A stretch of DNA of 63,055 nt, counting the filler, from Octopus bimaculoides (Eukaryota): the NCBI RefSeq assembly GCF_001194135.2. It is 4 parts of 4 records of this genome, joined end to end, with 100 filler letters (N's around TTAATTAATTAA, not from the genome) between each part and the next. Parts side by side here need not be neighbours in the genome. Positions count along the whole stretch, not along the records: positions 13,921 to 37,456 come from NC_068982.1; 3 more parts are not named here. One strand, 5' to 3'. Of this stretch, positions 1 to 63,055 are shown in pieces. Positions within the stretch are counted from its first letter, which is position 1; each line of letters opens with the position of its first letter. The notes beneath the pieces are model-generated. The model worked only from the letters and a program-made list of their open reading frames with translations. It had not been told where the DNA came from and ran no database searches. The position numbers were made by a program, and so were the translations under genes.

Positions 1-44
<44 letters not shown>

Positions 45-310
45 CGACGTGTGAAAAAGAAAAAGAGGATTCTTATTACGGCCGAATCCAGTTAACACTG
101 ACACAACGATAAAATATGATTTATGATTAAAAGTGATTTAATCTAAGTTGAAGTGGCACCCAACAAAACATGATGCTGTCGGACATTTTTCTGAAGTGTT
201 TACATAGTCGTCGTCATCACCATAATCATCATCTCCTTCTTCTTCATCACCACCACCACCACCACCATCATCATCCTGATCATCATCAACATCNNNNNNN
301 NNNGGTTGTA

Positions 311-378
<68 letters not shown>

Positions 379-737
379 GATCATCAACATCGTCACCGTG
401 GTTGTAGTCATATCATCATCATTGTCATCGTCATCACCATCACCATCATCATCATTGTTGTCGTTGACGTCATCATCATTATCACCATCATCATTTACAT
501 CACCCCCACCATCATAGCCACCACTATAACCACCACCACCACCACCACTACTCTCACCAATATTTCCACCGTAATCAGCACGCCATATCATCATCCCCAT
601 CATCAACACTACCTCTATCACCACCACTACCACCATCTTCATCACTGCCATTACTACCACCACCACAACCACCACCACCACAACCACCACCACCACAACC
701 ACCACCACCACAACCACCACCACCACAACCACCACCA
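1..737. repeat. Compound (GAT)n/(CAT)n/(CAC)n microsatellites
   Basis: Direct inspection of 1-45 and about 205-737. These explain the poly-M/I/H/V ORFs. Confidence 0.95.
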
Positions 738-3700
738 NNNNNNNNNNNNNNNNNNNNNNNNNNNNNNNNNNNNNNNNNNNNNNNNNNNNNNNNNNNNNNN
801 NNNNNNNNNNNNNNNNNNNNNNNNNNNNNNNNNNNNNNNNNNNNNNNNNNNNNNNNNNNNNNNNNNNNNNNNNNNNNNNNNNNNNNNNNNNNNNNNNNNN
901 NNNNNNNNNNNNNNNNNNNNNNNNNNNNNNNNNNNNNNNNNNNNNNNNNNNNNNNNNNNNNNNNNNNNNNNNNNNNNNNNNNNNNNNNNNNNNNNNNNNN
1001 NNNNNNNNNNNNNNNNNNNNNNNNNNNNNNNNNNNNNNNNNNNNNNNNNNNNNNNNNNNNNNNNNNNNNNNNNNNNNNNNNNNGGTTTTTTGTTTGTTTG
1101 TTTAATCTTTGGCTTCTAATTTAAATATACACTTTAAAAAACATAAAATACTATACTATGATAAATTGCTTGTTAGCCACAACCACCATAACAACAACAA
1201 TAATAATAACAAGAGCACTCGGAGAGTGCAAACCTCCACCAAGGCAACACCAACGTCCTCTCAACGATTAGCCAGAGAGGATTTTTAAAATGAGAATATC
1301 TGAAATAAACTTGACTGCTCTCACAAAAGAGAATACTATAAATGAACCCGACCGCTCTCAAAATTAAAGTGAAAAAAAACCTGAAAAATAATCCAGATTC
1401 CTTGTCCAGCACCTGATCGGTTCCAATGGATTCCCATGGAATGTGAAGGTGGCTGTAGAAAATTTAGTAACAGTAATAATTTGTCCTTATCTAAAACAAG
1501 CCAAAGTTAACAAATTCACCATTCAAAATAGTATCAAAGGTGGAGGTAATAATAAGTTCTACTCAGGAGTTTTTTAATGAATACAATGAGACCTTTTCGT
1601 TTTCTCTTCTCTTAAATTCCGGCCTTCCCTTAGTATTCCTGTTGTTTTAGATTGATGTATAGAGAAAATTGAGAAAGACTTCAAATTTTGTTAGTTTTGT
1701 TAGTTTTGTTATGCAATAGTTCTAGATATGTTATAACGTATTTCGCCAAAGTTTTGTTATAGAGTATTTTAGTTAAACTTCTCATAAAGTATTTCAATAT
1801 AACTTGTTATAACGTATTTCACATAATTTTGTTATAATATATTTTTACTTTGTTTTTGTTTCATTTTTATAATGTATTTTACATAGTTTTGTTATGCAGT
1901 ATTTCAAGCGATTCCGATTTTCTAAATTAAGTTTATATCTTTTCGCATGACTGATTATCTAACACTCGACATTCAACGATCGATCCCAGATTCGGTTCAC
2001 CTGAAACATATCTCTTAAAGACACAAGACGAATGATTCCAAGGAAATTACTCCGGCTTGACACGAGGATTTAGAGAAGACTAAATTATGCATAGCGAAAT
2101 CTTTGCTTTTCCTCTGTGAAATGACTTTCAGCGGATATTGAAACCCCATTGCCTACTCAGTTCATTATGTGAAGTATTATATGATTCATCATGTTTAATC
2201 ATAATAATTCGAAAATTTAAACCACAATCTTCAATTTGATTAAAATAAAATTAGATTGTTTTTTTTAAGAGTATAAAATCCAGCTAATAATTTAAATATC
2301 TCTTTCTCTCTTATCTCTTACTTTCGTATTTAATTTAGATCTCTCCTTCTTTCTCTCTCTTTCCCTCTCTCTCTCTCTCTTTTTCTCTCTCTTTCTCTCT
2401 TCCCCTCTTTCTCTCTCTCTCTCACTCTCTCTTATTCTTCATTTTCTTCTCTTCCCTCTATCTTCTATTTTCTTTAATTATGTAACTAAATCCGACTATA
2501 ATTGCTGTGCTAAGAATTGTCAAATTCGGTCCTTTAAAATATTCTAAATCTTTTTTCAGTCAATGTTAATATCGTCACTATTGGATAATTGCTAAATTAA
2601 TCTCTTCACGATTTACTAATTAACGGCAACTAATTAGATTTTCTCGTTATTTTATGTTTCTTAAATAAATATTTCGTTCAAGATGTGTCATGTGTACAGA
2701 TGTAAATATCTGTGTGTGTATATATGTAACTGTATGTGTTTATGTATGTATTATAGATACATATGTAAATATAAATATACATTCATATATACAAACATAC
2801 ATACATGCATACATACATACATACATACATACATACATACATACATACATAAGTATATGCAAACATATATATATATATCTAGTATATATAAATCACAGTA
2901 TGTGTGTGTATATTGACTAGCGCATGCATTTCCACAATTCTCTACCGTTTTTCACCAAACTTTACACACACATTACTTATGTCCCAAGGATGGTCATGCA
3001 CTATAACATTTTGCCCAGAGCTCCCGCATAAATGGACCAACTTGGAAAAACGGTGGCTTACACGGGTTTTTCTCTAATTCGTTGTATGTACATAGTTTTT
3101 TGTATGTAGAGTCTTCCATAATTTTTTAATCTAATTGGTCGTGTATTGGCATTAGAGACTATTTTTTAGTGGTTTTCACATTTATTTATGTATTATTTAT
3201 ATGTTGAAATTGTATATTATTTACTTTCTATATTTTTTTATATGTGTATTGGTATGTATTGAGTGTTTTGGTTAAAGATTATTATAAAATTGAAAGGATT
3301 TTGTCTATTTATTTATTTCGACTGTCCACCTGCGACAGTGATTAAATTGACTAGGAACACTGTACACGATGAATATCTAATACTAAACAATCTTAATCTC
3401 CATATTTAAACTGCATTAAACTTTGGCATGCTTACCTTTATCTATCCTGAGTTACTTGAAAGGTGATGCTCCCTTCCCTCTCTTCTATTTATTAATGCCT
3501 TTGTTTACCTAACAATGCGTTATTTTGCTTTAAGGATACTTATTTACCCAACCATTATGATATTTTGACTGTTGTCCATTGTTTCAAATACGTTTTAGCA
3601 TTGTCGTTCTAGCCTTTTTAAACAATCACAAGAAATTTCGTTTTCATGTAAAACAACTATATTTTGTAGTCATTATCCGTAATCTACTCCCAAAACACTT

Positions 3701-4272
3701 CAGTGACTCTATTTTGCATCGCTTGCAAACTTATATGTTCTACGATTATTAAAGTGAAACGATCTCCACAATAACCAGCCTTCAATTTGGTTTTCCGTTC
3801 CTAGGTTAATCGGAAATACAGATTGCCGCGCTACTCATAAACCTTCTCAGTAGTTCAGTTATTTGGTGAAAAAATACCACCAAAGCAACTGAAAGCGTCC
3901 AAAGGACGGGTGCGTTTGCTAGTATTTATATATACATATATGAGCGCACATGTATGTGCGTGTGTATATGTGTGTGTATTATACATATATATTATTTTCT
4001 TTTATTCTTTTATTTCGGCCATGCTAGCGCACTACCTTAAAGGCTGAATCTAAAGCACAATTCATTATAAATCTGGTACTTATTCTATCAGGTTCTTTTT
4101 TGTAGGACCACGAAGACGTCAACAAACCAACGCTGGTTGTCAAGTGATGGGGGTTAAACACAAAACGTACGCACAAATATATATATATATATATATANNN
4201 NNNNNNNNNNNNNNNNNNNNNNNNNNNNNNNNNNNNNNNNNNNNNNATAAATGTACATATATATATACATAT

Positions 4273-4673
4273 CTCTTTTACTCTTTTACTTGTTTCAGTC
4301 ATTTGACTGCGGCCATGCTGGAGCACCGACTTTAGTCGAGCAAATCTACCCCAGGACTTATTCTTTGGATGCCTAGTACTTATTCTATCGGTCTCTTATG
4401 CCGAACCGCTAAGTTACGGGGACATAAACACACCAGCATCGGTTGTCAAGTGATGTTGTGGGGACAAACACAGACATACAAACATATACACATACATACA
4501 TACATATATATACATATATACGACGGGCTTCTTTCAGTTTCCATCTACCAAATCCACTCAAAGGCTTTGGTCGGCCAGAGACTATAATAGAAGACACTTG
4601 CCCAAGGTGCCACGCAGTGGGAAGGAACCCGGAACCATGTGGTTGGTAAGCAAGCTACTTACCACACAGCCAC
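4273..4673 (-). mobile_element. SINE family 2 (about 400-430 bp, internal TA/TG microsatellite)
   Basis: Reverse complement of gtggctgtgtggtaag...gggttc(a/c)..cccactgcgtggcaccttgggcaagtg...ccagcatggccgcagtcaaatgactgaaacaagtaaaagag. A partial copy lies at about 3990-4170. Confidence 0.8.
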
Positions 4674-5649
4674 ATATACCATATATACACACATACACTA
4701 TTAGATATTAATACAACTGATGGTTCTTTGATATCGGACTTTAATCGGTTTAATATAGCCGCTAATCCGCTCCCGCCCTCTCTCTCTCTCTCTCCCTCTA
4801 ACTTTAAGCAATAGATCTAAAATGTTTTGTTATTGTTCTTGTTATCATTGTTGTTTAACCTTAAATCAGCCTCGATCGGACACAACTATGATCAAAAGCG
4901 TTCCAGTCAGATTTATCTCACCTCTTCTTTTTCTACAATAGACACCTAAATAACATTAAGAGAATTACTGCAAAAAACATCATCACCAAAGAATCAAACA
5001 GCACCAAAACAAGAGTAAATTTCATTCTTTCATTGACGTTTTTATTTTTAAACAACACGGCAACACCAGTAATGGATTTCAATTCAATCATGTCATATAA
5101 CAGACGTCTACATAAACCATTTACCATTATTTTACTTATGTATACACTCTCCTGTTAACGTGTAATAAATTGCATTGACAAAAATAGGAAATTAAGTTTT
5201 GATTTAAAACAGAAACAGTTTCACGTCAAATACAATATCGTCATAAATTGATGGTTTGGTGTAATTATTTTATCAATTTCGTTAAACATTTTCATTAGTG
5301 ATTACTTAACTCGTTAATATAAGTCTCCGTTGTCTGTCTCCATTGCAAATTTCTCCGCTAACGATCCAACCATGAAACCATTACTTGGTAGTTCGATCTG
5401 CTGAAAGTAGCAGTCAGACCTTTCTCAAAACACATTCTACTGTCATTTTCACTTTTAAATGACACACGAGATCATGTAGCTCTTGATTCGTTATGTGTGA
5501 CAAGAGAAAGAATGATCAGGGCTGAGTGACTTTCGTTAAAAGTTAGCTATTTCAGAACTGACCTTAGGATTAAATATTAAGAACGAACCTTCGATAAACT
5601 ACTGGCGTCATCTATCGCTTCATCCTCGCATTTAAGGTAACTTCTCGAA

Positions 5650-5880
5650 TCGTACCGACTCATAAGGGCCGGTTTCCCGGTTTCATGGCGTATATATTAC
5701 CCACCTGGACGGAAAACCGGTCCGTCGCAGCGTTTCTCATTCTTGCCAGCTGAATGGACTGGAGCAACGTGAAATGAAGTGTTTTGCTCCAGAACAACTC
5801 ATCGCCGGGTCCAGGAATCGAAACCACAGTCTTACGATCATGAGTTCAACATCCTAACCACTAAGCCACGCACTTCCACT
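5650..5880 (-). mobile_element. tRNA-derived SINE family 3 (related head at about 22720-22990, +)
   Basis: Reverse complement reads gtggcttagtggttaggatgttgaactcatgatcgtaagactgtggtttcgattcctgga (A- and B-box-like) followed by gagcaaaacacttcatttcacgttgctccagtcc. Confidence 0.7.
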
Positions 5881-6098
5881 TCCTCGCATTACTAACACAC
5901 TCAGTCTCACCTCGCCTTCACAAACAGCCAGCCTCATATCGTGTACTCCAATAACGAATTAATTAAGACTCACTAAAATGATGACCCTTGTGACATCGAG
6001 TTTATGAAACAGAACAGATGAGTTTACTCGGATAAAAGGGTAGTTGTTGCTTTAATGCGACAGAACAGATGTCTTAGTTTATCAGAAACGTCTCAAAT

Positions 6099-6303
6099 TG
6101 GTAGAATCTTTAGCACGACGGGCAAAATACTTGGCGGCATTTCGTCTGTCTTTACGTTCTAAGTTCAAATTCCGCTGAAGTCGATTTTGCTTTTCATCCT
6201 TTCAGAGTCGATAAAATAAGTACCAGTTTAACATTGGGATCGATGTCATCGACTTACCCTCTCCCAGTAAATTTCAGGCATTGTGCCTATAGTAGAAAGG
6301 ATT
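6099..6303 (+). mobile_element. tRNA-derived SINE family 1 (MetaSINE-like core)
   Basis: A-box-like tggtagaatc, B-box-like aagttcaaattcc, core gcttttcatcctttcagagtcgataaaataagtaccag, tail aaatttcaggcattgtgcctatagtagaaagg. Confidence 0.75.
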
Positions 6304-8232
6304 TTAGTTGATCAGAGAAGCAGATGTCAAGTTGATGAAGGAGAACAGAAAAGTTTAGAGGGAAAGGATAACAGATATCATGCTGAGACAAAAGTACCGA
6401 AGTAGCTTTAGTTAGACAGAACATATGAGACAGGAAAATGCCATGTGTGTGATACAGGAAAGAAATGTCAGTCATGTTAGTGAGACAGAAGGGTATCATA
6501 TTGAAAGAGAAAATGTTGAAGATGTTTTATAGCTGACGACAAGAGATACGGTGGAAACTGAGAGATGAACATATTAACCCCTTCAGATTTCAGTAACAGA
6601 AATTCACACACGTTTTCAACAATAATATACTGAGATCTGCTGGTTTGTTGGAATAGCAGTGATTGATTTAATTGTAATTTAGTGTACCAAATGTAGTTGT
6701 AATATGGCCAAATAGCTAAGTTGACTTTGCAAATATGTTGCCCTGGGTCTGTGTAACATCTTGGGTAAGTCAACTGCTTTGAGTCAACCCATACCATGTG
6801 AATGAAACTCAGTAGACGGAAACTGTATAAAGGCCCGTTAGCTAGATTGTAATTCAAAAAAGGTTCATCTTGTTACGCATTGTGGGACGCTGATTCTGCC
6901 TAGGAATTACATTAAGGGAACATGTGTCTGTGAAATGTTGTCATTTACATGTTAATTCAGGAGCAGGTCATTTATTTGAGTATTTGAGTGAACAAGTGGA
7001 TCCCCATCGTCAAACGACGGAAATCCACCACCAGTGTATCAAAAATAAATCCATACACGGCAAATTATCAATTACATCACTTGTTTTAGACACAGAATCT
7101 ATTATTTAAAAAATAAGTAGTTGGTTCCTTTGAGTATTTGCGATTTAACTTAACTGAAATCCATTAATTGAAACCAGTGGTCGACGAACTTGATAAAAGG
7201 AGCATAAAAAAAATATTGATAAATATTTGTATTTTGTATTTCAAATTCTTTTAATCGAAAAATATTTTAAATAAATTTTTCCTTTTTCTAAGAAAAAAAA
7301 TAGAGAAACAATATAAGAAGAAAAAATGGAGAATGCTAATTGCAAATGGCGACTAGTAAAATCTTTCCATGCAAATGTTGTTATGCTCTTTGAAAAGATT
7401 GAACAACACTGATACTACTGTAAATTGCTTCCATTTTATGGTTAATTTATATATTTTCTTGAGTTTCGTTTCATAAATACTTTTCATTGATTTCTGTAAA
7501 TATGTTATTTAACAAAAATAGCCTGCACCCAGCATCGCTTTAGCTCCAAATTACCGTATGAATATGAGTCTCAAAGAAATGATATTTGAAGAAAGTAAGG
7601 ATGATGTCGAATTTTCCAGTAATATATACTGACGTTTGCGACTCAAGATCGTTTCTCGATTCTTACCACATCATTCAGTTTACAACGCTAAAACACAGAG
7701 GTATGATCAATAAATATTTAAATGTGATGTGTGTGTGTCTGTGTGTGTGTGAGTGTGTGTGTGAGTGTTTGTATATGTGTTTGTGTGTGTGTGTGTGCGT
7801 TTATGTATGTGATTTTCTGGTGTTGTAACTAGAAGATTGCTTATATAGACATGTCTCACAACATGAGAGAAGACAATATTAAAATGAATATTTCCACCTT
7901 GCACATTCTTACACGCAGTGATAAAGTATAAAACAATATATGTGTCTGCATGAATATTTAAGATATGAATATATTTATATACATACAGCCAAACATACAT
8001 TTATATCGGTCGCACACACATAGTGTATGCCTTTTGTTTAAACGCCCATTTGCTGCTCCCTTTTTGTTTAAATGCCCGTTTCACCATTATTGTGGCTCTT
8101 CAATACCATGTATTCGAATCCCCTCGAAATGGATCGCTGGTCTGGTACTTATATGAAAATAGAATGGAGTCTATTTGTTTGTATGCTGCAGCGTAGCACA
8201 CGTGAAAGAAAATTTAATTACGAATTATAATG

Positions 8233-8282
<50 letters not shown>

Positions 8283-9290
8283 ATGCGTGCGTGTGCATGT
8301 GTGTGTCTGTGTATACATGAAGAGAGGAAGGGAGAGAGAAAGAGGCACTTCACATTCTATTCAAGACATTTTCATATGCAGCAGCATGTTTGACAGTATT
8401 TTGAAATTTTCAACATTGTTTACCTATTCATTCCATAAATACTTTGACAAAGACGTAATATTTTTCCGTACCGAATGTTTGAAAGCTTATTTGTTCTCTG
8501 AATATTCTCTAAAGTAGACATTCTGAGAGACATCGCCTTTGAGGTAGTTTATTTTCCTTTTCTTTTCTATTGCTATGAAGATTCGCCCTAAATACTAATG
8601 CTTTTGAAAGGCTACAATCAGTACAACGTTAATGCAGAATACTTTCTGGCGGGAGATTGATTTGAATGGTCAGGTCAATAAGCCTACAATATTTATTTCC
8701 GCAATTGAGACAGTAAAGTAAATGGCACGAATGTAGCTAACTTTTAACATTGTAATTATTAAAAATTTTGCGTTATGTGTCCTGACAGGAAATGTTTACG
8801 AAAATGATCTAAGGAGATTCTAGAAAAATTAGTACGCACATTAAGACTAATGAGGCGATTATACCATAATATCTTCCTTTGTCTATTTTCTTTCAATGAA
8901 ACAGATTATTTGGTATATGATATAAAATACGTATACGTTTGTGTGCGTGCGTGTGTGTGTGTGTGTGTCTGTCTGTATGTCTGTCTTTGTGTGTGTCTGT
9001 GTGTGTACGAAAAAATAAGTAACTACATAAAATTTATGATTTTTATAAATTCTCCAATATTTTGCGAAATATTTTATCAAAAGTCTACAAATTCGAAATA
9101 CCACATAGTCTCTATTCTGAGCTTCTAGCTACATGTGTTTTTTTAACGAGAAATTCAATGTTGACTATGTGACATTTTAAACTTTTCTTCCTTTTCAGTG
9201 TTGTTACACATTCAACAAACTTAGTATATGCTCAAGTATCGCATAGATACTTCTGATGCTGCCGCTACTAATACTACCGCTGCTACAATT

Positions 9291-9497
<207 letters not shown>

Positions 9498-9723
9498 GGG
9501 AAAAGGTATCGGAGGGGTGATACATACCCTGTGCGTCGATAAAAATTATAGTGTGGCTTACAATGCGTTGCTTATACATGCTTTTTAGTTGAATTGAATT
9601 TTTTGTTTTAAAGTATCACCATTATAGGTGTTTATACTTCAGTAAAATTAAGAAATCATCTCGTAAATAAACGAAATCTTCGAATTCATCACTGTACACA
9701 CACACACACACACACACAGTCAC

Positions 9724-9754
<31 letters not shown>

Positions 9755-10439
9755 TGTATGTACCCACACGTATCTACGCTTATAGGTACATCATGGTCTA
9801 TACACACGCAGACGAGGGTCGATTCATATGAAAAAGAAAGTGAACAAAATGAGATACTTAAAGCAAATATTGCATATAATTTAAGTGTTTTCAATGTCTT
9901 TCAATGATGGCAGGTGAATCAAACGTACTGCAGTTCGTTGTAGGATATAAATAATATGATCACTTGCTTACCAGAAAATTTGTAAGTTCGATTTAATTAT
10001 CTTTTTTTAGTATCACCACTATAAGTATTTATACTCTGGTGAAATTAAGAAATCGACTCGTAAATAAACGAAACCCTCGAATCTATCACTGTACACACAC
10101 ACACACACACACACACAGAGTCACATATCTATGTATGTATTTATGTATGTCATTGTTCAGTTTTATTCAGGGTTACTCGACCTGAAGAAAATTCTAACTG
10201 GGTCCCATCTGCAAAGTCATATGTTATTTATCTTGATATGGGGACAGTCGATCACCTCACCCCAGTTCGTAAATGGTACTTTATTTTTATCGAGTCATTG
10301 TATGTGTGCTGAAGAATATGAAAGTATACATAAATACTCTTCTAACTTGAAACTCGAAAAATTTAGAAACATTTTAAGTTTTAATACATAATCAATAAAT
10401 GCACACTCTACATCGGTTAGCTGTATAGTATATGCAAAT

Positions 10440-11722
10440 ACATATATAGCATAAGGGTGCCTATGTGTATATGTACACACACACACAAGCACCCTACATA
10501 TACACACTCACACACATATGCATATATTATATATGTATCATATATATGTACATATATATAATATATATACATTATATGTATGTGTGTGTACCACACATAC
10601 TTATGTACCATATATATGTATATATATATATATATAAGTATATAGGGCACATACATGTGTGTGGGTGTATTATGTATACAGACATATACATACAAATTTT
10701 TATATATGCATATATACATTGTATATGATTGTTTGCGTATACATAACGTATATGTGTATGTATGTATATACATAGATTTAAATATACATTTATGCATGTA
10801 TTTATTATGCATACATATACATACACACATATACCCATACATACATACATACATACTCGTGAGCACATACACACACACACAAAAACACACACACTATAAA
10901 TAAAGAAAAGATAAAAATCAAGAGGACGAAAACTGAAAAGACAAGCGCTGCTGGTGATAGAAAGTTAAGCTAAGTAAAGGAAAGAATGAGAGAGAGGGGA
11001 GGAGAGAGAGAGAGGTTGAGAGAGAGAGAGAGACAAAGAAAGGTAAACTTTAGACAAGAGATAGTAAGAGAGAAGGAGAAAATAAAAGAGTAACACAGTG
11101 ATGGAGTGCGAGGGAGAGTAGGGAAGAAGGGGAGGAAAAAAGAATGGAGATATGCAGTATTTGTGTTTAATATTAGAGATCTAACCTTTCTTTGTACTGT
11201 TTCTGTTTGGTGTTACGTGTTCTTATTTGTTGGATATTTAAGTTGTAAATCTCAAGTAATCTTTCATTTTGATACAGTCAAAGAGTCAATCCAACGAAAT
11301 GAATATCGTTGCGAAGAAAAAAAAAGGTAACTTCGAAATGAGTTAAATGTTGTTTTATTGTAAATCATACAGCTATGTTTTATCTTGTTTTTGTTTTTTA
11401 ATTCAAATAGAAGTTTTGCTTTTATTTTGATACGCAATACTTTTATTCAAAATGTTACATATATAATAAAATGTGTGTGTGTGCGTGTGTATGTGTGTGT
11501 GTGTGCGTGTGTGCTTGTATGAATTCTACTCGCGGCAGGAAAATGATTTCTACAAATCATAGTGTTGCAATGTTATAAACACTTATACTCACACAAACAC
11601 ACATACGCGCGCGCGCGCAAACACATGTAGGAGAGTATGAGTGTGTGTGTATGTTTTATATATGTATATATATGCGCGTATCTCTGTGTGTGCGCATGCA
11701 TAACATACCTACATATATACAT

Positions 11723-11793
<71 letters not shown>

Positions 11794-11920
11794 ATACATT
11801 TATATACATTCGTACATGCATATATATAGATAGACAGTGACAAATATACATATATATATATGTATATGTATGTATGTGTCTTGTACGTAAATGTCTGTGT
11901 GTGATGTGTGTATGTCTGCA

Positions 11921-11953
<33 letters not shown>

Positions 11954-11992
11954 GCGTGTGCTTGTATGTGCATAGATGTATGTCTGTGTGCT

Positions 11993-12025
<33 letters not shown>
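10440..12025. repeat. Degenerate TA/CA/TG/GA microsatellite field
   Basis: Direct inspection. Source of many spurious C/V/Y/I/H/T ORFs. Confidence 0.9.
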
Positions 12026-13164
12026 CGGTTTAATTGTGTGAGAATGCGAGTGGGCAGAGAAAGGGTGCGAATGAAAGAAAAAGAAAGAAAGAAAGAAATG
12101 AACAAGCAAACAAGAATAGTTACAGAAAAAACGAGTTTATTAAATCAATTCAGTTGGTCACCCAATAAGTACTTTTCGTTACGTGACTAAATCCACTCCT
12201 ATACTAAAAACTTTTATATCTGCCAATTTCAATTAACTGATTTTATTGTAGTTGTCTCCCCTGTAGTTTTTAGATTTTACACACTTCAAGAGGTACATTT
12301 TTATTTACAAATTTCATAGATAATCTTTCTCTTAATCAAAGATTTTAAACTTACTATATTAGGATATGTGAAACTCTACCATCCACGTGAGTGTTCACTA
12401 CAATTTGTATAAAACAGTCGATAATTGAAAACTCTAAATTACATTGGAATATCGATTTTTTTCTCCTCTGGTTTCAATATCTCATTCAATCACGGAATGA
12501 TCTGGAAACCTACGTGGAACGCCGATTAGCATGTATTTCAGACTATTTGCTGTAAATTTATATCAAGTCGATGTTCTGTACAGCATGTTCTGGATGTAGA
12601 GCAAAACTTTTAGCCGTCGCTAAAATAAATTAATTCAGTGGACGAAAAAGAGATACTAGCCTTATTAGTTTCGGTCCTATTTTTGGCGCTCTTCAGAGAC
12701 TGGGTACCAATCCCCTATCTGTCCATGAATAGATGCTACATGTCTGTATGTAGGTGTACATATTTGTATGCTACATATCTGTATGTAGGTGTACGCGTGA
12801 TATTGTGTGCGTGTTTGTGTGTGTTTATGTGCGTGTACGTGTGTATGTGTGTGTGTGTGCGAGCATGTGTGTATGTGCGTGCGTGCATGCGTGTGCTTGC
12901 GTGTGCTTGTGTGTGTAGAACATATCTGGTCCATAGTAAGGCACGCAAAACTATATGATATTATTTGCAGGAGATGCCAACTCTGCTCCGAGGAATCCCT
13001 GTCTTTTCTGTGGATCAATGAGAAGATTTTTAATAGAATTTCTGAAAGACCCTCAAGATGTCTACATGCACATAAATGCACTTTCGTACAATGCAGTGGG
13101 AATGAATTTGAGTAACTGTTAACATAATTTATTTTAAGGTTGCAGTAAAGAATCTGAGGTACAG

Positions 13165-13375
13165 TTGTGGGACAGGAAAAGGCCAGCAATTTTAGGGGGA
13201 GAAGTAAGTCGATATCACCGATCCTCATTGCTCAACCGGTACTTATTCTATCGACCCCGAAAGGATAAAAGGCAAAGTTAACCTCGGCGGACTTTGAACT
13301 CAGCATGTAAACACGGACGAAATGCTGCTAAGTATTTTGTCCGGTGTCGTAACGATTCTGCCAGCTCGCCCCCTG
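13165..13375 (-). mobile_element. SINE family 1 copy
   Basis: Reverse complement of the same head, core and tail. Confidence 0.75.
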
Positions 13376-13391
13376 TGTAAGATAGAAAATA

Positions 13392-13619
13392 TTGGGCTGT
13401 CCGGAAAGTTCGTGCCGATTTATATTAGCTTACCTTTCGACTTATTTGCCATGAAACCAGCTCAGTTCTGGGAAGAGGGTATTTTCAAGTTAAAGGAAAG
13501 ATGGAGACGCATTGTGCAACAAAATGGTTCATATTTCGTTGATTAAAAATGTAATGGCAAGTATTTATTGATCTTATTCTTTCCTTTAAAAATCGGCGCG
13601 AATTTTCCGGACAACCCGG
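13392..13619 (+). mobile_element. Mariner-derived MITE / deletion derivative
   Basis: About 30-bp TIRs (ttgggctgtccggaaagttcgtgccgattt versus reverse complement of aaatcggcgcgaattttccggacaacccgg), TA on both sides, internal FAMKPAQFWEEGIFKLKERWRRIVQQNGSYFVD resembling a mariner transposase C-terminus. Confidence 0.8.
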
Positions 13620-13820
13620 TAATACATATTTATGATAGGGATGTTACGATTCTTAATGACTTCGGTATAACTGCGAAATACATTTAATAGAATTCTACGG
13701 TTGAATTTTAATGATTGTTGGAGTGGAGCTGCAGAACATGGAACGGATTCTAGATTTTTATCTCTTCACTAATATAAAACCGATGGACCAATCAAATTGA
13801 CAATTAACAAAAAAAAAAAA

Positions 13821-13920
13821 NNNNNNNNNNNNNNNNNNNNNNNNNNNNNNNNNNNNNNNNNNNNTTAATTAATTAANNNNNNNNNNNNNNNNNNNNNNNN
13901 NNNNNNNNNNNNNNNNNNNN
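13821..13920. other. 100-nt assembly gap marker (44 N + TTAATTAATTAA + 44 N); also at 37457-37556 and 61051-61150
   Basis: Identical layout three times. The palindromic 12-mer puts a stop codon in all six frames. Confidence 0.95.
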
Positions 13921-14046
13921 TCTCAAAATTTTAAAGGAAGAAAAGAACTAATTCAAATTTTTAATGAATACCCAAGACATTGGAAGGATGTAATTTAGAA
14001 GATGAGCTAGCTACTTGAGCTGGAAGTGTTATAGGTAAACATCTAT

Positions 14047-14874
14047 TTGGCTTTGCTTTTGTCTTCTAATACTAAGTTAAACATGTCTGCAGCTTCAATT
14101 AACAGGAAGAGAAAGCGACTTTCAAATGCTTCTTCAAATAAAGAGAACTCGATCTGTGATTTAAATGTCTCTAATTCAGCTATTAACAACAACTTGACAT
14201 CATATTCATTTGAATTCCATAATACAGCAAACTTCTGTGTAGACTTTGAGAGGCCACGATCTTTCAACTTTTTCCCAGCTGATTTAGTTAATAGGGAACC
14301 ACCCTCCTACTATGATGAAAGTCAACTTCAAAAACGGCGCAGATTATCTAATACTCAAATACAAAAACCTCCGGATATTCCACCATTCTTTTACCAAAAG
14401 GTAGAAGAAATTATCCATTCAATTGAAGTCATTCACAAGAATGTTCTTTTTAACTTGATGCAAATGAGGAACATGAAAATAGATGAGATGAGCTCAAAAT
14501 TCAATACATTGGCAGAAGGACCAGTTAATCCCAAAGCAAAAAATCTACAGCAAAGGAATGATTATTTTGCTGCTCAGTATTTTTACCAGCAGTCATTAAA
14601 AAATGATTTTTCTGCTAAGATGAATGCAATTGCTAATTTCTATGATCAGCAGAAAGATCGTCTTACATTCCAAATTAATTGTGTCATGCAGCAAATTAGA
14701 GATTTTTCTATGTTCTCAAATGATTCTATGAGTATCCAAATACCTGTACCGAAAGGGCCATGTGCCATGAATGACTATTTTCTGTCTTATGATTTGATTA
14801 CACTTCCTTTTTATATGGCAGCTGATTTTATTAAAGATGAATCAATATACACACATTATTATCTACACATGTAG
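14047..14874 (+). CDS. Uninterrupted 275-aa ORF of unknown function (basic NLS-like motifs, helical central region)
   Basis: 828-nt open frame in AT-rich DNA, non-repetitive protein-like composition, RKRKR and KRRR motifs, followed by about 2 kb of low-repeat AT-rich sequence. No family confidently recognised. An assembly gap lies just upstream. Confidence 0.6.
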   Translation: MALLLSSNTKLNMSAASINRKRKRLSNASSNKENSICDLNVSNSAINNNLTSYSFEFHNTANFCVDFERPRSFNFFPADLVNREPPSYYDESQLQKRRRLSNTQIQKPPDIPPFFYQKVEEIIHSIEVIHKNVLFNLMQMRNMKIDEMSSKFNTLAEGPVNPKAKNLQQRNDYFAAQYFYQQSLKNDFSAKMNAIANFYDQQKDRLTFQINCVMQQIRDFSMFSNDSMSIQIPVPKGPCAMNDYFLSYDLITLPFYMAADFIKDESIYTHYYLHM

Positions 14875-17800
14875 AGTGAATGATTTGACGGCATTGGACT
14901 TGGTACCACATTCATTCAAATGCAACTAATCTGACTTTGCTTTTCACTCATTTGGAATATGTAAAATAAGTACCTGATTGTTTTGAATAACCTATCTCAC
15001 TCTACTACACAACTGGCCATGATTGTGGGAAAAGCACCTGAGAAATCATTCAGATTTGAAGTCATTTTGATAATTTTGTGGTAAAAGATTGTGGGATGTT
15101 CTGTAAAGGAAATGCAGCATTTAAAATGTTTATAGTTTGATGCTATACACATTGGAGTCATAGGTTAGGGAAGAGAAAAATAATTCTTAAATATTTTTAT
15201 ATATTTTTGCAAGTGATTTCTCTTCAAACTTTCAAAATGAATGTAATAGTTGGACATTGGTATATTCTTCAGTTCCTATGGAGAACTATGGGTTTTTTTT
15301 TTTTATCACAGTATTGATATACTCTAATTGATTCTTGTGACTTTTGTAGCTTACAAAATAGAACTGTGTTGCTGAAATGGGAACAATCATGCCAATCTAT
15401 TCAGTCATTTATGGTTTCTGTCCTAAGTAATATTGATGTTTGTGATATCTGACTTTTGGCTAGCCTGTGTCAAGTTATGTACTTAACTGATACATGTCAT
15501 GCCATTACCATACCACTTCACAGGCTGGTAAATTTTGGAATGTGTTTAGAATTTGTAGGTGCTTGTTGTAAAAGTAGTTGGTCAATATTTGATTTGACTG
15601 TCAACTGTATTGCTTTTTCGACTAAAGATATACAAATATTACACAGCTACAGTTCGTCACTCTGGCTATTGACCTACTATCAACACCTATTTCTATTTGA
15701 TTTTCTTCTCCCTTTATCATTTCTACATGAATATCTTCATTCTGTCTCCTCTCACTAATTCATCGCTATTTTCCCTCCCACATTAGCACTCTGGTCATTG
15801 AACATTGATAATCATTGGGTTATTACCCTTACTCTTCACATCTATTCTTACTGCTCTCCAATTTTATTTGTTTATAAATTCTTAAATTTTTTCCTCCTTC
15901 AAACAAAGGGTCATATCTGTAATGTCAGAATCCTTATCTTTGGCACAGCATACAAACTCCATCAAATATCTGAACTTTAAACAAATTTTGTTCATGCTGA
16001 TGACCACTAATTTTCTCTGAATCATGTTTTATACATCAAATAAAGTTTGCTGCTTGTATCATTTCCCTGAACTCTGAGAAAAGTATCTCTATTCATTGCC
16101 AATAGCGATGGACTGGTCACTGCCAGTAGCAATCAATTGGGCAGAATTCCTGTCAGCTTACAACAGCGAAAAATTTTTAGGCAATACTGAGGAATATGTT
16201 AGGAAGTGTGTAGTGGGTAACCAAGCAAGAATCTATGCTTATTTTATTGACAAGTTAGGGTTTGAATTCAATAGTCTCTGAACTGGTTACTCTAAATATC
16301 CAAGCCAAAATTTTACATTCTTGGCCATTTCCACTGTTCAATTATAGGCTAGTGTTCATTTGATGGTGAAGTACTCTCACTGTTGTACAAGATCAGTGAC
16401 AGCTTGAGGCTGAGTAGTATTTGAATTTGATGAGCTCCAGTGATACTTTAGTTATGTGAATGAAATTAAGCTGCATTGAATAGAAAAAAATCCTTCATTT
16501 CCTTCATGTAATTACATCACTGTTTCTTCAGAGCCAAAATATTGTTCAGCTTTGATAGTTAATCAATGAGATGTATTTATCCTTTGAATTGCTACTTAAT
16601 TCAGACTCCTTTACAATACTGTAAGAGTAGCATTCAGGGTTTCTCAAAACCCTAACCTAAATGAAGTGCAATTGATATAAATGGGAACTTGCATCACCTA
16701 AATATTTGCTTATCACTGTGTCAAATTAAATATTAATCTTAATTACTAAATACAGCTATTATTCATTTTAGGTGGGATTCATATTAATAGCTAAAACCAA
16801 CTTTCCATTTCAGCTCCAGACTGTTATTAGAAAACTTTCAAATTATTTAGCAAATGTTTGTCATCAGTCTTTTGGCTTATGTATGACATGGCTTTGTAGT
16901 AAGTTTGCTTCCTAATCCATTTGGTTCTGGGTTCAGTCCCAGGATCAACAAAAGACTTAGGTGGGGATTTGGTAAATGGGAATAACTGACAGAAGCCTGT
17001 GTGTGCCCTTGACATTGTTGGATATATGTAAATGTTTGTCACTGCTAAACAAACAATGTCATTCATTTCCAATATCCTGTGAGAACCTGTCACATCATAA
17101 GGAAATATTACCGTTCTTGGAAACAGGAAGGGCAACCAGTCACTGAAAATCTGCTTCAATTAATTCCATCCAACTGATGCAAGTATGGAAAAGTGGTCAG
17201 TAAAATGATGACACATTTAAGTCTGGTTTCAGAATATTGTCTTTGTTTTCCGTGCACTTAATAGAGAATATGAATATTTTGGTGCATTTTGTGTTAAATT
17301 AAATATTATTTAAAGTATATTTTTTATCCTATGAATGATTTATACAATAGCATATTAAGTACAGTGCAAATATTAACCCTGTGGAATTGGTACACAAATT
17401 CAACTTTGACTCCCTAATTTGTGTCAATTATTACACTTGAAGATCACATCATGTGTTCTTTTGATGTTCTCAGGTGAAATTAATGACAGACCTGCACTTT
17501 TAAACTACAGGCACTATCCAATTGATGGGGTTCAACAAAATTTCTGTCTATCCAATTACACTCAGAAGGCTTTGGTTGACATAATTTTATGATGGGACAC
17601 TTGCTTAAGATGCCATGCTGTGGGATAGAACCTTATATCTCGTGATTGTGAAGTAAACTCCTTTACTATCTAGCCATGCAGTATACTGTAATTTATCTAT
17701 TTCATTACCATATTCATTTTGAGATGCTCTGTGTTTCTTTCAATTAATTTTAAATATAAAAAAGAATTTAGTAAAATAACTTAGTTATCATTAAGTTAGT

Positions 17801-18039
17801 GTTAGGAACATAAATTGTGACTAATTTGGTGGAAGATTTTAATTCAAAACTTATGGAAATGAGACATTTGTACTACAGAGGCGGTTTCAGCCTTTTCCTA
17901 TTGTCACTTTGATTTAACGGAGTTGTTTAGTGAGTGCACATATCTGGAATTTTTGACAGCTTCACATAAATTGAAAGAGATGGTTTTGTTGATACAATTA
18001 CTGAATGGTCACTGCTGGAATCTACATACATTTGTATGT

Positions 18040-19070
18040 GGGTTGGCTTCACTCTTCTGTCGATATTGGTGTTGACTCTACTTTCGGTGTTGGTGCTGGC
18101 GTTTCATTTGTTGTTTCTTCTAATTATTCTTCTTTTTCTTTCAGTTTACATTCCGACCTGATGTGGCCCTTCAACCCGCAGTTAAAGCACCTTGGTTTTC
18201 TTCCTTCTACAAATACTATCAATTTTTCTTCTCTGCCTACATTTATGATTTCCGCAATCTCTTCAAGGGTTGTGACTTCTGCTTGAATTAGCATTGTCAA
18301 ACATTGTCCCTTCCAGTTCAACTCCTTTTCCACAGAGGCCTGGCGTATAGTTATTTTGTCCTCCAGGCCCATCGTGATAGCTGCCACTAAACAGGTGGCA
18401 TCAACTTCTGGAGGGATGTTGTTGACTTTCACCTTTGACGTTCTTCTTCCCATATATACGAGAAGAAGAACCACTTCCTCCATTGTGAGGGTCTCCGAGG
18501 AGTACATCTTGGCTGCTTCCTCTGACCTAAACCTCACTTTGATCGTTCCAAATCTTTTACCACGGTTAATGTACGTAATATCAGGCCAAATAGGTTTGAG
18601 GCATTTTTCCACAATTTTCTCCTCTGTTTTATATATCCTTTTTTTTCTTCCAATGTTGTAGGTTTTATACAAGATTCTCCTCTTGTTAACTATGTCAGTT
18701 GTTTCTTCTGGAGTGGCCACTTGAATTTCAGACCCCTCTTTTTTTAGTATTGACATGTATCTTTGCATTTCAAAAAAGTTTAATTCTCTCGGCGTCACTG
18801 CCAGTGAAATTCTTTCTTCCCCTGCTTCAGACACGGGTGAGTATGAAATTGGTGCAAGCAAAGAAGTTTCCATTTTTTTTTTCTCACAAAATTGGCTTAA
18901 AAAGCCACAAGATATAATAACAATGATTCCCCCACAGGTGGGAATTTCAACAAGCAGCTTCCAAAAAAGCAATCAACAATTCTTTTCAACAAAACAATAA
19001 CAACAACTCACCATAGTACTTCAATCAAACAAAACACAGAGAAAAGTAAAATGTACTAACAACAGGAGAC
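18040..19070 (-). mobile_element. ORF1/Gag-like element copy A1 (5' UTR plus ORF through CCHC knuckle, 3' end missing)
   Basis: ORF 18124-18972 contains RRILYKTY, KRFGTIKVRF, IPPEVD, WKG and VEGRKPRCFNCGLKGHIRSEC (CX2CX4HX4C). T/G-rich 5' leader. Boundaries approximate. Confidence 0.8.
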
Positions 19071-19074
19071 TTGT

Positions 19075-21101
19075 AAGAACGAATCGAGTTTCGTTGCTGG
19101 AGACACCACCCCCTAGAACTGATTATTTACAGTTGATAAAGATGGAAGTAACAGTGATTATAATTCTTTATTACCCAGGAGGGGCCGACAAAGAGGGACA
19201 GACAATTACATTGGGGACACATAAAAAATGTACAATTAAAATAAAATAAATAAAAACGTATGATATAATGAAAGATGGATAAATGTAAAGATGAAAATCG
19301 TGTTACCCGCCCCATGAGACAACACTTGCTTCCTTCCCTCTATACTTCATTATGTCCAACTCAAATCTCTCTATCAGTTCTTCAGACTGAACAAACTGTG
19401 GCAGGTTCCCCTTATCGAAGTCAACTTCCCACATTTCATAATCCACATTATGTCTCTCTATATCCATCCTTTGCTGTGCTGTTAATAGTAGCACCACACC
19501 TTTCACACCTTCTGCACCAACATGCAGCCTTTGCAAACAGGTCATCGTCATGAATTATACACGCAAAACATCCACTAGGGGGGAGGTAATTTTTGAGGCA
19601 TTGTCTGAATGTACTCTTTTCTTTTGTTTATGTGATGGAGGGGAATAGAAAGGCTTAGTGACTGCAGGGCGAGGGTGGGACAGAGAGGGTATGGGTGGGC
19701 CTTGGGTAGTTGTCAGGTGGAGTTGTGTGTGTATTGGACTTGCCTTTTTCCACTTCCTTCTCTTCTTCTGAAACCAATTCCTCCTCCTCCTGTTCTTCCC
19801 GGGGCCTCTCTTGTGTCTTCTCTTTAATGCTTTCTTCTTACACTTCCTCCACTCTTTTATCTGGTGGAGGGTGTATTTTTTCCACTCTTTTATCTGGTGG
19901 AAGGCATTTCGCTCTAATGTGGCCCTTCTGACCACATTTGAAACAGCGCGGTATCCTGCCCTCCACCCTTACATTCATTGCAACTTCATCCACAGTTATT
20001 GTTTCCACCATCTCTTCTATTGCCTCACTTGAACCTTGCACTATCATGTTTAATATTTAGCCTTTCCAATTTGCACTTTTCGTCTTAGTTGCCTGGAGCA
20101 CCACTATTTTTCCTTCAGTTTCAGCCAAGACAGCAGTCGCTATCCAGGCTACGTCAATTTCTGGTGGTATTCCTTCTACCCTTACCCGAGACGCTCTCTG
20201 TCCCAGGTACATGGGTAGGAGTACCAACACTTCATCCTTCAGTGGTGTTGCCTCGTGCTTCTTTGTCATGTTTTCGTTTTTGAATCTTACTTCAATTTCC
20301 CCAAATTTCGGTCCTCTGGCAAGATATGCTATTTCTTGCCAGATTGGCCTCAGCACCTTCTCCACTTGCTCTGTTGTCATAAGATCTATTTTCCTTTCCT
20401 TGATTGAATAAGTCTTGTACATTATTGTTCTTCTTTTTATCAGTTTTGTCGTTTCGAGCGGAGGGGTCACTTGTACGTTGTAACCGTCTCGACTCGACAA
20501 CTTCTTGTACTTCTCAATATCAATTACTACATTGTCATCTTCTTCTCAGGTGACACCTGCGAACCTTCTCATTTCCAACTCCTTATCCATAGCCTCAACA
20601 GACCTTAACAACTCCTCCTCGGATGACGACAACTCTGACCCGCTAAGGTCTGAGTAAAAGGAATTCCTTCTACTTTTATTAGCCATACTAACTCTCAAAG
20701 AGAGAAAGCACGGCTACACCGCTGCAGAGCAGCACACAACAAACAAAACAATCCTTCATCAAAACAAACCAACAGACAAAATAAACTTACACTTTTTTCG
20801 TTCAAAGACGGAAGTAACAGTGATTAACGGGAGGAAAATAACGATAATATTTCAATTTCTTGAGTTGTTAAAATGTATCCATGAAGTTTGAGTAAAAGTG
20901 AAAAACTGGATAAATGTAACCACCCGCCTTCGGGGGTTGAGTGGACATTGCGCCTCATTTTTCATCCTGCTTATTATCATTTTGTTTAAATTTCTTCTAC
21001 TATCATCATCCGATTTTATGTTTGTTGCGTTTTATATTGTCTTTGTTTTATGATGTCCTATAAAAACTCTTTGTATAGCCTTTTTGGGGTAACAAAGAAA
21101 T
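19075..21101 (+). mobile_element. Copy A2: 3' portion of a copy-C-type element (19075-19160 plus 20827-21101), split by insertion of copy B
   Basis: Removing B and one repeat copy restores LLETPPPRTDYLQLIKMEVTVINGRKITIIFQFLEL, colinear with copy C LVETPPPRTDYLQLLRTDVTMINGRKVTRVFEFFEL. The 3' UTR aligns with the reverse complement of 29692-29900. Confidence 0.82.
19161..20803 (-). mobile_element. ORF1/Gag-only non-LTR-type element copy B, apparently full length (about 1.64 kb), with in-frame stops
   Basis: ATG at 20686 (MANKSRR...). The same frame continues through ORFs 20057-20500 and 19838-20047 across single stop codons to CFKCGQKGHIRAKC. 3' end gggtaataaagaatta. Flanked by a 23-bp direct repeat AAAGA(T/C)GGAAGTAACAGTGATTA at 19138-19160 and 20804-20826. 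Confidence 0.85.
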
Positions 21102-21262
21102 CGGTATTTCGTCTCTTTTACGTTCTGAGTTCAAATTCTGCCGAGGTCGATTTATCCTTTCAGGGTCGATAAATTAAGTACCAGTTGTGTACTGGGGTCG
21201 ATGTAATTGACTGGTCCCATCCCCCAAAATTTCGGGCCTTGTACTTAAAGTAGAAAAGAATA
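21102..21262 (+). mobile_element. SINE family 1, 3' part only, starting at CGGTAT directly after copy A2
   Basis: cggtatttcgtc...gagttcaaattctgccgaggtcga...aaatttcgggccttgtacttaaagtagaaaag. Confidence 0.8.
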
Positions 21263-24200
21263 TTTTGTCTATTTTCAAGAGAAGTTGCTACTAGTCTTTG
21301 AACAGTCAGTTGTCAGTTTACATGGAAAGGAACAATGCAGTTATTAATAAAAGTTGAAATTAATGCATGCAAGGTTTCACAGATCTAGTATCACTCCTTC
21401 ATAGTCGGCCTATGAAATTTTCAGTCCATCCTCATATATGCACAGCCAGGGTTCACTTCTTTGTGCAGTTTTGGGTTCAATCCCACTGTGAGTGTCTTCT
21501 ACTGTAGCCTCGCACCAACTTATACTTTGTGAAGTAATTTTGTTGAAAGCAGCTGCAGGAAACTCATTGTGCGTGTGTGTGTGCAAAAAATATGACTGAC
21601 TGGTTAAATTCATGTCAATCATGAGGTCCTGGTTTTAGTACCACTGCGACATCTTGAGCATGTATTCTTCTATAACCTTGGGTTGACCCATGCCCTGTGA
21701 GTGAAATTGGGTAGACAGAAACTGTAAAAACCTGTCGGGTGGATTGTACCTATAATTGAGAGGGATAGTCTTGTTACTGTGCCATGTTGATTTTTTTTTT
21801 TTTGAAAATTACATTAATGGTACGTTGTGTCTGGAATGCTCAGCTACTTAGTTAATTCTGTTGGTAGAACAATTTAATCCTCGTTGAATGATAGCGGTCC
21901 GTCATCATGTGTGCATGCGAGTGTGCGCTAAAGTTGATATTCTACTCTTGTCACAAGGTGGTGTTGATGTTGGCATTCCTTGTTGATATGATGACCTGTT
22001 GCCCTGCGCTTTGGAAGACCTAGAACAAAACCATCCGTTACTTGAAAACAAGTTAGGGTTGGCGACAAGAAGAGCATCACGCAGTAAGATTGTTCCTCAA
22101 GCAACAAGCTAGATCTTTCTTCGTAGAAGCCATTAAATCTAATTTGTTTGCATAATACCAGTGCAATCTGAAATTGGAATGGTTGATCCCCTTCTATCCT
22201 ACTGTTATTTAGAGTGTTCTGATTTGATTTTCGATACAGAATGCCCTTAATTCTCATTCCACACATCAGCCCTTATCTCTGCACTCTAGCTCTGCCAGTC
22301 TGTACTAACTGTTTCTGGTTGCATATGTGCTTCACTCCTTACCTATCAAATTCCTAAGCGGGTAACCGAAACTATAATTGTAGGCATATCCATTTGCATT
22401 CGACATCACATACTCAGTGCTCCAAGTGGTTCACTCATAGTTGTGTTGTAGCATGCAGAAAGAGGAGATCTGCAAGAGCACTATTCGAGCCATGAAAGAT
22501 GACTTTGTATATCGAACAATGCTCCAAGTATACCACTTTCAAAAACTGCAGTCGATACTTTTGTCTCATTCCCATAAGAAGCAATTTCACTAACCTTGCG
22601 AACCATCGTTCTATCAGGTATGAAATGTTTTGGTTCCTGCCTATTTAATATCTCTTACTCAAAGCTAACTTGAGATCAGACGTTTTAGTGTTTCTCTCTT
22701 TCTCTTCTGCCTTCTCTTGAAAGCACGTGATTTAGTGGTTAAGGTATTCGTCCCACGATTGTAAGGTTGTGATTTCGATTCCTGGCAGCACGTATCCTTG
22801 AGCAAAACACTTTATTTCATATTCCTCTAGTCTACTCAGCTGGCAAAAATAAGTTGTACCCGTAAATTCAAAGGGCCAGCCTTGTTACATTCTGTGTCAC
22901 ACTGAATCTTACTGAGAACTACATTAAAGGTACACATGACTGTGGAATGCTTAGCTACTTGCACATTAATTTTTGCAAGCAGGCTATCCCTTGCAATAAC
23001 CAACAGTGCCAGTTTATATATATGAGCATAATTCTCTTTGTGTGTGTGTAAGAGGAAAGGGTAAAGTTTTTGTTAATCCTGTTCAGTTAATGAATTGTAA
23101 TGTCTGTTTGTCTGTCTCCCTCTCACTGTCTCTCTCTCCCTCTCTGTTTCTCTCACCTCCCCCCTGACTGTCTCTAAATTTCTGCATGTGTGTGTTTGAC
23201 TCTAGTACTAAAAAGTCTTGTCACCAAAGCAGGTTCAGTGCTCGGTTATCTGTTCCAAATCACCAACGTCCAAGCAGCTGCACTCGAACGTCTCATTCTG
23301 AATTTACGGCACAAACTTCTGGAGACAGTCATTGAAAACAACCTCCTCCGACACACTGAGTCTGCTTAATGATCACCCTCAGTATGGTGCTGAGTGCAGC
23401 ACCTCTGAGGATAGTTATGATACTGTATTCTGTTGAGTAATCAGTCTTTATTTTGTAAATCAAAGGATGTTTTCACTATTTCATCACTGTTTTTTGATGT
23501 GGCTACTTCACTTCAGTTACTACCAATTTTTTCAGAGCTATCTGAAACTTTAATCGAAATTTATCCAAAAAAGTTTTGTTTTATCCTATAGTCTTATCAT
23601 AAATATGTCACCGTTATAAATCTATTGATTATGGTAGAGTTGCACATATAATAGAAATTATCTAAATTTCCTTGAGCAGTCGTTTGAAGTCAAAAAGGAA
23701 GCATGGGAAATAACTTGTATATGATTGAAATTTTTGGACAATATAGTCATTGCAAAGCGGAGCGGATCTGGTCTTTAAAAACAGCTGATGAAAGCATGGG
23801 ACTTGTTTAGTGAAGCGTATTCTATTTATCAAAACTAAGAGTTAGTAGCAGTTATTGGCAAACCCTAGCCTGCGAGACTTGTTGGGTGGCACCTCTAAGT
23901 AAAAATTACCTTTAATTTTCTAGTCATGCGGTTCACCTGATGATGAGTCATGTCTCATGCGGCCCACTCCTTGAAAAAAATTGCTCGTGCCTGATTTATA
24001 GGAACACTAATTATAGATATTAACAACGTAGCAGAAGGAAAATATCTCAGGTTAGCGTTTTACATATGTAATATAGGGAGCTGAGAAATTTAATTGAACA
24101 GAACGTTCCTCTAACCACAAGTATAAACCAGAATGCATTTTGCCAATAAAAGCCAATATGAGAGTTTCTCTCATGGTATCCACGGTAGCAGTTTGTTGTA

Positions 24201-24363
24201 ACAGAACCTCCATGTTTGAAGGGGATAAATATTACCTGTCTGAGTCAATTTGATCCTCTAAATCCTTGAAGGTGTTGCCCCCGTATGACCGCAGTCCGAA
24301 ACCAATTAAATAACTCCGCTAGTTGTATTACACCACGTGTAATTATAACTGCTCGCAGTATAG

Positions 24364-24807
24364 CCGCGGGAGTGGCTGTGTGGTAAGTAGCTTGCTTACC
24401 AACCACATGGTACCGGGTTCAGTTCCACTGTGTGGTAAGTAGCTTGCTTACCAACCACATGGTACCGGGTTCAGTTCCACTGTGTGGCACCTTGGGCAAG
24501 TGTCTTCAAAATTAGCCACGGGCCGACCAAAGCCTTGTGAGTGGATTTGGTAGACGAAAGCTGAAAGAAGACCGGTGTATATATATATATATATATTTAT
24601 TTATGTGCGTGTATGTTTGTCCTCCCCAACATCGCTTGGCAACTGGTGCGGTTGCGTCCCCGTAACTTAGCGGTTCGGCAAAAATAGACTGATAAAATAA
24701 GTATTAGGCTTACAAAGAATAAGTTATGGGGTCGATTTGCTCGACTAAAGGTGGTACTCCAGCATGGCCGCAGTCAAATGACTGAAACAAGTAAAAGAAT
24801 AAAAGAG
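24364..24807 (+). mobile_element. SINE family 2 copy with a 52-bp tandem duplication in its head
   Basis: tgtgtggtaagtagcttgcttaccaaccacatggtaccgggttcagttccac occurs twice in tandem. Confidence 0.8.
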
Positions 24808-26129
24808 CCCCCAAACCACATATTTAGAGGGGTGGAAGGAACATTGATNNNNNNNNNNNNNNNNNNNNNNNNNNNNNNNNNNNNNNNNNNNNNNNNNNNN
24901 NNNNNNNNNNNNNNNNGACTCAGTACTTGATTGCTATGGATTTTATCCAGAGGACTAAGTCTGTGTACTTTGAAAACTAGTTTCAAGCAGCGCTCTTCGT
25001 TCGTGAAGACAACGCGCGCACACGCACACACACACACACACACACACAATGCGCATCGAGATGGAATCGAGAACAAAGGAATTGCGAAACGAACTTGTTA
25101 ATCGTACATTTTATCGACTCTTGAGATGTGAAAAAGAAGTTTGACTTCTGCATTTGGACTCGAAACGTAAAAGAATATTGTAAAAAAATCTCACTCTTAG
25201 TCTGCTCTCTCGCTCTTCATTGACGAGACAAGAGATCACCGATTCTTTTTTAAAAATAATTAGATATGAAGTATCGTACGAAGGGAGATAAAAATACTAA
25301 CCATAGAAAAATGCTTCTATTTCAAGGGACATAACTCTGAGAAATATTTACCGTCACATTTTAGCGTTTAACCCATTACCTACCAGTGATCTCATGTGAG
25401 ATCACTTAAAAATTACAAATTTCGTAATTATCTGTCAATATTTACACATATCTAACCTTTTTACTAAGATCGGAANNNNNNNNNNTTATGCTAGAAATCA
25501 AAGTTTCATAAAAAAATTCCAGTTAATAGAATTATGGGAGGTAATGGGTTAAGCTATACGAAACTATGTTTCTGTTTAAGAACGTAGAAATTTTCCCTCG
25601 TCTAATTTTGAGTTAAATGTTTATAAAAAAAATCTTGGATAATATACTGGATGCTTAAGACACCTTATTTTAAGTAGCAACTTTATGGCATGTATCTCTT
25701 TTTGAATTTTTGGGTGAAGCACATACACAGTCATTGTACACCTTGGTTTCTCCGTGGAGAAAGAAAAAAAAAAAACTTAGACCAGCTAAAGTAAGTTTGG
25801 AATGATAGTTGTAGTGGGAAAGGTATAGCAAAAGATGTTGAGGTTGCAGATGAAATAGGCATGTGGACGACGTCAAAGTAAAACAATGGGAAAACATCGG
25901 ATTGTAGTTTAAATAATTTATTTCACTACATCACATTACCAACTTACTTCGAGCTGGAGAAGAAGAAATTAACAGGGTAAATACTGTGTCGAAATGATGA
26001 GGTAAAACCGGACATGTTTTGTGTCTGTGTGCGTGTTGGTTATTCGGTGGTGTCTGTTTATGTTCTGCGACTGTTATTGTGTTGGATTGTTCAGGTTGAA
26101 TATCTGGATCTGTGTTACCTGCTTAACTG

Positions 26130-29100
26130 GCGAAGTTACTTGCTGGCCCTCTCGTGGCTATCTCTCCATTCTACATGATCTCCCATAAACTGTCCCAATG
26201 AACTGAATCGAAAGCTTTGGTGGCATTTTTACCTTCACGGAAGCCTGCTTGTTCAGGTCTGAGCTTCTAATCAATACTATTTTGGATCCTGTTATGATCC
26301 TTCTTAGCACTCCACTTGCTATAGGGCTTTCCTATAAGTAGGTTATCTCCCTTGGCTAGGCGACGCTCCATGTAGATAATTAAACTTCCGGAGGCTAACC
26401 CACGCCATTGTTATTGTTTTACGTCTTATCATGGATATAAAACAGCTTGATGATTCAGCTATCGAAGTACTTACTGTGCCTGAGTTAAAGAAATATTTAA
26501 GATTATATGGACAGTATGTTACTGGAAGAAAGGNNNNNNNNNNNNNNNNNNNNNNNNNNNNNNNNNNNNNNNNNNNNNNNNNNNNNNNNNNNNNNNNNNN
26601 NNNNNNNNNNNNNNNNNNNNNNNNNNNNNNNNNNNNNNNNNNNNNNNNNNNNNNNNNNNNNNNNNNNNNNNNNNNNNNNNNNNNNNNNNNNNNNNNNNNN
26701 NNNNNNNNNNNNNNNNNNNNNNNNNNNNNNNNNNNNNNNNNNNNNNNNNNNNNNNNNNNTCTAAAGATCTTTGTAAGTTGCCGAATTTCACAGATAATGA
26801 CATAATTACCTCGTGCTACGGATGAAAGCAAAGCAACAGTTAAGGAGTGGCATATTTTACCACGACAGACACGTACACAGCATCGAATACCACGATGTGA
26901 GTGAAAGCTGCTCTCACTGTATTGTCCGGTGTCTGGTAATCCCTTCGATACCGACATCAAACCAAAAAAAGAATCCTGACCACAGAGTGTGGGTAATTAT
27001 GTCAAATGTCACTGGCAATGTGCATTCAGCTGATTGCAACTGTTAAAGCAAGTCACTGAGCATGCGTACATGTCATACGGGAGAGTTCCAATCAGGGGTG
27101 GATAACACCTTATAGGAAAGCCCTATAGGTAGAAGTGTTATTCCCCTCCAGTTTCCACATTCAGATAGATCGCCTTCGTTTGGTAACTTGACAAGCAGTT
27201 CTTTCTTCCAGTCATGAGCTATTTTCTCTTGATCTCAAATATCATTTATAATACTCTGCAGTTTGTCTGAGGGTGTTTCAATGTCTGCCTTCAATAACTC
27301 CGGTGTTACCATGTTAACTCCTCCTGCCTTTCCATTTTTTAATTTTCTGATTACATTCTTGCTTTCTGTTTTGCTTGCAGGGCTGGTGTCAATGGTCCCA
27401 CCTCTGGAATTACAATATTTTCAATTTCCACTGGATTGGGTGGGGTGTCTCTATTTAATAACTATTCAACTTCTTCAAAATGTTCTATCCATCTTGTCTT
27501 TTCCCCTTGTCATCTGTTATGATTTTATCCTGTTTATTCTTGATACCACCTGATGCTTGATATGGTTTTTCATTACATATTGTTCTGGTTATTTCATATA
27601 GTGTTTTCATTTGACCATTCTTAGCTGCTCTTCCAGCATCGTTTGCTAAGTCCCTTACCCATTTACGCTTGTCTGATCTTATACCTGATTTGACATGTCT
27701 TTGGCTTTGTATTCCATTTGTTTAATTCTGATGGACTTGGCATTTTCAATTTTAATGTTTTCTCTCTTTAACTTTTTTCCAAGAGTCTGGTCCTACTTAC
27801 GGTTTTTGATTCTTTTTCTTTACACCAAGTACTTTGGCTGCCTGGTTGAATGCTCTATCGAAGTTTTTCCATTTCCTTTCTATGTCAATATCTTCTGGAA
27901 TCGTCCCAAGTAAAGCGAATTTATTCTTCCGTTCCATAATGAACTTGTCTTTGTTTGATTTTGTAGTTTGCCAGTATCATATTTTGTTCTTGGGTTTGTC
28001 TGTCTTGTACAGGTGTCTCCGAAGTTTCAGCTTCACTTGTGACCTTAAAAGCTGATGATCACTTGCAACATCAGCGCCTCTCATGACCCGAGTGTCTTTT
28101 ATTGATGAGCGGTATTTACATTTGACGTGTGTGTGATCAATTTTGATTTGTTGTTCTTTTATCTGGAGAGGTCCAGGTGTTTTGTGAATGTCCTTGTGGC
28201 GGAATGTAGTTCCAGTAATGACGACATCATTCATCCCTGCTATTACTGTTCGTAATTCCTGTTCCATGTTTACCCATTATTCTCTCATTCCCCTTATTAT
28301 TTGCTCCAACCTTGGTATTCATATCTCCAGTTACTATGACCATACCATGTGTGTGCACAGTCTCAACTAGTTTGCAGCTGTTCATAGGTGTCTTTCACCA
28401 CATCCTCTGCGTCCGTTGCAGATGCATAGTTTAATGAATTTGGAATAAAATCTGGCTGTGATGAATCTCTCATTCACCAGTTTCCATTCCATGAGTGCCG
28501 ATTCAGCAGCTCTGGTCATCATAAAAGCTACTCCATTGCGGTGTATCTTGTCTTCCCTGCCAGAATAGATGACAGTTTCACCTGTGCTTAGTTTCATTTT
28601 ACCAAAACCAGTCCATTTACCCTCACTAATTCCTAGAACATCGATGTTGTATGTCTTCATGACTTTAGCAACTTGAGCAGTTTTCCCGATCACACACATT
28701 ATTTTGACATTCCAATTGCCAATATTTAAGTTTTTTTTTTGGTTTTGCAATTGACTTTTTCGGTCGTTGGGTTTCCTTGCTGCTTTGGCCCAACAACGTC
28801 ATTGTGCTCTGGTCTTCTTAGAATCTGATGTTATCGTCATCTGGTACGTGTCAAGTCACAATTTCGAAGCCTGGTTTCGTGTTGTATGAACTTTCTCTCT
28901 GAGCGCTTCTGGTTTTTGTAATAAGTGTTTAAAAAAATTTTTTTTTACGAGAATGGGTTATTAGCTCATTGCTCAACCACTAACCTGGAGGACCAGTGGA
29001 CTATTTTTTGTCTGACTTCTACCCGTCGACCTTACCGCCTTGGGTGACCCAACCAGGAGTACAAGACTCCGGACGGCATGGCTCTACAGGTAATTGAAGC

Positions 29101-29145
29101 ATGCAGACACCCCTACCAACGTTAAGGTGATAGCCCACGGGGGTG
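26130..29145 (-). mobile_element. Degenerate RTE-clade LINE (5' UTR, AP endonuclease, start of RT), internally deleted and split by a DNA transposon
   Basis: NIGNWNV...DVLGISE...GVAFMM (28382-28750), TTFRHKDIHK...GADVASDHQLL (27977-28267), KNGKAGG...ECGNWRGITLLP (27130-27350). On the other side of the insertion: LRPEQAGFREG and KAFDSVHWDSLW (26180-26300). Left boundary approximate. Confidence 0.85.
26319..27128 (+). mobile_element. Small TIR DNA transposon derivative carrying a SAP-like and SWIM-like ORF remnant
   Basis: Perfect 20-bp inverted repeat CTATAGGGCTTTCCTATAAG (26319-26338 / 27109-27128, including the duplicated target). Internal LTVPELKKYLRLYGQYVTGRK (SAP-like) and RVWVIMSNVTGNVHSADCNC (SWIM-like start). 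226-N gap inside. Confidence 0.72.
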
Positions 29146-29691
29146 AACGAATCCACTCCAGTAGTTATTTTTAAAAAGCCTTGTGCTTATTCTATCGGTG
29201 TCTTTCACCGAATCACTGACATTATCAATAGAATGCGGTACTTATCAATAGAAGCTGCGGTACTTCGTCCAGGGAACACTCCTTTATAGTCGTGTGGAAA
29301 TGACGAGCGGAAATGACCACGCAATATCGATATCTCTCACTTTTTTCACTTCTGGGGCGATTTCGTTTCGCCTAGCTTTGGGGTATGCCATATTTTTAAG
29401 TACAATATTTTAAAGGGATCTTGCCCGGACGAAGTATCGCAACTTCACATTGTTTAATTATGCACATACATTAAATATGTCGTATTGACAATGTTTACAA
29501 TATTTAAACTTCTTCAGACACAAATTCCTGTCTACTATAGGCACAAAGCCTGAAATTCAGGAGGAGGGGGCCAATCGACTATATTGGCCCCGGCGCACAA
29601 CTGGAATTTAGTTCACCAACCCCGAAAAGATGAAAGGAAAGTCGACCTCGGCGGAATTTGAACTAAGACCGTAAAGATGGACGAAATACCG

Positions 29692-31716
29692 ATTTCTTTA
29701 TTACTCATAAAGGGCTATACAAAGAATTTTTAAGACATCACAAAACATAAAGACAGTACAAAACACCAACATAAAGTCGGGGTAATTAAAATAAAATGAT
29801 AATATGCAAGAATGAAAAAAAAATGAGGCGCAATGTCCACTCGATCCCCGAAGTCGGGTGGCTACATTTATCCAGTTTTTCACTTTTACGTTCAACATCA
29901 TGTAAACATTTTAACGGTTTTGTAACTCAAAAAATTCAAACACTCGCGTTACCTTTCTTCCATTAATCATTGTTACGTCCGTCCTTAACAACTGCAAATA
30001 ATCAGTTCTAGGGGGTGGTGTCTCCACCAACCATATCCATTTCGTTATTATATTTTCACCAAGTTCTTCTATGCGCTCCCAGCAGCTTTCCTCGCGTATC
30101 AAAATGCATTTTTCAGCACATTTCTCTGGCATTTTCACTCTTATTATTTCTCCCAACCTCTCGACTTTTTTCTCCATCTGCTCGCAATTCTCGTACTTTA
30201 TCAAAACCCCCTTGTATTTCACATCTTTATCCGTTCTCTCCTCCTCTTCTTGTACATTATTAGTTTCTGGCTTTTTTTTTTATCTCTGTTTTGTTTTCTG
30301 TTGACCGTTCCTTTGACTTATTTTTCCTTCGCTTTTTAGGGTTAGTAGCCCCATTTTCGTTCTTCTCTTTTGTTTTCTCTGTTTCACACTTCTGTATCTC
30401 TTTTATTTCCTCAGTGTGGTCTACAAGTCTTTCCTCCTGTGTTTGTACTTTCTCTTGCTGTGTGAACTCATATAGGGGGCATTTGGTCTTCATATGACCT
30501 CTTTCCCCGCATATGTAACAGTTTGGTTTCCTTCCCTCGACTACAACATTTAATGTTCTCTCATCCTCCACTTCTATCTGGTAGGGAATTCTTTCTATGT
30601 CCTCGAATGTGGCAAAAAACCACATTTCGAGTCCAAATCCCCACCATTTGCACACTTTTGATTTCGCCACTGGTCCCAATTCCGGCTCCTCCTTGGTTGC
30701 AGCCAGCACTGTTGCAACCAACCACTCTGGTTTAATTTCTGGTGTAACTCTGGGAATCCGTATTTTCACACTTCTCTATAACTTGGGAGCAATGCTATTT
30801 TTGCACTTCTTAAAATGTTGGTCGCATGCTTGATTGCCTCTTCTATAGTGGCGAACCTCACCTCAACCGTACCAAACTTTCTTCTTCTGTTGACAATTTC
30901 ACCCAGGCACTCCTCGATTTCCTCTTCCGTCACCATTTCAATTTTACCGGTTTCGACAGCATGTGTACGATACACTACTGTCCTCAGAATTTTCTTTTCT
31001 TTGGATCTTTGTGATTTGACGGGCAACACTTGTTTTCTTAACGAAACACTTTCAAACTTGGGACACTGGTAGAATGTGTCATACAAAACAACTTTTTCTC
31101 TTAACCTTCTTAACAAAAAATTGTACATCGCAAGTTATTTCATGTTAAAGTTGTCGTATTTCTGTAATTTCAACCAATCATTGACGTCTATTCAGCTGAA
31201 TACAGTCAGTGCTGGCCGGTCATAAANNNNNNNNNNNNNNNNNNNNNNNNNNNNNNNNNNNNNNNNNNNNNNNNNNNNNNNNNNNNNNNNNNNNNNNNNN
31301 NNNNNNNNNNNNNNNNNNNNNNNNNNNNNNNNNNNNNNNNNNNNNNNNNNNNNNNNNNNNNNNNNNNNNNNNNNNNNNNNNNNNNNNNNNNNNNNNNNNN
31401 NNNNNNNNNNNNNNNNNTGCTATTTCTGGGGGACACAATTTGTATGAGTCTCCCTCAACTTCTATCAAATTCCTGCTTCTGGTCACCTCCTCCATATCCA
31501 ACTTGATTAACTTGGTTTCTAGCGGCACTGGCTTCCTCACCGCAGTGGCTTTGGCGTAGCTTTCCATACTGGAGACACTACCACTTGCCATAGCTGGGAA
31601 AAATGCAGCAGCTCACGTGAAATGCAACCGTAATAATTCCACAAAATCACAATTATTTACCGAGACAGTTTTCACAAAGTAACACAACAGTATTCACAAT
31701 AATTCACAGAGCCGTT
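29692..31716 (-). mobile_element. ORF1/Gag-only non-LTR-type element copy C, apparently full length (about 2.0 kb including a 210-N gap and an inserted repeat), inserted in a SINE
   Basis: ORF pieces 31220-31591 (MASGSVSSMESYAKA...), 30766-31040, 30260-30769 (VEGRKPNCYICGERGHMKTKC) and 29911-30222. 3' end gagtaataaagaaat. ATACCG duplicated at 29686-29691 and 31717-31722, with the two SINE halves continuing on either side. Confidence 0.85.
31038..31226. mobile_element. Fragment of the same MITE family inserted in the ORF of copy C
   Basis: aacgaaacactttcaaacttgggacactggtagaatgtgtcat...ttcaaccaatca aligns with 33335-33495. Confidence 0.7.
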
Positions 31717-32445
31717 ATACCGCGAAGCAGTTCGACCGGCGTGCTAACGATTCTGCCGGGTCGCCGCCTAACGCTTCAGACGTAAATTCTGATTTTGTGC
31801 GACGTGTTTGCATATCAGCAAATAGCTTTTACGCTTTCTGTATGTATACATCCAGCTGGATCAGTAGTGGCAGAGCGACACTAAAAAGCAGAAATAACTG
31901 AGGAATATTGATATCTGCCATTATCTTTCACTTCTGAGGAGATTTCGTTTCGCCTGATTTTGAGATATGCTCTTTTTTTAAACACAGTACTTCATTAAAG
32001 GGATCTTCTCGAATAAAGAAATATATATTTATCTAGGTATTACTGAAATTGGAACCGGGAGAAACGATTTTGCATTATTTTCAAATTATAAAAATATCAA
32101 ACTACTTAATATTTTTTTATTATTTATTTATTTTATTTATTTATTTATGTGTTTCAGCCAAGTGGCTGCGGTCATGCTGGTGCATGTTGTACTGAACATT
32201 CTTATATGTTGATTTCTAACGTAGGTATTAGACCTCACTTGGGAGAAGGGTATAATGTATTAAATCAATCTAGTACTAGGCTGGTACTTACTTTATCGAC
32301 TCAAAAAGGATAAGACAAAGCTGACCTTGGTGGAATTTGAACTAAGAACTTAAGTAATCGTAATCGAATAGCAAAAGTCATTTGTCTGACGCTCCAAAAT
32401 TTCTGTTAACCCATTGCCCCGGATCTAATACATATATTGCCATCA

Positions 32446-32634
<189 letters not shown>

Positions 32635-33299
32635 CTATGGCGAAACGTCTTATGACATGTTTCATTATTGCAAACCATATTGCTGTGGTTATAGATTATT
32701 ATTATTCAGAGTGGGCCAAAAGTCACGCACAAAATAAGTTCAATACGCTTCGGAATTGTCAAAGACGCTTCAATTTTTCTAAAATTAAATAAATAAAATG
32801 ATGAATACATATGTACATTATGAACAAAATGAATAATAATAATTTCAAATGTTTGGCACAAGGCCGCCAATTTGGTGGTGGAGGGGTTAAGTCGATTACA
32901 TCAACCCCAGTGCTCAACTGGTACTTATTTTATCGATCTCGAAAGGATGAAAGGTAAAGTCGACTTCAGTGGAATTGACTTTGCCGTTTATCCTTTCGAT
33001 AATAATAATAAAAACAATGACATAACACGACAAATGCCTTGGCGCATGATTTTTGACCCAAATTGTATAATATCTTTATATGCATTTATAAGATTAAGAA
33101 CTTAATCTTAAAATAATGCCAAAATGAGTATAGTAAATAATAAGAAGGTACTTCAAATGATTAGCAAAACACTCACTCACCAACATGCTACAATTTTCAC
33201 GGATGTGCTCTTCTCGCTACCTTTTCTACGGATACTACTGTGCCTTCTGCTCCCCTGAATATGTAGCATAAACGACACCTCTAACCTAACGCAACCATC

Positions 33300-33899
33300 G
33301 AATCTTTTTTAAAACGGGGGCCACATTTTTCATTAACGAAACACTTTGAAACTTGGAACACTGGTAGAATGTGTCATATAAAACATCTTTTTCTCTTAGT
33401 CTTCTTAAAAAAAAAAAGAAATCCCTAAGTTATTCCATGTTAAAGTTGTCGTATTTCTGTAATTTCAACCAATCACTGACGTCCATTCAGCCGATATACA
33501 TTAAGTGCCGATTACATAAACAAACGATTCTGAAACAATTCTATCGGTGATAGGGTTAGGGTTAGGGTAAAACAGCAAATTTAAAAAGAAAAAAACAAAT
33601 AAAACGAAGAAAAAAAAAAGAAAATGAAAAAAGCAAATTTAAAATGAAAAAAGCAAATAAAACGAAGCTATGGCTTAATCAGCCAAAGGAGTAAATATAA
33701 ACAACTGAATACTTGTCAGTGATTGGTTGAAATTATCGAAATAAGACAATTTTTTACATGAAATAAATTCGAATACAAAAATATTTTTCTGTTCTATAAC
33801 ACAAAATAGATAAGTATACGAAGTTTGAAAGTCTTTCCGTACCAAAAACACTACGTAAAACATTAATGAAAAATGTGGCCCCCGTTTTAAAAAAGATCC
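33300..33899. mobile_element. 600-bp MITE with 37-bp TIRs and 8-bp TSD in the ZNF474-like intron
   Basis: Perfect 35-bp inverted repeat 33302-33336 / 33863-33897, extended by 2 bp with one mismatch. CAACCATC duplicated at 33292-33299 and 33900-33907. A related internal segment lies inside copy C at about 31038-31226. Confidence 0.85.
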
Positions 33900-34566
33900 C
33901 AACCATCTCCTCCTTTTTCATTATCACTATCAGTTTTTACTTGCCAGATTAAATTCTTCCTTTTGCTCAGAACTGTAACTCTAAGGAACCCCACTCCCGT
34001 ACAACTTGATACTTAATCCCATCTCATCAATGATCGAATAAAACTATGTACAAAGTCGTTGCAGCTTTGACCGCAAAGCTTGAAGTTTCTGAGGGAACTA
34101 GTCGATTTCATCGACCTCAGTGTTCAACTGGTACATATGTTTATCAATTTAGAAAAGATGACGGTCAAAATCGACCTCGGCAGAATTTGAGCTCAGAACA
34201 TAAAGACGGAAAAAATGCTGCTAAGCATTTTTCCTGATGTGCTAACGATTCTGTCAGCTCGCCGCCTTGTTAATAATAGTAATTTCAAATTTTGCCACAA
34301 GGACAGCAATTTTGGGGGAGGAGATGAGTCGATTACATCGACTCTAGTGTGTAACTGGTACTTAATTTATCGATCACGAAAAGATGAAAGGCAAAGTCGA
34401 TCTCGGCCGAATGTGAACTCAGAACGTAGCGGCAGACGAAATACTGCTAAGCATTTCGCCCGGCGTGCGAACGTTTCTGCCAGCTTGCTAAGCATTTCGC
34501 CCGGCGTGCGAACGATTCTGCCAGCTAGTTTTAATAAAATATCCCAATAAAATCCCTAGAAGCTCA

Positions 34567-34893
<327 letters not shown>

Positions 34894-37114
34894 TCATAGA
34901 CTCAGTTCACTTCTGAGAAGGTTGTTGGTGGTTTATTCCACGCCAGCGCTGGTCAAGTAGACTAACAATAACCACACCATATTATTTTCAGAAAATATAT
35001 CTCGGACTATATTATTCTAATGTGTCTTTTTTATTTGAATAAAGTTAGAAAGGAAATTGGCTGTCATTTCTAATGGCCATGTTAAAAAAAAAAAAAAATC
35101 ATCATTAGCTGTAGCGACAGTAATAGCCCTTTCTACTATAGGCTCAAGGCCTGAAATTTGAGGGAGGCTGATAGTCGATTACATCTATCTCAGTACTTAA
35201 CTGGTACTTATTCTATCAACCCCGAAAGGATGAAAAGCAAAGTTAACCTCGGTGACATTTGAACTCAAAACAAAGACGGAAGAAATGCTGCTACTCATTT
35301 TACCCTGTAAAATCTAAGTTCTCTTAACTGAAGGCATATAGGAAAATAGGTAGACATTAACGTGGGACAAAGAAATCCAAAGACTCAATGTTCGGCAACG
35401 TTCCTGTACTTACAACAATAACAATTTCTTACATGGGGACGAGACCAACGACTGTTGAGAGGAACGGGTAAGTTGATTTTAATCTTTCACCCTACATCCA
35501 TCACATTTCAAGTACTACGGGTGAATGAAGGACAAACAGCAACCGTGTTAGATTTTCAACTTGATATGTAAAGCTGTCAAAAGCAACCTGCGGCCCGCGT
35601 AAGTTTCAGATTGGCACGGCTTACGGAAAATTTCTTTTTTTATTTCACTTGTGCGGCCCGTCTGATGATGAGCTATGTATCATGCGACCCGCTTCTCCAA
35701 AATGTCGCCCCATGTCTGATGTAAAGGGATGTAACTAAATAGGGCAACGTAGTTGATCTACCCCACCCATATCTAACGCGCTAAGGCCCGTTAAATGCTA
35801 ACAATAAACGTTTCTAACATAGGCATGCAGCCTCAGATTTGGAGGATGGGGCTAGTCGATTATGCTGACTCCAGTACTTAGCCGGTACTTTATTTTATCG
35901 AACCCCGGAAAGATGAAAAGTAAAGTTGACCTCTGTGAACTCAGAACGTCAAAGGCTGTAACTAAATGTCGCAAAGTATTTTGCTTGACGTTCTAATGAT
36001 TCTTTCGGTCCACTGCTCTTACAACAATAACAATATTTCTTTCTAATTTTGGAACAAAGCTAGCAATTTTGAGAAGAGAGACAAGACCACCGATTACACA
36101 ATTACATCGAACTCAGTACTTGACTGGTACTTTATTTTATCGACTCCAAAAAGATAAACAGCAAAGTCGATCTCGGTGGCATTTGAAATTAAAAAAAAAA
36201 AAGAAGCTAAGCCTGAAGAAATGCCGTTAAACATTTCGCCCGACGTGTTAGCGATTCTTCCAGCTCGCAGGCTTAACACTAATAATAATATAATACGATT
36301 TATGATTTTAGCAGAAACAAGATGGTGGTCTTCGGAACTTGTAACACACCGAAAAAAAAACAAAAGAAAAAAAGGGTTGACTTAATCGACTGCATCGGCC
36401 TTCAAACTTTGTGCCCTTATATCGATTATTAGATATTGTTATTGAAGCAGCAAAGAGAATGAAATATCTACTTTATCTTAATGAGTTCAAATAACGCCGT
36501 GATGGACTTCTGTCTCTTGGTCACTTTTTTCCCCTTTCAGATCAATAACAGTTGGATTAATAAATAAATATATTGGAGTTTGGTGTAGTGCCGGTTCTCT
36601 CTTATTAATCTATCCATACGTTTAAGAGTGTAGTAATGATTTATTCAGTAGTTTCTCCAACATTACTTATACTATTCCGAAAAGAATAAAAACTACATTC
36701 CCATTTTCGCTTCGCTATAAATCTCAAAATTCATGATTATGTGGACGCCACCCTCCACCTCGAAATGTTAATTTCTTTGACAAATGTTGATATTTAGCCA
36801 CAGATTGGTCTTGATCTAACAGAATGATCAAAAACGTTTCAGCAGGCAACATTTTGTCTTTTCTTCATACTTAATGCATTTAGAAATGCTATTATTTTAA
36901 AGATACTAATGTGTGATCTTAGGGAGCTTAGCTTGCTATTTTTAGCAGCTCGAACGATCGTGTAGATGTGTCCCTCGTGGCTAGTTACATTTGACAAGTT
37001 AGCGATGCTGTTAAGAATCAAATGAAAAATTTAAAACAGAAGTTTTTGTGTTGTGATATGAAGATACGAAGGTTTTATGCAAGCACATCATTTATCTATC
37101 CAGTTTTATTTCCA

Positions 37115-37420
37115 ACTAGCAGAAACACCCGGCGTTGCCCGGGTTAAAGAGAATAATGAAATCTAAAAACGCCGTCTAGACTACGCAACCCTCAACTGTT
37201 AGTAGCTACGATACCATATTTCTACATTAATAACTCTCCAATCCATGCCAGCATGGAACATAGATATTAAGTGGAATGCTAGAAGAAAGTTTTCAACTCA
37301 TATGTATATAAAGTAAATACACGTAATTCAGAAACACGTTTTTGTGTATCTTATTTCGTAACCAAACAAATAGGTACAGATTATAAATAATGAAAGGCCA
37401 ATTTTGGTGATTCATTTGAC
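37115..37420 (+). mobile_element. Helitron-like non-autonomous element fragment (second copy about 60385-60630)
   Basis: actagcagaaacacccggcgttgcccggg start resembles non-autonomous Helitron 5' ends. About 250 bp shared with 60385-60630. Confidence 0.45.
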
Positions 37421-38983
37421 AGAGGTAGTAGAGAGACAATGCAATGATAAATCTGANNNNNNNNNNNNNNNNNNNNNNNNNNNNNNNNNNNNNNNNNNNN
37501 TTAATTAATTAANNNNNNNNNNNNNNNNNNNNNNNNNNNNNNNNNNNNNNNNNNNNATATTTCGTTTGCTTCATTATTGATTTTAATGCTGTATTCTATC
37601 CACTGACAAATGCGTACAGTTAGAATGTATGTCACATGCATATTAATTATTACCAGTTACATTGTCTAGCAAAAATAGATAACATACAGAATTCAGAACC
37701 TAAAGAAAGCATTGTTTCTAAGTTTCAAATGTGTCTGGTGAGTTCACAATCTCACAAAAACGTTTTTTCTATACCTTCCATAGTTGTTTGATCTTTCTAA
37801 TAATGGAAGATTCAATCTTTGAACCTTAAATCACAAAATTAAACAAATTCAAGTCAGCTTATCTTTCCACCCAGTGAATTCCCATATACTTACCTTCTTC
37901 AGATTTAGTTCTTAGTAACTAACTTTAGTTATAGTTTACTGTTCATTTTTTGGCGAAGGACACAACACAAAGCCACTGATGCGATCATCATCAACATCAA
38001 ACATCATTTAACATCTGTTTTCCATGCTGGCATGGGTTGGACAGCTTGACAGGAGATGGTAAGGCTAAGGGCTGCACCAGGTTCTGTAGTTTGTTTTGAC
38101 TTGGTTTCTACAGCTGGATGCCTTCCTAACACCAACCACTTTACAGAGTGTACTGGGTGCTTTTTACATGCCACTGGCACCATTGCATTTTATGTGGCAC
38201 CATCACCAGTGCTTTTTACGTGGCACCATCACCAGTGCTTTTTACGTGACATCAGCCCCAGTGCGTTTTTTTTCTTTTAAAGCTAAATATATACAGGGTG
38301 GTATCANNNNNNNNNNNNNNNNNNNNNNNNNNNNNNNNNNNNNNNNNNNNNNNNNNNNNNNNNNNNNNNNNNNNNNNNNNNNNNNNNNNNNNNNNNNNNN
38401 NNNNNNACTTTCTGTAGGAAGCTGGTTAACAAAGCAATATTATTTAAACAAATGACAACACTCAAAAGATAAGATATGTATAGCATTAAAATATCACTGT
38501 TGCATATTCATCAAACATGCATCAAAAATACGTTATTAGTGTTTAATAAAACAGTTGAACTGCACACGCACACACACAGGAATACGTATGTGTCTATAGG
38601 TATGGGTGTATGGTTAAGAAGTTCACTTTGCAACCATGCCGTTTAAGGTACGTTGGGCAAGTGTTTTCTACTATAGCCATGGGCCAACCAATGCCTTGTG
38701 AGTGAATTTGTAACTGTGCGGAAGCCTGCCATGTATGTGTGTGTGTATTTGTCCCCCCACTACCACTTAGCAACTGATGTTAGTTTGTTTACTTCCCCTT
38801 AACTTAGCATTTTGTCAAAAGAGACTGATAGGATAAGTACCACACTTAACAATAAGTGCTGGGGTCAGTTTGTTTAACAAAACACTTCAAGGGGGTGCCC
38901 CAGTATGGACACAGTTCAATGAGTTAAGTGAGTAAAAGATGAAAGATGTACATGTATGAGACTGGCAGATATACTTACATACA

Positions 38984-39310
38984 TGATGATGATGGCTGCC
39001 CCCTCGTTATCGAGTATGGCCATTGCACGAAGCTTAACTTAACAGTGCTGTGATCGAATGTGACTTTTTAGCCCAGCCAAAGATCTACAATGTCTTGCAC
39101 AGAGTTGGCATCCCAAACCTTTACTGGCAATAGCTGGCTGTTGTTGTAATTGGGTTCCATGTACCTTTGCGTGTCGTTTAAGTCCTCCTGCTGAATCACA
39201 CTCCCTTCCACATGCCCGACAGACATGATTAGTATGGTGTGTAGCATCATCACCAGCGGCTTGGTAGTCAATCATTGGTCTTGCTTTATGACTACGAAGA
39301 TGACTCATAC
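38984..39310 (-). mobile_element. 3' end of an RTE/BovB-like LINE with two C2H2-like fingers
   Basis: CRACGRECDSAGGLKRHAKVH and CQLCARHCRSLAGLKSHIRSQH, then a stop, a short 3' UTR and a (CAT)n tail. Confidence 0.7.
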
Positions 39311-40411
39311 ATACATACATACACACATATACCCTAATATAAATATGTATGCATTTATATATAACATGCATATACTTATAACGTAGCAGTTGAAGATAAC
39401 TACTGCTCTGTAATTTGAAATCATCATCTTCATTTAACATCCATTTTCCATGTTGGCATGCGTTTGACAAGGGCTGGCCAGCTGAAGAACTGCCCAGGCT
39501 CCATGCCTGTTTTGGCAGCATGGTTTCTACAGCTGAGTTTCATCTGAGATTGGTTTTGTCAACATGAAACTTCCGGATATAAGATTAGTAGTCATTTTAC
39601 ACAGCATTATTGTGTGCTTAAGGTGCTCACTCTGAAGTCACATGGATTCAGGTTCAATTTCCATCGTGTTGTACCTTGAGCAAATGCCTGGTTGTAGACA
39701 TCATCAAGGTTCTATGTCATCATCTAAGAACATCATCAAGGTTCTTAATTTTGTCAAAATAATCATTTGTATGCTAATGTCTGTGAGTACATCTATTGTG
39801 CATGTGTCCTTACTTGTACCTCTCTTTATCTGCTATTCTTTCTTACAATTATTTTTTTTTAAATTTATAATGTAATAGTGTTTGCTAGATCTCAAATTAA
39901 GGATTAATATCATATTCTATATATGTAAGTGTTTGTATGTGTGTGTGCTTTGTATGTTAAGCTGTTTCAGATGTGAACAGCAGGAAGAGATCTGATTGGA
40001 TGAGAAGATTGAGATAAACAGTCTTGCTTCAAAAAACTACTGTACTGATGCGACTCCCCACTCAGTTTTGGTTCTGCACATGCTCTGTACAAATCAAAGA
40101 GTTGATCAGACAGACAAACCATTCTGCTAATATTAATCATTAACTATTTGTGTGTGTGTGTCCTCTGTATTTAATCATTTAAATTCTTCTTTTTGGTCGG
40201 CCCGAGGCTAGAGTAGAAGATACTTGCCCAAGGTGCCATGATTATTTGAGGCTTATTCATTTTGAGATTTACAGGAAAACTATTTATTTAATCAGAAACA
40301 ACAAACGCAGATGTGCAGCAATTTTATCACCACAGGAACAATAAAGTTGACAGCTGTTTTGTTCTGCATTCAATTTAGTTTGTTGTTTGATTGAACAAAT
40401 CAAAACTTAAC

Positions 40412-40674
40412 GGAAAAAGTCAACAGGTTTCACACCAAGTCCTAAAGGTATTTTTGCACCAACAACACTAGTAGAAGGTTCAGTTTCATGATCAATGACA
40501 GTGTTCAACCATTCTTCAGATATTTTATCCAAATTACTTGATGGAAAAATAGATGGATCAAAGCCAGACATATCACTTGTGTGCACAGAAAAAAATGGAT
40601 ATATCACTCTGGTTGTCATTTCCAAAGCCTTTTCTGCCATTAATTCATTGATTAAATCATAGAATAAGTTGTAA
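40412..40674 (-). CDS. Candidate coding exon of an unidentified gene (YNLFYDLINELMAEKALEMTTRVIYPFF...PLGLGVKPVDFF)
   Basis: 87 open codons in unique sequence, acceptor attctatag at 40675, possible donor gttaag at 40411 (or stop at 40407). No family recognised. Confidence 0.4.
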
Positions 40675-41269
40675 CTATAGAATGATTAGAGGTTGGTGGC
40701 AACTAACTCCTTCATTTTGTCACTGCTGATCTCAGTTGGTTGGCCACAGGGAGGTGCATCTTGAACCAAAAAACTCAATAGAAATCTTGAAAATCACATC
40801 TGGCACACACTTTCCATAACAGCACCCTCTCCATTAAACAGCACATATCTTCCTGCAAGTTTCTAACACTTTCTTTCCTTTTTTTAAAATAAAATGTTTT
40901 GTTTTGATTCTCCATTTTCAGGGTGATTCTAGGTACTCAAGATACAATCTGCCTCTTTTGCAAGTTCATACCAAACTACAGTGAAGTATCAAGTATCTAA
41001 TGAGTGCAAATGTGCAAGGGACAGACTGAAGTTAGCTACTTGTTTGAGTGCTTGAAGTTTACTGCTGATAAAAACTGAACATATTTTTAGGTCAATCCAA
41101 TACAATAGCACAGTATATAACAAAAGTATAACGAAGGCATAAATAAATAAATATACACCACATTAGAATAAAATGTAGATATGCTAAAATGATATTTTTC
41201 TACAGTTTATTGGGAAAATGTGTGAATATGTTTGCATTTTAGTGAACATGCGCATATGCGAATTAATAT

Positions 41270-41970
41270 GTCAGTTGTGGCGTGCAAGAGAGACGATTGC
41301 GCTGGTATGGACATGTGGTGAGAATGGATGAGGATAGCTGCGTGAAAAAGTGCCACACCCTAACAGTTGAGGGAACCCGTGGAAGAGGTAGGCCCAGGAA
41401 GACCTGGGCTGAGGTGGTGAGGCAAGACCTTCGTACATTGGGCCTCACTGAGGCGATGACTACTGACCGAGACCTTTGGAAATGTGCTGTGCGTGAGAAG
41501 ACCCGGCAAGCCAAGTAAGATCGTTGCCAGTGCCCCTGGACTGGTTCTTGTGCGGGTGGCACATGAGATGCACCATTNNNNNNNNNNNNNNNNNNNNNNN
41601 NNNNNNNNNNNNNNNNNNNNNNNNNNNNNNNNNNNNNNNNNNNNNNNNNNNNNNNNNNNNNNNNNNNNNNNNNNNNNNNNNNNNNNNNNNNNNNNNNNNN
41701 NNNNNNNNNNNNNNNNNNNNNNNNNNNGTGCGGGTGGCACATAAAAGACACCATTTCGAGCGTGGCCGTTTTCGTGCGGGTGACACCTAAAAGCACCCAC
41801 TACACTCTCTGAGTGGTTGGCGTTAGGAAGGGCATCCAGCTGTAGAAACTCTGCCAAATCAGACTGGAGCCTGGTGTTGCCATCCGGTTTCACCAGTCCT
41901 CAGTCAAATCGTCCAACCCATGCTAGCATGGAAAGCGGACATTAAACGATGATGATGATGATGATGATGA
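41270..41970 (+). mobile_element. 3' end of an RTE-clade LINE (ORF2 C-terminus, repeat-containing 3' UTR, (GAT)n tail)
   Basis: RRLRWYGHVVRMDEDSCVKKC...GRGRPRKTWAEVVRQDL. 3' UTR ends catgctagcatggaaagcggacattaaacgatgatgat. Confidence 0.85.
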
Positions 41971-42082
41971 TTCCTGTGCATTAATTCTCATAAGGATGCA
42001 TACATGTCTGTGTGTGTTAACTCATGTGAATATTCATCTATGAGCTGACCTAAGTATATGTGTAAGCACTCACATGAGCAAA

Positions 42083-42118
<36 letters not shown>

Positions 42119-42173
42119 TGAGCTCACATGAATATTTGTATGCATGAGAATTTTCATGAATGTNNNNNNNNNN

Positions 42174-42219
<46 letters not shown>

Positions 42220-42492
42220 TCACATGAGGGTATTTATGTAAATGGTCACATGAGTGTGTACGTGTGCTAGTAAGCATATCTATATGCAAACATTTAAATG
42301 CTTTATCATAGATAATTAATGCCAGTATAGTATTGTTTATTCATTAGATTGGAAGAAGGACATTGTCCACAGCTGTTGTACAAACACCACTGTTGGGAGA
42401 CAGTCCATATATCTCTTCTACATCCATAAAGATTTGAGATCAGAGAAAACAGAGAAGTTAGTGAAAGTTGGTGAAATTTGCTGTGAATTATT

Positions 42493-42666
42493 GCAGGTGT
42501 GGGAGTGGCTGTGTGGTAAGTAGCTTGCCTACCAACCACATGGTTCTGGGTTCAGTCCCACTGCGTGGCGCTTTGGGCAAGTGTCTTCTACTATAGCCTC
42601 GGGCCGACCAAAGCCTTGTGAGTGGATTTGGTAGACGGAAACTGAACGAAACCTGTCATATATATG

Positions 42667-42697
<31 letters not shown>

Positions 42698-42925
42698 ATA
42701 TGTTTCTGTGTCTGCGTTTGTCCCCCCCCCCCACAACATCGCTTGACAACCGATGCTGGTGTGTTTACGTCCCCGTAACTTAGCGGTTCGGCAAAAGAGA
42801 CCGATAGAATAAGTACTAGGCTTCCAAAGAATAAGTCCTGGGGTCGATTTGCTCGACTAAAGGCGGTGCTCCAGCATGGCCACAGTCAAATGACTGAAAC
42901 AAGTAAAAGAGTAAAAGAGTAAAGA
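42493..42925 (+). mobile_element. SINE family 2 full-length copy
   Basis: Complete head-to-tail match, ends gtaaaagagtaaaagagtaaagag. Confidence 0.85.
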
Positions 42926-43282
42926 GAGTTGGTGATTGAAAAGGATGCAAGAGTGAGAAAGAATTTAGCAAAGAAGAGTCTGAAATGAGACATTATTATG
43001 ATGGAAGAGTGAAAAGGTAAAAAAGAGAATGGGTAGGATGAATTTATGGAAAAAGAAATGAAAAATCAGAAAATTCAAATGAGCATAAAGAGATAGAAGA
43101 CAATGGTTGTAGACACATACAGGACAAATATAGTATATATCACCAGGTTACATATTGCAGCTACCTGAACAATGCCCTTCTAAAATAGCTTTCAAATGGA
43201 CACCACTGGAGAGGAAAAGAACTAGAGGAAGATCGAAAACTAATGGTACAAAACATTCACAACTGATATGACAGACAAATAT

Positions 43283-43490
43283 TCTTTTTCTACTCTAGGC
43301 ATAAGGTCCAAAATTTTAGGGGAGGAGATTGACCCCCCCCCCTCCCCCAGTAAACAACTGGTATTTAATTTATCGATCCCGAAAGGATGAAAGACAAAGT
43401 CGACCTTGGTGGAATTTGAACTCAGAACGTTAAGACAGATGAAATACTGCTAAGCATTTTGCCCGGCGTGCTAACGTTTCTGCCTGCTTG
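43283..43490 (-). mobile_element. SINE family 1 copy
   Basis: Near-complete copy including head gctaagcattttgcccggcgtgctaacgtttctgcc. Confidence 0.75.
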
Positions 43491-44844
43491 GCTGGATACA
43501 GAGAAAACCACAAGCCAACAGAAACCAGTGATGTCAACTTGCTGTGCAATGTACTCGAGAGCACAGGAGAAACCGAAACAGCGATTGTGAATAAAGATTC
43601 ATGGCATACATTCTTATCCCAGGCATATTTCTCTAAAGGCTTTCCATTTCCACGTCATATTATATTCAATAAAAACCAATCATAGTGGCCGTTTGCTGTA
43701 AGTGATGTTAGAAGCAGTTAAATAGAAACAATAAAAATGCTATAGAAAAACATCTTTTTAGAATAATGATGGATCATATTCATGCACTTAATTAGTTTTT
43801 GGGCTTTTTTTTTTGTTTAATATCTCAGTAGCACACATACATGTGTACACACAGAAGACATAGATTGGTTAAAGTAAATATTGGAAACAGATGATATTTG
43901 AGGAAATTAATAATAATAATAGACAGATATAATTAATATATGTGGTATAAAATTATATTTCTTTGATATGCTAGAAAATAATAAATATATTTCCATAGAA
44001 ACAGTGGTTGCAAAATCAAGTTGTTGATATCGATTAACCTCAGGCCAGACCTAGTCAAGTAGATCATTGATCGAAGACATGCAAGCCACTGACCATTCCG
44101 TCTTTTGAGATAGAGTTCATCTGACTACATAATCTAATGTAAGTCCTCTTTTTTAAGACAACACAGTGTAACTTGAGTGAGATTTTGTTGCTATTTCTAA
44201 CAGGTCAGACCATTAACTAGACGGTCTCCTTTGACAGCCTCCAGTCAAGGTATTAGACTAGAGTGGATGCTGATATAAGCTCAAAAGCTTCTGAGTGTGT
44301 TACTTAAACCCTTTAGCATTTAAACCGGCCATATCCAGCCAAAATATTCTGCCAGTTTTACTTTCAAACTGTCCAGATCCCAGTTTCAAACACCAACCTA
44401 ATAATGTTATTTTAGAAATAAGCAATGACATCATGGAAATCACAACAGCTATGAGATAATGCATGATTAATTGTGTATAAATAAGCATTACATTTGACAA
44501 AGAAATTGGAATGCTGAAGGGCAAAGAGTCAAGTGTGACTCATGGGCTATTTGGCTGCTATACTTTTTTTTATTTGAGTCATGTCATTTAGTCTCAGGTT
44601 TGCCTTAATCCAGGAATATGATCAAAACTGTTCTAACCATGACCAGCCCATCTTTCTTTCAAACATTTCATTTAGTCTTTTCTTCTTTTACTTGTTTTAG
44701 TCATTTCACCGTAGCCATGCTGGGGCACTGCCTTCAGTGGAAGAAACCAACCCCAGGACTTATTCTTTGTAAGCCTAGTACTTATTCTATCGGTCTCTAT
44801 TGTCGAACTGCTGAGTTACGGGGACGTAAACACATTGGTTGTCA

Positions 44845-44989
44845 AGCAATGATTTTATTCAACATATTCCCCTTTCAGATTCATACACTTATTGCAATGG
44901 TCCTTCAGCTCTGTAAAAGAACTCGGAAGGTTGGGGCTCCAACCAAGCCTTTTGAAATACCCTAAAAGCCAGGAACTTTTCAGCGAACC

Positions 44990-44995
<6 letters not shown>
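44845..44995 (-). mobile_element. Mariner-derived fragment
   Basis: gagggttcgctgaaaagttcctggct terminus and ELKDHCNKCMNLKGEYVE* resembling a mariner C-terminus. Confidence 0.5.
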
Positions 44996-45029
<34 letters not shown>

Positions 45030-45644
45030 NNNNNNNNNNNNNNNNNNNNNNNNNNNNNNNNNNNNNNNNNNNNNNNNNNNNNNNNNNNNNNNNNNNNNNN
45101 NNNNNNNNNNNNNNNNNNNNNNNNNNNNNNNNNNNNNNNNNNNNNNNNNNNNNNNNNNNNNNNNNNNNNNNNNNNTATATATGTATACATACACACACAC
45201 ACACACACATGTGAACCAAAGCAAATGAGTAACTATAATTAACTAAACAAATTAAGTGTTAATTATGATAAAAAGAAAAAAAAAAGCAGTATTATACATC
45301 CTCACTGAGAGATAAGACAATTGCAGGGCATGCTATTAATTTATCTCATTATCTCATGTCTGTTATATATGCATGATTGTGCATGCGTCCGTGTGCACAT
45401 TCATGTATGTATGTTTGTATAATAAAATGTGTCATAGGAGGGCTATACATGCATACATGTATGTATGTATGTACACACACACAGTATACTGTTTCTTAGG
45501 CATGTGACCTTCATTCTACAGCAAAATGTTGAAATCTGTTTTTGTAATGTTCATTTAATCTTAATTCAATTAATACAAATGGTTGCCACTTTGTCTGAGG
45601 TTCATGCAGTACAAAAACAAAAACAGTAATAGCGTTTCTTACTA

Positions 45645-45803
45645 ATGGAGTGGCTGTGTGGTAAGTAGCTTGCTTACCAACCATATGGTTCCAGGTTCAG
45701 TCCCACTGCGTAGCACCTTGGGCAAGTGTCTTCTACTATAGCCTTGGGCCAACCAAAGCCTTGCGAGTGGATTTGGTAGACGGAAACTGAAAGAAGCCTG
45801 TCG

Positions 45804-45844
<41 letters not shown>

Positions 45845-46070
45845 ATGTATGTGTGTGTGTTTGTGTTTGTCCCCCCAGCATCGCTTGACAACTGATGTTG
45901 GTGTGTTTACGTCCCCGTAACTTAGCAGTTCGGCAAAAGAGACCGATAGAATAAGTACTAGGCTTACAAAGAATAAGTCCTGGGGTCGATTTTCTCGAGT
46001 AAAAGGTGGTGCTCCAGCATGGCCACAGTCAAATGACTGAAACAAGTAAAAGAGTAAAGGGTAATGCACT
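45645..46070 (+). mobile_element. SINE family 2 full-length copy
   Basis: Complete head-to-tail match. Confidence 0.85.
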
Positions 46071-46470
46071 TTCATTCAATTTTGTCTCCTTCTGTTTCAA
46101 ATTTTCTGGTCTGTTTATAAAACAGTAAACCATCATACAAACAACATTAATTTTATTGAACAACGTTCATGTTTGTCCTGTGATGTTCAGCTCCAACATC
46201 ACACCATATGATACAGTCTGAAGAATACATTTAAATCAGTGCTAAGTTTTTCCACATACCATCTTATGATGCACCTGGACACATCACCATTGATGTTAAC
46301 ACTACACCTGGGAGGCACTAACCCTTCCCAGCCTCATAGTCACCTCGTGACAACATTTACAGCCTCTACCAATAATCTGATAGTCATGCAGTCATCTGGT
46401 CCATGATGCCAAGCAGGTTGTAAGTTCTGCAGAGGGATTGACCAGCAAGTCCTCTGCTGAGATAACATAT

Positions 46471-47501
46471 TGATGCGACCACCGAAAATACAAATTAATG
46501 TTATATCTCTATCTCCCGAGCTGGGTTTTGAAACCGTATTCTGGTTGTTGGGGACAATGGTATTTCCTTTGTCTTGTCAGCAACCACAGCTATTTTTAGT
46601 GTAGGAGTGATCGGTGACCCCCTCCGGACACCGAAAGTTCAGAAAAACAAGTGAGGAATTGTACTGAACTGACCCAGTTTTGGGAGGGGGTAAAGTAACA
46701 CTATTGAGCTATGGTATTTGTGATAAATACGAGAACAGGAATCGGCGCGGGGGCAGTTGGTATCAATCGAGTTGGATGAGGAACGTCAGCCAGTGAAGAT
46801 GAACGGTGATAAGTCTGACAGAGAGAGGGTCTATAGTCAGCAGGTACGAGTAAGCAGAAATGCATAGAGTCTCAGAGAGAGAGAGGGACAGAGAGATGGA
46901 ACTGTTGCGGCAGGCAAAAGAAAGTAGTAGGCTACCTTGGTCAGTTCTTGTGGGAGTTTTGAAAGAAAGGAAGTTATTACAGTAAAGGTTTGTGTAAATA
47001 TTCTTCCAAGAAAAATGTACTTGTCGTTAAGATGTATAAAAAAAAGAGATTTCGTTAACTGTGATGTTAACTTAAAAGAAAAGAAAAGAAAGAACTTTTG
47101 TTACATGGGGTGTAACTGAAAAGAAAACAAAGAAGTGAAAGAACTTTTAAAGGACTTGATGTACGAACTCTTGTTTATGTAATGATTGTAAACCTTTGAT
47201 TATGTTGCATGCACTATTATATGCTATTGAATTTATTGTTACGCAATGCTATGTTTTGTATCGATGTAATGTTTTATTCTGATGTTTGATGTAAAAAGAA
47301 AAAGTTAGCTCCGCTACCCAACGTAGGGTCTCCGTGTTATTTCTTCCCCTCCTCCTTTTGCCTGTTGTTCTTCCCTGCGTGCTCCGGCCGGGGCTTATTG
47401 GTGGCCGTGGCGGGCGTCCCGACTCACTGAGCGTCAACGTTCGCGCACACACTAGTTCTCTCTTCGTTAAGGAGGTGCTTCACGTGCGGGCGTTCGTAAC
47501 A
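46471..47501. mobile_element. Candidate solo LTR (about 1.03 kb)
   Basis: TG...CA termini with imperfect inverted ends (TGATGCGACCACC versus TGTTACGAACGCC), ATAT on both sides, GC/CpG-richer than the surroundings, no clear ORF. Confidence 0.45.
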
Positions 47502-47693
47502 ATATTTAACACAATGAACCTTAAAAATATAATGTAACATACTTAAGGGATGAGGAAAAGAAATATTAGCATGATGACTAAATATCACTTTGATCATTTC
47601 AGCAATACAAGAGACAACTTCAAACCTATCTCTGCTTTATTTATCTATACAGAGAATCTCTTTGGCAAGTATTGTGAAGGCTGATGAAGTCCA

Positions 47694-47735
<42 letters not shown>

Positions 47736-47756
47736 TACTGTATGTTACTATGTATG

Positions 47757-48480
47757 AAGTATCATCATCATTGTCATTTAACGCCCGTTTTCCATGCTGG
47801 CATAGGTTGGGCAGTTTGACAGGAGCTAGTAAGGTCATAGGCTGCACCAGGCCCCATTGTTGGTTTTGGTATGGTTTCTAAGGCTGGATGCTCTTCCTGG
47901 TGCCAACCACTTTACAAAGTGTACTGGGTGCTCTTTACGTGGCACCAGCACCAGTGCTTTTCACGTGGGGCAAGCACTGATGCTTTTCATGTGGCACCAG
48001 CATCGATGCTTTTCACGTGGCACCAGCACCGATGCTTTTCACGTGGCACCAGCACCGATGCTTTTCACGTGGCACCAGCACTGATGCTTTTCACGTGACA
48101 CCAGCACCGATGCTTTTCATGTGGTGCAAGCACTGATGCTTTTCACGTGGCACCAGCACTGATGCTTTTCACGTGGCACCAGCATCGATACTTTTCATGT
48201 GGCACCAGCACCGATGCTTTTCATGTGGCACCAGCACCGATGCTTTTCATGTGGTGCAAGCACTGGTGCTTTTCATGTGGCACCAGCACTGGTGCTTTAC
48301 ACATAGCACCAGCACCGACACTTTTCAAATGGCACCAGCGCTGGTGCTTTTTATGTGGCACCAGCATTGACAAGGTCACTGAGTAATTTGCAAGGCAAAA
48401 CTCCTTCAGGATATCAATTCTTCTTGAGTGCAGCAAGATGTCAGATATCTCAATCCTTAGTCATCTCCTTCACTTCTTCC
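47757..48480 (-). mobile_element. RTE-tail-derived repeat carrying an expanded 26-bp VNTR
   Basis: Begins with the (CAT)n-tttaacgcccgttttccatgctggcat tail shared with the RTE copies. Related tail-only copies at about 37985-38265, 49822-50240, 59640-59882 and 60985-61050. Confidence 0.7.
47939..48370. repeat. 26-bp minisatellite, 16 full units plus a partial unit (GTGGCACCAGCACCGATGCTTTTCAC)
   Basis: Units in exact 26-nt register with no indels. Variant unit GTGG(T/G)GCAAGCACTG at positions 2, 8 and 13. Confidence 0.92.
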
Positions 48481-49452
48481 TGATGTCATCTGCATAAAAT
48501 GCAATAGTTGATTGGTAGGTCCCAATAATTTTGAAACAAGTCTTGCATTGTTCAGTTTCTCCTGTAATTGCCAAAATGATTAAAAAAATATTAGTTATCA
48601 AATTAATGTAGTCTTTTAACCCACTGCATAAGTATTTCATACTATGAAAAATGAATGATTCCTAACTTCAGCTCAGAACACCACTGAGTTAAAACAGCAT
48701 CACACAACCATGCTACCATTTTGTATAGATTACAAGTCTCTAGATACCATGTGTTATTATATCCAGCTCTATTAGCAGCAGAAAATAACACATTTTCCTC
48801 AGTTGATAGCATTCACTACTTCTGTACACATAACACATATATATATATATATAGTGAGAGTGTGTGTGTGTATGTGTGTGTATTGCCTGCGTGCTTGTGT
48901 GTACATGACAGAGGAATACTTTTGAATATTAGAAACATAGTTAAAATGTTTGATAATTAAAAGAGAAATTATTAGAAAAAAAAGCTCTTTTAACTGTTGG
49001 AATGTTAGAACCATAACTTTTTTTTGATTCTTTAGAACTTAGATCTTTTAACTATGAGAATTATAGTTCAACTATATATCTCAATTCTTAGAGTTTCTCT
49101 AAATTGTTTAAAAATATTCCATCTTATTTTTTTTCTTGATATGAAAAATATGAATGCTCCTAAATAAAACCCCAGTCTGTCTTGAGCCAAAATTTATCCT
49201 AAAATACACCAAGTTTATCTATTGCTTCTTTTATGAGTCTTTAAAGATGAAAGCATTTGAAGTACTGAAAAGTGAAGTCACTAAGAAATACTGAATATGT
49301 GATCGAAACACCATCATTATTGTCCTCAAGATAATCTTTCGAATATTAACATGGGTAAGATGGGCCTACCATGTTGTGTTGCCACTCACAACTAGTGTCT
49401 CAACTTGCTTGTGAAATCCAACATCCAAAAATCTGATCTCATCTTTTTCCAG

Positions 49453-49592
49453 ATCTTTATCCATCCATGACAGAACATGCGTCTTTTATATGCATGACTC
49501 ATCATCTATTCATGTCATGTCTTAACCAGATTAAGCTAAAAGGTCCTACAGAGCCAGCAGAGATTGAGAATTGCATTAAATATATCTGTAAA
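49453..49592 (+). CDS. Candidate coding exon of an unidentified gene (DLYPSMTEHASFICMTHHLFMSCLNQIKLKGPTEPAEIENCIKYICK)
   Basis: Strong acceptor tcatctttttccag, open frame to donor AAA|gtgggt, 140 nt, unique sequence. No family recognised. Confidence 0.35.
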
Positions 49593-50517
49593 GTGGGTCA
49601 TAATGGCTTAACTGTTTGATAAAAGGTAACCAGACCTGGTAACAGATGTTTCACATAAAAAATGCTCACATACACACATCCATAATCTTTTTGTGTTTTG
49701 TTTGTTTTTTTTCCACTTAGCTTCAATTTCATTTGGAAATGTACACAAATTCTTAGTTAATCTGAAGAGGGGAATGTTTCCATAAACCCTTTTCAATTCC
49801 TTAACAGAAGAGGACAGGCTCATCATCATCATCATTATCATCATCGTTTAACATCCGCTTTCCATGCTAGCATAGGTTGGACGATTAGACTGCTCCAATC
49901 TGATTTGGCAGAGTTTCTACAGCTGGATGCCCTTCCTAACGCCAACCACTCCGAGAGTGTAGTGGGTGCTTTTACGTGCCACCGGCACAAAGGCCAGTCA
50001 GGCGGTACTAGCAACGGGCACGCTCAGAATGGTGTATTTTACGTGCCACCTGCACAGGAGCCAGTCCGGCGGCACTGGCAACGATCTCATTCGAATGACT
50101 TTTCACGTGCCACCAGCACAAGTGCCAGGAGAAGCTGTGGCACAAGTGCCAGGAAGGCGACGCTGGTAACGATCACACTCGAACGGTGGTGCCATCACGA
50201 TTTCACTTTCGCTTGCCCCAACAGGTCTTCGCAAGCAGAGTTTAGTCTCGTATAGTTAATGATTGTTGTAAGAAGAAATGAGCAAAGAATTTCAGAGGTT
50301 AGGATTGGCAGAAGAAATAGCTAAGTGTATGGCAGTCAGCAGTTCATGGCCATGCTGGAGAAGACACCATACAATTAAACATCAATAATACTGTATGTGA
50401 AGACTAAGTTGTTACAGTGATGTCAAATTATGCACTGCAGATGTTACATGCATGTGGGTGTCATTACTGCATGCGAAAACACCAACAGAAGGTGTAAATG
50501 AATCAGACCAAAATCCT

Positions 50518-50930
50518 GCATATATATACATACACATACACACATACACATACACACATATATACACATACACACATATATACACATACACATACACACA
50601 TATATATACATACACACATATATATACATACACACATATATATATATACATATATATACATACATACACATACACACACATATATACATATATATACATA
50701 CACATATATATACATACACATGAAACGATCTTCTGCAGTAACCTTGAATATTCTTGTTGCCTATTTTGATTTTCGATCACCTTATTTTTTGGAATTCTTT
50801 GGATAATACCATACTAAATTAGGGTGCCTAAACTTAAGTATTATATTCATTTTGAATCTATATACATACATATATACACATATATATACACATATATACA
50901 TAAAGCTTTAAATATATATAGATATATATC
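50518..50930. repeat. Compound (TA)/(CA) microsatellite
   Basis: Direct inspection. Confidence 0.9.
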
Positions 50931-52425
50931 ATCATCATCATCGTTTAACGTCCGCTTTCCATGCTAGCATGGGTTGGACGATTTGACTGAGGACTGGTGA
51001 AACCGGATGGCAACACCAGGCTCCAGTCTGATTTGGCAGAGTTTCTACAGCTGGATGCCCTTCCTAACGCCAACCACTCAGAGAGTGTAGTGGGTGCTTT
51101 TACGTGTCACCCGCACGAAAACGGCCACGCTCGAAATGGTGTCTTTTATGTGCCACCNNNNNNNNNNNNNNNNNNNNNNNNNNNNNNNNNNNNNNNNNNN
51201 NNNNNNNNNNNNNNNNNNNNNNNNNNNNNNNNNNNNNNNNNNNNNNNNNNNNNNNNNNNNNNNNNNNNNNNNNNNNNNNNNNNNNNNNNNNNNNNNNNNN
51301 NNNNNNNNNNNNNNNNNNNNNNNNNNNNNNNNNNNNNNNNNNNNNNNNNNNNNNNNNNNNNNNNNNNNNNNNNNNNNNNNNNNNNNNNNNNNNNNNNNNN
51401 NNNNNNNNNNNNNNNNNNNNNNNNNNNNNNNNNNNNNNNNNNNNNNNNNNNNNNNNNNNNNNNNNNNNNNNNNNNNNNNNNNNNNNNNNNNNNNNNNNNN
51501 NNNNNNNNNNNNNNNNNNNNNNNNNNNNNNNNNNNNNNNNNNNNNNNNNNNNNNNNNNNNNNNNNNNNNNNNNNNNNNNNNNNNNNNNNNNNNNNNNNNN
51601 NNNNNNNNNNNNNNNNNNNNNNNNNNNNNNNNNNNNNNNNNNNNNNNNNNNNNNNNNNNNNNNNNNNNNNNNNNNNNNNNNNNNNNNNNNNNNNNNNNNN
51701 NNNNNNNNNNNNNNNNNNNNNNNNNNNNNNNNNNNNNNNNNNNNNNNNNNNNNNNNNNNNNNNNNNNNNNNNNNNNNNNNNNNNNNNNNNNNNNNNNNNN
51801 NNNNNNNNNNNNNNNNNNNNNNNNNNNNNNNNNNNNNNNNNNNNNNNNNNNNNNNNNNNNNNNNNNNNNNNNNNNNNNNNNNNNNNNNNNNNNNNNNNNN
51901 NNNNNNNNNNNNNNNNNNNNNNNNNNNNNNNNNNNNNNNNNNNNNNNNNNNNNNNNNNNNNNNNNNNNNNNNNNNNNNNNNNNNNNNNNNNNNNNNNNNN
52001 NNNNNNNNNNNNNNNNNNNNNNNNNNNNNNNNNNNNNNNNNNNNNNNNNNNNNNNNNNNNNNNNNNNNNTATGTGTCCATAGCTTGCACCGGGTACATCT
52101 TATAGAGTTACTACCTACTCCTTTTCTACATACTGAGCAGGGCCATCTACCTGAAGGGGTTTGTGTTTTATCTACCTTCCTACTTGTTAGGATTTTGGTT
52201 TTAGCTAGGTTGACTCTAAGGCCCTTCAATTCTAGACCTTGCTTCCACACCTGAAACTTCTCCTCTAGTTCTGATAGTGACTCCGCAATTAGGGCAAGGT
52301 CATCAGCATAGAGGAGCTCCCAGGGGCAACCTGTCTTGAACTCCTCTGTGATTGCCTGGAGGACTATGGTAAATAAGAGGGGGCTGAGGACGGAACCTTG
52401 GTGGACCCCTACCTCTACCCGGAAT
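50930..52425 (-). mobile_element. 5'-truncated young RTE-clade LINE copy (RT core to 3' tail; middle is a gap)
   Basis: GVHQGSVLSPLLF...LLYADDLAL...VNLAKTK in an open frame, followed by CSVCRKGVGSNSIRCTRCKLWTH. Same 3' tail as 41270-41970. Possible TSD tagatatatat at 50919-50929 and 52426-52436. Confidence 0.85.
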
Positions 52426-52660
52426 TAGATATATATATATATATAAAAACACACAAGTACAGGACAAAATACCAAAAGAAGATAACTCCTCATCAGTTGT
52501 TGACTGTTTTACTACTTCGTATTTTGTGCTTCCAATGTCAATATACGAAAACAGCAGTATCCAGAAATTTTTAAAATATAAAATTTTTGGAGCCTCAAGG
52601 CTTCAAATGAAGAAAGAACAACAGAGTGGATGTACAGAGTAAACAATTGACAAACATTAA

Positions 52661-52881
52661 CCCTTTAGCATTTAAACCGGCCATATCCGGCCAAAAGTAT
52701 TCTGCCTGTTTTATGTTCAAACTAGCCAGATCTGGTCTCTCACACCAACCCTACAATATTGTTTTAAAAATTAACGGCTACCTCATCAAAATCTCATAGC
52801 TACAAGATAATGTATGATTAGTTCAAAACAATGTAGATGAAAAAGCATTAATTTTGGCAGAATAATGCGAACACTAAAGGG
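52661..52881. mobile_element. piggyBac-type MITE
   Basis: TTAA|CCCTTTAG...CTAAAGGG|TTAA. A degenerate second copy lies at about 44305-44525. Confidence 0.75.
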
Positions 52882-53429
52882 TTAAGGGCCATTAGACCAA
52901 GACGAATTGTAATGGTTAATGCCTGGGAGAAATTTTGAAAGAATATAGAATAAATAGAAGAGAAAAAAAATGTCAGGAGATGAGAGAAATGATGTCCAGC
53001 TAGGTAGACGCCAGGTCCAGAAAAGACAGAGGTGAGAGAAATGGCCTAGAGTCACATGTGGGCAAGAGGCAGATAGAATGAGGGAAGGAAAGAAAGTGAG
53101 TGAAGAGGAGGAAGAAGGAACGAAAGAAAGTAGGGAGTGGAAGAAAGACAGACAGGGGACAGCAAAGGAGGAGGAGGAGAAACGGAAAATATAGAAGATT
53201 ATAGAGGGATAGAGAGAAAGAAAGAGAACAGTGTGGAGTCACAGAATTTATGTATAAATTTAAGAACTTACTGTAGACAAGGCTGCGTGGTGTTCAATTA
53301 TAAATAAATAAAAAAATACACATTAAGTACAAGACATTACCAATGAGTGAAAAACACGTAAACACACGTAAAACAAAGACTGCCCTGGAATAAATATATA
53401 AGACCCCCCCCCCAGGTTATCAAATATGT

Positions 53430-53840
53430 AAATAAATACCAGCACAAAGAAAACTGGTGGAACATTCCCATCAAATATCTGTCAGGTGTAAGCATAACAG
53501 GCCAGATATTGTTGTTTAGGACAGACAAGAAAAAATATGTACCGTCACAGAAGTCAGCTGTCCTGTTGAGGTGAATATCTCTTTAAAAATCAAAGAGAAA
53601 GAAGATAATTATGGACAAAACGCTTCAAAACCTTCAGATTCTATATCACAACTATAAATTTACGGTTATACCAATAATAATTGTAGTACTTGGTTTTGTA
53701 AGTAAATGCCTAACTGTCAGTCTGGGTAAGCTTGATGTTTAGAAAAAGAAATCAACCAGCTAACTGGCAGATTACAAATACAATCTGTAAGCAGAATGGT
53801 AAAATTATGCAAGTCTTTTCTCAGGTTTAAAATGTGACAT
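53430..53840 (+). mobile_element. Degenerate 3' end of an R2-superfamily (R4/Dong-like) LINE with restriction-like endonuclease
   Basis: Hand translation KHNRPDIVV*DRQEKICTVTEVSCPVEVNISLKIKEKEDNYG matches the RPD..E...K..KY pattern of RLE domains. Ends KSFLRFKM*. Confidence 0.7.
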
Positions 53841-53899
53841 TGTTTTCATTATCTACATTCCAATGTTGGAGTTTGTATTTGTAAATGATTACAAATAGA

Positions 53900-54460
53900 A
53901 GAGAAACATATGTAGACATCAAAGAAAAGACTGCACTGGTTTGGTCACATGATGTGGATGGATGAGGACAGTTGCTTAAAGAAATGCCGATCACTTAAAA
54001 TGGAGGGAAGTTGTGGAAGAGGGAGACCCAGGAAGATATGGGACAAAGTATTGAAAGTTGATCTCAAAATGATGAGCCTTATGAAGGAGATGGCAGAGGA
54101 CTGAAATATGCAGCACATTGTTTGTACTTATGAAGACCTGCCCATCACAACAGAATTGATATCCTAAAACCAAGGTGCCATGTAAAAAGTATTTATGTTG
54201 GAGCTGATACCATGTAAAAAGCACTGGTGCTGGTGCCAAGTAATAAGCATTAATAATGGTGCCACATAAAAAGTGCCAGTAAAGATGCCACATAAAAAGC
54301 ACACCAGTACATTCTGTAAAGTGATTGGCATTTGGAAGGAGATCCAGCTGTAGAAACCAAGCCAAAACAGACAATGGAACCTGGTGCATTCCCTGGCTTT
54401 ACCAGCTCCTATCAAGCCATCCAACCCATGCCAGCATGGAAAATGGATGTTGAATGATGA
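53900..54460 (+). mobile_element. Older RTE-clade 3' fragment with short tandem units and tail
   Basis: RLHWFGHMMWMDEDSCLKKC...GRGRPRKIWDKVLKVDL, then ccaacccatgccagcatggaaaatggatgttgaatgatgat. Confidence 0.7.
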
Positions 54461-54549
54461 TACACACACACAATCTGCCAAAAGGTGTATACACACTTCA
54501 GGGAAAGAAAAACATGGAATATTTCAATACCAAATTAATTCAGACGACA

Positions 54550-55650
54550 CTGGGTTAATACAAGTCACCTTTAACCTCTACAGTTGCAAGAGGTGCTCAA
54601 AGTGGTAGCCATTAGCTTCCAGAGACTTATTAGATTAATACAAAGTTACCTTTAACCTTTTTGTTTTTTTTTATGGCTTGACAATTTCACGGATTCGTGA
54701 GGAGTTCAAAACACATGGTACTGTGTATGATGTGCAGAAGGGGAAATTTGGCAGGCCTTGTACAGTGACAAGTGCTGCTTCCTCAGCTATGGTGTTGGAA
54801 CGTTTCACACATTTGCCATAGATGTCTACCACACAATGTGCATGTGAGACAGAAATAAGAAGTAAAAGCATGCGGTGAATTGTTAAAAGAGCTAAGGGGA
54901 AAGTTTATATCTCAAGATTATTACATGCAATTCACAATGATGATCCTGATTGAAGAATCGAGTTTTGTGAGTGGTTTCAATACATGGTAGACAAGGATGA
55001 TAAGTTTGAGAGGATCATTGCGCAATCTGATGAAGTACAATTTTAGCTAAATGGAACAGAGAACCAACACAATTTTTTTTACTGGATAATAGAAAATCGT
55101 TGCTTGCATGTGGACAAAGCAGTTGATTCACTGCAAATCAATGTCTGGTATGGAATGTCAACAAGAAGTTTAATCAGACTATTTTCCTTTGAAGTTACTT
55201 TTACTGGTCAAGTGTACCTAGACATGCTATGCACATTCATTTTACCTGCCATACTTGCACTTCATGAAAATGAGGAATTTCTCTTTCAAGGCAACACACA
55301 CCACCACACTACTGCTAAGGTGTGCGAGCATACCTGGATATAAATTTGCAAGGACCCTAGATAAGAAGAAGAGGGTGTAGTTGAGTGCCCTGCACATTCT
55401 TCTGATTTGACACCTGCAGACTTTTATTTCTGGGGTACCTTAAAGGATGCTGTATACATTGCAGAAAACTGGCTACAATGATGGCCCTTCAGAAAGAAAC
55501 TGAAAAAGAATGTGCAGCAATCCCACTGGACACTTTGGTCAACACTGCCCAAGCAGAGGTTCACCATACTAGTATGTCCAGAAGCTAATGGTCACCACTT
55601 TGAACAACACTTGTAACTGTATAGGTTAATGGTAACTTGTATTAATCCTG
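54550..55650 (+). mobile_element. Degenerate Tc1/mariner element (maT/DD37D-like transposase relic)
   Basis: Frameshifted remnants SDEVQ, GQVYLDML...ILPAI, SDLTPADFYFWGTLKD, EANGHHFE. About 70-bp imperfect inverted repeats at 54550-54620 and 55579-55650. Confidence 0.75.
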
Positions 55651-55659
55651 CAATGTCTC

Positions 55660-58278
55660 TTTTACTTATTTCAGTCATTTGACTGCGGCCATGCTGGAGC
55701 ACCGCCTTTATTCGAGCAAATCGACCCCAGGACTTATTCTTTTTGGAAGCCTAGTACCTATTCTATCAGTCTCTTTTGCCAAGCCACTAAGTTACGGGGA
55801 CGTAAACACAACAGCATTGGTTGTCAAACCATGTTGGGGGGGACAAACACTGACACACACACAACGATGACGATGATGATGATGATGATATATACGACAG
55901 GCTTTTTCAGTTTCCGTCTACCAAATCCACTCACAAAGCTTTGGTCGGCCCGAAGCTATAGTTAAAGGCACTTGCCGAAGGTGCCACGCAGTTTGACTGA
56001 ACCCGGAACCATGTGGTTTGTAAGCAAGCTACTTACCACACAGCCACTCCTACGCCTATGTCTGAATAAATTTAGTATTAAAATATTTCTGCACATTTTT
56101 CTTCTTTTGAAATGTGTATACATTTTTTTTTTGTGGACTCTGTATACACACACACACACACATTAGAAAAATATTTTTAAGATTAATAATATTTTTTATA
56201 TTAATAATTCAAAGAAATAAAATCTGCTAAATATATTAATTCTAAATAAATTTGNNNNNNNNNNTTTGTAAGCAAGCTACTTACCACACAGCCACTCCTA
56301 CGCCTATGTCTGAATAAATTTAGTATTAAAATATTTCTGCACATTTTTCTTCTTTTGAAATGTGTATACATTTTTTTTTTGTGGACTCTGTATACACACA
56401 CACACACACATTAGAAAAATATTTTTAAGATTAATAATATTTTTTATATTAATAATTCAAAGAAATAAAATCTGCTAAATATATTAATTCTAAATAAATT
56501 TGTAAATGTCCCATTTCCTTGATTGAAATACATCTTACATCATATATTTCACTGCTGCTTTCTTAATATAACATGATACCATAACCATTTATGTCACCAT
56601 AAAGACATATAGCTATAACTGTCTCACCAACAGAGTGAATATAATTTAGCTCAACCTTTCGGTGTAGTAAATGCTACAGGCAAAAATCTAAATCATTTCT
56701 GTTTACCACTAAGATATATACCCTCCACATACAGTCTGGATATTGTTTGTTTTATATCTATCTTTTCATTTTTTTTTTTTTTTTACTTGCTTCAGTCATT
56801 GGACTGTGGCCATGCTGGGGCACCACCTTGAATTTTTTACTTGAATGAATCAACACCAGTACTTGTTCTCACAATCCCTTTGGCTGAACCGCAAGGTCAC
56901 AGGGACGTAAACACACCAACACCAGTTGTCAAGTGGTGATAAGGAGACAAACACAGGCACAAAGACACACACACATAGATATATATACTCTTTTACTTGT
57001 TTCAGTCATTTGACTGCGGCCATGCTGGAGCACTGCCTTTAGTCGAGCAAATCGACCCCAGGACTTATTCTTTTGTAAGCCTAGTACTTATTCTATCGGT
57101 CTCTTTTGCTGAACCATTAAGTTATGGGGACGTAAACACACCAGCATTGGTTGTCAAGCGATGTTGGGGGGACAAACACAGACACACAAACACATATATA
57201 TATATATATATACATATATATATACGACGGTCTTCTTTCAGTTTCCATCTACCAAATCCACTCACAAGGCTTTGGTCAGCCCAAGGCTATAGTAGAAGAC
57301 ACTTGCCTAAAGTGCCACGCAGTGGGACTGATCCCGGAACCATGTGGTTGGTAAGCAAGCTATTTACCACACAGCCACTCCTGCACCTATATATATATAT
57401 ATGATGGGCTTCTTCCAGTTTCCATCTACCAAATCCACTCACAAGGCTTCAGTTGGCCCGAGGCTATAGTAGAGGACACTTGCCCAAGGTACCATGCAGT
57501 GGGACTGAACCTGGAACCATGTGGTTGGGAAGCAAGCTTCTTACCACGCAACCACTCCTACACCTCTATGTTTGCTTTTCATATTTATATTCATCTCCCC
57601 TTACAATCAATAGGGGTGGGATTGAAAATAGTGTCAAGTATATGTTATTAATAGATTTATAGTAAACAATAATAGCTGTAGAAATAGTTCATATTGTCGG
57701 CTAAATTAGTTTACTATGAGAAAGAGCAATGACCTAATATTTTGAACAGAGCCTGCCAGTTGTGTGTATTTTAAAAAAAAATTCTTTTTTTGCATATTTC
57801 AGTTATTGGACTGGCTATGCTGGGTCACTGCCCCTTTTAGGTGATCAAATTGATACCAATACTTATTTTTTTAAAGTCTGATATTTATTCTGTTGTTTTC
57901 TTTTGCTGGACTGCTAAGTTACAGGAATGTAAACATGCCAACACTGGTTGTCAAGTGGGGGGGGGGCAAAAAAAGAAATACACAAACACATAGACAGACA
58001 GATACATACATACATACAAATAGACATATATATAGAGACAGATAGGGTTATAATCCAAGCTGTATTCTCATGAAGCACTTATGCATATTCCAGTTCCCCA
58101 AAGTATATTTGCAGATGTTATGATTTTATGTGAGAGTTGAAAATACTGGAAAATACTGTTAAACACTGGAAAACACTTATTGCAGAGTAATTACATCTTA
58201 AAAGAGAAAACTGGAAATTATTTTGCAATTATTCATTCATAAATAATACCAAAAAATTTGTTTTCTTTACACACACAC

Positions 58279-58317
<39 letters not shown>

Positions 58318-58725
58318 CTTTATCTTTACTTTCTTTACTTGTTTCAGTCATTTGACTGTGGTCATGCTGGAGCACCACCTTTAGTCGAGCAAATCGACCC
58401 CAGGACTTATTCTTTGTAAGCCTAATACTTATTTTATCAGTCTCTTTTTGCTGAACCGCTAAGTTACGGGGACATTCACATACCAGCACCGGTTGTCAAG
58501 CGATGTTGGCGGGACAAGCACAGACACGCAAACATATACACACACATACATATACACATATACAACGGGCTTCTTTCAGTTTCCATCTACCAAATTCACT
58601 CACAAGGCTTTGGTCGGCCCGAGGCTATAGTTGAAGACACTTGCCCAAGGTGACACGCAGTGGGATTGACCCCGGAACCATGTGGTTGGTAAGCAAGCTA
58701 CTTACCACACAGCCACCCCTGCGCC
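55660..58725 (-). mobile_element. Cluster of SINE family 2 copies, all minus strand (about 55660-56056, 56775-56950, 56987-57387, 57400-57565, 57800-57960, 58325-58725)
   Basis: Repeated ctcttttacttgtttcagtcatttgactgcggccatgctggagcac...accacacagccactcc blocks. Confidence 0.8.
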
Positions 58726-61700
58726 TATCTATCTATCTATATATCTATATATATATATATATGCCATGGACACCTGTGCTTTGGTTCTTTCTTTTTCTTT
58801 TCTTCCTTTTTTTTGTCACTTTTGCTATGAATTAAATTAATGAATTCAACGGGATACACCGTCTGCAAGTAGTTGGGTTCAGCATATTATCCTCCACTTT
58901 CTAATTGTTACACAAATTTTGGGTAAAACCTCCACTTTTNNNNNNNNNNNNNNNNNNNNNNNNNNNNNNNNNNNNNNNNNNNNNNNNNNNNNNNNNNNNN
59001 NNNNNNNNNNNNNNNNNNNNNNNNNNNNNNNNNNNNNNNNNNNNNNNNNNNNNNNNNNNNNNNNNNNNNNNNNNNNNNNNNNNNNNNNNNNNNNNNNNNN
59101 NNNNNNNNNNNNNNNNNNNNNNNNNNNNNNNNNNNNNNNNNNNNNNNNNNNNNNNNNNNNNNNNNNNNNNNNNNNNNNNNNNNNNNNNNNNNNNNNNNNN
59201 NNNNNNNNNNNNNNNNNNNNNNNNNNNNNNNNNNNNNNNNNNNNNNNNNNNNNNNNNNNNNNNNNNNNNNNNNNNNNNNNNNNNNNNNNNNNNNNNNNNN
59301 NNNNNNNNNNNNNNNNNNNNNNNNNNNNNNNNNNNNNNNNNNNNNNNNNNNNNNNNNNNNNNNNNNNNNNNNNNNNNNNNNNNNNNNNNNNNNNNNNNNN
59401 NNNNNNNNNNNNNNNNNNNNNNNNNNNNNNNNNNNNNNNNNNNNNNNNNNNNNNNNNNNNNNNNNNNNNNNNNNNNNNNNNNNNNNNNNNNNNNNNNNNN
59501 NNNNNNNNNNNNNNNNNNNNNNNNNNNNNNNNNNNNNNNNNATGGTAGTATTCTATGACTGGATGCCTTTCTTGGTGTCAACTCTTATTTCAAGTAAGGG
59601 ACTTTATCCAACATTTTCAAATGTCAAACTGCTGAGCTGGCAGACTTTTTGTTTATGGGCCGTTGCCAGTACCCGCCTGACTGGCTTTCGTGCCGGTGGC
59701 ACGTAAAAGCACCCACTACACTCTCTGAGTGGTTGGCGTTAGGAAGGGCATCCAGCTGTAGAAACTCTGCCAAATCAGATTGGAGCCTGGTGTAGCCATC
59801 TGGTTTCACCAGTCCTCAGTCAAATCGTCCAACCCATGATAGCATGGAAAGCGGACGTTAAACGATGATGATGATGATGATGGGATGTAAACAATGTTAC
59901 TGCCACTCAAGGAGTATCAATGTGAAGACACAAGAAGACACACACACATCATTATCACTTAACATCCACTTATCTATCCCTGCATGGGTCAGAAGAATTT
60001 GTTGAAGTGGATTTTCCCATAGCCAGATGCCTTTTCTGTCAACAACCCTTACCCGTTCCCAAGCTAATTAATATTTCTCCTGATCGGACATGTTTTCAAG
60101 GAAAACTGGAAACAAAAGACACTACTTGTATGAAGGTGACATTTGTTTACAATTATCACATGCAGTAAAGGGAAGGAGACAATCACACACACACACACAT
60201 AAACATGAACTTCTTTCAGTTTCTGTCTATCAAATCCACAAACATAGCTTTGGTCAGCCAGAGGTTGTAGTAGGAAATACTGGCCCAAGGTACCACAGAA
60301 TAGGACGAAACCCCAAATCATGTGGTTGGGAAGCAAATGGTTAGCTACGTAGTGACACCTACCTACACACACACACACACACACAGCAGCAGAAATACCC
60401 AGTGTTGCCCAAGTTAAAGAAATAATGAAATTTAAAAACGCCATGTAGATTACGCAGGTCTCAACTTTCTACGTAACTCTGCAACCTATACCAACATGGA
60501 ACACAGACGTTAAGTGAAATGTTAAAAGAAAGTTTTTAACCCATATATGTATGTAAAGTAAGTTCATGTTTGTATGACTTATTTTGTAACCAAAAACCAG
60601 GTACAGATTACAAACAACGAAAGGCCGTGCATAGAATACACACACACACACAAATAGACAGTGAATATATCATGTTACTGTTGCCCACAGATATACCTTC
60701 ACAATGAACAGCCTATGATTTGTCCGAGGTGCATCAGAAGTATCGAAGCAATTGGCGAAGCGTGAAAAGTGAATATGCACGCAACTCTCTTTTATATATA
60801 AGATATATATATAGGTGCAGGCGTGGCTGTGGCAAGAGCTTGCTTGCCAAACACATGGTTCTAGGTTCAGTCCCACTGCATGGTACCTTGGGCAGGTGTC
60901 TTCTATCATAGCCTCAGGCAGACTAAAGCTTTGTGAGTAGATTTGGTAGAAGGAAACTGAAAGAAGCCCGTCATATGTATGTGTATCATCATCATCATCA
61001 TCATCATCGTTTAACGTCCGCTTTCCATGCTAGCATGGGTTGGACGATTTNNNNNNNNNNNNNNNNNNNNNNNNNNNNNNNNNNNNNNNNNNNNTTAATT
61101 AATTAANNNNNNNNNNNNNNNNNNNNNNNNNNNNNNNNNNNNNNNNNNNNGCTTCTTTCAGTTTCCATCTACCAAATCCACTCACAGAGTTTTGGTCAGC
61201 CCGAGGCTACAGTAGAAGACACTTGCCTAAAGTGCCACGCAGTGGGACTGAACCCTGGACCATGTGGTCGGGAAGCAACCACACATGTATATATGAGAGA
61301 GAGAGAGCAGAGCCATCACTACCTGCCAAGAAATATGGGTGTAGGGTTTCTGGTAGTGATAGCAGTAGGTGGGAAGCACAGGTAGGGGCTGTATGGACAG
61401 GTGTTGATTGAGTCTGGGAAAGAAAAATATAAAGAGAAGAGGGTTGAATGTGAACAGTGCCCCCTTTCTCAGATGAAGGGGTCACAGAGAGGAGGAGGTG
61501 AGTTACAGGTGGCAATGGGGGGTAGGTGGGTTTGAGTATAAGAATGAGTTGCTNNNNNNNNNNNNNNNNNNNNNNNNNNNNNNNNNNNNNNNNNNNNNNN
61601 NNNNNNNNNNNNNNNNNNNNNNNNNNNNNNNNNNNNNNNNNNNNNNNNNNNNNNNNNNNNNNNNNNNNNNNNNNNNNNNNNNNNNNNNNNNNNNNNNNNN

Positions 61701-62242
61701 NNNNNNNNNNNNNNNNNNNNNNNNNNNNNNNNNNNNNNNNNNNNNNNNNNNNNNNNNNNNNNNNNNNNNNNNNNNNNNNNNNNNNNNNNNNNNNNNNNNN
61801 NNNNNNNNNNNNNNNNNNNNNNNNNNNNNNNNNNNNNNNNNNNNNNNNNNNNNNNNNNNNNNNNNNNNNNNNNNNNNNNNNNNNNNNNNNNNNNNNNNNN
61901 NNNNNNNNNNNNNNNNNNNNNNNNNNNNNNNNNNNNNNNNNNNNNNNNNNNNNNNNNNNNNNNNNNNNNNNNNNNNNNNNNNNNNNNNNNNNNNNNNNNN
62001 NNNNNNNNNNNNNNNNNNNNNNNNNNNNNNNNNNNNNNNNNNNNNNNNNNNNNNNNNNNNNNNNNNNNNNNNNTATATACCATACCGTATACATGTTGTA
62101 TGCTATACATACCATATCATACATTACATACATACACGGTTATACATCAATATAAGTATTACATGTATTCACGCTTCTATTCAATATATATGTGTTTGTG
62201 TGTATGTTTATATATCCACATATACATACTATATATAAATCC

Positions 62243-62304
<62 letters not shown>

Positions 62305-62659
62305 ATACACACACATGCACCTGCATACATATGTATGTTCATACAGGTATACACAAACAGTGTGTGTATGTGTGTGTCTCGCTGTGAGTCTTTTATTTTT
62401 TTACGAATACTTGAAATATTCCTCAGGCCTTATTAACATTTTAAGACATAATATAATATAATATAAAATATATATATATATATGTATATATATATAGAAA
62501 ATAAAAAGGTAAAAGCCGAAAAGAGAACTAATAATATAATGATGATAAAATAATAAGAATTAAATAAAAGAATTAGAGAAAGATAAATCTATCAAACTGT
62601 GCAAGAAATTAAATTTGAATTCTTGAAATAAATCTAATAATAGAGAAAGAATTGATTGA

Positions 62660-63055
62660 AAAGATGAAATAATTGACTGGAAAGAGAAGAGGAAAAAGAA
62701 AAAGAAAAAAGAAGCAAAACGAAAAAAGAAGAAGAAAAAAGTTTGTCATTGTAAGAAAGGAGAGGAAGACAGAAAGAAGGCAAGGAAGAAGGTGGAGGAG
62801 GACGCAGGTGTGTGGTAGAGGTGGGAGATTAACAGAGATGAAGTTTGATTCTGTTAAGCACTGTCTGTGAGTTGGTTGGGAGTGGGAGGTGGTGGAGAGA
62901 GGGAGAGGAAGAAAAGGAGAGAGAGCGAGGGGGAGAGAGTCAGGAGAGGAGGGGAAGAGAGAAAGAGATGGAGAGAGAGACAGATAAAGGGAGGGGTAAG
63001 AGAGAGAGATGGAAAGAGATATAGAGGGAATAAAAGAGGAAGAGAGAGAGAGAGA
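62660..63055. repeat. Purine-rich (GA/AAG) low-complexity tract
   Basis: Direct inspection. Confidence 0.85.

What the first reader, a model, noticed from the sequence alone, without database searches (positions are those of the whole stretch)
18040..31716. Family of ORF1/Gag-only non-LTR retroelements with no RT or endonuclease (HAL1-like) in a probable octopus genome
Seen: three strongly diverged minus-strand ORFs (A1 18124-18972, B 20686 to about 19300, C 31591 to 29911) share the motifs R-x-x-Y-(K/R)-T-(Y/H), FG-x-(I/V)-x-VRF, (I/T)PE(V/I), W-x-G and VEGR-x-P followed by a single CX2CX4HX4C knuckle (CFNCGLKGHIRSEC, CFKCGQKGHIRAKC, CYICGERGHMKTKC). All have T/G-rich leaders. B (about 1.64 kb) and C (about 2.0 kb) are closed on both sides by direct repeats, so there is no room for an ORF2. 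Established: a central RNA-binding region plus CCHC knuckle is the layout of ORF1 proteins of L1/Tx1-type LINEs, and ORF1-only non-autonomous elements (HAL1, half-L1) are known in mammals. Inference: this is a diversified non-autonomous retrotransposon family that keeps its own RNA chaperone and borrows RT/EN in trans. I do not know whether it has been described in cephalopods. No autonomous L1/Tx1 partner is visible in this window.
Basis: partly seen in the sequence, partly recalled or inferred. Interest (0 to 1): 0.88.

Follow-up and report, generated by a model that had tools for sequence, protein, structure and literature searches.

The report
ORF1-only LINE derivatives in octopus
The octopus sequence carries short retrotransposons that keep only the RNA-binding first gene of an L1/Tx1-like LINE plus that LINE's 3' end and have lost the reverse transcriptase, an invertebrate counterpart of mammalian HAL1 that looks real but is not a new kind of element.

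Summary

- **The three ORFs.** Three diverged minus-strand ORFs, A, B and C, are homologous. Each is predicted to have two RRM-like domains followed by one CCHC knuckle.
- **B (19161-20803, 1643 bp).** It is bounded by a 23-nt target-site duplication, and an uninterrupted paralogous "empty site" lies at 29964-29986.
- **C (29692-31716).** It sits inside a tRNA-derived SINE, flanked by a duplicated CGGTAT. The N gap at 31227-31417 lies inside a MITE-like insertion that breaks C's ORF.
- **No ORF2.** Neither B nor C contains any EN/RT sequence.
- **Autonomous relatives.** The closest homologues in O. vulgaris, O. sinensis and Argonauta are the ORF1s of full LINEs. The one ORF2 scanned against Pfam carries Exo_endo_phos, RVT_1 and zf-RVT.
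- **Shared tail.** These LINEs and the ORF1-only elements share a roughly 40-nt 3' tail (…GGCCCCTTGTGGGTAATAAAGAAAT). None has a poly(A) run.
- **Other ORF2-less copies.** Independent TSD-flanked copies exist in O. sinensis (463-aa ORF intact), O. vulgaris (389-aa ORF intact) and O. bimaculoides (0.9-kb internal-deletion copy).

Caveats:
- A has no defined 3' end and groups with autonomous-LINE ORF1s.
- B and C are themselves dead copies.
- Whether ORF2 was lost once or repeatedly is unresolved.
- Genome-wide copy counts and Repbase/Dfam could not be checked.

The parts
19161..20803 (-). Element B: a complete ORF1-only retroelement of 1643 bp. It has a 117-nt G/T-rich 5' UTR, a degraded ORF1 and a 3' UTR ending ...GGCCCCTCCTGGGTAATAAAGAATTA.
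   Evidence: No similarity to ORF2.
19850..20686 (-). B ORF1 core: N-terminal region, two RRM-like domains and the knuckle CFKCGQKGHIRAKC. It carries two in-frame stops.
20804..20826 (.). B target-site duplication, copy on the element's 5' side (23 nt).
19138..19160 (.). B target-site duplication, copy on the element's 3' side (23 nt, one mismatch).
   Evidence: The unduplicated paralogous site lies at 29964-29986.
29692..31716 (-). Element C: an ORF1-only retroelement of 2025 bp as assembled, including a foreign insert and an N gap. It ends ...AGCCCTTTATGAGTAATAAAGAAAT.
   Evidence: No similarity to ORF2.
31418..31591 (-). C ORF1 N-terminus (MASGSVSSMESYAKATAV...CPPEIA). It closely matches (single-residue differences only) the start of the O. 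bimaculoides proteins P0010 and P0152.
31005..31417 (.). MITE-like insertion that interrupts C's ORF. It contains the assembly gap 31227-31417.
30260..31004 (-). C ORF1 core: the RRM-like region and the knuckle CYICGERGHMKTKC. There is a frameshift at about 30769.
29911..30222 (-). C ORF1 C-terminal domain (...KCILIREESCWERIEELGENI...TDVTMINGRKV...). It matches the C-terminus of the O. bimaculoides protein P0154.
31717..31722 (.). C target-site duplication CGGTAT, copy on the 5' side. It forms the end of the SINE head.
29686..29691 (.). C target-site duplication CGGTAT, copy on the 3' side. It forms the start of the SINE body.
29520..29685 (-). 3' part of the tRNA-derived SINE into which C inserted. 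The SINE head is at 31723-31773. The SINE has its own 8-nt TSD, GTCTGAAG, at 31781-31774 and 29519-29512.
19074..21101 (+). R: a 5'-truncated second copy of a C-type element (end of the ORF1 C-terminal domain, 3' UTR and tail GGGGTAACAAAGAAAT). It is split by the insertion of B and is followed at 21102-21270 by the same SINE segment as C.
18124..19073 (-). A: a 200-nt G/T-rich leader plus an intact ORF1 that stops 7 aa after the knuckle. It has no C-terminal domain, no tail, no TSD, and no ORF2 down to the edge of the piece.
   Evidence: It groups with full-LINE ORF1s.

Best explanation
B and C, and the truncated copy R, are non-autonomous derivatives of an octopod L1/Tx1-like LINE lineage.

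**What they retain.** Each keeps the LINE's G/T-rich 5' leader and the whole first reading frame. That frame encodes an N-terminal region, two RRM-like domains, one CCHC knuckle, a charged linker and a C-terminal domain. Each also keeps the last ~40 nt of the LINE's 3' end: a pyrimidine-rich stretch, a small hairpin (GCCC-CTTGT-GGGT) and AATAAAGAAAT. ORF2 (endonuclease, RT, zinc finger) is missing completely.

**Likely mechanism (inferred).** The element is transcribed from its own leader. Its ORF1 protein, where still intact, coats the RNA. The ORF2 protein of an autonomous relative then recognises the shared 3' tail and copies the RNA into a nicked target by target-primed reverse transcription. 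This leaves 13-23-nt target-site duplications and no poly(A) tail. The abundant tRNA-derived SINE of the same genomes carries a related tail and probably uses the same enzyme.

**Status of each step.**
- Shown: the homology, the element boundaries, the absence of ORF2, the shared tail, and independent ORF2-less insertions in three species.
- Inferred: mobilisation in trans, recognition of the tail, and any role for the element's own ORF1 protein.
For: **The proteins are LINE ORF1 proteins.**
- The closest protein, P0001 (O. vulgaris), is 49% identical to A. It is the ORF1 of a LINE whose 1132-aa ORF2 has Exo_endo_phos, RVT_1 and zf-RVT.
- The same ORF1-then-ORF2 layout is seen in L002 (three copies), L003, L005 and L008, the last from Argonauta.
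- An AlphaFold model (pLDDT 74) shows two beta-alpha-beta-beta-alpha-beta units. Foldseek matches it to tandem-RRM proteins such as NONO/SFPQ, U2AF65 and IMP3 RRM12, with E = 1e-5 to 1e-4. Pfam finds zf-CCHC.

**B and C are bounded and lack ORF2.**
- B has a 23-nt TSD and an empty-site paralogue.
- C splits a SINE and duplicates CGGTAT.
- blastx of the whole piece against the LINE ORF2 finds nothing.

**The tail is shared.**
- GGCCCCT..TGGGTAA occurs at the end of the ORF1-only element and of each of the three full LINEs in L002: 4 matches against 0.14 expected.
- The alignment of ten 3' ends is.
- The hairpin is paired in 94.6% of cells. It flips from CC/GG to GG/CC in the SINE-type tails.

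**Other TSD-flanked ORF2-less copies.**
- L002 2495-4185 has a perfect 16-nt TSD and an intact 463-aa ORF.
- L006 ~6927-8653 has a TSD of about 15 nt and an intact 389-aa ORF.
- L004 ~7776-8668 has a 13-nt TSD and is an internal-deletion copy.

**The ORF2-less layout was copied.**
- C and R are about 75% identical and share the same order: ORF1 C-terminus, 3' UTR, tail.
- Several O. bimaculoides gene models are C-type. The one that reaches the C-terminus (P0154) ends as C does, and none runs on into EN/RT-like sequence.

**Purifying selection on ORF1.** pN/pS is 0.54 and 0.38 with synonymous sites saturated.
Against: - No genome-wide count of ORF2-less against ORF2-bearing copies per subfamily could be made.
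- B has stops and a frameshift. C has a MITE insertion and a frameshift. Both are dead copies.
- C's TSD is only 6 nt.
- No autonomous LINE with a B-type or C-type ORF1 was recovered. P0008 may be one, but its locus could not be fetched.
- ORF1-only copies do not form a clade, and the deep nodes of the tree have under 40% support.
- The L004 copy shows that random internal deletions are also mobilised, so some ORF2-less copies may be one-offs.
- The hairpin covariation rests on essentially one event.
- Mobilisation in trans is inferred, not tested.
Confidence: 0.8

Rival explanations
1. One-off dead-on-arrival deletion products. On this reading each ORF2-less copy arose independently from a full-length LINE RNA or DNA by internal deletion, template switching or splicing. 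None ever served as a source of further copies, so there is no ORF1-only family.
For: - The ORF1-only copies are interleaved with full-LINE ORF1s in the tree.
- L004 is an irregular internal deletion that removes part of ORF1 and still has a TSD.
- HAL1 itself is reported to have arisen several times (PMC5753468).
- ORF2 was lost repeatedly in Drosophila telomeric elements (PMC13534243).
Against: - C and R are two diverged copies (~75% identity) with the same ORF1-end/3'UTR/tail arrangement.
- Several O. bimaculoides C-type gene models exist; the one that reaches the C-terminus (P0154) ends as C does.
- Two ORF2-less copies in other species keep long intact ORFs of 463 and 389 aa. That is unexpected for random debris.
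Confidence: 0.15
2. LTR-retrotransposon Gag remnants or solo structures, with the flanking direct repeats being LTRs.
For: - A CCHC knuckle is also typical of retroviral-type Gag.
- Direct repeats of 70-120 nt flank C at 29306-29422 / 31887-32007 and at 29625-29674 / 32304-32353.
Against: - Those repeats are 72-80% identical copies of the dispersed SINE and of another repeat found throughout 32-36 kb.
- The real boundaries are a 23-nt TSD for B and a 6-nt TSD for C.
- Homologues lie upstream of APE+RT ORF2s, not of PR-RT-IN.
- The fold is tandem RRM, not capsid.
Confidence: 0.01
3. Host genes or domesticated ORF1 genes rather than mobile elements. This applies especially to A, which is intact.
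For: - A's ORF is intact, with no recognisable element ends.
- Homologues are annotated as genes in octopus genomes.
- L007 (O. sinensis) is an ORF1 homologue with a degenerate knuckle, no tail, and three annotated isoforms.
Against: - B and C have TSDs, a LINE tail and disabling mutations.
- A lies 87 bp from B in a pile of nested repeats. It is 54% identical to an active-looking LINE ORF1 and groups with it.
- No orthologous intact copy or expression data were examined.
Confidence: 0.04

Closest known systems
HAL1 (half-L1) of mammals
   Same: A non-autonomous derivative of a LINE that encodes only ORF1p and depends on the parent's ORF2p. It is reported to have originated several times (PMC5753468).
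   Different: - HAL1 derives from mammalian L1, which by general knowledge has a coiled-coil/RRM/CTD ORF1p and poly(A)-dependent priming.
- The octopus elements have a two-RRM plus CCHC ORF1p.
- Their parent is an invertebrate L1/Tx1-like LINE.
- They end in a specific ~40-nt tail with no poly(A).
- A related tail is found on a tRNA-derived SINE.
HeT-A and other ORF1-only telomeric Jockey-clade elements of Drosophila
   Same: - They are Gag/ORF1-only non-LTR elements with CCHC knuckles that rely on the ORF2 of related elements.
- ORF2 was lost repeatedly, and ORF1-only lineages can give rise to new ORF1-only lineages.
- They occur in head-to-tail arrays (PMC13534243). One octopus ORF1-only copy (L002) sits directly upstream of a head-to-tail array of full LINEs.
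   Different: - They belong to a different LINE clade (Jockey) and insert specifically at telomeres.
- The octopus copies are interstitial. The loci lie tens of Mb inside chromosomes.
- The octopus copies show ordinary TSDs at unrelated target sequences.
L1/Tx1-group LINEs with an RRM + CCHC ORF1p
   Same: - ORF1p has RRM-like domains followed by a zinc knuckle.
- ORF2p has an APE endonuclease, RT and a C-terminal zinc-binding motif (zf-RVT).
- L1-Tx1 families are reported as recently active in O. vulgaris (PMC13282606).
   Different: - The window elements lack ORF2.
- The RT was not placed phylogenetically, so L1 versus Tx1 is not decided.
- No target-sequence specificity was seen among four TSDs. 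The exception is the identical SINE junction shared by C and R.
LINE/SINE pairs with a shared 3' tail ('stringent' recognition, e.g. UnaL2/UnaSINE1)
   Same: A non-autonomous partner carries the LINE's 3'-terminal tens of nucleotides, including a small hairpin, and has no poly(A) dependence. This is established knowledge of that system. Here the tail is shared by the LINE, the ORF1-only elements and, in a variant form, the SINE.
   Different: - The non-autonomous partner here is protein-coding.
- Recognition of the tail by the RT has not been tested.

Membership tests
ORF1-only non-autonomous LINE derivative (HAL1-like, in the functional sense) | Encodes a protein homologous to the ORF1p of an autonomous LINE | tested here: met
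   A, B and C match L001 ORF1 with E = 3e-70, 1e-44 and 2e-22. That ORF1 is followed by an EN+RT ORF2.
ORF1-only non-autonomous LINE derivative (HAL1-like, in the functional sense) | No endonuclease or reverse transcriptase within the element's own boundaries | tested here: met
   B is 1643 bp and C is 2025 bp between their TSDs. blastx against ORF2 finds nothing anywhere in the piece. For A the 3' boundary is undefined.
ORF1-only non-autonomous LINE derivative (HAL1-like, in the functional sense) | Shares the 3' end of the autonomous partner | tested here: met
   The last ~40 nt align with the tails of full LINEs in L001, L002 and L003. A has no tail.
ORF1-only non-autonomous LINE derivative (HAL1-like, in the functional sense) | Inserted by retrotransposition in the ORF2-less form (TSDs at the ends of the short element) | tested here: met
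   - B: 23-nt TSD plus an empty site.
- L002 copy: 16 nt, perfect.
- L006 copy: ~15 nt.
- L004 copy: 13 nt.
- C: only 6 nt, but it splits a SINE cleanly.
ORF1-only non-autonomous LINE derivative (HAL1-like, in the functional sense) | Amplified as a family: many copies sharing the same ORF2-less junction | tested here: inconclusive
   C and R share the junction, and several C-type gene models exist. No genome-wide search was possible with these tools.
HAL1 proper (Repbase HAL1/HAL1B) | Derived from mammalian L1, with poly(A)-type 3' end | tested here: not met
   The host is an octopod. The ORF1p has two RRMs plus a CCHC knuckle. The elements end in AATAAAGAAAT directly at the TSD, with no A-run.
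L1/Tx1-group LINE ORF1p of the RRM + CCHC type | RRM fold followed by a CCHC zinc knuckle | tested here: met
   The model has pLDDT 74 and tandem-RRM Foldseek hits with probability 1.0. zf-CCHC scores above the Pfam cut-off for A and C and just below it for B.
L1/Tx1-group LINE | The partner's RT falls within the L1 or Tx1 clade in an RT phylogeny | not tested
   Only the domain architecture was examined: Exo_endo_phos + RVT_1 + zf-RVT. No reference RT set was available.
LTR retrotransposon Gag | Flanking LTRs and an associated pol gene | tested here: not met
   The flanking repeats are TSDs and SINE copies. Homologues are linked to an APE-RT ORF2.
Catalogued repeat family (Repbase/Dfam) | A matching consensus already deposited | not testable with these tools
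   No Repbase or Dfam library was on hand. Literature searches found no description of ORF1-only LINEs in cephalopods.

The most novel reading that the evidence does not exclude
Octopods may harbour a long-lived three-tier retrotransposition system built around one 3' tail with a small hairpin.
- The first tier is autonomous L1/Tx1-like LINEs.
- The second tier is several ORF1-only lineages that persist as coding parasites of those LINEs, with ORF1 kept under selection.
- The third tier is the dominant tRNA-derived SINEs, which use a covarying version of the same tail.

Composite elements may also form. C and R carry the same SINE segment after their own tail. This suggests that a C-type element which landed in a SINE was later copied through to the SINE's tail.
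Probability: 0.3. Interest if true: 0.6.

Novelty: new member of a known kind. Interest (0 to 1): 0.45.

Why it matters
- **For the ORF1-only idea.** ORF1-only LINE derivatives are well documented in mammals (HAL1) and in Drosophila telomeres. Finding TSD-bounded, partly intact examples in octopods, in a different LINE group with a different ORF1 architecture, suggests that loss of ORF2 with retention of ORF1 is a recurrent outcome of LINE evolution.
- **For experiments.** These elements offer a system in which the contribution of a cis-encoded ORF1 protein to mobilisation in trans could be tested.
- **For octopus genome annotation.** These ORFs are currently annotated as ordinary genes, for example 'EPM2A-interacting 1-like' and 'CCHC-type domain-containing protein'.
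- **For the SINE expansion.** The shared tail points to the LINE group that may drive the very large SINE expansion in octopus.

Tried and rejected
1. **LTR hypothesis.** Rejected. The long 'direct repeats' around C are diverged SINE and other repeat copies.
2. **The EN-like ORFs at 28750..27977 as C's missing ORF2.** Rejected.
   - C ends at 29692 with its own tail.
   - The EN/RT remnant at about 28800->27000 has no blastx similarity to the L1/Tx1-like ORF2.
   - By eye it looks RTE-like.
3. **Search for A's 3' end.** No tail motif was found with up to 3 mismatches. No k-mer is shared between A's 5' flank and its downstream region. There is no homology to LINE 3' regions.
4. **Homology of the C-terminal domains.** I tried to show that the domains of B and the L002 copy are specifically related, which would argue for a common ORF1-only ancestor. 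blastx hits were dominated by low-complexity K/E/P-rich linkers, so the result is inconclusive.
5. **dN/dS.** Synonymous sites are saturated (pS at least 0.75), so only pN/pS could be given.
6. **Word-indexed protein searches with alignments.** These saturated at 8000 candidates and returned few hits.
7. **Exact-protein look-ups.** Look-ups for A, P0154 and P0008 found no contig. As a result the window's own record and a possible B-type autonomous LINE could not be fetched.
8. **Bao & Jurka 2010 on HAL1.** The paper is not held.
9. **Target-sequence specificity.** The four clear TSDs share no motif. Only the C and R junction with the SINE is identical.


Full report
**What is in the window**

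The piece 13921-37456 is AT-rich (32-41% GC) and full of repeats. Three minus-strand reading frames stand out.
- A (18972..18124) is intact.
- B runs from the ATG at 20686 in one frame to about 19850. It has two in-frame stops, and its C-terminal part is frameshifted.
- C starts at 31591, is interrupted, resumes at about 31004, shifts frame near 30769 and continues to 29911.

A against C gives E = 2e-24. Pfam recognises only zf-CCHC. The leaders are 63-72% G+T against 49% for the whole piece.

**Boundaries of B and C**

*B.* Self-comparison shows a 23-nt direct repeat at 20826-20804 and 19160-19138, spaced 1666 nt apart. The DNA on either side of B (19074-19160 and 20804-21270) is colinear, in inverted orientation, with an uninterrupted stretch at 29516-30050. 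That stretch carries the 23-mer only once, at 29964-29986. This is an empty-site control inside the same window. B (19161-20803, 1643 bp) is a discrete insertion with a 23-nt target-site duplication.

*C.* The sequence upstream of 31716 is the head of the abundant tRNA-derived SINE and ends ...GCTTCGCGGTAT. The sequence downstream of 29692 continues the same SINE: CGGTATTTCGTCC...GTTCAAATTCCGCCGAGGTCGAC. Intact SINE copies at 34267-34152 and 34481-34353 read straight through this point. C (31716->29692) therefore inserted into a SINE and duplicated at least CGGTAT. The SINE has its own 8-nt TSD.

*R.* The stretch that supplied B's empty site is the 3' part of C itself. Consequently 19074-21101 on the plus strand is a second, 5'-truncated, C-type copy. 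I call it R, and B jumped into it.

**The assembly gaps**

Only 31227-31417 lies inside an element. Intact C-type proteins from O. bimaculoides read ...CPPKETKE(N/D)KILRT.... In the window, 31005-31417 separates CPPEIA from KEKKILRT. Positions 31019-31212 are about 88% identical to the left part of a 596-bp element at 33302-33897 that has 35-nt terminal inverted repeats. The gap therefore sits inside a MITE-like insertion. The two sides are not continuous coding sequence and C's ORF is broken. The junction that matters, from ORF1 end to 3' UTR to tail, is gap-free.

**What the proteins are**

A word-indexed search found only two close relatives, both from Octopus. Fetching their loci was decisive.
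- In O. vulgaris (L001), the homologue (49% identical to A) is the first ORF of a LINE present as three head-to-tail copies. Its ORF2 is 1132 aa and has Exo_endo_phos, RVT_1 and zf-RVT.
- In O. sinensis (L002) there are three more full copies.
- A Logan contig (L003) runs from ORF1 into the start of the endonuclease.
- L005 (O. sinensis) and L008 (Argonauta hians) are also ORF1+ORF2 elements.

A profile search of 1.8 billion representative proteins gave 1329 hits at E <= 1e-3. The named ones among those checked are all from Octopoda.

An AlphaFold model of A (pLDDT 74) has two beta-alpha-beta-beta-alpha-beta units before the knuckle. Foldseek matches it to tandem-RRM proteins. These are LINE ORF1 proteins of the RRM + CCHC type, and the autonomous relatives have an L1/Tx1-like architecture. 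L1-Tx1 families are listed as recently active in O. vulgaris (PMC13282606).

**No ORF2, but the LINE's tail**

blastx of the whole piece against the LINE's ORF2 finds nothing. Yet B ends ...TTGTCTGTCCCTCTTTGTCGGCCCCTCCTGGGTAATAAAGAATTA, directly at its TSD. C ends ...AGCCCTTTATGAGTAATAAAGAAAT. The full LINEs end ...TTGTCCCCTCTTTGTTGGCCCCTTGTGGGTAATAAAGAAAT.

No copy has a poly(A) run. Within the tail a 4-bp hairpin (G CCC / CTTGT / GGG T) is paired in 94.6% of cells across 14 tails. In the SINE tails, and in one ORF1-only element, both central pairs are flipped from CC/GG to GG/CC. This is essentially one compensatory event, so it is suggestive only.

**Other ORF2-less copies**

- L002 2495-4185 (O. 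sinensis) has a perfect 16-nt TSD, GGATGTGATATAATGA, an intact 463-aa ORF and the same tail. It lies directly upstream of, and in the same orientation as, the array of full LINEs.
- L006 ~6927-8653 (O. vulgaris) has a TSD of about 15 nt, an intact 389-aa ORF and a tail intermediate between the LINE and SINE versions.
- L004 ~7776-8668 (O. bimaculoides) is a 0.9-kb copy with a 13-nt TSD that has lost the end of ORF1 as well.
- L007 has an ORF1 homologue without ORF2 and without recognisable ends.

Among the loci I could inspect there were nine full elements at five loci, five bounded ORF2-less elements, and two unbounded ones (A and L007).

**Is it a family?**

Evidence that the ORF2-less form was itself copied:
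- C and R are about 75% identical and share the same ORF1-end/3'UTR/tail layout.
- Several O. bimaculoides gene models are C-type. The one that reaches the C-terminus (P0154) ends as C does, and none runs on into EN/RT-like sequence.
- Two copies in other species keep long intact ORFs.
- ORF1 has evolved under constraint: pN/pS is 0.54 and 0.38 with saturated synonymous sites.

Evidence against a single diversifying lineage comes from a neighbour-joining tree of ORF1 cores.
- A groups with the full LINEs of L001/L002 (93%).
- B groups with P0008 and the L004 copy (92%).
- C groups with P0005 (100%).
- The other ORF1-only copies fall elsewhere, and the deep nodes are unsupported.

Repeated loss of ORF2 is at least as likely as one ancient loss. 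This is what is reported for HAL1 (PMC5753468) and for Drosophila telomeric elements (PMC13534243). A cannot be called a bounded ORF1-only element, because it lacks the C-terminal domain, the tail and a TSD.

**Mechanism**

*Shown:* homology to LINE ORF1, the element boundaries, absence of ORF2, the shared 3' tail, and TSDs of 13-23 nt at unrelated targets.

*Inferred from established LINE biology:* transcription from the leader; coating of the RNA by the element's own ORF1 protein where intact; recognition of the tail by the ORF2 protein of an autonomous relative; and target-primed reverse transcription starting at the tail rather than on poly(A).

The identical junction of C and R with the same SINE position is best explained as follows. 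A C-type element inserted into a SINE and was later copied with read-through to the SINE's own, related tail. Site-specific insertion is the alternative. Two copies cannot decide between them.

**Comparison and verdict**

Functionally these elements work like HAL1 and like HeT-A-type ORF1-only elements. They are not members of either family. The host, the LINE clade and the ORF1 architecture differ from both, and the poly(A)-less tail also differs from HAL1.

I found no description of ORF1-only LINEs in cephalopods. Repbase and Dfam could not be consulted.

The finding is a new member of a known kind and of moderate interest.

Noticed in passing
window 33302-33897; second, partial copy at 31005-31417: A 596-bp MITE-like element with perfect 35-nt terminal inverted repeats (ATCTTTTTTAAAACGGGGGCCACATTTTTCATTAA). 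It contains internal (TTAGGG)-like and A-rich repeats. A copy about 88% identical has inserted into C's ORF, and the assembly gap lies inside that copy.
   Followed up: partly
window ~27000-28800, minus strand: A degraded LINE fragment with an APE-type endonuclease (NIGNWNV..., weak Exo_endo_phos hit) and the start of an RT (KNGKAGGVNMVTPELLK...NWRGITLL). It has several frameshifts. By eye it looks RTE-like, and it has no blastx similarity to the L1/Tx1-like ORF2. It runs into the gap at 26534-26759.
   Followed up: partly
window 21102-21270, 29520-29691 + 31723-31773, 32240-32400, 32830-33010, 34080-34540, 35100-35330, 35790-35990, 36080-36300; L004 ~13838-13882: Many diverged copies of a tRNA-derived SINE. 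Its 3' tail (AGGCCTTGTGCCTATAGTAGAAA) resembles the LINE tail. It keeps the same small hairpin through two flipped base pairs. The tail of the ORF1-only element in L006 is intermediate between the two. This may identify the LINE group that mobilises the octopus SINEs.
   Followed up: partly
L001 4300-19400 and L002 4250-20850: Full-length LINEs stand in head-to-tail arrays with a period of about 5.3 kb. Each tail is followed within ~100 nt by the next leader, which contains an A-run of 8-30 nt. In L002 an ORF1-only element sits directly upstream of the array, in the same orientation. L003 also begins with the tail of a preceding copy. The arrays are interstitial, not telomeric.
   Followed up: no
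proteins P0001, P0023, P0152, P0119, P0022, P0093, P0106: Octopus gene models annotate these ORF1 sequences as host proteins, for example 'EPM2A-interacting 1-like'. Some models fuse them to unrelated exons or to each other. P0023 joins a C-type N-terminus to a B-type C-terminus. P0022, P0093, P0106 and P0119 carry an ORF1 fragment inside longer proteins.
   Followed up: no
L007 6001-6846 (O. sinensis CM016886.1): An ORF1 homologue with a degenerate knuckle (KFHLCLEPGHIKKNC). It has no ORF2 within 6 kb and no recognisable tail or TSD. It is annotated with three isoform accessions. It could be a decayed copy or a domesticated gene.
   Followed up: partly
window 24376-24479: A perfect tandem duplication of a 52-nt unit (CTGTGTGGTAAGTAGCTTGCTTACCAACCACATGGTACCGGGTTCAGTTCCA). 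The unit looks like part of another tRNA-related repeat, and similar sequence occurs at 17541-17663.
   Followed up: no
window 34564-34833 (minus) and 14047-14874 (plus): An 89-aa ORF with a clear zf-C2HC_2 (PF13913) match (E = 2e-9), and a 275-aa ORF with no Pfam match. They could be host exons or chance ORFs among the repeats.
   Followed up: no
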